Of a stretch of 64,000 nt of DNA, positions 1 to 64,000 are shown piece by piece (within the stretch, counting starts at the first letter, position 1; every line of letters starts with the position of its first letter). This DNA comes from Mobula hypostoma (Eukaryota). The notes under the pieces are model-generated. The model made no database searches. It was not told where the DNA came from and saw only the letters and a list, made by a program, of their open reading frames with translations. The translations under genes were made by a program, and so were the position numbers. The stretch lies in assembly GCF_963921235.1 (NCBI RefSeq), contig NC_086097.1, positions 37,078,001 through 37,142,000 on the forward strand, given 5' to 3'.

Positions 1-330
1 TTAAGTCCACACTGAGTACAGCACTGGCCTCCATATTTAAAAAAGAATATATCTGCATTGGAGGCATTCAAAGATTTACTAGGCTGATGCATGAGATGAA
101 GGTTGGGCAGATTAAGATGATACCCATTGCAGTTTTGAGGAATGAAGACTGATTTCATTGATCCTTATAAAGTTCTCCCAGACACTGACGGGGCAGATGT
201 GGGGAGAGTGTTTCCCTTATTTGGTGAATAGAACTGGGCTCAGAATCTCAGAATAAGCATGGGCCAATTAAGACAGAGATGAGGATTTTTTTCACTCAGA
301 CATTGACAAAACAGAATTTCAAAACTGAGA
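1..330 (+). mobile_element. Old CR1 LINE 3' fragment
   Basis: Degenerate match to the CR1 ORF2 C-terminal region seen better preserved at 21150-21500 (HLEYC, LRIR, gagatgagg...ttcactcaga). Confidence 0.65.
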
Positions 331-820
331 ATTGTCTAGCTATTGCCACATTCCCTCATTTCTTTATAGTTCAAAAACCATCTCTATTTTGAACATGCTC
401 ATTAAGTGAGCCTTCACAACCCTCTGGAAATCCATTCCAAATGACCAATCTATATATTGAATCTACAATTCTAACTCTAAACAACCAACCCTAGAAAAGG
501 TTTTACAGTATAGATGCTAAAACCTTTATATTTTAAATGAAATTATTTTTCATCATTCTAAATACTGACTATGGGTGTATTCCAATCGATTAGTCCTTAC
601 GTGATAACTTTTCATGCAGTAATCAAATACATCTTTTCTGCAACACCTCCAAGTGACTTTTTTCCTGAGTAAGGATGTCAACATTATACACTGACACAAA
701 CTATTTTAAAAAAATGGAATAACCCCCTTGCAACTTTGTCATTGTTTGAATTTTAGGATGGAAATCCAGTTAGACAACATGTTTTGGTCAAAAAGTTTCT
801 TTCTAGAAAGAAAAGATTAC

Positions 821-860
821 CTCCGATGTTCTGTATCAATATTGCAACAGCAACCAAAAC
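821..860 (-). CDS. SLC38A6: SLC38A6 coding exon 5 (gene continues beyond the left edge)
   Basis: cttcag|GTT...GGA G|gtaatc, 40 nt. Encodes VLVAVAILIQNIG, the SLC38 QNIG motif. Confidence 0.93.
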
Positions 861-1586
861 CTGAAGAAAACAGAACAAACCTCAGTTTGTATCTAACTGA
901 TGTCCTGAATAACAAATACAACCAATTAGTCATGTCGCGAAGAATATTTTGTGTTTTTTTTTGCACAGTAAAATCTCAAAAGCAACTGAGGTATCTATTA
1001 AGCTCTAACATCGATGCAGGAAAGACTATTGCCCAGAATGCTTTGGAATTCCCCAAGGGCATCTCAGTCTAATGCTACATCTAAAAGATTTTTCCAACAA
1101 CAAAGAAATCCTTAAGTGCTATAATGAAATATCAACCCAGATTATGAGCTCAAGTTCTGCAAATGAGTTTAAGATCGTAACTTTCGAATCAGAGGCAGGA
1201 ACACTGAGTGTTTAGTGATCATTATATCATGCAGGAATGTAATAGTCTATCTGCAGTGTGAAGGTACCCAACATTGCTGATTATTCTGGCTCTACAGTTT
1301 TAATCCCTTTCCCCGCGGCAAATAAAGCATCACCCTAAGCAAGCAAATATTTTATTACTTGAAGCAATTCTTAACTTTAAATTTTGTACACAGGGTGATC
1401 GTGTGAACGTGTTGACAGACTGGTCGACATAAAAGAAATGAGCAAAGGAAAATAGCTTGCTTTCAATGAATGAGATTATTTACAGTGCTCTGCTGATATG
1501 CATGGCTTATTACCAGGGAAAGATAACAAGGGCTTGTCAGTGAATGTAATAAACCTGGATGAAGCACAACAAACATCTTTTATTAC

Positions 1587-1639
1587 CTTTCCAGTTGTTT
1601 TAAAGGCCTGAAACCCCAGGTCTTCATAGGATGTTAGCG
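1587..1639 (-). CDS. SLC38A6: SLC38A6 coding exon 4
   Basis: ttatag|CG CTA...GGA AAG|gtaata, 53 nt. Encodes (A)LTSYEDLGFQAFKTTGK, the SYE.LG..AF...GK motif. Confidence 0.95.
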
Positions 1640-1889
1640 CTATAAATATACAAAGCAGATATAGTTAACAGAACTGGGCTTATTGTTTACTGTGTAGCTT
1701 CAAGATTTCATGAATGTAATTCAAGACTTTTTATTTAAAATAGCAGCTCCATAAATACCTAATTAAATGGAATAGTGAGTATTATTAATACAATAACTAT
1801 GTCATTAGATAATTCAAACTGAACTCTAAATTAAACACTTCTGAGACAACTTCCACAGGGAGGGTAGAAGAGCTTGGTCCTGCACTCAC

Positions 1890-1963
1890 CAGTCTGTTGA
1901 CATAACTCCAGCAGCAGATGAACTGAGTACGCAGCCAAGAAAGCAACTATCAGCAAGAGAATG
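1890..1963 (-). CDS. SLC38A6: SLC38A6 coding exon 3
   Basis: ttgcag|C ATT...ACT G|gtgagt, 74 nt. Encodes (C)ILLLIVAFLAAYSVHLLLELCQQT, matching the SLC38 YSVHLLL motif; phases fit the neighbouring exons. Confidence 0.95.
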
Positions 1964-2859
1964 CTGCAAATACAAAACATTAAGTACACAGTTACTGACA
2001 AAAATGAAACCTGTGCACTTTACCTGAAATAAACACAACTGTCATAGTTGACATACAATGAACCCCTAAATTTTCTGTGGTTACACAGATATAGCACCAA
2101 AAGGATCCAGACTGAATATCATTCTTGATTTATAATCCAATATAAAAAAAATGGAGTAGAATACTTAACCATTCAGCGTTCCAATAATTGGGCTGATTTC
2201 TGTCTAGACACATACAATTGCAATCAGGCTTTTATGGTTCATTTGTTAACATTCTCACTCCTATCAGTTCAATTGTAATTTCCATTCTTTACAGTTTAAA
2301 AATATGGTAGTAACTGACTCCCATGTAATGATAAAATGTTGTACAGTTTGGAGACAAATTTAAAACAAAGGTCCAATCAGCTTGATCAGGTGTGCAAAGA
2401 TCTTACCACCCCTCTCAAAGAGCACCAAATCTCTTTCCAATATTTCCCCTCAGCAACACCGCAGCTTTTGGGAACTTGGTGCATTCACTGACACCCACAT
2501 ACAATCCCAGGTAAAATGTGACAGCAGAATAAAATTTAAAATATTATACATTATTCTGCCTACAATTCCTCAAATTCAACCTTGCAACAATGTTTGTTGT
2601 TGTATAGCAATTTCAATTTTCATATTGGTTGTTTAAAAAAAGCAGAAGTTCCAGGGATACAAATGTCAAAATGCCTCTTTTGATTGAACGTTAGCAACAT
2701 TTACATATTTCCCATCTGTTGTGCCACATATTCATGGGGGAAAATGAAAAATATATTCACTGGTACCTCACATAGTGCTCAGGATACCTTCCCAGGAACA
2801 AGGGCACTAGCACTAGTGGTATCAATGGAAAACAGGGCCATTATGACAGTATATATGGG

Positions 2860-3114
2860 ATGGCGTAATGCCTCAGAGTCTCAGAGACCTGGATTCAATC
2901 CTGACTTCCAGTGCCATCCAGGTTTTTTCCCTTGTGATAGTGCGAATGTCCTCTGGATACTCCAGTTTCCTTGTACATTTCAGAAATATGCAAGCTGGTA
3001 GGCTGATTTGTAAACTGGCCTTAGTACGTAGGTGAATGGTGAAGTCTGGGGGACCTGATGAGAATAAAACCCATTTTATTAGTGCAAATAGGATACTTCA
3101 TTATTGAACAAACT
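2860..3114 (+). mobile_element. Degenerate tRNA-derived SINE
   Basis: B-box-like ggattcaatcc followed by a core resembling the SINE at 31946. Confidence 0.45.
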
Positions 3115-3128
3115 TGGTAGGATGAAGG

Positions 3129-3355
3129 CAAACAACAGGAATTCTGCAGGTGCTGGAAATTCAAGCAACACACATCAAAGTTGCTGGTGAACGCAGAAGG
3201 CCAGGCAGCATCTGTAGGAAGAGGTGCAGTCGACGTTTCAGGCCGAGACCCTTTGTCAGTCCTGACGAAGGGTCTCGGCCTGAAACGTCAACTGCACCTC
3301 TTCCTACAGATGCTGCCTGGCTGCTGCGTTCACCAGCAACTTTGATGTGTGTTGC
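3129..3355. mobile_element. Fold-back Penelope-derived element with hammerhead motif and 14-bp TSD
   Basis: Inverted arms of ~95 bp (3164-3356) centred at ~3260, with the same sequence as the 3' terminus of the Penelope-like copy at 11404-12893. Flanked by TGGTAGGATGAAGG (3115-3128) and TGGTAGGATAAAGG (3356-3369). Confidence 0.88.
3257..3294 (+). ncRNA. Minimal type I hammerhead ribozyme motif
   Basis: cagtc-CTGACGA-aggg tctcgg cct-GAAA-cg-TC-aactg; the CUGANGA/GAAA/UH core is intact. Confidence 0.7.
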
Positions 3356-4340
3356 TGGTAGGATAAAGGATTTTGTTTCCCTCCTGTATATCTCTATGGA
3401 CAGTGGTTTAAACCCTGGCCCTCCTCAAACTCTGTGCTGTAATCCTTGCTAAGTGTTCAGTACTCTTCTGGCACTCACACAGCAATAAGACAGTTGAATA
3501 ACCACAAGGCTCAGTATGGAATACGTCACACTTCCTTATCATTGATCTTGCTGTCATGGGGAATTCTTCCTGCTGGAGAGAAAGCCACGCAGTCAAAGAT
3601 GGAGACAAAGGCTTCCATCACATCCAAGAGGATGAGATGAAGATAACACAGGGTTCAGGCCATCTGCCAGCATAACAACTACCAGTCAGTCCTCTGCAAT
3701 GCTCCAGATTCATGATGCCAGTCAGGACCCCAAGCCCCATATTTCCGTGTTCAGTAGTCACACTGTTCAACCCAACACCAGTCCTCACGAGCAGCTTCTG
3801 CACACTGTCTCAGTGGTTCACTCCGTACCACGCGGCAACAAGATCACCACTTATTACTGCAGGAATGCCAGCGAAGGACAGGAGTTCACACCAGGTTTCC
3901 CCCGAGCATAGCAGGGCACAACTCAAACACATCTTTTCTGGGCTGTGAATGCTTAGCCTCCAAAACCAAGTGCACTTCTACAAATCAGTGCTGTGTAGGT
4001 CAAGCTAGATGGAATATTGACGTAAATGCAAATGAAGAAATATTCCACACACTTTCAGCTTAGTCCTAGGTAACTAGAGGCACTTTTGAGTAGTCAGCTT
4101 TCTGGGGCTCTGTCAACTTTATTAGCACCTTGACTAATAATTGTCAATTATTACATCATGTTGAATTCCAGCAGCTAATATGTTATTACAACTGTTCCAG
4201 TGTTTTTACTTATGACTCTTACAATTTTATTACGACCTTTAGAAACACCTAATACTCAGATTCTCATGTTCAATTAAAAACAATTAGCTCAGATCAGCCA
4301 GCAAATGAAATCACACTCAACGATAGTTTTTGCTTTCTTA

Positions 4341-4475
<135 letters not shown>

Positions 4476-5457
4476 TCAAAATAAAGTTACAATACAATGG
4501 ATTTAAAAGTACAGTTTCAGAAAAGTGTCCATATCAGGAGAAATAGCCCCACACTAGAATCTAGTTATGCCATTTCGTCAAGGTAATTTCAGTCCCATTG
4601 TATCTGGTACACCCCAGCTTACGTATGCCCAGCTGAAGGACACCCTGTAAACATTAGCAAGCATTTGGGAGGCCAGAGGAATGAATGCAGATGGAGTTAC
4701 TGGCTGCTTTGGAGCCGCAGGCACCTTCTGCCAGGCAGGAATTTCTACTTATTTCTCTCTCCACTCTGCCCACCAAGAGGCAACAACCACAACTTCAGAT
4801 TTTATCTGAGCTCAGTCTAGCCATTTTTAACCTTTTAGTTCAGCTGTTCTGCACCCACTGTTTCCTCACAGGCCACTTTATCCAAAAGATTACCTCTAAT
4901 CATCAATTAATTAGTCAATACTCTGTGTGAAGTTTCATCAGAGCCCTTCAGGAAAAGAAGACAGTGGATCCGCTGGGTAGTTCACTGAACAGAATGCACA
5001 TGTTATTTGGCAGAACCCCTGAACACCAAAAGTTCGAAACTTTCTATGACACCCAGCACCAAGTGGGGAGCTTGAGGTTTTGGTGCAGAAGCTATGTTGA
5101 GGAGAGACAGAGGCTCCAGGTAGAATTCCCCCCCGCCCCCAGGTAACTTTCTTTCTTTCCTTATTTATTGCACAGTTAGAGCAGTAGGAATGCTAGGCAG
5201 GATAGTGGAATGCGGTAAGGTAGGAAGATCTCCAGTGTCCCTGACGATTAAACCTGCAAGAAGTGCATCCAGCTGCAGCTTCTTACAGAATGCGCTGGAG
5301 AACTGGAGCTGGACAAACTCCAGATTATTTTGGAGACTGAGGGGTTGATTGAAAGGGACTCATATAACTGGCTGACCATCAGGAGGGGAAAGGGGATAAG
5401 CAGACAGAATAGGGTACTATTGTGGACGTTTCTCTCAATAAAAAGTGTGCCACTTTA

Positions 5458-5657
5458 TACGAGGGGTAATTGACTTCCAGAAAGTGGTCCACAGCAGGGA
5501 TGATTGATAAGTTCGTGGCCTAAGGTAGAAGTTGAGTTATTAACTTCAAATTTTCTGCATTTTCACTCAAAGAGTTGAACTGCATGTGCATGTAACGAGA
5601 GCTGTATAACTCATCTCCTTCTACCTTAGGCCACAAACTTATCAATCACCCCTCGTA
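5458..5657. mobile_element. Mariner-derived MITE inserted in CR1 ORF1
   Basis: Ends TA-CGAGGGGT...ACCCCTCG-TA; shares internal sequence with the element at 55794-56242. Confidence 0.8.
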
Positions 5658-5774
5658 TACTACTGGGGGGAGGGGATGGCTTAGCAGAGGAAAGCCGCAG
5701 CAGTCAGATCTCTGGCACTGAGTCTGGTTCTGCAGCTCAGAGGAGAAAGAAAGAGAAGAGGTGATCTGCAGTAA

Positions 5775-5944
5775 TAGAAACATAGAAACATAGAAAATAG
5801 GTGCAGGAGTAGGCCATTCGGCCCTTCGAGCCTGCACCGCCATTTATTATGATCATGGCTGATCATCCAACTCAGAACCCTGCACCAGCCTTCCCTCCAT
5901 ACCCACTGATCCCCGTAGCCACAAGGGCCATATCTAACTCCTTC
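5775..5944 (-). mobile_element. Short CR1 3'-tail insertion in antisense
   Basis: (tagaaaca)n tail plus the reverse complement of the 3' end of the young CR1 (21590-21720); cagtaat occurs on both sides. Confidence 0.8.
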
Positions 5945-8900
5945 ACAGTAATCACAGTGATTCATTGGTTAGAGAAACAGACAAGAGGTTCTGTGGGCAA
6001 GAACGAGGTTCCGAGATGGTTTATTGCCTTGCAGGTACCAGGGTCAATCATATCTCAGATTGAGTATGTGGCATTCTTAATTGGGTGAGTGAGCAGTCTT
6101 AGGTTGTGGTCCACATTGGTACCAATGACACTTGTAGGAAAGGTGACAAGGTCCTGCAAAGTAAGCTTAGGGAGTTAGGTACTAAATTAAGGGGTAGGAC
6201 CTCCAGGGTTGTGATCTTGGGATTGCTACCCATGCCAGGTGGGGTTTAATCTAGTTTTGCAGGAGGTTGAGAACCAGATTGCCAGAACAGTGAGTGGAGA
6301 GGTTGTGGAGGCAGATATTGGTAAGACCTCAGACAAAGTTAAGGAATCAAAAGGTCGAGCATGGTGTGACTAGTGACCTGTGCTGTCTATATTTAAATGC
6401 AAGAAATATTGTTGGAAAGGCGGATAATAGTGCTGAAGATGAGGGTTGCTGGTTTACAAACAGAGGCAATGTGTAGTGAGGAGAGGCTGTTGATAGGGCA
6501 AAATTGCAGTCAACAGGATGAGTTGCAATGTAAAAGGCAAACAAAATCAAAAAGGGTGAAAACAGGACAGAAGGTGTTATATTTGAATGCCCACAGTATA
6601 CAGAATAAGGTAGATGAACTTGTAGCACAATTACAGACTGGCTGGTATGATGTTGTAGGCATCACTGAATCATGGCTGAAAGAAGATTATAGCTGGGAAC
6701 TTAATATCCAAGGATACACATTGAATTAAAAGGTCAGGCAGGAAGGCAGAGGAGGCGGTGTTGCTTTGTTGGTAAAAAATCATTAGAGAGGACATAGGGT
6801 TGGAAGGTGTTGAATCATTGTGGATAGAACTAAGGAACTGCAGGGGTTAAAAGACCCTAATGGGAGTTGTATACAGACCCCCAAACAGTAGTAAGGATGT
6901 GGCCTACAACTTACAATGGGAGATAGAAAATGCATGCCAAAAGGCCAATGTTCCAATAGTCATGGGGGATTTCAATATGCAGGTAGACAGGGAAAATCAG
7001 GTTGATGGTGCATTACAGGAGGGGGAATTTCTAGAGTGTCTGTGAGATGTCTTTTCAGAGCAGCTCGAGGTTGAGCCCACTAGAGGATTGGCTATTCTGG
7101 ATTGACCCTTAGGTCAAAGAACCCTACCTGATTGAATTCACCTTGAAATTTGAGAAGGAAAAGCTGAAGTCAGATGTATCAGTACTACAGTGGAGTAAAG
7201 GGAATTACAGAGGCATGAGCGAGGATTTGGCCAGAATTGATTGGAAAAGAACACTGAAAGGGGAGATGGCAGAGCAGCAATGGTTGGAATTTCTGGAAGC
7301 AATTCAGAAGACACAGGGTATATATATCCCAAAGGGGAAAGACTTTCACAACCATGGCTACAAGAGAAGTCAGAGCCAACATAAAAGCCAAAGAGAAGGC
7401 ATTTAATAGACAAAAATTAGTGGGAAGTTAGAGGATTGGGAAGCTCTTAAAAACCAGAGGGCAACTAAACAAAATCATTAAGAAGGTAAAGATGGAACAC
7501 AAAAGTAAACTAGCCAATTATATTAAAGAGGATACCAAAATTTCTTCAGATGCATAAAGTGTAAAGAGAGGCGAGACTGCTGGAATTGATGTTCAAGAGG
7601 TAGTAATGGGGGACAACGAAATGGCAGATGATCTGAATAAGTATTTTGCATCAGACTTCACTGTGGAAGTTCCAGGTGTCAGAGGTCATTAAGTGTGTGA
7701 AGTTACCATAACTAGAGAGAAGGTTCTTGGGAAACTGAAAGGTCTAAAGGTACATAAGTCACCTGGACCAGATGGTGTACACCCCAGAGTTCTGAAAGCG
7801 GTGGTTAAAGAGATCATGGAGGCATTAGTAATAGTCTTTCAAAAATCACTAGATTCTGAAATGGTTCTGCAGAATAGCAAATATCACTCCATTCTTCAAG
7901 AAGGGAGAGAGGCAGAAGAAAGGAAACTGTAGACCAGTTAGTTTGACCTCAGTGGTTGGGAAGATATTGGAGTTAATTATTAAGGATGAGGTCTTAGGGT
8001 ACTTGGAGGCACATGATAAAATAGGCCATAGTTAGTATGGCTTCAGGGGAAAATATTGCCAGAAAAATCTGTTGGAATTCTTTGAAGAAATAACAAGCTG
8101 TATAGTCAAAAGAGAATCGGTTGATGTTGCGCTGTAAAGACCTTTGACAAGTTGCCACATAAGTGACTGCTTAACAAGCTGCAAGCCCATGGAATTACAG
8201 GAAAGATTCTAGCATGAGTAAACCAGTAACTGATTTGCAGGAGCAAAGAGTGGGAATAAAGGGAGCCTTTTCTGGCTGACTGCCAGTGACTAGTGGTGCT
8301 CCACAAGGGTCTGTGTTAGGACCGATTCTTTTTCGTTTATATGTCAATTTGGATGATAGAATTGATGGCATTGTTGCAAAGTTTTCAGACGATATGAAGA
8401 TAGGTGGAGGGGCAGGTAGTTTTGAGGAAGTAGAGAGGCTACAGAAGGACTTAGATTAGGAGAATGGACAAAGAAATAGCAGATGGAATACAGCGTCGGA
8501 AAGTGTATGGTCATGCACTTTGGTAGAAGAAATGAAAGGGTTGACTATTTTCTAAATGGACAGCCAGTACAAAAAACCGAGGTACAAAGGGACTTATGAG
8601 TCCTTGTGCAGGATTCTCTAAAGGTTAATTTGCAGGTTGAGTCTATGGAAGGCAAATGCAATGTTAGCATTCATTTCAAGAGGACTAGAGTCTAAAAGCA
8701 AGGATATAATGCTGAGGCTTTATAAAGCACCGGTGAGGTCTCAGTTGGAATAGTGAGAGAAATTTTGGGCCCCTTATCTTAGAAAGGATGTGTTGAAACT
8801 AGAGGGTTCAAAGGATGTTCATGAAAGTGATCCCAGGATTGAATGCTTGCCATATAAAGAGCGTTTGATGGTTCTAGGCCTGTATTCATTAGAATGCAGA

Positions 8901-9559
8901 AGAATCAGGGATGACCACATTGAAACCTATCGAATGGTGAAAAGCCTTGACAGAGTGGATGTGGAAATAATGTTTCCTGTGGTGGGAGAGCCTAAGACCA
9001 AAGGACACAGCCTCAGAATAGAGGGGTGTCCTTTTAGTACAGAAATGAGGAGGAATTCCTTTAGCCAGAGATTGGTAAATCTGTGAAATTCTTTGCCACA
9101 GGCGGCTGGGGAGGCAAAGTCTTTATGTATATATATAAGGCAGAGATTGATAGGTTCTTGATTGGTCAGAGTATGAAGGGATATGGGAAGAAGGCAGGAG
9201 AATGGAGCTGAGAAGAAAATTGGATCAGCCATGATGAAATTGCGGAGCAGACCCGATGGGCCATATGGCCTACTGTGCTCCTATATCTCATGGTCTTATG
9301 GTCTATTACTCATCAGAGCGACTCATCACAAATACAAGCTGAATTGTTTGATCAGCAATTACTTGCCTGCTGCCAAACACTGTCCTTTGAGACCAACTTC
9401 ACGAACTTCCCTAAACTCAGTACATTGAGTCAAGGGCAGTTGAAAATATGCAGTTATTTATTTCATCAACATTCAATCTCATTGCATTCCAACATTTTTC
9501 TGTCTTCCAAGGACCCTAATTACATTATTCCAAAAACTTTCATTCAATGAACTCATTCA

Positions 9560-9915
9560 AGGACATCATCAAGGAGCAATGCCTCAAAAAGGTGACATCT
9601 ATCATTAAGGACTGCCATCACTGAGGTCCTGCCCTGTTCTCATTGCTACCATCAGGAAGGAGGTACAAGAGCCTGAATGCACACACTCAACAGTTTAGAA
9701 ACAGCTTCTTCCCCTCTGCCAACCGATTTCTGAATGGACATTGAACCCATGAACACTACCTAAATACCATTTTATTTTTGCACTACTTATTTAATTTAAC
9801 TATTTAATATATACATTCTTACTGTAATTTATAGTTTGTTTCTCTTCTATTATTATGTATTGCATTATACTGCAGTCACAAAGACAACAAATTTCACAAC
9901 ATAAGCCAGTGATAT
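9560..9915 (+). mobile_element. Rex1/Babar-like LINE 3' end
   Basis: Encodes LFSLLPSGRRYKSL...FRNSFFPSA, followed by a 3' UTR shared with other copies in the window. Confidence 0.75.
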
Positions 9916-9919
9916 TCAC

Positions 9920-10182
9920 CTTTCCTGCCTATCACCTCCCTGCTTCCTCTCCCCCACCCCTTTATCTTTCCCCTGACTGGTTTTTCACCTGGAACCTTCC
10001 AGCCTTCTCCTTCCCACCCTCTTTATAGGGCCTCTGCCCCTTCCCTCTTCAGTCGTGACGAAGGGTTCCGGCCCAAAACATTGGCTGATCGTTTCCACGG
10101 ATGCTGCCCGACCTGCTGAGTTCCTCCAGCGCATTGTGAGTGTTGCTTTGACCCCAGCATCTGCAGAGTATTTTGTGTTTGC
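9920..10182 (+). mobile_element. Penelope-like 3' terminal fragment with decayed hammerhead
   Basis: Pyrimidine-rich tract, then gtgacgaagggttccggcccaaaac, then gatgctgcc...cagcatctgcag. Confidence 0.75.
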
Positions 10183-10559
10183 CCGTGATAGTAAATCTGA
10201 ATCTGATTATCTCATGCCACCGGCAAGCATTTTTAAAATAAATGATACAGCAAAATAAGCACTTATAAAAGCTCAGTCACTGACAGAATGAAGTAGTTAT
10301 TTCCTTCAAAATTCCAATTTCTTTCAAAGTGGTGCTAGTAACTATAGAATGGAGTAAATCCCTTGTTCTTTCAAAAGTACTACATGGTCTTCCGTTTCCA
10401 ACCAGAGATACAAACAGGTTAGTCCTCACATTAAGTCCAATTCTATTCACATTCTCTAGATCAAAGCTATAACTATGTGAACTCATATTGGTCTAAGCTA
10501 CATCTGTTTTTGTTTCAGTCCTATTCAGACCTTCTCCCTTTGCTTTTTTACCAACACAT

Positions 10560-11200
10560 TCAATCAGAATCAGGTTTATTACTCCTGACACATCAGGAAA
10601 TGTGCTGCTTTGCGGCAGTACAGTGCAAGGTATAGAAATTACTGTGAATTACAATCAATAGATAACGGAACAATGTAGAGTTCATGGACCATTTGGAAAA
10701 TAGATGGTGGAAGGGAAGAAGCTGTTCCTGCAATGGTGAGTTTGAGTCTTCAAGTCCCTGTACCTCCTCCCTGATGGTAGTAATGAAAACAGCATGACCC
10801 AAATGGTAAGGGTCCTTAATGATGAATGCTGCCTTCCTGATGCACCACCTTTTGAAGCTGTCCTCAATGGTGGGCGAATGGTGGAGCTAACTGAGTCTAC
10901 AACCTTCTGCAGCCTCATTTAGTCCTCCGCACTGGAACCACCATGTCACTTGGTACTGCAACCAGTCAGAGTGCTCACCATCTTTAGAAATTGGCAAGAG
11001 TCTTTGGTGACATAGCAAATCTCCTCAAGCCCTTAACAAAGTAGAGCCACTGGTGTGCCTTCTTCAGGATTGCATCAATATGTTGGGCACAGAGTAGACG
11101 CGCTGCGATGTTGACACCCAGGAACTTGAAGTCACTCATCCTCTCTAGTGCTGACACAACAATAAAGAATGCTGTAGGCTCTCCTGACTTCCCTTTCCTA
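10560..11200 (-). mobile_element. Rex1/Babar-like LINE 3' fragment
   Basis: Minus ORFs FKFLGVNI...KKAHQWLYFVKGLRRFAMSPKTLANF and LLPSGRRYRDL...RNSFFPS. Confidence 0.8.
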
Positions 11201-11403
11201 GTGTCGCTTCCTGCACTAATGCAGAACTTCAAAATATCATCATTTTTGCAGTCTGTTCCCAAGCTGCTCGTCTGTATATAACCTATTTCACGTGATCCTT
11301 TCCCTTCTGTATCTTTTAAAACACACAGACTCCTACGGTGATCTTATTTCTACTTCCTGACAGGCTGCCTCCTGTACAAGCTCTGCTCAGTTCTCCCAGC
11401 TTC

Positions 11404-12893
11404 CTGTATTGGCGCTGCTTCCTGCACGCATGCGGAGCTCGTTGACTTCATTAACTTTACCTCCAACTTTCACCCTGCCCTCAAGTTTACCTGGTCCATT
11501 TCCAACACCTCCCTCCCCTTTCTAGATCTTTCTGTCTCTATCTCTGGAGACAGCTTATCTACTGATGTCTACTATAAGCCTATTGATTCTCACAGCTATA
11601 TGGACTATTCCTCTTCTCACCCTGTCTCTTGCAAAACTGCCATCCCCTTTTCGCAATTCCTTCATCTCCACCGCATCTGCTCTCAGGATGAGACTTTTCA
11701 TTCCAGGACAAGGGCGATGTCCTCCTTTTTTAAAGAAAGGGGCTTCCCTTCCTCCACCATCAACTCTGCTCTAAAACACATCTCTCCCATTTCACACACA
11801 TCTGCTTTCACTCCATCCTCCCGTCACCCCACCAGGAATAGGTTTCCCCTGGTCCTCACCTACCACCCCACCAGCCTCCGGGTCCAACATATTATTCTCC
11901 GTAATTTCCACCACCTCCAACAGGATCCCACCACTAAGCACATCTTTCCCTTCCCCCCTCTCTCTGCTTTCTGCAGGGATCGCTCCCTACGCAACTCCCT
12001 TGTCCATTCGTCCCCCCCATCCCTCCCCACTGATCAACCTCCTGGCACTTATCCTTGTAAGTGGAACAAGTGCTACATATGCCCTTACACTTCCTCCCTT
12101 ACCACCATTCAGGGCCCCAGAAAGTCCTTCCAGGTGAGGCAACACTTCACCTGAGTCAGTTGGGGTGATATACTGCATCCGGTGCTCCTGATGTGGCCTT
12201 CTATATATTGGCGAGACCCGACGCAGACTGGGAGATCATTTTGCTGAACACCTACGCTCTGTCTGCCAGAGAAAGCAGGATCTCCCAGTGGCCACACATT
12301 TTAATTCCACATCCCATTCCCATTCTGACATGTCTATCCACGGCCTCCTCTACTGTAAAGATGAGGCCACACTCAAGTTGGAGGAACAACACCTTATATT
12401 CTGTCTGGGTCGCCTCCAACCTGATGGCATGAACATTGACTTCTCTAACTTCCGCTAATGCCCCACCTCCCCCTCGTACCCCATACGTTATTTATTCATA
12501 TACACACATTCTTTCTCTCTCTCTCCTTTTTCTCCCTCTGTCCCTCTGACTATACCCCTTTCCCATCCTCTGGGTTCTTTCCCCCCCCTCCCTTTTCCTT
12601 CTCCCTGGGCCTCCTGTCCCATGATCCTCTCATATCCCTTTTGCCAATCACCTGTCCAGCTCTTGGCTCCATCCCTCCCCCTCCTGTCTACTCCTATCAT
12701 TTTGGATCTCCCCCTCCCCCTCCCACTTTCAAATCTCTTACTAGCTCTTCCTTCAGTTAGTCCTGACGAAGGGTCTCGGCCCAAAACGTCGACTGTTCCT
12801 CTTCCTAGAGATGCTGCCTGGCCTGCTGCATTCACCAGCAACTTTGATGTGTGTTGCTTGAATTTCCAACATCTGCAGAATTCCTCGTGTTTA
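11404..12893 (+). mobile_element. Penelope-like retroelement, 5'-truncated (RT C-terminus, GIY-YIG endonuclease, terminal repeat)
   Basis: IGAASCTHAELVDFINFTSNFHPALKFTW...FLDL...YYKP; linker CKWNKCYICPY; GVIYCIRCS*CGLLYIGET...HF...LEEQHLIF..G.LQPDGMN (GIY-YIG). Hammerhead motif at ~12758-12795 with GAAA changed to AAAA. Confidence 0.92.
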
Positions 12894-13759
12894 TGTATAT
12901 AATTTCTAACATCATTTCTTTTCTTTTCCACTGGCATTTCCCTTATTCTCTTCAATACTGCTCAAAAACTCGACTTATTTCTCATTTTTTCCTAGTTCTG
13001 ATGACAACTCACAGATCTGAAACATTGATTCACTATCTTTCCCAAGAGACGATGTCATTTCCACTTTATGCTCACAACACAGAGTTCTAGTTAAATGCCT
13101 AGGCTGAAGACACCTCCATTTGTGCAGTATTCCCTCAGTACTAAACTGAATTTTCAGTCTCAGTTTATTTTGCTGAAGATCTAGGATGTGAACTCACAAT
13201 CTTCGACTTCACAACAAAGTGCTACCAATTGAATCAGAACTGAAGATAGTCATAAATCCTACACCAGATGCAGCAAAACCCAAACAAAACACGCAGCCTG
13301 TCACCCAACCACAACTTCATTTCTGAAATGCCTTAACCCAATCTTACAACTTCCACTGGTCAAAGAATACAAAATATCATCGGATCAGACAGCATCTACG
13401 GAGGGAGAAAATCTGAATTAATGCAGAGTGAAGCCCTAGGATGAAAACTGGTCAGTGCTGATAAATTTGGAATGACTCTATGTGTCTTGGATGGGAAGAA
13501 AAAGACTTCACAGTTTTAAACTAACTCCAGCCCAGAGTTATCAAGGACAAAAACGTAATAAAGATCAAAATCTCAGATTAGTATGTGGTGACATATTCGT
13601 ACTTCGATAATAATGAACTTCGACATATTTTCTCCAAAGTAACTATTTAGGTACAACATTGCTGTATTTTTAGAAGTGCTTAATCAGCCGTATTGCACTT
13701 AAATTAAGGGAGATACGGCACACCAGGACCACTTTGAGTTTCATATTAAACGCACTTAC

Positions 13760-13819
13760 ATCCTGTGGGATTAACTGCTCGTCCAAGCCACCATCACTGT
13801 CACAGCGCTCACTCCCCAT
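13760..13819 (-). CDS. SLC38A6: SLC38A6 (SNAT6) coding exon 1
   Basis: Minus strand reads ATG GGG AGT...CAG GAT|gtaagt, giving MGSERCDSDGGLDEQLIPQD. It is 60 nt with a phase-0 donor that joins exon 2 in frame, and lies in the CpG-rich region head-to-head with TRMT5, as in the known vertebrate arrangement. Confidence 0.78.
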
Positions 13820-13961
13820 TTCACCGAGAGGTTACCGGCGGCCAGGTCCGAGCCTCCCGTCCCGCGGCGACCACGTGACCGAAAACCAGCCCGACGAGCG
13901 ACGTCAACGCGCGCTTTTTGATGACGCTCCGAGGGAATCATGATGCTGCTGGAGATCGGCG
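13820..13961. promoter_or_regulatory. Bidirectional CpG-rich promoter / 5' leaders shared by SLC38A6 and TRMT5
   Basis: 142 bp between divergent start codons, strongly GC/CpG-rich against an AT-rich background. Contains an E-box CACGTG (13872-13877) and CRE-like GACGTCA/TGACG motifs. Confidence 0.8.
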
Positions 13962-13966
13962 ATGAG
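13962..13966 (+). CDS. TRMT5: TRMT5 coding exon 1 (ATG AG)
   Basis: ATGAG|gtgagt is a consensus donor. Phase 2 joins exon 2 (ttag|G TTT) to give M-R-F-L-V... in frame with the catalytic ORF. An in-frame TGA at 13941 excludes an upstream extension. Confidence 0.75.
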
Positions 13967-14619
13967 GTGAGTGACGGGTCGGCTGCTGGTAACTGTTCCC
14001 CCGTGCAGAGACTTTGCACTTACTCCCCCTGATCGAGATCCTGACGGACCTTCACTGGGGAGGGGGAGAATATTCATGGTAGATCGGAGTTGACGTTTAC
14101 TCTGTCCAGATGCAGCGAATCCAGGCAAGGGAGACGGGCCCTGGCAACACTCAGACATCCCTTCTGCTAACTATGGTGGGTGTGTGACTGATGTGAGCAG
14201 TTAATGCCTACCTCTTGTTACCCAGAGGTTTTCTTCCGCTGCCGTTATAACTTCCAAGCTATGGGACACTACGACAGTGGCATCATGATATTCTGTAAGC
14301 AATACACACAGCATGCTTTAGGATTAGATTTTGGGTTTCTCTCTTAAAGCTGCACTGATTCAGACTAAGGGTATATCGTAAACTTCTGTTATCTTACATT
14401 GCAAATGGTGAAGTATGAAGCATCAAGGGCCATTTGTCCTAGTGCAATCAATCAGTCCTGCGATTGAAAACTTAGTGCTGATATGGTTAAAATTCTGGTC
14501 AGTTTGTCTATACCTCCTAAGTAGAAATTCCCTAAAGCATAGGTTTCATTAACACAAAAAAAACTACAAATGATGAAAATCTGAATTTAAAAGGAAAATG
14601 CTGGAAAAGCAATAGACTA

Positions 14620-15297
14620 CCCCAACAGATTCTTAGAGGAAGTATTGGGGTTGTCTGTTGTATGTGGTGTTCCCAATGTGGCCTCCTTTACCTTGATGAG
14701 GCCCGGTGTAAATTGGGGACTGCTTTGTTGAGCACCTGCGTTCCATTCTCCAAAAGTGGAATTTCCTGGTGGCCATCTATCGTAATTCCTGTCCCCATTC
14801 CCATTCCACTGTGACTGTCCGTAGCCTCTTCTGCCACGATAAGGGCACTCTCAGGGTAGAGCAGCATATTCTGTCTAGGTAGCCTCCAACGTGATGAACA
14901 CGGGTTTCTCCTTCCAGTATGTTTTTTTCCCCCTGAACCATTATGGATAATTTCACTCACCTCAACACTAAACTAATTCCACAACCTACTCCATTCTCCT
15001 CTTCTTTCTCCAGTCTGGGCTCTCGCCTCTTCTCACCTGCCACACACCTCCCCAGTGCCCCTCTTTCTTCCTTTTCTCCCATGTGCCACTCTCTTCGGTC
15101 AGGTTCCTTTTTCTCCAGCCCTTTATCTTTCCCACCCACCAGGCTTCATCTATCACCTTCGAGCTTGTCCTCCTTTCCATCCCCCCTCCTCTTTATTCTG
15201 GCCTCTTCCCCTTCCTTTCCAGTCCTGAAGAAGGGCTTAGGACCGAAACATCAATTGTTTATTCATTTCCATACTTGTTGCCTGACCTGCTGAGTTA
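14620..15297 (+). mobile_element. Older Penelope-like 3' fragment
   Basis: Decayed GIY-YIG region followed by a pyrimidine tract and ctgaagaagggcttaggaccgaaac. Confidence 0.75.
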
Positions 15298-15404
15298 GAA
15301 GACAAATTGCAAATACAATAAATAAATAATGTTTAGCACAAAAGTTGTGGATTCCTTGAAAATGTTGTGGAATCAGTTTAGTGTTGAGGTGAGTAAAATT
15401 ATCC

Positions 15405-15950
15405 TGTTAAGATGAAACCACACTCAGGTTGGAGGAACAACACCTTATATTCCGTCTGGGTAGCCTCCAACCTGATGGCATGAACATTGACTTCTCTAAT
15501 TTCTGTTAATGTCCCACCTCCCCTTCATACCCCATCCCTTATTTACTTATTTACTATTTTTTTTCCCTTTTTTTCCTCTTTTTTTCTCCCTCTGTCTGTC
15601 TCACTGTAACTCCTTGCCCATCCTCTGGGCTCCCCTCCCCCTTTCTTTCTCCCTGGCCCTCCCGTCCCATGATCCTCTCTCTTCTCCAGCCTCATATCCC
15701 TTTTGCCAATCAACTTTACAGCTCTTAGCTCCATCCCTCCCCCTCCTGTCTTCTCCTATCATTTTGGACCTCTTCCCCCTCCCCCACCAAATCTCTTACT
15801 ATCTCTTCTTTCAGTTAGTCCTGACGAAGGGTCTCGGCCCGAAACGTCAACTGTACCTCTTCCTATAGATGCTGCCTGGCCTGCTGCGTTCACCAGCATT
15901 TTTTGTGTGTGTTGCTTGAATTTCCAGCATCTGCAGATTTCCTCGTGTTT
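15405..15950 (+). mobile_element. Penelope-like 3' fragment nested in a Rex1-like 3' UTR
   Basis: Closely similar to 12355-12893 (LEEQHLIFRLGSLQPDGMNIDFSNF). Flanked by taaaattatcc / tgaagttatcc, a possible TSD. Confidence 0.88.
15812..15853 (+). ncRNA. Minimal type I hammerhead ribozyme motif, sense to TRMT5 intron 1
   Basis: cagttagtc-CTGACGA-a-ggg tctcgg ccc-GAAA-cg-TC-aactg. Core and stem II are intact; predicted cleavage is after 15848. Confidence 0.72.
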
Positions 15951-16745
15951 GAAGTTATCCATGATGATTCAGGAGCCTGATGGGTGAAGGGTAATAACTG
16001 TTCCTGAAACTGGTGGTGTGGGGCCTAGGGTTCTGGGATCGCTTCCTGATGGCAGCATTGAGAAGAGAGTATGACCTGGATGCTGGGGGTTGGTGGGGGG
16101 GGGGTCTTTGATGATGATTGCTGGTTGGGGGGGGGGGTTGTCTTTGATGATGATTGCTGCTTTCTTGTGGCTCCTTGTGGACGTGCCCAGTGGTTGAAAG
16201 GCCTTTTCCTGTGATAGCTGTGCTGTATCCACTATTTTTTTGTAGGTTTTTCAGTTCATGGGCATTGGTGTTTCCATAACAGATCGTGATGAAACCAGTC
16301 AGAATATTCTCCACTGTGCATCGATAGAACTTTGTCAGAGCTTCAGATGACATGCACAGACTTCTGAGAAGCAGAGGCGCTGCTATGCTTCTTTGTAATG
16401 ACTCTTACGTGCTGGTCCCAGGATAGATCCTCTGAAGGGATAACACCAAGGAATAAAAGGTATTGACCCTCCCCACCTCTGATGCCCTAATGAGAACTGG
16501 TTCACAGACCTCCATTTTCCTCCAACTGTAGTCAATAATCAACTCTTTGGTTTTGCGACATTGAGTGAGAGGCTGTTGTTGTGGCACCATTCGCCAGATT
16601 TTCAATCTCCCTCCTGTATACTGATTCATCACCACCTTTGATTCAGCCAACAAACTTGCATTTGGTCTTGGAGCTGTGCTTGACCTCACAGTCATAAGAA
16701 CAAAGTGAGACAAGCAAGAGGCCAACCACGCAGCCTAGTCGGTGA
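15951..16745 (-). mobile_element. Rex1/Babar-like LINE 3' fragment
   Basis: MSSEALTKFYRCTVENILTG...HPGHTLFSMLPSG...FRNSYYPSPIRLLN and KTKELIIDY on the minus strand. Confidence 0.85.
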
Positions 16746-16969
16746 TGAACAAAAGAAAATGTTTTGGGATTGGAGGCAAAGCATGAGTAAATTTCAAAGG
16801 GCGGGGATGACGTAAGGCAAAATAGGACTGGGACAACTAAAACTAGATGTGCTTGGAGAACCTGTAAATACAACTGTCCACAAAAAAATGGAATCATTGG
16901 TTACGATCTGAAACTAGAATTAGCTTTCCAACAGCATCCTTGATTTCCTCACTTGTGGATCATATTTAG

Positions 16970-18083
16970 TTCAGATTGGCAGTCACATCTCGTCCGCAAT
17001 CTCCATCAGCACAGGTGTGCCACAAGGCTGTGAGCTTAGCCCCCTGTTCTACTCACTTTACATTTATGACGGTGGCTAAGCACGCTTTCAATGCTATATT
17101 TAAGTCTGCTAACGACAATACTGTCGCTGGCTGAATCAAACATGGTGACGAATCAGCATACAGAAGGGAGATTGAAAATCTGGCTGAGTGGTGCCATAAC
17201 AACAACCTCTCACTCAATATCAGCAAGACCAAGGAGATGATTATTGACCTCAGGAGAAGGAAACCAGATGTCCATGAGCCAATCCTGAATGGTGGAGAAG
17301 GTCAGGAACTTTAAATTCCTCAGTGCTATTATTTCCTGGAATCAGCACGTAAGTGCAATTACGAAGAAGGCACGGCGCTGCCTCTACTTCCTCGGAAGTT
17401 TGCAAAGAATTGGCATGACATCTAAAACTTTGACAAACTTCTATAGGTATGTGGTGGAGAGTATATTGACTGGCTGTATCATCAATGCTCTTGAACGGAA
17501 AATCCTGCAAAAAGTAGTGGATACGGCCCAGTACATCATGGGTAAAGCCCTCCCCACCGTTGAGCACAACTGCATGGAGCGCTGTCGCAGAAAAGCAGCA
17601 TCCATCATCAGTGTTCCCCACCACCTGGGTCAGGCTGTCTTCTCACTGTTGCCATCAGGAAGAAGGTACAGGAGCCTCAGGACTCACACCACCAGGTTCA
17701 GAAACAGTTACTTCCCCTCATAGTCGTAGTCATACTTTATTGATCCCGAGGGAAACTGGGATCAAACTCAATCATCAAACTCTTGAACCAGAGGGGATAA
17801 CTTCACTTGCCTCATCACTGAACTGTTTTCACAAAGTGTGGACTCGCTTTCAAGGACGCATCATCTCATGTTCTCAGTATTTATTGCTTATTGATTTTTT
17901 ATTCTTTAGTATTTGTGCAGTTTGTTGTCTTGTGCACTGGTTGTCCGCCTATTGGGTGTGGTCTTTCATTGATTCTATTATGGTTATTGGATTTACTGAT
18001 TATGCCCGCAAGAAAATAAATCTGAGGGTTGTATATAGTGACATATATGTACTTTGATAATAAGTTTACTTTGAAATTTGAAC
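16970..18083 (+). mobile_element. Rex1/Babar-like LINE 3' part
   Basis: G.PQGC.LSP.., KTKEMIIDLR, KKARRCLYFL...LTNFYRYVVESILTGC...LLPSGRRYRSLRTHTTRFRNSYFPS, then a 3' UTR ending tttactttgaaatttgaa. Confidence 0.88.
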
Positions 18084-18809
18084 ATAGCACATTACAGGCT
18101 CTTTAGCCTATGACTTTGTGCTAATCTTTTAACCTACTCCAAGATCAATCTAATGCTTCCCTCCATTTTTCTTTCATCCATGTGACTATCCAAAGGTTCT
18201 CTTAAATGTCCCTAATGTACCTGCCTCTATTACCGTCCATGCTGGGGCGTTTCACACACCCACAACTCTGTGTCAGAAAAGAATCCATCTCTGACATACA
18301 CTCCTCCCCCATACTTTCATCCAATCACCTTAAAATTGTGCCCTCTTGTATCAGCTATTTCCAACCTAGGGCAAACGTGCTGGCTGTTCACTCCACTCTG
18401 TTAATGCCTTTTATCATCTTAAATGGGGGAAATTGTAATTTCTCTAACTGAAAGATAAAATGTTATTTATTGGAAATTTGTATGAAGTGAAAGAAAAATG
18501 GAGCAAAATATTACAATGAGACATGGCAGGAAACTCAGAGCCATGCAAGTGGATAGAATAAGGTACTCACCCAACCTGCAGAGCGGATCTGTGCAAGAGC
18601 AGGAAGCATGGAAAAGAACAAGTCTCATTGCTTGTGAGTTTTAATTTAGAGGATCGAAGTTAGAGGAGAAGGTAGTTAAATGAGGAAGTCGTGTTGCGAG
18701 TGAGTTTTACTTTGGAGGATCATGAGCAAGATCTGTGTGAGCTGAAGGCATTGAAAAGAACAAGTCTCCTTGGTTATGGATTTCACTAGGACTAAGAAAA
18801 AGAAGATAG

Positions 18810-21800
18810 TTTAAGCAGAGTGTCCATTGTGGGTGTGGCCATATTGTGAGGGTATGTGGTGACAGCGGGGAGCTGAGGCTTTGGCGAGAAGTGGCAGAGG
18901 CTAACATGAGTTTCTGGTAAGTTTTATTTTTTTTAAATTTCTTCATTATTGCACAGGTAGAGCAGCAAGAATGGAACCCAGGGCAGCAGTGGTGCTCCTC
19001 CTGCATGATATAGGGTGACCTCCAGTGTCCCTGATGACTACTCCTTCGAGAAGTACATTCAGCTGCAACTCCTTGCAGATTGTGTTAGAAAACTGGATGA
19101 CCTACCGATCACTCAGAAGAATGAGGAGATGATAGATAGGAGCTACAGGAAGGCGGTAACGCTTAAGTTGCAGGAGGCAAGTAGCTGGGTGACTGTTAGG
19201 AGAGGGAAAAACAATAGACACACAATGTAGAGTACACCTGTGGCCATTCCCTCAGTAAAAAGTATACCGCTTTGGATACTGTTGATCGGGGAAAAATACC
19301 AGGAGAAATACCTGAAAGACCAGGTCTCCACCACTGAGTCTGGTTCTGTGGCTCAGAGGAAGGGGGAGAAGAGGAGAGTGATGATGACAGGAGATTCAAT
19401 AGTTAGTGAAACAAAAGAGGAGAATCTGTAGATGTGGAAGAGACTCCTGGATGGTATACTGCCTTGCAGGTGTCAGGGTTGGGGATAGCTCAGATCAAGT
19501 CCACAGCATTCTTAAGGGGCGGGGAGGGCAGCCAGAAGTTGTGGTACGTATTAGTACTAGTATAAGTTCAATGGAACAATACCCTAGCAGGGATGACAGT
19601 GGAACAACAATGGCAGATATTTCTGGGAATAATGCAGAAGGTGCAGGATCAGTTCATTCCAAAGAGGAAGAGAGATCCTAATGGGAGTAAGGGGAGGCCG
19701 TGGCTGACAAGGGAAGTAAAGGACAGTATAAAGGTAAAAGAGAAGAAGTATAACATAGCAAAGATGAGTGGGAAGCCGGAGGATTGGAAAACTTTTAAAG
19801 AGCAACAGAAGGTAACTAAAAATGTAATACGCGGAGAAAAAATGAGGTACGAAGGTAAGCTAGCCAAGAATATAAAGGAGGATAGTAAAAGCTTCTTTAG
19901 GTATGTGAAAAGGAAAAAAATAGTTAAGACCAAAATTGGGCCCTTGAGGACAGAAAAGGGTGAATTTATTATGGGGAACAAGGAAATGGCAGACGTATTG
20001 AACAGGTAGTTTGGATCTGTCTTCACTAGGGAAGACACAAACAATCTCCCAGATATAATAGTGGCCAAAGGACCTAGGGTAATGGATGAACTGAAGGAAA
20101 TTTATATTAGGCAGGAAATGGTGTTGGATAGACTGTTGGGTCTGAAGGCTGATAAGTCCCCGGGACCTGATGGCCTGCATCCCAGGGTACCTAAGGAGGT
20201 GGCTTTAGAAATCGTGGACGCATTGGTAATCATTTTCCAATGTTCTATAGATTCAGGATCAGTTCCTGTGGATTAGAGGGTGGCTAATGTTGTCCCACTT
20301 TTCAAGAAAGGATGGAGAGAGAAAACGGGGAATTATAGACCGGTTAGCCTGACGTCGGTGGTGGGAAAGATGCTGGAGTCAATTATAAAAGATGAAATTA
20401 CGGCACATTTGGATGGCAGTAACAGGATAGGTCCAAGTCAGCATGGATTTACGAAGGGGAAATCGTGCTTGACTAACCTTCTGGAATTTTTTGAAGATGT
20501 AACTATGAAAATGGACAAGGGAGAGGCAGTGGATGTAGTGTACCTGGACTTTCAGAAAGCCTTTTGTAAAGTCTGACATAGGAGATTAGTGGGCAAAATT
20601 AGGGCACATGGTATTGGGGGCAGAGTACTGACATGGATTGAAAATTGGCTGGCTGACAGGAAACAAAGAGTAGCGATTAACAGGTCCCTTTCAGAATGGC
20701 AGGCGGTGACCAGTGGGTACCGCAGGATTCAGTGCTGGGACCGCAGCTGTTTACAATATCCATTAATGATTTAGATGAAGGGATTAAAAGTAACATTAGC
20801 AAATTTGCAGATGACACAAAGCTGGGTGGCAGTGTGAAATGTGAGGAGGATGTTATGAGAGTGCAGGGTGACTTGCACAGGCTGGGTGAGTGGGCGGATG
20901 CATGGCAGATGCAGTTTAATGTGGATAAATGTGAGGTTATCCACTTTGGTAAGAACAGGAATGCAGATTATTATCTAAATGGAGTCAAGTTAGGAAAAGG
21001 GGAAGTACAATGAGATTTAGGTGTTCTTGTACATACATCACTGAAAGCAAGCATGCAGGTACAGCAGGCAGTGAAGAAAGCTAATGGCATGCTGGCCTTC
21101 ATAACAAGGGGAATTGAGTATAGGAGCAAAGAGGTCCTTCTGCAGCTGTACAGGGCCCTGGTGAGACCACACCTGGAGTATTGTGTGCAGTTTTGGTCTC
21201 CAAATTTGAGGAAGGACATACTTGCTATTGAGGGAGTGCAGCGTAGGTTCACAAGGTTAATTCCCAGGATGGGAGGACTGTCATATATTGAAAGATTGGA
21301 GCGACTGGGTTTGTATACACTGGAATTTAAAAGGATGAGAGGGGATCTGATTGAAACATATAAGATTATTAAGGGATTGGACATGCTGGAGGCAGGAAGC
21401 ATGTTCCCGCTGATGGGTGAGTCCAGAACCGGAGGCCACAGTTTAAGAATAAGGGGTAGGCCATTTAGAACGGAGTTGAGGAAAAACTTTCACCCAGAGC
21501 GTGGTGGATATGTGGAATGCTCTGCCCTAGAAGGCAGTGGATGCCAAGTCTCTGGATGTTTTCAAGAAAGAGATGGATAGAGCTCTTAAAGATAGCGGAA
21601 TCAAAGGTTATGGGGATAAGGCAGGAACTGGATACTGATTGTGGGTGATCAGCCATGATCACAGTGAATGGCGATGCTGGCTCGAAGGGCCGAATGGCCT
21701 ACTCCTGCACCTATTGTCTATAACAATAGCCAGGAAAAGGCATGAGGTCCTAAAAAGCAAATACGGGGAGCTCGGAAGGAAGTGAGAAAGCAGATCCTCA

Positions 21801-23360
21801 AAGATAGTAATCTCAGGATTGCTGCCTGTACCACGCACCAGTGCGAGTAAGAATAGAGTGATATGGTAGATGAATGTGTGGCTGAAGAATTGGTGCAAGG
21901 GGCAGGCATTCAGGTTTGTAGATCATTGGGATCTCTTATGGGGAAGGTCTGACCTGTGTATAAAGGATGGGTTACACTTGGACTCAATGTCCTTACAGGA
22001 AGGTTTGCTAGAGCGGTTGAGAAGTGTTTAAACTATGTTGGCAAGGGAATAGGAAGCAGAGTGATGGGGCAGTTGATAAGGTAAAATTGCAGTCACTGGG
22101 ATGGGTATTTTACTGCATTATCAGGAACAAGGGTGGTGAACTTGGAGCACGAGTCAGTACATGGAAATGCAACATTCTGGCTGTTACAGAGTCTTAGTAG
22201 TCACAGGGGGAGGATTGGCTGCTGTTCCAGATTTTAGATGTTTCAAAAGAGACCCGGGGGGTGGGGGTGAAAGATGTATCAGCTGCAGAAAGGGAGGACA
22301 TCGTGGAGGGATCATCTACTTAGTTTGGGTGCAAGTCAGAAACTGGAAGGGAGCAATCACTCATTTGGGAGTAATCTTATAGGCCCACTCAATGGAAACA
22401 GGAACACTGAGGAGCAGATCAGTAGCCAGTATTTGGAATGGTGCAAAAATAACAGGGTTATCATGGGTGACATCAGCTTCACTAATATTGATTGGCACCT
22501 CCTTAGTGCAAGAAGTTTGGATGGGGCTGAATTTGTTCATTTTGTCCAGGAAGGATGCCTGACACACTGAGGCTATGCTGGATCTAGAACTAGGCAATGA
22601 ACTCAGGGTTGTATATGGTGACATATATGTACTTCGATAACAAATTTACTTTGACGGTATTTAATTGGGTGGGGAGAGAGTGAATTATGATGCTGTTAAT
22701 CAGTTGGGAGTGTAAAATGGGAACAAATATTCTCAGGGTAATGTTCTTGGAGATATGAGCATTTGGTGAAGCATATTTTGATTAGTGGTAGAGGTGAGGA
22801 GCAGGCCCTGCCACACAAGCCTGGTTGACTTTTTCAAGGAGATGACTAAACAAATTAATGAAGGTGGAGCAGTAGATGATGTGAATATGGATTTTAGTAA
22901 TGCATACAACCAGTTCCCCATGGTAGGCTCATTCAGAAAGTCAGGAAGCATGAGATCCAGAGAAACTTTGCTGTGTGGATTTGGAATTGGCAGAGAAGAC
23001 TTGGAATTGGAACAGGATTTGGAATTGCCACAGAAGGCAGAGGTGGAGCTTATTTTCCCTGGAGGTTGGTGATTAATGGCATTCTGTGGGGATCTATTCC
23101 TGTACGCCTGCGCTCTTTGTGATTTTTTTTATGAATGTCTTGGAGAAGTGAATGACTGGGTTGGTAAGTTTGCAGATGACACAAAGGTTGGTGGTGTTTT
23201 ATATAGTGTAGAAGGTTGTCATAGGTTACTAATGAGATACCGAGCTGAGCTGAGAAGTGGCAAGCTAAAAAAGTGTAAAATGATACCCTTTGGAAGGTCG
23301 AACTTGATGGCAGAGTACAAAGTTAATAGCAGGAATCTTGTGGAGCACCAGTGTTTAGAA
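18810..23360 (+). mobile_element. Old CR1 LINE (ORF1 and ORF2 remnants) split by a younger CR1
   Basis: ORF1 similar to 5150-6240 up to EVVVRIST at ~19560, resuming at ~21722 (VISGLLPVP...WLKNWCK). APE/RT remnants MGDISFTNIDW and KFADDTKVGG. Confidence 0.8.
19565..21722 (+). mobile_element. Young 5'-truncated CR1 LINE (ORF2 RT)
   Basis: Long ORF pieces KSPGPDGLHPRV, NYRPVSLTS, QHGF, YLDFQKAF, KFADDTKLGG, RPHLEYCVQFW with few disruptions; the 3' tail is intact. Confidence 0.95.
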
Positions 23361-24087
23361 TAATCGTGATGGAGGTATGCTGCCTGTGCTTACTACTGCA
23401 GTCTGTAGATAGCAAGTTGAGAATCCAGTTGCAGAAGCTAATGTTGGCTCCAAGGGTTCAAGTGTGATGGGTTTGGCAGGAGGAAAAGAGAAGGCTTGCA
23501 TTTATATAGAGCTTATCCTGCCTGTTTCAGAATGTCACCTTACAACCATTAATGCACTTCTGAATTATGGCCTTGCATTTAATGTGTGAAAAGCATGCAT
23601 TCACAGACAATAATGTAAAAATCAGGTAATTAGCTTTAAAATTTTGACATCAGGATACAAGGGATAACTCCCTGTTTTTTTTTCCAGTCACGAGCTATCA
23701 GGCGTCCATTTGAAGATAGAAATAATATCTTGAGATCTTTTGACTGTCTCACCATTGAACTCGTTTTAAACTATATTTGTATTCAGAACCTCAGTCAGAG
23801 TCATTGCTGAAACAGCAGAGTGGAAGTGAGGACAAAAGCAATTTTTCTTTTGTCATTTTGGAAAGGAGGGGAAGTAATATCGGAAATAAGCAAGTGGGAA
23901 GGATGTTGTTGAATAAATCAGAGTGTAGGTACATCTTCAGCTAAGGTTAAAGAATGACAGATAGGATGCATTGTTACCAGAAATGAAATCATTTTCACAA
24001 ATATGGCAAAATTGTTGGAAATGTATGGGTCTTTCCAAGAAATGTGGTCGGAACAAGTGTAATTAAAGTAGCCAGAGAAGTGAACTG

Positions 24088-25020
24088 AACACAAGAGATT
24101 CTGCAGATGCTGGAAATCCAGAGCAATACACACAAAATGCTAGAAGAACTCAGCAAGTCAGTCAGCATCTGTGGAACTGAATAAATACTTGACGTTTGAG
24201 GCCGAGAATCCTTCTTCAGGACTAGAAAGGAAGGGGGAAGAAGTCAGAAAAAGGTCGGGGAGAGGAAGGATTACGAGCGAGAAGGTGATCGGTGAAGCCA
24301 GGTGGGTGGGGAGGGGGGATAAAGTAAGAAGCTAGGAAGTGATAGGTGGGAAAGATAAATGGCCAAAGAAGATAGAATCTAATAGGAGAGGAGAGTGGAT
24401 CATGGAAGAAAGGGAAGTAGGAGGGGAACCAGGGAAGGTGATAGCCAGGTAGGGAGAAGAGGTAAGAGGGGTGCCAGAGTGGGAAATTGAAGAAGGGGGA
24501 GGGGGGAAGTTACCAGAAAATGGAGAAATCAATGTTCATACTATCAGGTCAGGTTGGAGGCTACCCAGACGAAATAGGGGGTGTTGCTTCTCCATCCTGA
24601 GAGTGGCCTCATGGTGGCAGAAGAGGAAGACATAGACCGACATGTCGGAATGGGAATAGGGATTGGAATTAAAATGGTTGGCCACTGGGAAATCCTTTTG
24701 GTTGCAGATGGAGTGAAGGTGTTCAACCAAGTGTTCCCCCAATCTACCTTGGGTCTCACCAATATAGAGGAGGCCACATAGAGGGCCCAACGTAAATTAC
24801 CCCAACAGATTCGCAGGTGAAATGTTGCCTCACGTGGAAGGACTGTTTGGGGCACTGAATGAAGGTGAGGAAGGAGGTGAATAGGCAGGTGTAGCACTTC
24901 TTCCGCTTGCAGGGATAAGTACCAGGTGTGAGATTAGTGGGGAGGGGGGCGGTAAAGATGTGTTTAGTGGTAAGATCCCATTGAAGATGGCAGAAGTTGT
25001 GGAGAATGGTGTGCTTAAAT
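24088..25020 (-). mobile_element. Penelope-like 3' fragment
   Basis: Minus ORFs PGTYPCKRKKCYTC...VGVIY and CGLLYIGETQGRLGEHLVEH...LQPD. Terminal repeat with decayed hammerhead at ~24190-24225. Confidence 0.88.
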
Positions 25021-25378
25021 TTGATACGAGTTGATAACCAGCCCCTTGAAATGGATTTAGTCTCAACCTGAAATGTTGACAATTCATTTTCCCCCACAAA
25101 TGAATTATTCCGCAGTTGCACCAGATTCCTGCATCTGCAGTCTTTTGTGTCCCCTCTGAAACAAGTTGAGAATGAGAAGAGTCACAGATGGGATATATGA
25201 ATGGGAGGAAAGGATAGAAATTAGAAGCAGAGTTCATAGAAATTTCTTGTTGGGGCAAGAACAAGAAGTACTACTAATATGGAAAAAAGACAGACAGGGG
25301 AGTGAATTTTAGATTTCCAAAGCAAGCACTTTTGAAGCATCTTTGGAATCAGTGGAACTTCAAGATCTGAGATGCATT

Positions 25379-25609
25379 CAACACATACAAAATGCTGGAG
25401 GAACTCAGCGGGCCAGGCGGCATCTATGGAAAAGAGTAAAGTCAACATTTCGGGCTGAGACCATTCATCAGGACCATACTGATGAAGGGTCTCGGCCCAA
25501 AATGTCAACTGTACTCTTTTCCATAGATTCTGCCTGGCCTGCTGAGTTCCTCCAACATTTTGTGTATGTTGCTTGGATTTCCAGCATCTGCGGATTTTCT
25601 GTTGTTTGT
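25379..25609. mobile_element. Fold-back Penelope-derived element with two opposed hammerhead motifs and 15-bp TSD
   Basis: Inverted arms centred at ~25475. Perfect direct repeat GATCTGAGATGCATT at 25364-25378 and 25610-25624. Confidence 0.88.
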
Positions 25610-25794
25610 GATCTGAGATGCATTGTTTCTTCACTTCTTAGAGAACCTATTTTATAAAAATAACATTGTCATTTTCAGTACTGTAATGTATTCCTTTGTG
25701 TTTCGCTTGGCAAAAATCTGATCAATGAGCTGGTGATGCAGAAACTTGAGGTTTCTTTTCAGTCTAACTAATTGATTTTCTTCCTTCAAATTAG

Positions 25795-26438
25795 GTTTCT
25801 TGTTTTCTTTACCAAGATATGGGCAAACAATGTTTTAAGTATATCACCTAAAAAGTTGGCACAGAAGCAGTGGTATTACTTTACTGCAATAAAATCACGG
25901 TTTTTTGCAGAACGTTTTTTCCCCAGAGATAACACCCCAGAATTTGGCATGATGTCAGTACAGAAACTTGAAGAAGACATTGATCTTTATGTTCCTGCTG
26001 CAGCAGTCCGTGGCTTAACTCAGCTAAACAGGGAATTATTTCAGAAAACTGTTGCACTTCCAGCTCTTAAAGTGAGAAAGGACTTAATCAACAAAGTCAT
26101 GAAACCTCTGAGAAATATTGCAATAAAAAGACCTGGACTGAAGCGTGTAGTTGAAGATTCTAAAGATGAAATGTATAGATTCATCTTGATGGACCCAAAC
26201 AAAATATCATGCTCAGAATCTTTTGGAGCTGTCGAGAGAGCTGTTTTAAAGGAATATAATGTTGATCCTCAGATTCACCTGTATAATTTAGAAATGACAT
26301 ATGAACATTTCAAACCTGAAGAAATTCTGAAGGCAGTTTTGCCTGAAGGACAGGACGTAACTACTGGATTTAGCAGAATTGGCCACATTGCTCACATGAA
26401 TCTTCGAGGTCATCAGCTTCCATACAAGCATTTGATTG
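25795..26438 (+). CDS. TRMT5: TRMT5 tRNA (guanine-N1)-methyltransferase, exon 2
   Basis: attag|G acceptor and ATT G|gtaggg donor, 644 nt. Encodes ...VRGLTQLNRELFQKTV...EEILKAVLPEGQDVTTGFSRIGHIAHMNLRGHQLPYKHLI, the Trm5 N-terminal region. Confidence 0.96.
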
Positions 26439-26754
26439 GTAGGGTCTGAATTTAATTGTCTTTAAGCAAAAGAAAATATTTTTTGTCTCAGAGATAGCAA
26501 TTTTATTTAATGCAACCACTGGTGAATTGATTACAAACAACTGATCAATCTATCAAACATCTATTTTTACCAATATTTGTGATAAATATTGAGATTTAAC
26601 TTATTATTGTTCATTAAGTTTTAAAATGTAAGTTTATAAGTAATGCGTTTACTTTAGGGCTGTAGTCCTATATCAAAAATAGATGCAGATTATTCAAAAC
26701 AACTGAATTAAACTATGATTCTTAAATACACATGCCAATAATTTTGTTTCTTAG

Positions 26755-26879
26755 GTCAAGTTATAATGGATAAGAATCCTGGAATAACTTCAGTGGTTAA
26801 TAAAATTAATATTATTGAGAATACTTACCGTAATTTTCAGATGGAAGTATTGGCGGGGGAAGACAATATGATAGCAAAG
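26755..26879 (+). CDS. TRMT5: TRMT5 exon 3
   Basis: cttag|GT CAA ... GCA AAG|gtaaga, 125 nt. Encodes (G)[41 protein letters not shown]. Confidence 0.96.
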
Positions 26880-27374
26880 GTAAGAGTATTAAATTTCAGT
26901 GTATTTTTTTTCCCCAGTGATGTTGGTACAATCTTTTTCATTTTCTAAAAAAAACAGATATTTTTAACAGACACTATTAAAGAATCTTGGGCAGTCTTTC
27001 AGCGGAAACATAAATTGTGATGCTCACGTGCAAACGTAATGCTTTATTTTTTTTACATGTGTAGATTACAGCAAACCTAATGAAAACAAGAAACTTAACA
27101 TAGTAATAATCATGGAGACACAGCACTGCAGATGCTGGAACCTGGTGCAAAATAAAACTGACTGCTGGACTAACACAGCAGGTCAGGCAGCAATTGTTAA
27201 TTGAAATTGACCATAAAAGTTTTGGGCCAGTGCAGTGGGTGCTGTAAGGGAAAGGGTTGGGGAGTGGCATTAAGTCAGTTTAGAACAAACACTGATCGAT
27301 GCAGCCAACAAATAGGCAGGCGTAGTTATGGCCCATCTTTGATCTGAGAAATTAAGAGAAATCAAAAGAAAAAT

Positions 27375-28820
27375 TATGTCTATCCAAACTTCTCTTAAAC
27401 ATTGAAATCGAGCTTGCATGCACCACCTGCACACTCTCACAACCCTCTGAGTGAAGAAGTTTCCCCTCATGTTCCCCTTAAAATTTTTACCTTTCACCAT
27501 TAACCCATGACCTCTAGGTGTAGTTCCACCCAACCTCAGTGGAAAAAGCTCACTTTCATTTACACTATCTATAGCTCTCATAAATTTGTATACATGTATC
27601 GCATCTCCTGTCAATCTTCCATGTTCCAAAGAATAAAGTCCTAACCTATTCAATCTTTCCTTATAACTGGCATCCTCCAGTCCCAACAACATCCTTGTAA
27701 ATTTACTCTGTACTTTTTCAACCTTATTTAGATCTTTCCTGTAGGTAGATGACAAAATCTGCACACAATACTTCAAATTAGGCCTCACCAACATCTTATA
27801 AAACCTCAACATATCTCCTGTACTCAGTACTTTTATTTATGAAGGCCAATGTCCTAAAATCTTTTTTTACATCCCTTTTGACTTGTGATGGCATTTTCAA
27901 TTAATTATGGACCTATAATTCCCAGATCCCTTTGTTCTACAGCACTCCTCACCTACCCTGGTTGCTCGTACCGAAGTGCAACACCAAATGGCAGATGGAA
28001 TTTAATGCAGACAATTGTGAGATGTTGCAAGGGTTCTGGCAATTTCTGCACTTGCCTGCCACAGGCTGTGAGGGAACACCTTGCCACGCCCTGGAGATTT
28101 ATCCACCCTAATTTGCCTGAAGGCAGCAAATACCACCTCTTCTGTAATCTGTTTTGGGTCCCTCACTTCTATATACTCTGTTTCCGTCTTCTGAGCAAAT
28201 ACAGATACAAAAAATTCATTTGGGATTACCCCATCTCTTTTGGCTGCACACAATTCTGATCTTCCAGAGGACCAATTTTGTCCTTCACAATCCTTTTGCG
28301 CTTAATATGCCTGTAGAATCCCTTAGGATTATCCTTCACCTTGTGTGCTAGGGCCTCATGCCGCCTTTTAGCTTTCCTGATTTCTTTTTTTTAAGTGTTC
28401 TCGTGCATTTCTTATACTCCAATAAGCACCTCATTTGTTCCTACCTGCTATGCATCTCTTTTTTTTTCTTAACCAGGGCCTCAATATCTCTTGAAAACCA
28501 AGGTTCCCTAAACCTGTTTATCTTTACTTTTTTTTATTCTGACAGGACTATACAAGCTTTGAACTCTCAAAATTTCACTTTTGAAGGCCTCCCAATTGCC
28601 AAGTACACCTTTGCCAAAAAACAGCCTGTCCCAATCCAGACTTGCCAGATCCTTTCTGATACCATCAGAATTGGCCTTTTTCCAATTTAGAATCTCAACC
28701 CGCAAATCAGACCTATCTTTTTGCATATTTACTTTGAAACTGATGGCATTATGATCACTAGGTATAAAGTGTACCCCTACACAAACTTCTGTCGCCTGCC
28801 CTGCCTCATTTCCTAATAGC
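27375..28820 (-). mobile_element. CR1 LINE fragments in TRMT5 intron 3
   Basis: Minus ORFs MLRFYKMLVRPNLKYCVQI...NFFTQRVV, VDKSPGRGKVFP and LNWKKAN. Confidence 0.88.
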
Positions 28821-29579
28821 AGATATATTTAATTATTTTTATACATATTTGATAAGATGATTATAGAGTGCAACTTTGATAAAACATAGGCATCGAGAAA
28901 CAACTTAACATTTTGTCTTATTCCCATCTAGATTTTTTAACCTTTTAATATCTGAAAAAAGGAATGTACTGAGTCTCATATTTAGGTTGCATTGTAACTC
29001 AGGACAAAAATAATAGATTTCTTGTTTTAACATTTTATTCTGAATGCATTTCATTTGGAATTAAATTGTATACAATTTATATAGGAACCCAGTAGTGGAT
29101 GGAATTTGTAAAAGACAGCAGTACCAGGGTTGAATTATCTGATTGCCTTTTCTGGGAAGTGTGGATAACTTTTTAAAGACACAGTAGAATGTCTGCTGGA
29201 AAATAATGTTTTGACTCTATTTGCAAAGTAAAACCTGGCATAGATTTATGGTAATAATTACAGAACATTGGGTGGAAAGTATTTAAGATGCCAGTCTCCT
29301 GCTGCATCCATTCATTCCCAGAGATGTGTTTAAATACAATATCAATAAGCTAGTCAGGAATACTTTGCACCAATGGTTCTATTGTAACGTGAAGTAGGTG
29401 ATTTTTTTTTGAAAGACAGTGTTCCATTTAACTTTTAAATCCATCTTATCTGTTCCGTTCTTGAAAAAATTATGATCGGATATGTTCTCACAATTCTGTT
29501 TTGATAGCTTAGTGTTAATGATTTTATTTACCTTCTATCAGCAATTGAAGTATGAAAAATATACATTGTGTCTTGATAG

Positions 29580-30231
29580 GTCAAAGAGAACAACATAACA
29601 TACGAATTTGATTTTTCCAAAGTCTACTGGAATCCACGACTCAGCACAGAACATGGTCGAATAGTTGATCTTTTGAAAGCTGGAGATCGAGTGTATGATG
29701 TATTTGCTGGTGTTGGACCTTTTGCTATTCCAGCAGCAAAGAAAAAATGCAAAGTTATGGCAAATGATCTTAACCCAGAATCTTATAAGTGGCTGGTGCA
29801 TAACTGCAAGATGAACAAAGTCGATAAAAATGTACAAACATTCAATCTGGACGGTAGGAACTTTATTATGGGTCCAGTTAAAGAAGATTTAGCAAAACAA
29901 ATTGAAACATGTTCGTTAAAGGAGGACAAAACCTCTATTCACATAATCATGAATCTGCCCGGTTTGGCAATTGAGTTCCTGGATGCATTTAGACAACTTT
30001 TACAGGAACAGGATTCTTTTGATGTTTTACCTACAGTCCATTGCTACAGTTTTTCTAAGAGTGATGAACCTGCCAAAGATATTCAGAGAAGAGCAGAATA
30101 TTTCCTAAATACCACTTTAGAAGGACGTTGCTCAATCCATTTGGTTCGCAATGTGGCCCCAAACAAGGAAATGATGTGTATAAGTTTTATGGTCCCTGCT
30201 GAGGTGCTGTGCAGAAATCTATCAGCAGAAG
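29580..30231 (+). CDS. TRMT5: TRMT5 exon 4 (SAM-dependent methyltransferase domain)
   Basis: gatag|GTC ... GAA G|gttagt, 652 nt. Encodes [25 protein letters not shown]...[12 protein letters not shown]...ANDLNP...IMNLP..., including the SAM-binding motif and the NLP motif of Trm5. Confidence 0.97.
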
Positions 30232-31081
30232 GTTAGTACCTCTATGGCAGTATCTATTTTTGATAATGTCATATTCTAATTGTGACATTTTCCAAAATTC
30301 ATTGTGATCAAGTTTACCATTGCATAATAGACAATGCCTCAAACATTTAAATTAGAATATCACCCTTGTTAACCTGATCTACAAAAAAAAATTCTTCTTC
30401 TAAATTCAGGGGCTGGCATTAGAAGGAACACTACTAAATATTTCTGTAAATGCCCTAAGGACTTGTATTGCTAAAAGCTATTGTACTACCCCAAACCTAA
30501 ATGGGTTATTAGTATAACTATTTATCTTATAAATCTGAAGATTGTGACATATATAATTGAGCTATGTTTTATTTAGTGTATGGGTATAAATTAGCTCTGT
30601 AATTTTAAGCATAATGGTACCCACCAATAATTAAAAATACTTGGATTTTATTGTGCTGTATTTGATTTCAATAAGTGAAACTTAATTCCTTTATTTTACA
30701 CATAACTTGTTCCTACATTTTGTGATCCTGTTGTGACCACCTTTCTGGCAGGGAAAGACCCTGTTCGGAAACTATGAAAGGGAATGTGATTTTTCATCCT
30801 ACTGCTGAAAATGATTATATATTATAAAGTGTACATTGAGGACTGCTGGATTTAATTTACCCAGTATTAAAAGAATTGTATACTGCCAGCGTAATTAAAG
30901 AAGATTTTAACTTTAAGATTGTTGAGATTCAGAGCAGGAATTTGAAAGACTATAAAAATTTTTATTAAGGGATTGGAGATCAAACGTAATGGATTGAAAC
31001 AAAATTGTTCTTGTGAGTTTTAGTTTAGTTGCAGATTAAAAGTTCTGTCATTAATATGCAATTTTCTTTTCAACTTCCCAG

Positions 31082-31152
31082 ACAATACCAAAGAACCAGC
31101 TCCAAAACGCCTAAGGTTTGATGAGACTACTGCCTGTAATGGACCACGGTGA
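31082..31152 (+). CDS. TRMT5: TRMT5 exon 5, coding part to stop
   Basis: Pyrimidine tract then cccag|AC AAT..., encoding (D)NTKEPAPKRLRFDETTACNGPR* with TGA at 31150-31152. Spliced CDS is 5+644+125+652+71=1497 nt, an intact frame. Confidence 0.9.
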
Positions 31153-31452
31153 CTTGTGATAAATGAGCAACCTCATTTTTAGCAGTTAAGAAACTGAATA
31201 CAGTGCAATTTAATTGCCAGTCACTTAAAGGAATCTGAATGTTTGCATCATTTCCTGGTCTCCTTTCTCCTGGTCATGACTTGCTTCTATAAACAGCCAG
31301 TGATTTGTTATAATGGGGATTGAAGTCCTCTCAAGGGCTCACTTTACTTTCTAGCCAGGATAGTTTTTCCACTGTGGATATTGAATTCTATCATATTAAT
31401 AAGTAACCAATGGAAAATCTTGACTTCCTTCACCACCACCATTAGAACTGCA

Positions 31453-31458
31453 AATAAA
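31453..31458 (+). terminator. Candidate TRMT5 polyadenylation signal AATAAA
   Basis: First AATAAA I found after the stop (~300 nt downstream); others occur near 31606 and 31796. Confidence 0.45.
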
Positions 31459-31945
31459 ACTTTTAAAAAAATGCATTCAGCATTCATGAATCATTTTGGA
31501 TTTTTGGAACACTTTCAGAAAGCTTAAATATCTTGAATTATATTCTTTTCAGCAGAGCAAATTTCAGTAGGTTTTAGAATAGATGGCTTCAGCCCAAATG
31601 CAGTAAATAAATTGCATTTATCATAACCTATTTTCGGCAGCTATAGTATCTAAATGATTGGGCTTCAATTTACAGTAGTGTTGAAGCAGTTTTTATTCCA
31701 TTGAAAGAATAAGATACTCAAATAACAAATATTTTGAGATTGTTAAATGAATTTCACTGCTTTTGAGCCGTTATAATCAAGATTGCTTTTGACTTAATAA
31801 AATAAAGACATCCAATGTTTTTCTAAGATTCGGAACAATGAAAATATGCCAAATGATTATTTATCACGGAGATTTATAGGTTTAAAAATGAGTTAGCACA
31901 CTATTAAAAACACAACAATATACCATCTGTTTTGCTGATGACAAA

Positions 31946-32200
31946 GGGGCAGCACAATAGCGTAGTGGTTAGCACAACACTACAGTACAGGCGACCAGGG
32001 TTCAATTCTCACTGCTGTCTGTAAAAAGTTTGTACATTCTCCCCGTGACCATGTGGGTTTCCTCCCACAATCCAAAGACGTACTGGTTGTTAGGTTAATT
32101 GATCATTGTAAATTGTCCCATGACTAGGCCGAGATTAAATTGTGGATTGCTGGGCAATGTGACTGGAAAGGCCTATTCCATGTTGTATCTCAATTAATCA
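31946..32200 (+). mobile_element. tRNA-derived SINE (V-SINE-like)
   Basis: A box TAGCGTAGTGG, B box GGTTCAATTC, core tttgtacattctccccgtgaccatgtgggtttcctccc. Confidence 0.75.
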
Positions 32201-32292
32201 AATAGGCTGCTGAATGAACTCAGTGGGTCAGAGGAGTAACCAGCATTTTGGATTGAGACCCTGCATCGGTAGTTTCTGGCAGCTTATGTGTC

Positions 32293-33902
32293 CTTGCAAA
32301 AGTTTGGGTACTCCTGGTAAAAATTTCTGTTACTGTGAATAGTTAAGTGAGTAGAAGATGAACTGATCTTCAAAAGTCATAAAGTTGAAGATGAAACATT
32401 CTTTTCAACATTTTAAGCAAGATTAGTGTATTATTTTTGTTTTGTACAATTTTAGAGTGGGGGAAAAAAGGAAAAGAGCACCATGCAAAAGTTTGGGCAC
32501 CCCGAGATTTGAGCTCTTAGATGACCTTTATCAAGGTCTCAGACCTTAATTAGCTTGTTAGGGCTATGGCTTGTTCACAGTCATTGTTAGGAAAGGCCAG
32601 GTGATGCAAATTTCAAAGCTTTATAAATACCCTGACTCCTCAAACCTTGTCCCAACAATCAGCAGCCATGGAGTCCTCTAAGCAGTTGCTCAGCGCTCTG
32701 AAATTTAAAATAAATGATGCCCACAAAGCAGGAGAAGGCTATAAGAAGATAGCAAAGCGTTCTCAGGTAGCCGTTTCCTCAGTTCGTAATGTAATTAAGA
32801 AATGGCAGTTAACAGGAACGGTGGAGGTCAAGTTGAGGTCTGGAAGACCGAGAAAATTTTGCTCGTAGGATTGCTAGAAAGGCAAATCAAAACCCCCGTT
32901 TGACTGCAAAAGACCTTCAAGAAGATTTAGCAGACTCTGGAGTCGTGGTGCACTGTTCTACTGTGCAGTGACACCTGCACAAATATGACCTTCATGGAAG
33001 AGTCATCAGAAGAAAACCTTTCCTGCATCCTCACACAAAATTCAGCGTCAGAAGTTTGCAAAGGAACATCTAAACAAGCCTGATGCATTTTGGAAACAAG
33101 TCCTGTGAACTGATGAAGTTAAAATAGAACTTTTTGGCCACAATGAGCAAAGGTATGTTTGGAGGAAAAAGGGTGCAGAATTTCATGAAAAGAACACCTC
33201 TCCAACTGTTAAGCATGGGGGTGGATCGATCATGCTTTGGACTTGTGTTGCAGGCAGTGGCACGGGGAACATTTCACTGGTAGAGGGAAGAATGAATTCA
33301 ATTAAATACCAGCAAATTCTGGAAGCAAACATCATGCCGTCTGTAAAAAAAAAAGCTGAAGATGAAAAGAGGATGGCTTCTACAACAGGATAATGAACCT
33401 AAACACACCTCAAAATCCACAATGGACTACCTCAGAGGCATAAGCTGAAGGTTTTGCCATGGCCCTCACAGTCCCCCGACCTAAACATCATCGAAAATCT
33501 GTGGATAGACCTCAAAAGAGCAGTGCATGCAAAACGGCCCAAGGATCTCACAGAACTAGAAGCCTTTTGCAAGGAAGAATGGGTGAAAATCCCCCAAACA
33601 AGAATTGAAAGACTCTTAGCTGGCCACGGAAAGTGTTTACAAGCTGTGATACTTGCCAAAGGGGGTGTTACTAAGTACTGACCATGCAGGGTGCTTGAAC
33701 TTTTGCTTCCGGCCTTTTTCCTTTTTTGTTATTTTGAAACTGTAAAAGATGGAAATAAAAAAGTAATCTTGCTTAAAATATTAAAGAAATGTGTCATCTT
33801 TAACTTTATACCTTTCGGAAATCAGGTCATCTTTTACTCACTTGGCTATTCACAGTAACAGAAATTTTGACCGGGGTGCCCACACTTTTGTATGCCACTG
33901 TA
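32293..33902 (+). mobile_element. Tc1-family DNA transposon with ~200 bp IR/DR termini and a disrupted DD34E transposase
   Basis: Transposase from ATG 32668 to 33681 with GYKKIAK, GRPRK, TDEVKI, QDNEPKH, WPSQSPDLNIIENLW; stops and frameshifts present. Terminal motif caaaagtttggg(c/t)ac is repeated within each long IR; the right end is ...gccactg-TA. Confidence 0.93.
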
Positions 33903-34204
33903 CTTGCCCTGAAGTGGTTCATTAGCTTTTTTAAAAATTAAATTGAGTGTGAGTATAAATCTTGTGAACGACATGGTCAGTCAAACAGATTAGACTTACT
34001 TTTGGTTCTCAGTGTTCTGAGCATCACTGTGAGTAATAACAGTTTTGTTTTTTGTGGTTAATGTGTGACCTCATTGGGGAAAAGTACTATAGATTACCAG
34101 GTATGTTAAGTTTCTTCTATTTTGCTGGAATTCTGCATCCGAATTGTATTCAAAGTCCTACAGCATGTTTCAGTCACACCAGTGCAGAGACTTTATTTAG
34201 TGAT

Positions 34205-34410
34205 AGAGTGTGGAGTAGGCCCTTCCAGCCCTTTGAGCTACGCTGCCTCAGCAATCCCCGACAACATCCGATTTAACCCTGACCTAATCACAGGACAATT
34301 TACAATGACCGATTAACCTACCTGGTACATCTCTGGACTGTGTGAGGAAACTGGAGCACCTAAGGAAACCCCCAATTCCACAGGGACTCGTTACAGATGG
34401 CACCAGAACT
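34205..34410 (-). mobile_element. SINE fragment
   Basis: Reverse complement of the SINE core at 32040-32190 (ggacaatttacaatgacc...ggaaacc). Confidence 0.7.
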
Positions 34411-36441
34411 TTATTTAAACATCAACCTTTTAATGCCAACAGGAGCATTGTGATACCCCTCAAGTTGTGCTCGTGCTTAAATGAAATGAAAGTATTTTTA
34501 AACTAACTACTGGCAGTAGTCAACTTTGATTGCTTTATTTCCCAGGGTCGCGTGAACCATTCCTGTTCCCTTAGTTAAGTGATAAGAATGAAGAGCTGAA
34601 AGGTTCAGCATTTTATTATTTTGTCAGTTCAGTCTGTGTCTCTATCATAACAATATGCAGCTTCATTTTCAAATTTCAGTATTAGCAATATCATATTAGG
34701 GTCACTTATTTTAAAAATATGTAAGTCTTAAATAATGACCATTGTCACTCTTTTTTAAAAAAAAAGGATATTAAGTTATAAAGTGAACATAACACCTTCA
34801 AACAGCAGGAAATGTCAGGTATTAGGATCTTTATTAAGTCTAAATGCACGGGGGCAATTCCTTACCCATCCCATGCCATAGATCTTTCTGGTTGAAGACA
34901 CTATCTGGATTTTTTTTCTACAGGTGTTGTATGGGAAGATCGTTTTCTACTCAAGTCTGTAAGAAGTAGGCTATCAAAATATAAGCCACATTTCAATAAT
35001 GACCAATGACCAATAATTTCATCCTATAAAGATAGACCCTACCCTTTGAATAAAATAAAAAGGTGCTTATGATCCCTTTCATTATTCTTGGCTAAAACAT
35101 TAATATCATCTGAAATAATTATTATAAACATTAACCACTAGTCATTACAAGTGGAACAACAGGGCATTTAAAAAACACGTCTGTTAGTAAACATTTTTAT
35201 TTAGTTATCTTGTTCCTTGTCCACTTGTGTAGTCTGGGGAAATTACTTCAGTATCCGAATGAGGTCATTAATGTGTTTCTGGCATTGAATGGGATCTTGG
35301 AATTGACAAGGACCTCGCCATCTCCAGCCATACAAGCTGTTCATGTTTTTGTGTACCTCCACTCTTTTTGTCTGCCTCCCACCTATCCAGTTTCCATTCT
35401 TTGTCAGCAGCAATACATTCCAATTACCCTGACCTTTTCAACGCTACTGGTCTCAGTTTCTCTTCCTCCTAATGGCAGTGACTCCATTTCCTGTTTTAAT
35501 CTCACATATGCAAGAAATAGAGTGCAGTCAGACGTATAGACAGGACTTCAGGAAGGATAGAAAGGTGCTAAACATGATGTAGAAAATTTGAAATACATGA
35601 TTAGACAGGACAAGTTTGATTTCTCCTCCCCTTCCCCCATGTGTCCAATGGCAGTTGAGTGGTGGAAGTGTTTCAGGCCTTTCAAAAAGAACTGGAGAAG
35701 CACCTGAAGACTAAGGGATGAAAAGGGACAAAAAGTGAAGAGAGACTGAATGGATTACTATACAAGGAACTGATATATACAAGATGGGCTCACGTTTGTG
35801 TCAATTATACCATGATTCTTATCTATATATTTTACTTCAGCTCCAAAGGGTAAGATTAAAAATTGAAAATGTCATTTTATTGTTGAAGGGAATAAAGTGC
35901 TGAAGAGAATAAACGACAAGAGTTTTATTTTGTTTAAATAAGAAGACTGCAATTTTCTCATACTGCAACTTCCCAGAGCATCAGTATTAGGAGTGTGAAA
36001 CATACCAGTCTGCAACACTGGGTTTTGGACTGGTGTTCTTTTGGGAAAAATCACCAAACTCAGTGATTCAGCAACAGTTGATTTTTGATCTGGTTTGTAA
36101 GATTAAGCTACATCAGGGGTGTCTATATAATCATCACATAGATGAGCTGATAAAAATCTAAACAAAATAATGTCCAGATTCTTGGATAAAATTTCAGGAA
36201 GTTCTATTCAAACATTTCCAAGTGAAAGATCATGATAGCAACATCTCAAATTGCAATACCAGGAGGCAGGTATTTTTAGATTTCTACATGTATTCATCTC
36301 TAGAGTAGTTATAATGAATGTATCAACATAAAATATCCAGGGTCAATCATATAAATTAAATATTCATATATGTTCAACCATTGACTTTAAGATACATTAA
36401 TATTGGAAAGAAAGGACAGTAATTAAAAGGTATCAATAAAT

Positions 36442-36447
36442 TTTATT
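36442..36447 (-). terminator. Candidate MNAT1 polyadenylation signal (AATAAA on minus strand)
   Basis: TTTATT on plus ~420 nt past the stop, followed by AT-rich sequence. A nearer alternative lies at 36735-36740. Confidence 0.5.
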
Positions 36448-36864
36448 CAAAATGAAAATTTAACAATTGCTTGGGCATATTCATTTTTACACAATATAGA
36501 TTAATTTACTGAGTTTCAATAACAGCTTTTTGAGAAATACTAATAGTTCCTCAATCTTTAATCATCAGATGTTATATTCTCTTTGTCAAAGGGTGCTTAC
36601 ACATCTGTAACCACCTGTATTTACCCTGCATCCCCTTCCTGTAAGTGAATCTCGGCACACGCTCCTTGTAAATAGAAAATGATAATCTTTTTGAGATTGT
36701 CACCTGCTGTCTCCAAACAGCTGCCCAAGTTCAATTTATTTGGCTGACAGTCAATTTTCCATTCAGCTGTGATGTGGCTGATAGGATGCTTTTAACGGAA
36801 GTCTGGCTGTTGAAATTCCTGGTATCAATCCAAGGGCTACCTTTGAAGCTTCATGTCCATCAGA

Positions 36865-36985
36865 CTAGTTGGACTGCCAGAAAAGACCATTAAATGCATC
36901 TTGTAGAGCACGGTAACACGCAAGGGAGGAAGTGTAGCCCCCTGCCAGATCCTGGGGAGTGGCTGTACGAACATGGTTCAGGTAC
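36865..36985 (-). CDS. MNAT1: MNAT1 (CDK-activating kinase assembly factor MAT1), last coding exon
   Basis: aaaag|G TAC...AAC TAG, 121 nt. Encodes [39 protein letters not shown], the recognisable MAT1 C-terminus, convergent with TRMT5 as in other vertebrates. No upstream exon was found in the window. Confidence 0.96.
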
Positions 36986-37121
36986 CTTTTAAAACAAAGT
37001 GCAGAACTTTAAAAAATGAATTTAACAACAATTTACATGGAAGTTTAATTTGTTACAAGCATCGTTAACACAATCTCCAAAATAAAAACCTTTCTTAGAG
37101 AACTGAACTCTGAGCGGTCTT

Positions 37122-37475
37122 GAATCAGAATTAGGTCTATTATCATCGGTATGTGTCGCGAAATTTGTTAACTTAGCAGCAGCAGTTCAATGCAATACGT
37201 AATATAGGAGAGAGAAAAAATAATAATAAATCAATTACAGTATACGTATATTGAATAGATTAAAAATCATGCAAAAACTGAAATAATACATATTTTAAAA
37301 GTGAGGTAGTGTTCAAAGGTTCAATGTCTATTTAGGAATCAGATGGCAGAGGGGAAGAAGTTGTTCCTGAATCGCTAAGTTTGTGCCTTCAGGCTTCTGT
37401 ACCTCCAACCTAATGGGAAAAGGGCATGCCCTGGGTGCTGAAGGTCCTTAATAATGGATGCTGCCTTTCTGAGAC
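37122..37475 (-). mobile_element. Rex1/Babar-like LINE 3' tail
   Basis: Reverse complement of the RNNFFPSA tail and UTR; similar to 39143-39500. Confidence 0.75.
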
Positions 37476-37745
37476 GGAGCAATTTCGATTTTGAGGATCA
37501 CATATTTATGTGTTAGAGAAGCTGACTAGCAATTTAAATTGTTAGATTCGAATTCTATGCTGTGATTGTAATGTAGACTGTAAATTCAATCTAATAGGAT
37601 GCAATCTAACATGCAATTAAAAGATATCATTAATCATTGAAAATCTCAGCAGTGGCATTGGGTGAGACATGACAAAAATAGTTCTAATGGTGGGGGTGGG
37701 GTTAAACTGAATCATGAGAAGCCAAAAACATCACATTCAAGGTGA

Positions 37746-37933
37746 CACACATCAAAGTTGCTGGTGAACGCAGCAGGCCAGGCAGCATCTCTAGGAAGAG
37801 GTCCTGACGAAGGGTCTCAGCCTGAAATGTCGACTGTACCTCTTCCTAGAGATGCTGCCTGGCCTGCTGCGTTCACCAGCAACTTTGATGTGTGTTGCTT
37901 GAATTTCCAGCATCTGCAGAATTCCTGTTGTTT
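37746..37933. mobile_element. Fold-back Penelope-derived element with hammerhead motif and 13-bp TSD
   Basis: An inverted arm of ~55 bp, then gtcCTGACGAagggtctcagcctGAAAtgTCgactg, then the full terminus. Perfect direct repeat ACATTCAAGGTGA at 37733-37745 and 37934-37946. Confidence 0.88.
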
Positions 37934-39142
37934 ACATTCAAGGTGAGATGTGATTGATTGCATAGCAGCACAATTCTCTACATATGCACTTGAGGGACAG
38001 AACAGATGAATGTTTTTGTATTCTTCACTGTATTGCCTGTGATTCAACCAGACTTCAGGTTAAATTTAAAATTTATTTCACAAGTAGCAAAGATGATGAT
38101 TATCTTTTGCTTTAAGACAGCTATGTTGAAAGTGAATTTTGAGTAAACCAGGAGCACAGTTGTATAGTCTGTTATTTTTATAGCACATAATAGAAAATGG
38201 TATTTTTACTCTTATAGTGCACCTTCCATAAAACAGAAAATATATTTAATTGCGTAAGAAATCATAGCAGCTAGTACATGGAACAGGGATCTATATTTAG
38301 CTGCAGTTTACAATATTGTCTAACTTGATTCAACTTTATCAGTATTCTTCAGATTATAGGCTACATTTGAGTCTACCTGTTTACACGTCTGAGCTATTCT
38401 CATTCCATATTTAAAAAGTGCTTCACACAGGTTAAAAATAATAAAAGTGTTTTGGATTCTGCTTAGTGGGAGAAACTTTGATGAGATTCTTTCAAGGAAG
38501 GGAATAACCAAAAATTATTGAAACACCATTGTAATTTTTCCAACATCTGCCTCTGCGACACGGATGGATGAGCATCCTGACTATTAAAACAGCAGTAATG
38601 CAGAGATAAGAAATGTGATCTTCACAGTACAATGAGTCATTATGCTCAGGAGAGAACAGAAAGGAAAGGAAGAAGAGGAGATGAATCATCTTGGTTTATT
38701 TAGTAAAAACACAAATTCTGACATTTGCATCCAATTCTAATAGTTAAGAGTTGGAATCTTAAACATTTTGCATTTTGAACCTTCAAGTTGAATGTAATTC
38801 CTCTGTAAAAAAAAATGGTTGAGAAATACTTTACAAATGAAGTGAAAGTGACAAATAGCACCTTGATCTTCATAAATTCATTTAGGTTATTCCAATCTTT
38901 AGAATACCTGGAGAAATGACAAATTAAGTCACTAGAACCCAACAAAATACTTAGTTTTGGTTATAAAAATAACTGCTCATTTTCTGAAAGAAGTTTTTTT
39001 TTGCTATATCCTGCATGATTTGGAGAAAGGCTTTACAATCTTAATGAATATTAATCTTCAGAATTCCTAGTAAATACTGATACAGCGGTCTAAATGAGCC
39101 ATGAGCCATATATATTCCCATACAGACCTCCTATTTTTAAAA

Positions 39143-39797
39143 GAATCAGATTTATCATCATCAGCATGTGTGGTGATATTTGTTCACTTAGTAGCAGCAG
39201 TTCATTGCAATACGTGATAATACAGAAAGAAAAAAAATTGCAGTAGGTATATGTACAGTATATTAAATAGATTAATTTAGTGCAAAAACAGAAATAATAT
39301 ATACATTTTTTTTTAAAGGTGAGGTAGTGTACATGGGTTCTATGTCAATATAGGATTTGTATGGCAGAGGGGAAGAAGCTATTCCTGAATCACTGAATGT
39401 GTATGCCTTCAGGCTTCCCTGATGGTAACAATGAGAGGATGTCCTGGGTGATGGGGGTCCTTAATAAGGCACGTCACCTTTCAGAGGCACCACTCATTCA
39501 AGATGTCTTGAGTACTACAGAGGCTAGTACCCAAGATGGAGCCAACTCATTTTACGACTTTCTGCAGCTTCTTTCGGTCTTGTGCAGAAGCACCCCCCCC
39601 ACCCCCACCCCCACTGTACCACACAGTGATGCAGCCTGTCAGAATGCTCTCCATGGCACATCTATAGAAGATAGACGTGCAGGAACTTGAAAGTGTCTCC
39701 ATTTCTGATCCCTCTATGAGGACTGGTTCGTGTTCCCTCATCTTACTCTTCCTGAAGTCCACAATCAGCTCTTTCGTCTTACTGACGTTGAATGCAA
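39143..39797 (-). mobile_element. Rex1/Babar-like LINE 3' fragment
   Basis: FYRCAMESILTGCITVWY...QDRKKLQKVVK and KTKELIVDFRK on the minus strand. Confidence 0.82.
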
Positions 39798-40984
39798 AAG
39801 TATCAATTATTCTGGTTCACTAGCTTTTGATCAGAAAGAGTAGCGCAAGGAAGACAAACTTTACACATTGTGATTTTTCAATATTTTGTTTTGATAATAC
39901 ATGGATCAGAATTTTGAACCCACATTTCAATACTTCGGAATATATTTAAGTTTGCTCTTTAAAGAAAATATGTTATGCTAAGTCCTTCAAAGTCATTTCA
40001 GGAAAAAAGTATAATGCTGGTATCTTCATACAGACTTTTATTACAAAAGGTCCACATGACAACAGGAAGCATCAGTTGCCAACAAATAACAGGAAGCACC
40101 AACTTCCCAACAATGCTCTTAAGCCAGAGCTTTCTCTCTCTCTTTTGACTAACTATCAAAATCAAAGTTTTTGTCCATTCTTCAACTAACCTAATCATAA
40201 GAATTTACAAACAGTAGCTGCTCAAACATTTCACTAAACTCATGAAGTTTAACAATATCTTTTCTCAAAAATATTTGTAGTTCTACATCTTCTTCAGCAG
40301 ACCTAGAAAGGAAGAGGATGAGATAGTTGGTGGGGGGTGGTTGAGAGACAGAAGAGAATATGGAAATATCTTTTGGCAATTTTTCTGGTAATTCTGTCAT
40401 TACTGATTACAGTGCTAATGCTTCAAATAATCTGGAAGCAACATTTTTGAGTTCAAGTAGATATCAATGTCATATCAGTTTGCAAGCTTTAATTCAAAAA
40501 TGTCAAATTGATTTCCACCTGCTCCACACACATCTTTTAAATCTATCGGTAATTTTGTTTTATATTTTGTCAATGCTGCAACCTTTGAAAGAGAGGATTT
40601 CAGGTTTACTTAATTGTTTCTAACTAAGTAAATTTCACAACAAATGTTTTGCAGGATTGTCAAATATTAAGCCATGTAATGTTATACTTATTCAAGTATT
40701 ATTAAGGGAGTGGATCCAGGGTCAAGATGATCAACTGTTACCATCAGAACAGAGAAACATTCTAATGAAAGGAAAACCCGGCCATTATATTAAGGAACAG
40801 CCACTCATCAATTTTGGATCTTCTAAACCAATTCAAGCAATAAATCAGGCGTGAGATATTACGAATAGTCCCTTGTTTGTGGAGAGTGGTTGCAAGATTT
40901 AAATTGCAAAAGGGGCCCTTTGAAACTTTTCAGTGGGTCTGAGATATCATGGTTCAGAATGATATCAGGCCTACAAGCAGAATT

Positions 40985-41955
40985 GAGGTTTAAGCAGAGT
41001 GGTCATTGTTGGAGTGGACAGAGTTAGAATGGAGATCTTGAGACTTTGGTTCAAGAGGCTTCAGCAAGAAGGGGTGGAGACTATGGTATGTTTCTGGTAA
41101 TTTTTTTCTTTGTCTCTTTGTAACTAGCTAGAGTAATGGGAACAGATCCAGCGTCAGTTCTTTGTGCCAGATATGGGAGATCTGGGAGACTATGTTAAGG
41201 AACTGGAGCTACAGCTGGATGATCTGTGGCTCACTCAGAAGAATGAATTGATAGATAGGAGCTACAAAGAGGTAGACAGCCATAAGTTGAAGAAAGCAGG
41301 TAACTGGGGTGACTGTTATGAGACGAGGGGGAAAGCTGCAGTGACTGGTTTCCTGGTACTGAGCCTGGCTCTGTGGCTTAGAACAGAAGAGGCAAGAAGA
41401 GGAGTGCCATAGTTGGAGGATTAAATGGCTGAGCTAAGACTTTTCTCTTTGGAGCGAAGGAGGATAAGAGATAACTTGACAGAGATGTGTAAGATAAGAC
41501 GCATAGATCAAGCTGACAGCCCAGAAGCTTTTTCCCAGGGCAGAATTTTAAGTTGATTGATGGAAAGCATGTTGTTGTTGAGTGCCGTTGAATTGCTGTC
41601 AATTCATGGCAACCCTATGAATAGTGTAGTTGTCCATAGGGTTTTCGAGGCAAGATACAGAAGTAGATTGAGATTGCCAGGCCTTTCTACATGGAATGTA
41701 TGGGGGGGAGGGGCAAATGTCAGAGGTGTATTTTTTTTTAATTAAACACAGAGAATATGTTAGGTGCATGGAACACCCTGTCAGCATTGGTGGTAGACGC
41801 ATTCGGTGCATTTAAGAAATTGTTGGATAGGCAACATGAGTGAAAGTAAAATTGGAGGCTATGTAGGAGAGGTTAAATTGATCTTGGAGTAGTTAAAAGA
41901 TCAGTACAACATCATGGGCCAAAGAGCCTTCACTGTGCTGAAATGTTCTAAGTTC
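40985..41955 (+). mobile_element. Internally deleted CR1 remnant
   Basis: ORF1 start VKELELQLDDLWL...IDRSYKEV is joined to an ORF2 C-terminal fragment and tail. Confidence 0.7.
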
Positions 41956-44900
41956 CAAATAAATTTTGAAGTGTAATTTCTGTTTTATAGACAAGAATGC
42001 TAATTGAAATACAGAAAGGTCCAATAATGAACAAAGATTTAAATGATCCACCTTATTTTTGTTGATTAGCAAGTAAAATACATTGAATAGAGCATATTAT
42101 AATCAAAGGCAGGCAATATGCAATTACTTAGTACTGTAATTAGATTTCAAGTTTCAGATATAGGCATGTTTTAAATCACCTGAACAGCATTAATTATATT
42201 TCTAAACTAAAATGATTATGCAGCTCAAGGAAATGTAATTTGACCAAGATAAAGATTTGCTTGACATTGAGTACAATTTTGGTAGTCCTATAATCAGGTA
42301 ATCACCATTGACCACATGCTAATCAATCAACGCTTCTACTCAGCTTGATGATTTAGGGCAGGCAGCCTCTGCACAGAGGAAGCAGGTCACAGTTTTACAA
42401 ATGATAGATATTTGTTTTTCCCATTAATGTACCAGTCCAGATAAAGTACAGGTGCTATCAGACTGTTATGGATGCAACCCTCACTCAAGAGACCTCAACA
42501 CATAGCTGAACATATGTTTTCCTGCAGAATTGAAGGAATGCTGTCTACTGCAGGTGCCATTTTTGGGTGAAGTGTAAACTAGCCAAGTGTAAGTGTAACC
42601 AAGGCCTATGCTAGCTTTTTGTTAGAAACAAGATCACTGGCACAAATGGACAAAGGAGTTTTTCCAGTTTATTGTTCATTAGAACATCAGCCTTTAACCA
42701 ATTTCATTAAAGAACAGATTAACAAATCATTACATTTAGACAAAACTGATTCCTATATTTGCCTATAATTATAATAATGACAACATTTCATAAATTATTA
42801 CAACACTATCAATTTTTCAATAGGGCTTAATTTGAAGTAAAGCCTTTTGGGTCGTCCAGAGATTACAAAAGGCACTCTATTCATTTTTAAGTGCCTTTCA
42901 GGTTTACAGGTCACTTTTTCCCCAGATGAGAGATATTGTTGCAGAAGCCACTCTGGCACCAAGTTACTGCATCACAATTCAAGCCATCAGAGTTCAGTTC
43001 TATCCTTTGCACTTTCTGTATGGAATGTGTACATTCTGCTATGACCATGTGGGCTTTCTCTAGGTGCTCTAGTTTCCTTCCACATCCAATATGATAGTAT
43101 TTCACTGAGGCTGCCGGAAAGGCAAAGAGACACCAAATACCACACCATCCTAAATAGCACACAATCCTAATGATGTTAGTTAAGCAAAACTGTACAATGT
43201 AAATAGAAAATATGTAAAACCTACCAACAAAATTGGCCTTGAATACTGAAGAAGGTCTTAAATGATTTTACCTGGGCTAATACCGGAAATTTAAAGGAGT
43301 CTGTTTTCTTATAGCTTCACATCTTTGTGTTTTTCCCATTTTTCTTTTCCTGCCAAGGTTGTCAGTCCCAAACCCCTCACGTTCTCAACCTTTAGTCCGA
43401 TCACCTAATATCTGACTCAATCAACTCTTCAAAAGCCATCCATCTTCTCTTCAACCAACATTCCTCCTCCCAAATCTCAAACTTTTCTTCAACTTGCTCT
43501 CCAACACTTCATCCATGCAATGACATGAGAATAGAATGGGCCCTGAACTCTGAATAGGCCTTAAGCCTCGTGTGGTAGCATAATCAAAGATTAGGATTTA
43601 TTAAGCCAACAAGATTTAATGTTCATACATGAAACAGATGGTTCATTATCTTTAACAGAACCTTAGTACAGCACCAGCCTTATTCTAACTGACCCTCTTT
43701 AGCTTCTTTGTATAAGTTGACCCTGTTAATATGGAGCAACTGACATCAAAGTTAGGCAATTACTTAATTTTCAATAAAGCCTGCATGCTATTTTATCATG
43801 TTGTACAAAGCATATTTTTTACAATAAAACATGAAAGAAATAAACACATTTCTTTGACATTATGTGAGTTTCGGAATTAAACTACTAAGCATGTGGACTC
43901 TCAATCTTACCGCATTTCAGTACGGTTCTGATACAAACCATGCACCTGGTTTTGATCTTTGGTGTAAATTGGCAGTAAAGCCTCATTCCATCCCCCACAT
44001 CTAGTGACATGCAACTTTTTTGACTAAAGCCCAACAAAAATGTTGAGTATTTATTAAAGCCTTATGGACCATTATAGCTTCCAGTAATCACCCTTGTTCC
44101 CACCATGTTGGGAATCATGCCCTCAATCAATAAATTAATTTGAACTGTTCCAAGTGACCTGTAAACCTGAAAGGCACTTACTACTTTACATTTTGTTTTT
44201 TCTTTGCAGTTAATTCAATACATATAAGCATTCCAAAACATTTATTTCAATATTCACTTAGATCATATATTTTTCTTTGTTCCACAGTATATACCTAAAG
44301 ATCGTATGAAGTTGTAGTCATCAATTATCCAGAAACACTGTCTAGCAGAGCAAGCTCAATGGGCCAAATGGCTTCATTCTGCTCCTATGTCTTCCGGTCT
44401 TATGATCATTATGGATTAGAACAAAGTGAAGCATGCAGTGCAATTTTAAAACAAGAGGGAAAACAAATAGGTCTTCAGTTCATAGAGCTACTTCTGCCCT
44501 CACCACCATTTTTGCCTACAGTAGATTTCTAAATGCAGGTATGTCTGAAGTTTGACAATGGGAATTATTACTTATTGCAACACGAATTCAGTGTGTTCAA
44601 GACTATTTTAGAAGTGGCTTACTGATTCATTTCACCACTTGAATACAGGTGGTCTTTGTATTGTCATTGAAAACCTCTGATATTTTCTTGAAACATTAAG
44701 CTAAGTGTTGTTTGGCAATAATTTAACAGTGAGGTGATCCAGTCAATACTCAGTAAAGAATGAAAATACTTGACGTACACTTTAAATTATGTTTTATAGA
44801 GTCACACCACTACTTATCCAAATATTGCTCAACATATAAGAATGTGTCAAGAATATAATTAGGTCAAAGGCTACATTATTCAGCTATTATCAGTGAATAA

Positions 44901-45429
44901 TTAAGACTATTTTGCCTCCCTACATGGGCATAATAATGCTTACCCACAGTTCTAACAGCTGTCATCCCTTCAACTGCACACTGCAAAAAACTGCAAGCTG
45001 TACAAATATCCCCCTTGCAGCCACATGGTTATCAATTTTAAAAAAAACAAATTTACAAACTAAAATAAGCGTTGTACTGAGTTATGAGAGCAATCGCATT
45101 ACCATTTTTTGCTGCTTTGAAAACATCTTCTTTGAATTATGTAATCCATATCACAGTACAAGTAGTTCATTAGATATATTCAATGGGCCCAGCTGACCTA
45201 ATAACACACATGTATATACAAGGACATGAAATCGAATAGATAACATGACCATATTTCTTCAAAAGTGAGACTAAAAGGAAAAGGAGCAAATAATGGTGAG
45301 AAAGAAGTGGCTCAAGTAATGCAGTAAAAATACAAAACAATTCACTGTTCTTTGCAGTACTATATAAAAGGATAAATGCCGGTAAGTCTGGATAAAACCT
45401 GATGATTAACAAATAAACTTATCAAGCAC

Positions 45430-47910
45430 TATGCCAGAAATTCAAAAGTGTCAGGGGGCAGAAGTAAGTGTACCAAGGAGAAGGCTCTTAGTAAGCTAAA
45501 AAGTCTGAAGGTAGATAAGTCACCTAAACCAGATAGACTACGCCCCAGGGTTCAGAAAGAGGTAGCTGAAGGGATTGTGGAGGGATTAGTAATGATCTTT
45601 CAAGAATCACTAGACTGTAGAGAACTGGAAAATTGCAAATGTCACACTGACCTTTGAGAAAGGAAATTACAGGCTCGTTAGCCTGACTTCAGTGGTTGAG
45701 ATGATGTGGAGTCCATTATTTAGGATGAGATTTCAGGGTACTTGGAGGTACATGATAAAGCAGGCCAAAGTCAGCACAGTTTCCTTAAGGGGAAATTTTG
45801 CCTCATAAATCTGTTGGAATTCTTTGAGAAAATAACAGCCAGGATATACAAAGAAGAGTCAGTGAATGTTGTTTATTTGGATTTTCAGGCCTTTGACAGG
45901 GTGCCACACATGAGGCTGCTTAACATGATAACAGCCCATTGCATTACAGGAAAGATGCTAGCAGTGACAGAAGATTGGCTGATGGCAAGAGGCAAAAAGT
46001 TAAGAATGACGAGGGCCTAGTCTGGCTGGCTGCCAGCGACAAGTGGTGTTCTGCAGAGGTCATTATTGGAATTGCTTCTTTTCACATTATATGTCAATGA
46101 TTTGGATGATGGAATTGATGGTTTTGTAGCCATGCTTGCAGATGATACAAAGATAGGTGGAGGGGAAGAGGTGTTGAGGAATCAAGGAGTCTGCTGAAGG
46201 ACTTGGACGGATTGTGGAAATGGGCAAATAAGTGGCACATGGAATATAGTGTAGGGAAATGTATGGTCATATACATTGGTAGAAGGAATAAAGGTTAAGA
46301 CTATTTTCTAAACAGGGAGAAAATTCAAAATTCAGAGGTGCGAAGGGAATTGGGAGTCCTTGTGCATGATTCCCTAAAGATTAGCTTGCAGGTTGGGCTG
46401 GTGGTAAGGAAGGCAAATACAATGTTAGCATGCATTTAGAGAAGACAAGAATATAAGAGCAAGAATGTGATGCTGAGGCAACAAGTTCGCAGACGACACC
46501 ATGGTGGTTGGTCTGATCAGAGGGGATAACGAGACGGCCTACAGGGACGAGGTTCTGCACCTGTCCGTGTGGTGCGCCAACAACAATCTGGCCCTTAACA
46601 CCCAAAAGACCAAGGAGATCATTGTGGACTTCAGGCATGCCAGCAGTCACACTCACGTCCCCATCTACATCAACGGAACTGTAGTGGAGCGTGTATCAAG
46701 CTTCAAATTCCTTGGTGTCCACATTCCGAGGATCTCACCTGGTCCCTGAACTCCTCCATCCTGATCAAAAAGGCCCAACAGCACCTTTATTTCCTGCAGA
46801 GCATAAAGAAAGCTCACCTCTGTCCCAGGATACTGACGGACTTTTACCACTGTACCATTGAGAGCATACTCACCAACTACATTTCAGTGTGGTATGGCAA
46901 CTGTCCCGTATCGGACCGCAAAGCACTCCAGCGTGTGGTGAAAACTGCCCAGTGGATTATCGGCACCCAATTGCCCACCATTGAGAACACCTACCATAAA
47001 TGCTGCCTGGGCAGGGCGAAAAACATTATCAGGGATGCATCTCACCCTAACCATGGACTTTTTACTCTCCTCCCATCCGGTAGGCACTACAGAAGCCTCC
47101 GCTCCCGCACCAGCAGGCACAGGAAGAGCTTCTTCCCTGAGGCTGTGACACTGCTGAACCTCTCATCATAGCACTAAGCAGTATTGCATCCGTATTGTAC
47201 TGTCTCAGTACTTTTATATTTGTGACCTGTAGCCCTTTTTTTATTCGCAGTTATTTTGTAAATAACACTATTTTTTGCACATCTGGTCAAAAGCTAAATG
47301 CATTTCATTGGCTTTGTATCTGTACTCGGCATAATGACAATAAAGTTGAAACTAATCTAATCTAATCTAATATGGCATTGGTCAGACCTTGCTTAAGAGT
47401 AGGTTTGAACCCATTTAAGAACAATGTGCTGATATTGGAGAGAGTCCAGTGGAGGTTTATGAGAATTATTCTGGGAATGAAAGGGTTAACACACAAGGAA
47501 CACTTGATCAGGGCCTGTAACTGCTGGAGTTTAGAAGAATGAAAGGGGATCCCACCAAAACCTATTGAATAATGAAAGGCCTAGACAGAGTGGATGTGGA
47601 GAGGGTGTTTCCAGTAGTGGGTGAGTCTAGGACCAGAGGGTCCAGCCTCAAGAATAGAGTAATATCTATTTAGAACAGAGATGAGAAGGAATTTCTTTGG
47701 CCAGAGGGTGGAAATTTATGGAATTCATTGTCTGCGATGGCTTTGGAGGCCAAGTCACTAAGTATTGAAGCAAAGATTGAAAGGTACTTGGTTACTCAGG
47801 GCCTCAAAGGTTACATGGAGAAGGCAGGAGAATAAGGTCAAGAGGGATAATAAATGGAATGTCAGTAGACTTGATGGGCCAAGTGGCAGATTCTGCTCTT
47901 GCATCTTATA
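45430..47910 (+). mobile_element. Decayed CR1 ORF2 interrupted by a Rex1-like insertion
   Basis: VDKSPKPD, INLLEFFE, YLDFQAFDRVPH, ADDTKIGG. Resumes at ~47371 (tatggcattggtcagacc) and continues to the tail. Confidence 0.85.
46481..47371 (+). mobile_element. Young Rex1/Babar-like LINE 3' part
   Basis: KFADDTMVVGLIRGDNETAYRDEV...KTKEIIVDFR...HPNHGLFTLLPSGRHYRSL; AATAAA and an (atcta)n tail. Confidence 0.9.
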
Positions 47911-50169
47911 ATACTGTATGAAATTAGGTTACGGTTTTCAATTGCTTTTTGTTTTCAGAAACTTTCCATACACTTTTTAATTTGGCCAATTTAAGTGGTA
48001 GTAGAGTCACAAAATTATTATAAGGTTGTAAGCCCAAGACCTGAGTGAATTTTTTTTAAGATAAAAACTGTATTCAACTTGCTTGATAATTAAAAGTAGT
48101 TACATTCTCCTCAAAATTAATTGTTTAGTGATGTACCTGATATATACTAAATTACATTTTCTGCAGTTTCAATTATCTGTGCACGGGTTTGAAGGCAGCA
48201 TTAATCAGCCGCAATCATTAAATGGTACGGCAGGCTTGAAAATCACGACAGCCTGTCTACATCTGCTCCCATTTTCCTGTGTTCCTATGTTAATAGTTGC
48301 TATGTTTGTCACAAAAGTATATCCATTTGGGCTTTTAACATAATTTATAAAATTAATACTATTTTTACTCTGAAACTACCAACATTGTTTTCTCATGACA
48401 TTGTGTTACTTACTAACCATAAAAGCTGACAGATTAATGGACACTAGAGGGCAAAATTACTCTGATTAAAGAGCTGTGATCTAAATAGAATTGACAGTAT
48501 CTTGAGGTGTTAATAGGAACTGCATAAAAGATTGAAAATAATTAATTAGTGAATAAGCAATTGCCTCAATAAAGAAAGTATGATATCAGTAGTGATTTTG
48601 TACAGGTTCCTATTTCACTAACTCAGTAAAAGGCAGATATAGTAAAACGGAGCAAAATACCCTTTAGTCACCTTAAAAAAACTTATCACTGCATAATACT
48701 ATCACAAGACTATATAGTAATATTTTACGGGCATATGTGTTTAATGGTACTACTACATAAAATTTAAAATATAAAATGTATTCTTGCTCTCTGGTTATGC
48801 TTGCCTTTTTCCAGTGCTGGAGAATAGAAAGTCTGAATTCAATCCCATTTCTGAAATCTCTCAAGGGCCTCCCAAATGTCTGCAGCAAAATTTCTTCATG
48901 CTCTGCTTAGTTTAATAAATAATTCCAATGAATTTTCTAAAACCACAGTGAACAAGAACATTTTCTCTCACTCAGAGGAATAGGGCTAAAGTTGAAATGT
49001 TATTTACTTTATAGCATTAATAATAACGATTCTGTTTATTCTACATTATACCCTACCCCATCATTCCAAATATTTTTTACTAATGAAAGCTATTCACAAA
49101 TTAAAAGATGAAAAGGCAGAGAAGCAGAATTAGGACATTTGGCCCATCGTGTGCTCTGTCATAACATCATGGGTGATTTATTATCCCTCTCAACCCCATT
49201 CTTCTGCCTTGTCCCCATAACCTTTGACACCCTTACTAATCAAGAACTTATCAACCTCCAGTTTAACAGAATAACAAATGCAAAAACAGACATATGGCAA
49301 CAAATAAAAGAACTAGATACTTGGTTCAAAAACCAGTTAAGGAATGCTGTTCTTCCTAATACTTACTAATGCAGATAACTTGGTACCTAATCAATTTACT
49401 ACATTCAAGGGACAAGTTTCTAGGTCTACCAAAGCGAAAACATCAGATTCCATCAGGGAATAAGTCTTAACCTTCTACTCAATGTATCGTTTTAATTAGA
49501 AATTAATTAATCCTAGCCTATCTAAATTTTGTGAAGTACCTTGATCCATTAGCTAGTGTATTCTGCATGACATTGCCAGAAAACTCATTCTAAGAGGAAT
49601 GAGCAGTCTGTGAATTTGCAGTTTTCTATAAAAGCAATGTTGTACAAACTTCTCAAAACTTAAACCCAACATTTGGAACATAATACTGAATTGCATTCTA
49701 CATGTAATTGTTATTAAAACTGATCATGGTCACAAAAGGTACAAACATGCAGCAGAGAGCTCAGGTGAGATGTGATCACCATGTGCTGTGGTGTCTACTG
49801 CTCCTCAGTAAACGACAATGGCTTTTTTCTCTGACACCCTCAAGGTACTTTAATGCAACATTTCTAGAGAATGTTTATTCCTTTTCTATGTACAAAATAT
49901 ATTGCAAGGTACAGTAACAGTGGGGCACAATACCACTTTACACATAACTATTCACTTTGCATAGTATATTAGAGTAAGGCAGACAATCTGGCTGCTGGCA
50001 TACTGTACAGAATGCACTAGTGATTGCTCATAATCTGCTTATAACACAAGGTCACAAAAAAGGCTGGAAAAGGCAATGTCCTAGCCACGGTTACCCAGGT
50101 CAAGTATCAGATCATATCCTTTTGTTTTATCAACTGCAAAGTTATAAAGAATAGTGGGAAATTTTCAAG

Positions 50170-50410
50170 CCACTACACCCCAGCAATCCCTGACAAACCC
50201 AGTTAACCCTAACCTAATCACAAGACAATTTACAATGACCAATTAATCTACTCATTATGTCTTTGGACTGTGGAAAGAAGCCAGGGAACCCAGGAAAAAC
50301 CCTCACATTTCACGGGGAGGACATATAGTCTCTTTGCATAACAGCACCAGAATTGAACTCCAAAATGCTCCAAGCTGTAATAGCATCACGCTAAACCCTA
50401 CGCTACGCAA
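50170..50410 (-). mobile_element. tRNA-derived SINE
   Basis: Reverse complement of the family at 31946: A box tagcgtagggtttagc and B box gagttcaattc on the minus strand. Confidence 0.72.
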
Positions 50411-52979
50411 AATATATCACCTCAATGTCTTCCACTAACAACTTTATAAATTCACAGAAAGCTTGTAGCCAAGTACATTTCTTCCTCCAAATGTTCCCTA
50501 CAAATGTCACAGGCGGGCTTTTCTGGCCAGTGGTATCCAACAAAAATTTGCATTCAATCCAATAATGATGATTTTTCCACAACTTAAGAAAATTACAGTT
50601 CACTGTTGGTGTTAAAGCTGGGTCTTGTCTAGAATGAAGGACAGGTGGGGATGACAATACTAACCTGACAAATCTAGCTCTGTTGTAGTTTATAAAAACA
50701 TGCACTTGTTTATCTTAATGGGGCTGAGGTGTTGTTACTCTCACAAGAGAGAATTCAAAGCAAACAAAATCTGGTCAAGCTAACCGCACTTGAGGACTCT
50801 TACTTCAATAGTACAAGCATGCTGATTTGAATTTGTCTTGACTATAATTTTAAATTTTCTTTCTTCTTTAGTATAACTGATAAAACTGCATGTTACAAAT
50901 TAGGCAGCTTCCACAAAAAAAGGCTCTGCATTATGAGGAAATCAAACCTTTGAAGTCTTTTAAATATCAGACAAATAAATTCAGAATACAAGAGTAGACC
51001 ATTTAGTCCCTCAAATCTGCTTAATGCAAAGATGCATTTTGATTGTCCCGTTCTATTTCTCAATATTAGCATGCCTTTGCTTCATTTCTCATGATACCCA
51101 TACTGAATAAGAATCTGTAGATTTCACTTTATCAGCATCCACATACTTGTGAAGTCACAAGATCCAGGTGTTCTCTATACTTCCTGAAAGCCGCTTCCTC
51201 CCACTTCACTCCTAATAGCCCAATTACATTAAATAATTTGACATGGAGTCATTGAAATGATAAACTATTTGTTCATCATGACAATACCAGCTTTTATATA
51301 CAGCAAATCAAAAATTTACCTCTCGGTCTCACCATTTTTAAAACACTTTTAAAAGTTAATTCATATTATCCTTTATTCTTTCTCCCATCATTTTACTCTC
51401 TCTACATTAAGTTTCTTCGGCTCATATTTTCAACTTACATCCTCCAAGAGTCATTTTGTATCTTACTTATTAGATTCATTTTCATGCAATTTGGAAATTA
51501 TGCCTAACTTCACTGCATCAAAGCAAATTTACACAAATTCTTTAGCTTTTTTAAAGAAGGCAAACTCTTATCAGAATTTATATGACTGCACAGATGGTTT
51601 AGAAATAATTGAATATAGATAATATTGCAAATCCGTAGCAGGTCAGGCAACATCTGTAGAGAAGGAAACAGAATTGTCCTTTAAGGCTGATGATGGAGAT
51701 GCCTAATCTGCTGAGTTTCTTCATTATTTTCTGTTCATATTTTCAGCATCAACAGTTTTTTAATGGAGATCAAATCAATAGGTCAAATGAACAAGAAACT
51801 TTCTACTAGCCTGTGTACTAGCTGATTAGGGGATGGTGAATTGAAAATTTGGATAAGGGCTACAAGGAGATATGATAAAGAACTTTGTTAAAAAAAAACC
51901 TCCGCAATTCATAGTGACTTGGAAGCCACTGCATAAGAAGATCTGAAACATAGGCAAATAATAATTCTGGAAGCCAGATGGATAAGTGTAAATACATGCA
52001 GGGTACTGGAGGCAGAGCATGGGGAAGAGGCTGATATATTGTTTCACAGAAAGCTGGCATAGACTTAATAGGCAGAATGGTCTCCCTCAGTACAGTTATA
52101 TTGTTTTTGTAACCTTCCTTCAAATCCTTTTAACAAACTGGAGCAAACAGTTCAAATGCTATAAATGAGGCCCTATCTATAAAACTGATTTTTTTAAAAC
52201 GTGTGCAAGGACAAATGAGCTCTCCGCTCATACTCTGTTTACCGTGTTTCCCATGTTCAAAAAACTTTGATGGGTCAGGGAGTGAGGGAGAAACATGTAA
52301 GGCAACCTGAGGTCTAAGTGTGAGACAAAAGAGAGAATGTTTCCTTCATTTAAATTTTCATAAAATAACACAGCTGAATTCCAAAACAGAATAATTTTCA
52401 TTAAAACACTGCTGTATTATCAAACCAAATGATTACTCCATCTATGTTGCATCTATATTAATTGTGCACACTGTGAGACAGATTTTAATTTTTAACACTC
52501 ATGTAACTGAGAGAGGAAGCAAGTGAAAAGTTAGAGGGCGAGGTAAAAATCAGTTATACTCCGTACAACTCATTGTCAGTTTAGTACCCTGCTCTTCTAT
52601 ATGCTTCCAACATCTGGACTAATGACAGCAGGCATCGCAAGTCACCTAATAAGTTGTGCGCATGTATTTTAGGTTCTGCCTGTTCCTACTACATTGAAAC
52701 TAAGCCATGATAGTTGTTCATTACAGTTACTAAAACAGCAGTTGGTGGTGATCTATACTTTTAGCAAACATTACAAATAAAAGTCATTAAAATTGCCTTA
52801 GATAGCCCTAACAATGCTATACGTCCCCTAACTATTTTGCCTCTTCTGCTCACATTGCAACACCCCTCTCCCCAGCACAATAAAGGTCCAGGGAAATGGA
52901 GACCACTTCCATTATCTTAGTAGGCATTTCTCACCAAAGACGTTGAGCATGAAATTCACAACCACCTTCAATACTCCTA

Positions 52980-53245
52980 AAACAAAGGAGCAGAACCAGG
53001 TCATTCAACCATCAAGTCTGCTCCACCATTCTATCATGGCTGACTAATCATCCCCCTCAACCACCTTCTCCAGTCTTTTCCCCATAACCTTTGCCACCCT
53101 TACTAATCAAGAACCTATCAACCTCAGTTTTAAATACACCCAGTATCTTGGTCTCCACAGCCATCCGTGGCAATGAATTCCAAAGATTCATCACCTGATC
53201 CTTGAACGAAATTCCTCTTCGTCTCTGTTCTAAAGGGACTGCTTG
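52980..53245 (-). mobile_element. CR1 3' tail fragment
   Basis: Minus ORF ...NLWNSLP...FKTEVDRFLISKG.KGYGEK and the CR1 tail. Confidence 0.75.
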
Positions 53246-55752
53246 TATTCCACATAACCTTTGGCTGATTAAGGAAAAGTGTTTGTAAAAAAACACAATC
53301 TCAGACTTGAGACAAAACTCATGGTCTATGAGACGTAATGATGCTCTCCCGACTGTATATTTCCAAGACCTGGACCATGTACTGTAGACACCTCAAGGCA
53401 CCGGGAAAAAATAACACCAATGCTGCCTCCACAAAATTCTCCAACTGACTCAAATGACAAATAAACCTACATCAGTGTCCTTTTCCAGGTCACAGCCTCT
53501 GTATTGATTTTCTAGTTACACTCAATTTGGATGCATAACACCAACTCCAACACGGGATTCCAAACCCTCCCCTGAGAAGAGATTACCAGCTGAACAGCCT
53601 CCTTGAACAAACTGACTCCTGGAAATCTCTGCTCAAGACCAAAGTGATCAGGATATATTGAGAATATGCTGGGAGCACACAGGGGCCATGTGGTAAGTAA
53701 CAGAAAGGGTACATTCACCTGCTTTATAGGCCATCACCCATTTTAACTGCGGAGTCAGTGGTTCCCACAATGGTCTCATTAGCCACCTCAATGTATAAAA
53801 TGGGAGTAGTAAGTTATTCTGCATTCTGAGGGGTTGTCTAAGCTAACAGACAAATGAAAGGTGCCACCCTCTTAGCCTTCACCATCTCTCTTAATTGAAA
53901 AAATAAAGAGCAAGGGAATCCACTTCGAGAGCCAGCAGATTTAATCTTACAACTCTCTTCAAGTTTTCTGAAGCCAATGTCAAAGTAAATGCCAAACTTA
54001 TAATGAAATGCAATTTCCCATATTTCTCAAGCAAGCGTCTAAAAACATTCTAAGATACTCAATAGCAACAGATTAAAATTCCTTCAACATTCAGCAGTTT
54101 GATCTGCCCATAACTAGATATAAAATACCCCCCTTTTGATGGTTTTAATCTTTTTGCTAAGAGGAAAACAGGTCATACAAACGGCTTTAGTAAACAACAA
54201 GGGAAACAATCCTCAACTTGTGTTTACAAGTTGTACTGGATAAAACAGAACAGTCCCTCAGGACAATACTGGATAATTATCCGAAACAAAAGAGTGGGAG
54301 TTTGAGCCAATTTCCCAGTGTGAACTGCTTCACTATAGAAACTGCACAATTAAGAGATTCAAACCCTTCTGCCAATCAGATTGCTATCATTAAAAACAAA
54401 TACAAAATAGAATAAAACATTAATTTCTGCTTATTTCAATTGCAGAAAGGTTGCAATTTTAATGGCAGCTGCAGACCAAAAATACATCTGCATCAGGGAT
54501 ACATCGAAACTGCAGTAAAATAAAGACCAGACTCTTCGTGTTTTATATAATTATATATAGAAACTGAAGATATCACATAACAGGGCAGCTGTAGGTCAGA
54601 ACATAAAGTCATAACATCACAATTGAAGCAGTCTCCATTATGACCCTTCACCTGAGACACATGCTTCTTCATTAGAAAAGAGAAAATATTCATCTTTCTA
54701 ATCACTCTTACTAGTTTATAAAAAGTCATCTATTTCAGAATCAGTGTTAAACCATATATAGGGTTATAATTCAGCCCTGTGTGCCTGTGCCAGCCCTTTA
54801 AAGTTGCTGCCTTACTTAGTAACATTCTCTTGCGTCCAATTCCTTTTCATGTTACAATGGAATCTACCTCTACTAAATGTGCAGGAATATGTCCTAGATC
54901 TGTATAATCTTTTGTTTAAGAAATGTCTACTCAGATGCCTTTGCGATTCCTTTGGCTATATCACATTTGTCACATAAAATACTTCCTCTATACTTAGAAC
55001 TTTAAGGGGATCTGATACTTTGAACATTTCTATTTTGTCTCCTTTTAACCTTCCATGTTCTATGGAAAACAGTCCAAGTTATGAAATCTTCTGCTGATTC
55101 TTTGCATCATTATGGTTTCCTATGTATCCACTCCATGGCTTCAACAACCTTATTCCAATAATTTAGTGGACAGAATCACATCCAGTACTCCAGCTGAGGC
55201 CCAGCTGGAGGCTTGTAGAAGTTTGTAAGACTCATTGTTTTCATTCATATACAATGTTCTTATTTACAAAACCAAGCATCTAATACATTTGCTTAAACTG
55301 CCTGTTTGAAGCTCTTCCTCTGAGAAAAGATTAAAACAAAAATTTAGAACGCAATAGAAGGAGCGCCAAAAAGTAGAAATACCATTCAGGAAATGTAAAA
55401 TTATGCTTACAAGCCAGGACATGTCTTTATTTACAGGTTATCAGTTGAAAAGGAAGAAACATAAACTTAGTTCAAATAAAATCTTGTAGGTTTTAATTTC
55501 TTTCAAGAACAAGCAAAATCTATACTTAGGAATCAAGAAATTAATTTTCTTTTACAATTTTCACCTGATGAATTAAAATACTATATAGAATTCTACATTG
55601 CTGGATTATCTTGGGTAAATCATTAGTCCTTTATACAAAATATTTAATTTTATTTACAAAGTAGATTCTGTTTCTATGGTACTAATTCATACGAACCACT
55701 AAAAATGTTTATACATTTTTACTCACTTCCTCACCAAAACATTTGTCTGATG

Positions 55753-55786
<34 letters not shown>

Positions 55787-55793
55787 GCACACA

Positions 55794-56238
55794 CGAGGGG
55801 TGATAGATAAGTTCATGGCCTAAGGAAGAAGGAGTCAATTTTAGAAAACCTAGCACATTTATTTTTCAACATAGTCTCCCCATCCCACCCCCTACATTTA
55901 CACACTTAGTCCAGTGGTCATGGAGCATACGGATCCCTTCTTTGTATTTAGACAGCTCTTGTTACATGCACGTGCAGTTCAACTCTTTGAGTGATAATGC
56001 AGAATATTTGAAGTTAATAACTCATCTCTTTCTACCTTAGGCCATGAGCTTATCAATCACCCCTGCTGCAGACCACTTACTGGAGGTCCAAGACACCGAC
56101 TTCTACAAAGAAGAGATCCGTATGCTCCACGACCACTGCACTAAGTGTGTAAATATAGGAGGGGACTATGTTGAAAAATAAATGTGCTAGGTTTTCTAAA
56201 ATTGACTCCTTCTACCTTAGGCCACAAACCTATCAATC

Positions 56239-56242
<4 letters not shown>
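55794..56242. mobile_element. Mariner-derived non-autonomous element with long inverted arms
   Basis: TIR CGAGGGGTGAT.GATAAGTT..TGGCCTAAGG.AGAAGGAGTCAATTTTAGAAAACCTAGCACATTTATTTTTCAACATAGTC is mirrored at the right end. Retains the mariner transposase C-terminus DFYKEEIRMLHDHCTKCVNIGGDYVEK* (~56098-56181). Confidence 0.85.
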
Positions 56243-56296
<54 letters not shown>

Positions 56297-56362
56297 AGTG
56301 AGAGAGAGTGAGTGTGAGAGACAGTGTGAGAGTGAGTGTGAGTGAATGTGTGTGTGTCTGTC
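56243..56362. repeat. (TG)n microsatellite with degenerate (GA/GT)n extension
   Basis: About 24 perfect TG units followed by mixed GA/GT dinucleotides. Confidence 0.95.
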
Positions 56363-58235
56363 TCTATAAAAAAAAACACCAATTCATTTTGATTTGTGGG
56401 TAGAACCTCCTCACTTCCAATCTCCAAAATTCCATTGCAAATATAGTGGACAGTAGCTGTGAAAAAGTAAAGTTTCTTAACTAATTACAAATTGGATCTG
56501 AAAGAATGGAGCAACAAAAATAAATTATAATCCAATTATTTATTAGAAGCAATGATATTCGTATTGGTTGTACAGAAAAACTTTTTGACTTCATATACTT
56601 GCTAATAAATTGGTATATCCTTCCTGTCATTGGTCAAACAAGTCCATAAGGAGGATTCATTTCAATGCAAATGTTTTTCCACTAATGTGAGGCATCAGAA
56701 TAACAATGCCCAACCAAAATAAATATGATAAAATTGGCCATCTGTTTGGAGGTTTTTACTATGCCTCATAATTGGAAAATTCAAAAGTGCAGTACGATAG
56801 TCTTAAAGGAGAACTGGGTAAGTACCTAATTTCATATGATCTTCTCATGTAGGCTTGCTATCTTAAAGTATGCAGAAATAAGCTTGCCAGATATTATAGA
56901 GTCGTAGGACAACACACCACAGAAGCAGGCCATGTGATCCATCCATTCACCACTGACCTTTTTCCCCTCTCTTGGTCCCATCATCCACACCTGGACCATG
57001 GCCCTCCATACACCTCTTAACCATGTAACGAACTTAACCCAAAATGTAGCAATTGAGCCTACATCCGCGACCTCTGTTGGCAGTTTGTACCATATTCTCA
57101 CCACATTCTGAAAGAAGACCTGCTCCTTAATATTTAATCTTTCACCCGAAACCTATAACCTCTAGTTCTAGTCTCACCTGATCTCATGGGAAAGAGACTA
57201 CATATATTTACTCTATTAGAATCCTTATTATATTGTATACCTCTAGAAGATCTCCCCTCATTTTCTTATGCGCGCCAGGGGATAAAGTCTATTATAAAAA
57301 CTTCTACAAAACTGGGCCTTGGACAGTGTTGATCATGCATATGCCAATGAAAATTGTCAAACCACCAATCAGACGTGAATTACAAATTTTTCTCTGTTAC
57401 TGCAGATGCCTAGATTTGCTCATGTATTATCATGTCAAAATCATAGATGGCTTAGAACAATAAAGGGGGACTTTGTGTAATTTGCTATGATCAGCTGCAT
57501 ACATATCCTTCACCTTTCTTGCCAGCAGCAATGATTCAGATTCAGGCTCAGATTTATTTACTACGTGTACATTGAAACACAGGGTGAAATGCATCGTTTG
57601 TGTTAACAACCTCCTGATTTGCTGGGCAACCCCCACCAGAATTTTGTGCATGTTGCTAGAAGATCATTTCCTCATCCCTTAGGGGAAATTGGCCCTTCTG
57701 GATTATATCTAGGACTCCCATAATTCTCCTTACCCATTTGTTCAAAGAAGAGAGAAAAAAATCACAATCTAGAGACTATCTTCATAACCAAATTTCTTGT
57801 AAAACAGCTCTGCATATTTGCTTGTGATAGGAAATCCTCCAGGAAGTAAGCCACCATATTCCTCCTTCTTTTAGAGATTTCCAGTCTGATCATTTTTTAT
57901 TCCTAATAACTCAAACAAAAGCAAAAATCCCATAAATCTTCTCAACCATCTTGTCCACACCTGTTCTGCTGGATTCAGAGATCTAAGGGCACTCCACTTG
58001 AAGATCTGCACAAATATGCTGATTAGGAACAGGAGTAGTCTACTTGGCCACTTTACTATATGTACATCGTACCTTAATCTCAACTTCACATTCCCATCAA
58101 AATGGACAACTCAGCATTTTCCATATTAGACGATAAGATATAGGAGTAGAATTAGGTCATTCACCCCATCGAGTCTGCTCCACCATTTCATCATGGACGA
58201 TCCAATTTTTCTCTCAGCCCCAGTCTCCAGCCTTA

Positions 58236-60446
58236 AGGCTGATTTATACTTGTGCGTCAACTCGACGCCGTAACCTACGCAAGTGGTCTACGCACGTTGG
58301 AAGCATTTATATTTGTGCGTTGGCGTGTCTGCGTCACTCTGCAATTCAGGCACGTCGCATATGTGCACATACCTGCCCACGCAAGGCTTCATGGTCATGG
58401 TAGTCTTTCTCGGGGTAAAGCTTAAAGCGAGCGTCTTTTTTCGTAAGAGTGAAATTTGTCCTCCATAATTTCAGAGGTCTGTAAAGCTTGAGTCATGACA
58501 TGAACCACATGAGTCATCTGTTGTCGGCCCCCAACCAATACATATTCCATACTCCCCTCCTACCCATCCTCACAGTCCCCCACCCTGCTCTCATGACTAT
58601 ACCCCTTCCCCACACGAAACCACCACGGTGGACTTCACAGCTGAACAGGTGAGAAGACAGCTGAAACGTCTCAACCCAAGCAAGGCTGCATTACTGGATG
58701 GTGTCAGTACCAGGGTGCTCAAAGCCTGTGCCCTCAGCTATGTGGAGTACTTCGCCATGTCTTCAACCTGAGCTTGAGGCTCCGGAGGGTTCTTGTGCTG
58801 TGGAAGACGTCCTGCCTCGTCCCTGTGCTGAAGACGCCGCGCCCCAGCGGCCTCAATGACTACAGACCGGTGGCATTGACCTCCCACATCAGGAAGACCC
58901 TGGAGAGACTTGTTCTGGAGCTGCTCTGGCCTATGGTCAGGCCACACTTAGATCCCCTCCAGTTCGCCTACCAGCCCCGACTAGGAGTTGAGGATGCCAT
59001 CGTCTACCTGCTGAACCATGTCTACGCCCACCTGGACAAGCCAGCGAGCACTGTGACGGTCATATTTTTTGACTTCTCCAGTGTGTTCAACACCATCCGC
59101 CCTGCTCTGCTGGGGGAGAAGCTGACAGCGATGCAGGTGGATGCTTCCCTGGTGTCATGGATTCTTGATTACCTGACTGGCAGACCACAGTACATGTGCT
59201 TGCAACACTATGTGTCCGACAGAGTGATCAGCAGCAGTGGGGCTCCACAGGGGACTGTCCTGTCTCCCTCTCTCTTCACCATTTACACCTCAGACTTCAA
59301 CTACTGCACAGAGCCTTGTCATCTCCATAAGTTTTCCGATGACTCTGCCACAGTTGGATGCATCAGCAAGGGGGATGAGGCTGAGTACAGGGCTACGGTA
59401 GGAAACTTTGTCACCTGGTGTGAGCAGAATTATCTGCAACTTAATGTGAAAAAGACTAAGGAGCTGGTGGTAGACCTGAGGAGAGCTAAGGTACTGGTGA
59501 CCCCTGTTTCCATCCAGGGGGTCAGTGTGGACATGGTGGAGGATTACAAATACCTGGGGATATGAATTGACAATAAACTGGACTGGTCAAAGAACACTGA
59601 GGCTGTCTACAAGAAGGGTCACAGCCGTCTCTATTTCCTGAGGAGACTGAGGTCCTTTAACATCTGCCGGACGATGCTGAGGATGTTCTACGAGTCTGTG
59701 GTGGCCAGTGCGATCATGTTTGCTGTTGTGTGCTGGGGCAGCAGGCTGAGAGTAGCAGACACCAACAGAATCAACAAACTCATTTCGTAAGGCCAGTGAT
59801 GTTGTGGGGATGGAACTGGACTCTCTGACGGTAGTGTCTGAAAAGAGGATGCTGTCCAATTTGCATGCCATCTTGGACAATGTCTCCCATCCACTACATA
59901 ATGTACTGGGTGGGCACAGGAGTACATTCAGCCAGAGACTCATTCCACCGAGATGCAACACAGAGCGTCATAGGAAGTCATTCCTGCCAGTGGCCATCAA
60001 AATTTACAACTCCTCCCTTGGAGGGTCAGACACCCTGAGCCAATAGGCTGGTCCTGGACTTATTTCCTGGCATAATTTACATATTACTATTTAACTATTT
60101 ATAGTTTTATTACTATTTAATTTTTTACGGTGCAACTGTAATGAAAACCAATTTCCTCCGGGATCAATAAAGTATGACTATGACTACTTATGGAAAGCAT
60201 TGCAGCCAGAGTTCCTTCATTGTCCTTCAGTCGCCCAATGGGAAGCTATTGCAACGTAGGAGGAAATGCGATGCTACCAAGCGGACCAATCACAGTTGTT
60301 GTGGTCTGCGTTGCCGCAACGCGCAGTTACATTTTGGGAGAGGTGCGCGTCAGGCTACGGCATAGGGATCCGCATAGGTTCTGCTTAGGGTTCGCGGCGA
60401 CACCGTACCTACGGCGTCGAGTTGACGCAGAAGTATAAATCAGCCT
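58236..60446. mobile_element. PIF/Harbinger-type MITE (arms 58236-58489 and 60187-60446) carrying a Rex1 insertion
   Basis: TIRs AGGCTGATTTATACTT(G/C)TGCGTCAACTCGACGCCGTA at both ends, each flanked by TTA (58233-58235 and 60447-60449). Confidence 0.85.
58490..60187 (+). mobile_element. Young 5'-truncated Rex1 LINE (RT domain)
   Basis: 263-aa ORF WKTSCLVPV...NDYRPVALTSH...LDPLQFAY...FFDFSSVFNTI...GAPQGTVLSP...KFSDDS; AATAAA and an (atgact)n tail. Confidence 0.93.
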
Positions 60447-60634
60447 TTACACCCACCGCCCCCTCATATGCCTTCATGCCCTGAACAATCAGAATCTATC
60501 AACCTCTGCCTTAAGTACTGTATACCTTTACCTATATTATATTCCTTCTATCATATTTTTGCTCAAAAACTTAACCTTATATTTGCTAAAATGAACTAGG
60601 AGACTATGTGACCCATTTAGCTTGGTTTAACTTT

Positions 60635-61604
60635 ATATCGATGATCTTGAACAGGATTCACACCACCATTGACCCTAAGCTAAGATTAAATCAGAATGGT
60701 TTTAAGCAGAAGTGCACAACAGTAATGCAAATACTTGCTCTCCGTAGAATCATCGAGAAAGTTAAGAAGAACAACCTACCAGCCGTGTTTACTTACATCG
60801 ATTTTCGCAAAGCTTTTGACTCCATTCACCGAGGTAAAATGCTGAAGATGCTGAAAGCTTACGGAGTGGCAGACCGTCTACCGAGAGCAATGGAGTCCAG
60901 CTATACCAAAACCATGGCGAAAGTTGTATCACCAGACGGAGAAACAGCAGTGTTCGAGCTCCTAGCTGGTGTGCTGCAAGGAGATACTCTGGCACCCTAC
61001 ATCTTTATAATCGTCCTTGATTACACTCTACATCAAGCTACCAAAGATCATGACAAGCTTGGTTTTACCATAAAACCAGGACAAACCAAAAGGGTCAGAC
61101 CAGTTACGCTCACAGATCGTGATTTTGCAGATGACCTAGTCCTGCTCTCTGAACAGATGGAGGAACCACAGCAGCTGCTGACAAAAGTGGAAATTGAGTG
61201 CAATAAAGTTGAACTTCACCTAAACGCTAAAAAGAGAGTACATGGTGTTTAACTGCAACGAGACCGTAAAGAATGATACCATGAAGAAAGTCTTTGATTA
61301 CAAGTACCTCAGGTCAAGAATGATGAGTTCGGAGAAGGACATAAAGATACGGAAGATGCTGGCGTGGAGGGCTATGAACGATATGAAGGAAATCTAGAAG
61401 TTGAACCTGACCAGAGGGCTTAAAAAAGAGGATCTTCATAGCCCTCCCAAGACTATGGTCAACATGCTCCTAGAAGATAGCAGCGCGGCTAATGTAGATG
61501 AACTGAACACACTGCTGAGGGAGAGGGAGAAGTGGACAGTCCATCACCGTAGTAGTAGTAGCAGTAGTGGTAGTAATAGTAGCAGTAGTAGTAGTAGTAG
61601 TAGT
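60635..61604 (+). mobile_element. RTE-clade LINE fragment with (AGT)n tail
   Basis: NQNGF, ILALRRIIE, YIDFRKAFDSIHR, GVLQGDTLAPYIF, DFADDLVL; (AGT)n at 61549-61604. Confidence 0.85.
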
Positions 61605-61786
61605 AACAACTTTATAAGCGGTGATAGTATTAAGCCCTACCACAAATGTCAAGCATCCTCCATTGATTTAGTCGGGATGAACTGCTTCTTGTTTGGAGAT
61701 GTCATCATGCAGCATCTCAAGCGCTTGATTATAGTCAGCTGCTGGTGGTATGTAAACTTCGCCCACAAGATGGCTTTCCAGAGATA

Positions 61787-61920
61787 GTAACACACATCAA
61801 AGTTGCTGGTGAACGCAGCAGGCCAGGCAGCATCTCTAGGAAGAGGTACAGTTGACGTTTCAGGCCGAGACCCTTCGTCAGGACTAACTGAAGGAAGAGT
61901 TAGTAAGAGATTTGAAATTT
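61787..61920 (-). mobile_element. Penelope-like terminal repeat fragment
   Basis: Reverse complement of ~12727-12855. Confidence 0.85.
61849..61890 (-). ncRNA. Minimal type I hammerhead ribozyme motif, sense to the MNAT1 intron
   Basis: Minus strand reads cagttagtc-CTGACGA-aggg tctcgg cct-GAAA-cg-TC-aactg with the core intact. Confidence 0.7.
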
Positions 61921-61934
61921 GAATCTTTGAATCA

Positions 61935-62850
61935 CCAGAGTTGAATGTCTCTGATCAGGCTCTCAGCGGATTGCGGATCTCATGGTTCATCGAGGGCTTC
62001 TAAATGATTTTGTGGAACACACTCATCTACAGCTATTTTAATGAAGTCCATTACAACCATAATGTATTCATTCAGATCCAGGGATGAGTCCTTCAACATG
62101 ACCCAGTCCACCGACTCGAAGCAATCCCATACCTGCTCCTCGGACTCAAGCGACCACCTCGTTGTCCTAATTTCTGGAGCTTTCTCTTTAGCCTCTGCCT
62201 GTATGCAGCTAGGAGGAGAGTCAAGTGATCTAATCTACTGAAATGCAGTCTGGGCATAGAACGGAAGGCATTCATTATCTTAGTATAACTGTGGTCTAGT
62301 GTGTTGGGAGCTCGGGTGCTGTAGATTATATGCAGATGGTACTTGGGCAGGGTTTACGTCAAACAAGCCTAGGTGAAGTCCCCGACTATGATTTGAAATG
62401 TGTCGGGATGAACTGTTTCAGGTTTGGAGGCGGCATTGTGCAGCATCTCAAGTACTTGATTATAGTCGGCCGTTGGTGGTACGTAAACTGCGGTCAAGAA
62501 TATGGAGGAGAACTTCCTTAGTAAATAAACTGGACTGTATTTGTTCGGTGTTCAAGGTCAGGGAACATGAGTTCGACAAAACCACCACATCAGAGATGTT
62601 TATAATGAAGAGTGTATGATGAAACGCAAACCATCACCTCTTTCCTTTTCTGTGTGCAGTTCAGTCCACACAGAAATTGAGAAGCCTTCCGGACTGATCA
62701 TCATATCCGATGTGCTGGGAGAAAGCCAACTGTCGGTCAAACATAGAATACAACAATCTCTCATTTCTCTCCATTACATCAATCTTGCTCTCAGGTCCTC
62801 AATTTTGTTCTCCAGCGACTGCACAATTGCTAACAAGATGCTGGGTAGAG
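61935..62850 (-). mobile_element. Rex1/Babar-like LINE 5' (APE endonuclease) remnant
   Basis: Minus strand REMRDCCILCLTDSWLSP... and NAFRSMPRLHFSRLDHL..LL.AYRQRLKR. A related piece at 61610-61785 is similar to 62370-62500. Confidence 0.65.
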
Positions 62851-64000
62851 GGGGCCTCATCCCTCTGTGTTTTCCCCTATTCTACCTCACTTCTGGCCAT
62901 GGCGATGAACCTTCGTCTGTTTAAAGGTGCCATATCTCTCTGGTCTGCTGAGACCTTCAGACAATTGTGAAACCTGTAGGTCATTAAGCTGATTTAAAAG
63001 TGCATTGCTTAGAGGGAAATTACATGCTGTAAATTGCAGTGAGAGCTATTTGAAAGAGGCATACTTAAAAGTATATTTAGAAGTATTGTCCGCAGCCCAT
63101 AGAACGTTGTCATGGTTCACCAGTGCCATCGTGACTTTCAGTCTTCAAATTAACCACATAAAATCAGTCAAATGTGGAGCACAAGAAGAAATTGTGATCC
63201 TCTAAAAGTGAGGAAGGGAAGATTATTTACTTGTCAGAAAATAACTTTATTTACTCTATCATTATAAATTTTGCAGACTGAGCATCCATGTTTTTCAGTT
63301 CAATCTTAGCATCTTACTAAAAGTTCACCAGCCATCTGTTGAATTTGTTTGCATCAATTAACAACTAAATAGACAAATGTATTGTTTGAAAGTCAGAAAT
63401 CAAATGAAAAATTATAACTAGAGTAATGCAGAAGAGCATTATTCTAGTCTACAACAATATAACTCCTTAAATAAATTAAGATAGCCAACTGTTTACATAC
63501 TCAACCAATAACTGCCCTTGAGAGTATACTAGCTATCACAAATCTCTTTCACACCATTGCAGCAGTGTTTATTGTATGTTTAAATGTACCCCATAAATAC
63601 TGCACTAATAAATCTGGAGTCTAGCAAGCTTTCAAAGCAGTTGTTTCTCAAATTTCATAGCTTCTCTCAACCATAAAGCTGTCAAGTTGTTTCAAAGATG
63701 GCAAATTGAGGGTCAACATCATTTGAGTTCTTGCCCCTTCTTCCTGTTTCCGCTCCAGCAGATTTGAAAACTGTGAATTTCCCCAAAAAAAATTTGAAGT
63801 AGAACATCTCCACTGTTCTCAATATGCTTTGGAATGAGATTCAGTGTCAATGTTTCAATGCTCAAAATCTATTATTTGTGCTATTCGGAATAAAATTGCT
63901 TGAAGAATAATTAAGTGGCTACTAAATTGTTCTCAGGGCAGTTGAAAGCGAGAAAACGTTTTTTAAATATTATACAAATTTGAATCTGAATACCATGATC

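Follow-up and report, generated by a model that had tools for sequence, protein, structure and literature searches.

Two opposed Penelope 3' ends in a fold-back insert: a probable product of single insertion events, with one inner boundary fixed just upstream of a hammerhead motif

The question raised by this locus is whether a short palindromic insert that carries a hammerhead ribozyme motif belongs to a non-autonomous family that replicates as such or is an insertion product that Penelope-like elements (PLEs) make anew at each site. The window, which is the whole stretch of 64,000 nucleotides that was analysed, contains this insert (insert A) at 3129-3355 as 227 bp of non-coding DNA consisting of two opposed Penelope 3' terminal modules. 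It is bracketed by 14-nt direct repeats (3115-3128 and 3356-3369) that differ by one mismatch, and the first T of the right copy also fits the adjoining arm. In a control for the search for target-site duplications (TSDs), one of 300 random positions equalled insert A in score, and this position may be copy C itself, a second fold-back in the window. The left end of the insert is a 35-nt Penelope 'tail' (3129-3163, minus strand) that is present on one arm only and that terminates on its outer side where the linear copies E, F, B and H have their 3' end. The remainder of the tailed arm (3164-3259) is the terminal module in minus-strand sense, the tail-less arm (3260-3355) is the terminal module in plus-strand sense and ends at the inner, tail-less terminus, and the two arms meet head to head at an apex (3255-3266) that forms a short, perfect inverted repeat around 2 central nt. 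As RNA, the insert is predicted to form a single stem, about 95 bp long, with an energy of -194.5 kcal/mol (z -26.9; none of 200 shuffles was as stable), from which the 35 nt of 3129-3163 protrude unpaired as a one-sided extension. An earlier note, made from the letters of the window, had described an insert of about 227 bp with two opposed Penelope terminal repeats in a hairpin of about 95 bp, a 14-bp TSD and an extra terminus of about 35 nt on one arm; BLAST within the window, RNA folding and the repeat search bear out each of these features. The extra terminus equals the 'tail' described in the sections of the PLE literature consulted (PMC11167929, PMC8557442 and PMC3846280), and insert A corresponds to the published PLE insertion unit minus its open reading frame (ORF).

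The insert can be dated relative to its flanks by comparison with contigs of related organisms. A 1552-nt contig of organism D (run X12) aligns to 2750-3112 and to 3372-3750 with 16 letters between the flanks, compared to 18 expected for one copy of a 14-nt target and 259 in the window. Since this contig joins both flanks without the insert, insert A is a true insertion, the ancestral target of which may have been 12-14 nt long; the empty orthologous site in a relative, for which the earlier note had proposed a search, was found for insert A only, among the three fold-backs of the window. Flank contigs of organism B (run X7) reach 21-22 nt into both ends of insert A, as they do in run X1, the probable source of the window, an overlap that falls below the 31-nt bridging threshold; because these contigs enter both insert ends, organism B very probably shares the insert. 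The flanks around insert A diverge by 1.2% from organism B and by 4.9% from organism D, values that bracket the time of insertion and are consistent with the three differences in 95 positions between the two arms of insert A. The outer boundary at 3128-3130 is attached to many different flanks in the table of contig loose ends. Insert A went in as one unit, at one time, with its TSD. Two other features lie upstream: at position 3059, organisms B and D both carry 11 extra letters that are absent from the window, which points to a small deletion adjoining the insert in the lineage of the window, and a small peak of contig depth at 2852-2919 (200-1500 compared to 10-40) marks another short repeat fragment.

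The end module of which both arms are made occurs at nine loci by BLAST within the window, in three fold-backs (A, C and D) and six other copies (E, F, B, G, H and I), of which E, F, B, H and I extend upstream as linear copies. Copy C is a 231-bp fold-back at 25379-25609 on the plus strand (25364-25624 with its exact 15-nt TSD) that belongs to an older subfamily and has a near-symmetric apex with a few unpaired letters. Copy D is a 188-bp fold-back at 37746-37933 on the plus strand (37733-37946 with its exact 13-nt TSD), in which the tailed arm begins at the fixed boundary discussed below and the apex side of the inverted arm lacks about 38 nt by comparison, leaving the apex asymmetric. Thus, the earlier note was right about the positions and TSDs of two further fold-backs but not about their sharing one design with insert A, as the apex of D is asymmetric and C is of another subfamily. 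Copy E (11410-12893, plus strand, left limit approximate) is a decayed linear Penelope-like fragment of the same subfamily as A and D, with the end of the reverse transcriptase (RT), a CX4CxxC linker, a GIY-YIG frame broken by an in-frame stop, a 3' UTR and the module with its tail; copy F (15404-15951, plus strand) is a 5'-truncated linear copy with a tail and a possible 9-nt TSD (one mismatch); copy B (24088-25007, minus strand) is a linear copy that belongs to the older group and, though decayed, shows the linker, a remnant of the endonuclease and the tail; and copy I (14645-15296), placed by window BLAST and arm comparison, is an old linear Penelope copy, 66% identical, that ends about 70 nt into the module. 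Copy G (61786-61917, minus strand) is a solo piece without a tail; it shares its inner terminus with the short arms and continues upstream past the fixed boundary. No TSD or partner arm was found for it up to 64000, and it may represent an end of some longer insertion or rearrangement. Among linear and solo copies, the TSD search turned up candidates for F, H and E only, all weak and of 9-10 nt, and none for B or G. The tailed arm corresponds to the last 134 nt or so of the linear copies, and the short arms and copy G stop 35-41 nt before that end; the outer ends of the fold-backs are these two standard termini of the family, the tail end and the tail-less end, and the difference between arms is 35 nt in A and 38-41 nt in C and D.

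The arms of insert A align with 89-95% identity to the last 134-144 nt, at the 3' end, in copies E and F. Copy E matches RT/GIY-YIG polyproteins with an E-value of 4.9e-74 (11 matches among 944 candidates, with RVT_1 and some with GIY-YIG), among proteins the Penelope fragment is matched best by one of bamboo shark (60%), which points to a cartilaginous fish as the probable host, and the GIY-YIG frame of copy E has 34% identity (E-value 3e-13) to the Pfam GIY-YIG region of P0009; a direct Pfam scan of the decayed Penelope frames of the window gave no match. Judged by these alignments, both arms of insert A are the 3' end of RT/GIY-YIG PLEs, in agreement with the Penelope origin claimed for them, and their derivation from elements such as E and F supports the proposed mobilisation by a Penelope RT/GIY-YIG protein. 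The frames of copies E and B contain the CX4CxxC linker, and a CX2-5CxxC linker before GIY-YIG is given in the consulted part of PMC8557442 as a mark of the Neptune and Nematis clades, so that by this motif the parent element would be of Neptune/Nematis type. Outside the window, a 19-nt arm pattern was matched at one viral and 66 metagenome loci, none of which is a copy of the family by BLAST of the family end (one alignment of at least 28 nt, 35 nt long). The nine loci in 64 kb amount to about 140 per Mb, and contig depth summed over the module is 1.3-9.5 million compared to 9-13.5 on unique flanks in run X1, where summed depth is not a copy number and includes linear and solo copies as well as fold-backs. 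As a rough estimate, these two figures suggest that the end module is present in about 10^5 copies in the genome, in support of the very high copy number that had been expected.

Insert A plausibly lies in an intron, between a minus-strand exon at about 4341-4475 that matches Aa_trans (Pfam E-value 4.6e-7) and an exon-like minus-strand frame at 1834-2019, which is followed by another at 1479-1664. Exons of a TRM5 methyltransferase begin at about 25.8 kb on the plus strand, in the direction opposite to the Aa_trans gene. The host gene is presumably SLC38A6 and the intron its intron 2, an assignment based on synteny and consistent with the Aa_trans exon and the TRM5 neighbour. The host pre-mRNA reads the minus strand, which is the strand with the mutated hammerhead copy of insert A. 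The window also contains inverted repeats of 68-112 nt at 5463-5609 and 55768-56272 (the arms are 281 nt apart at 55768-56272, with a partner piece at 5.5 kb) that possibly represent a MITE-like DNA transposon family, frames at 33109-33728 that resemble a remnant of a Tc1/mariner transposase, and presumed LINE RT remnants with CR1-, Rex/L2- and RTE-like motifs at 7100-9100, 19500-21600, 45400-47200 and 58600-61300, which make up much of the window.

The layout of insert A is one that has been published. In PLE insertions described in the consulted parts of PMC8557442 and PMC3846280, an inverted 5'-truncated copy adjoins the element, a tail of 30-40 bp is present on one side, and the TSD is 8-10 bp; in Pen2a_Av of Adineta vaga the inverted pseudo-LTR (pLTR) is 37 bp shorter than the direct one, with a 31-bp tail, TSDs of 8-10 bp and palindromes at the junctions (PMC3846280). 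All three fold-backs of the window contain a head-to-head inverted copy, the one-sided tail of A is 35 nt long, and the TSDs are 14, 15 and 13 nt for A, C and D. Compared to the insertion unit of endonuclease-bearing PLEs (PMC3846280, PMC8557442 and PMC2377424, as far as consulted), the head-to-head arms, the one-sided tail (35 nt here, 31-37 published), the TSD, the shortening of the inverted arm by about the length of the tail and the junction palindrome are the same, whereas insert A has end modules only, without an ORF, and the TSDs of 13-15 bp exceed the 8-10 bp of A. vaga. In kind, then, insert A is already known as a minimal form of the published Penelope layout, to the extent that the cited sections describe it.

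The hammerhead motif on the plus strand (3257-3294) has an intact core, an extra A before a 4-bp helix II, a palindromic and loop-less helix III and four of five pairs in helix I, with a predicted cut after 3289. Scored by the features of the minimal type I descriptor in the sections consulted of PMC4209133, it fits that motif. The minus-strand copy has A in place of G8 in the core, and its helix I is broken by the loss of the two pairs that adjoin the core. Thus, the earlier description of a hammerhead on each strand at the apex holds for the plus strand and fails for the minus strand. Copy C has one intact and one mutated core, and copy D has the motif on one strand only. Whichever strand is transcribed, the sense hammerhead lies on the second arm and is paired with the first; in the predicted fold-back RNA of insert A, the GAAA has an unpaired probability of 0.001 and the opening of the hammerhead core costs 49 kcal/mol. 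A minimal motif needs a second copy on the same strand or the help of a protein. With one core mutated and the other buried in the hairpin, hammerhead activity would not be expected from insert A, a difference, along with the short helix II, from the minimal PLE hammerheads of PMC4209133, as far as these were consulted. Since the boundary between the arms is not at the cut site and the hairpin is predicted to prevent folding of the ribozyme, the hammerhead on this model is a passenger in insert A. Rfam gave no match in the window at gathering score, and no hammerhead model was matched; the ten matches to insert A below gathering score at E-values up to 10 were to nine miRNA precursor models and one lncRNA, and the candidate explanation of the insert as an miRNA was rejected, these being generic fits to a hairpin. 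A scan with the hammerhead pattern found no loci in the viral collection and none in genome contigs, and isolated hammerhead segments gave no significant z when folded, except for the inverted junction of copy D. It was also observed that the core is mutated in all three hammerhead copies that are apparently sense to host pre-mRNA (3210-3280 on the minus strand, 24170-24240 on the minus strand and 25465-25530 on the plus strand, mostly CpG-type changes, the intron membership of copy B being presumed) compared to two of six antisense copies, a difference that is not significant (p about 0.12).

Where the arms of such inserts meet can be followed in contigs of four runs aligned to 2750-3750, which contain 310 joints. 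Positions are given here for the best-supported 15 of the 310; the contigs are short, and joint counts from run X1 are a lower bound. The left sides of these 15 joints occupy 11 positions spread over 61 nt (3149-3210), and the right sides fall at 3257-3262 in 14 of the 15 and at 3267 in the other. Arms that reach above 3257 cannot appear as clean joints on this reference, and the near-symmetric apex of insert A is not among the counts; the arm starts of fold-backs within the window, which are free of such censoring, fall within 7 nt in five of six cases (chance 0.0001-0.003 if starts were uniform and independent). From the joint sides and the window arm starts together, one inner breakpoint is fixed and the other is free. 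The fixed boundary, which lies 28-33 nt upstream of the cut site, closely precedes the hammerhead core, and the apex of insert A sits at this preferred position (3257-3262). Among the loose ends (best 24 of 1213 rows), those at 3258-3259 have a low consensus agreement of 0.35-0.45, which suggests that this is where many copies start, with unrelated DNA alongside. The microhomology at the joints is 0 nt in seven, 1 nt in two, 2 nt in four and 3 nt in two of the best-supported 15 of 310; the letters between the sides are not known for 12 of these 15, and they number 1-4 nt in 11 of the best 12 of 340 rows. Some joints recur, one of them in five contigs with a depth of 339 compared to 9-13.5 on unique flanks in run X1, and could reflect repeated independent events, duplication or limited re-amplification. 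The cut site of the hammerhead as the apex was rejected, as none of the best-supported 15 of 310 joints and none of the six arms lie there (the short arm of copy D starts about 6 nt downstream of it), and microhomology as the sole cause of the fixed boundary is unsupported, as 35-93% of windows are equally rich in it and seven of the 15 have none. In run X9, a run guessed to be RNA, a contig with a joint of 3152 to 3262 has a depth of 696 and a linear contig of 1250 nt has a depth of 867, far above the others; these may be copies inside abundant transcripts, the contigs covering the repeat and hardly any unique flank, with neither strand, ends nor level readable from them.

The fixed boundary coincides with the end of a tract of 73-90% pyrimidine that terminates in YAG directly before the hammerhead in all six linear or solo copies (12715-12765, 15775-15825, 61880-61925 on the minus strand, 24222-24270 on the minus strand, 10005-10055 and 15175-15225) and that resembles both a 3' splice site and an initiator. 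The initiator consensus YYANWYY matches at the boundary in A, E, F, G and I and fails in H, with B scored off-register, and the matching letters also form helix I of the hammerhead. An initiator predicts a start at the A of 3258, and joints and loose ends centre on 3257-3260; a 3' splice site predicts 3260 together with a constant upstream exon, none of which is present among the best 24 of 1213 loose-end rows. A TACTAAC upstream of the boundary in copy G is presumably branch-point-like. According to the sections consulted, the Penelope of D. virilis has its transcription start and an intron inside the pLTR (PMC2377424), and that intron ends at the 5' side of helix I (PMC4209133). The fixed stop is tentatively read as the RNA template's 5' end, an interpretation held with slightly less than even confidence; a block or processing event at the pyrimidine tract and AG that resemble a 3' splice site is a rather unlikely explanation, and a pause of the RT caused by the sequence is somewhat more doubtful than that.

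The explanation of insert A that is considered probable is that it is a dead-on-arrival product, the shortest of its kind, of the insertion of an endonuclease-bearing PLE of Neptune/Nematis type, and that such products form afresh with every insertion event. The GIY-YIG domain would nick both target strands about 14 nt apart, the TSDs corresponding to a stagger of 13-15 nt, and each nick would prime its own cDNA on Penelope RNA, one at the start site at the tail end and the other at an internal start site, in a twin priming that a probable PLE dimer would carry out. At least one cDNA would run to the fixed stop, located some 135 nt away from the tail end, and the other would stop there or earlier, after which end repair would join the cDNA 3' ends head to head, the junction containing microhomology of 0-3 nt or a few inserted letters. 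In purified form, a PLE protein cleaves the two target strands, extends both of them and initiates reverse transcription at the two sites between which the tail lies, a dimer is predicted for it, and cleavage by the hammerhead is dispensable for insertion (PMC11167929, sections consulted). Because the outer ends of the fold-backs match RT start sites, the TSDs indicate a stagger and both strands are extended in vitro, twin priming is the simplest model. In insert A the tail is on one arm and two extra apex letters are on the tail-less arm, so that neither arm is contained in the other, which weakly favours two cDNAs over self-copying by an argument of 2 nt; the arms differ by three in 95, which is at least the distance of one arm from solo copy G, and hence one template and two templates cannot be told apart.

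The main rival to twin priming is self-priming, an improbable course of events in which the 3' end of a single cDNA at the boundary would anneal through a short inverted repeat and copy itself to give the inverted arm, as has been proposed for the inverted junctions of PLEs (PMC3846280, part consulted); the resulting sequences would be almost those of twin priming. The perfect short inverted repeat at the apex of A, the nesting of the inverted arm of D in its tailed arm with a 2-nt overlap, the 2-3 nt of microhomology in six of the best-supported 15 of 310 joints and the placement of both arms of one insert in one subfamily in all three fold-backs fit this course, but seven of the 15 joints have no microhomology, several have added letters, the arms of A are not nested, and the outer end of the inverted arm is at the tail-less RT start site, as in solo copy G, for which self-copying gives no direct reason. 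The apexes could alternatively be later deletions in unstable palindromes that all began longer or symmetric. Long palindromes are prone to deletion, and copy D can be read as A with an apex deletion; deletion should, however, move both sides of the apex, and in 14 of the best-supported 15 of 310 joints one side keeps to a span of 6 nt, while the loose ends at 3258-3259 suggest copies that begin there beside unrelated DNA. Among the explanations weighed, this one has the least credence, and it is highly improbable.

The remaining rival is the one that the earlier note had put forward alongside stereotyped abortive insertion, namely a palindromic family in which a fold-back master, at least for a subset like A, would be transcribed and retrotransposed whole by the Penelope protein. 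In its favour, A and C are both near-symmetric with lengths of 227-231 bp, some joint types recur in several contigs with a summed depth of tens of single copies, and in the sections consulted mobilisation in trans requires no more than pLTR sequences in a rotifer (PMC3846280) and non-autonomous PLE derivatives exist (PMC8557442; bioRxiv 10.64898/2026.07.22.740005). Against it, the three fold-backs of the window have three different apexes, the best-supported 15 of 310 joints have 11 left positions, and no one internal structure is fixed across copies. The fold-backs are also not a clade apart from the linear copies: A differs from D at 5-6 of about 96 positions, from the linear or solo copies E, F and G at 3-10 and from C at 21-27 (about 95-96 columns), and a tree of 12 arms and 96 columns, with one supported fork and a bootstrap not fully settled, splits A, D, E, F and G from C, B, H and I with support of 100/99. 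Since this fork places A and D and likewise C with linear copies, fold-backs arose in at least two subfamilies. Moreover, the template of such a family would be a hairpin of -190 kcal/mol in which the hammerhead and the region of the inner RT start are paired, its 5' end would have to hit the antisense of the RT start site exactly where independent formation needs no special cause, and near-symmetry is what two cDNAs ending at the same stop would produce. A replicating palindromic ribozyme family is therefore unsupported and very unlikely; if real, it would make the fold-back subset hairpin-RNA retroelements, unlike SINEs, MITEs or tandem retrozymes, with a repeated origin from different Penelope subfamilies. 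Independently made, stereotyped insertion products fit both the variety of apexes and the grouping by subfamily. The earlier note had stated that random breakpoints at the apex and short arm would indicate independent inverted truncations, and the outcome is mixed and mostly against a replicating family, as one inner breakpoint varies widely and the other is fixed. A MITE of the DNA-transposon type was rejected, as one end of the insert has an unpaired 35-nt tail and the TSDs are 13-15 nt long and differ in sequence.

Twin priming of independent insertions resembles two systems and departs from each. In the twin priming of L1 elements, opposite target nicks prime two cDNAs, and the outcome is a 5' part in inverted orientation that is joined through microhomology. 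The second L1 primer pairs with an internal, non-overlapping part of the RNA, whereas the two arms here are copies of one terminal segment, begun at two fixed starts. Poseidon of Anolis carolinensis (PAc), as described in the sections of PMC11167929 consulted, shares the two RT start sites that bound the tail, the cutting and extension of both target strands and a hammerhead that precedes the start sites by about 100 nt and is unneeded for insertion, but it is of the Penelope/Poseidon clade and the parent element here has the Neptune/Nematis CX2-5CxxC linker; the joining of two cDNAs was not found in those sections. Animal non-LTR retrozymes are likewise short, non-coding, derived from PLE pLTRs and equipped with a type I hammerhead (bioRxiv 10.64898/2026.07.22.740005, in part). 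They are head-to-tail tandems with at least two motifs on the same strand, whereas insert A is head to head with one motif per strand and no dimeric ribozyme in cis, and a retrozyme, with its complete same-strand hammerheads, was rejected on this basis. The tables of the retrozyme preprint include one chondrichthyan, an entry that may bear on novelty. Paired hammerhead motifs 100-700 bp apart on opposite strands have been published for Schistosoma (PMC4209133, part consulted). In the open literature consulted, with Repbase, Dfam and subscription journals outside its scope, no description of a palindromic non-autonomous PLE family was found; the parts of the open literature consulted yielded none of PLE twin priming or strong-stop products either, nor, with Repbase and Dfam outside the scope, of the Penelope family of insert A in cartilaginous fish. 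A fixed inner end just upstream of the hammerhead was likewise not found described in the sections of PLE literature examined.

As a kind of insert, insert A is of little import, and its value lies in the data that it provides on the origin of the inverted ends of PLEs, which is stated to be unresolved in the sections consulted of PMC8557442 and PMC3846280. Inserts of this hairpin type in introns may be a source of double-stranded RNA. The one-sided boundary that lies upstream of the hammerhead and away from its cut site would be a footprint of the RNA template's 5' end or of a block on that RNA. If it marks the RNA 5' end, an RT that begins synthesis within the upstream pLTR would reach the end of its template after 100-135 nt and yield a strong-stop-like product, and such run-off would explain the glut of short pLTR pieces. 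If confirmed, the fixed boundary would support a model of PLE insertion that is twin-primed and strong-stop-like and would account for the mass of short pLTR pieces.
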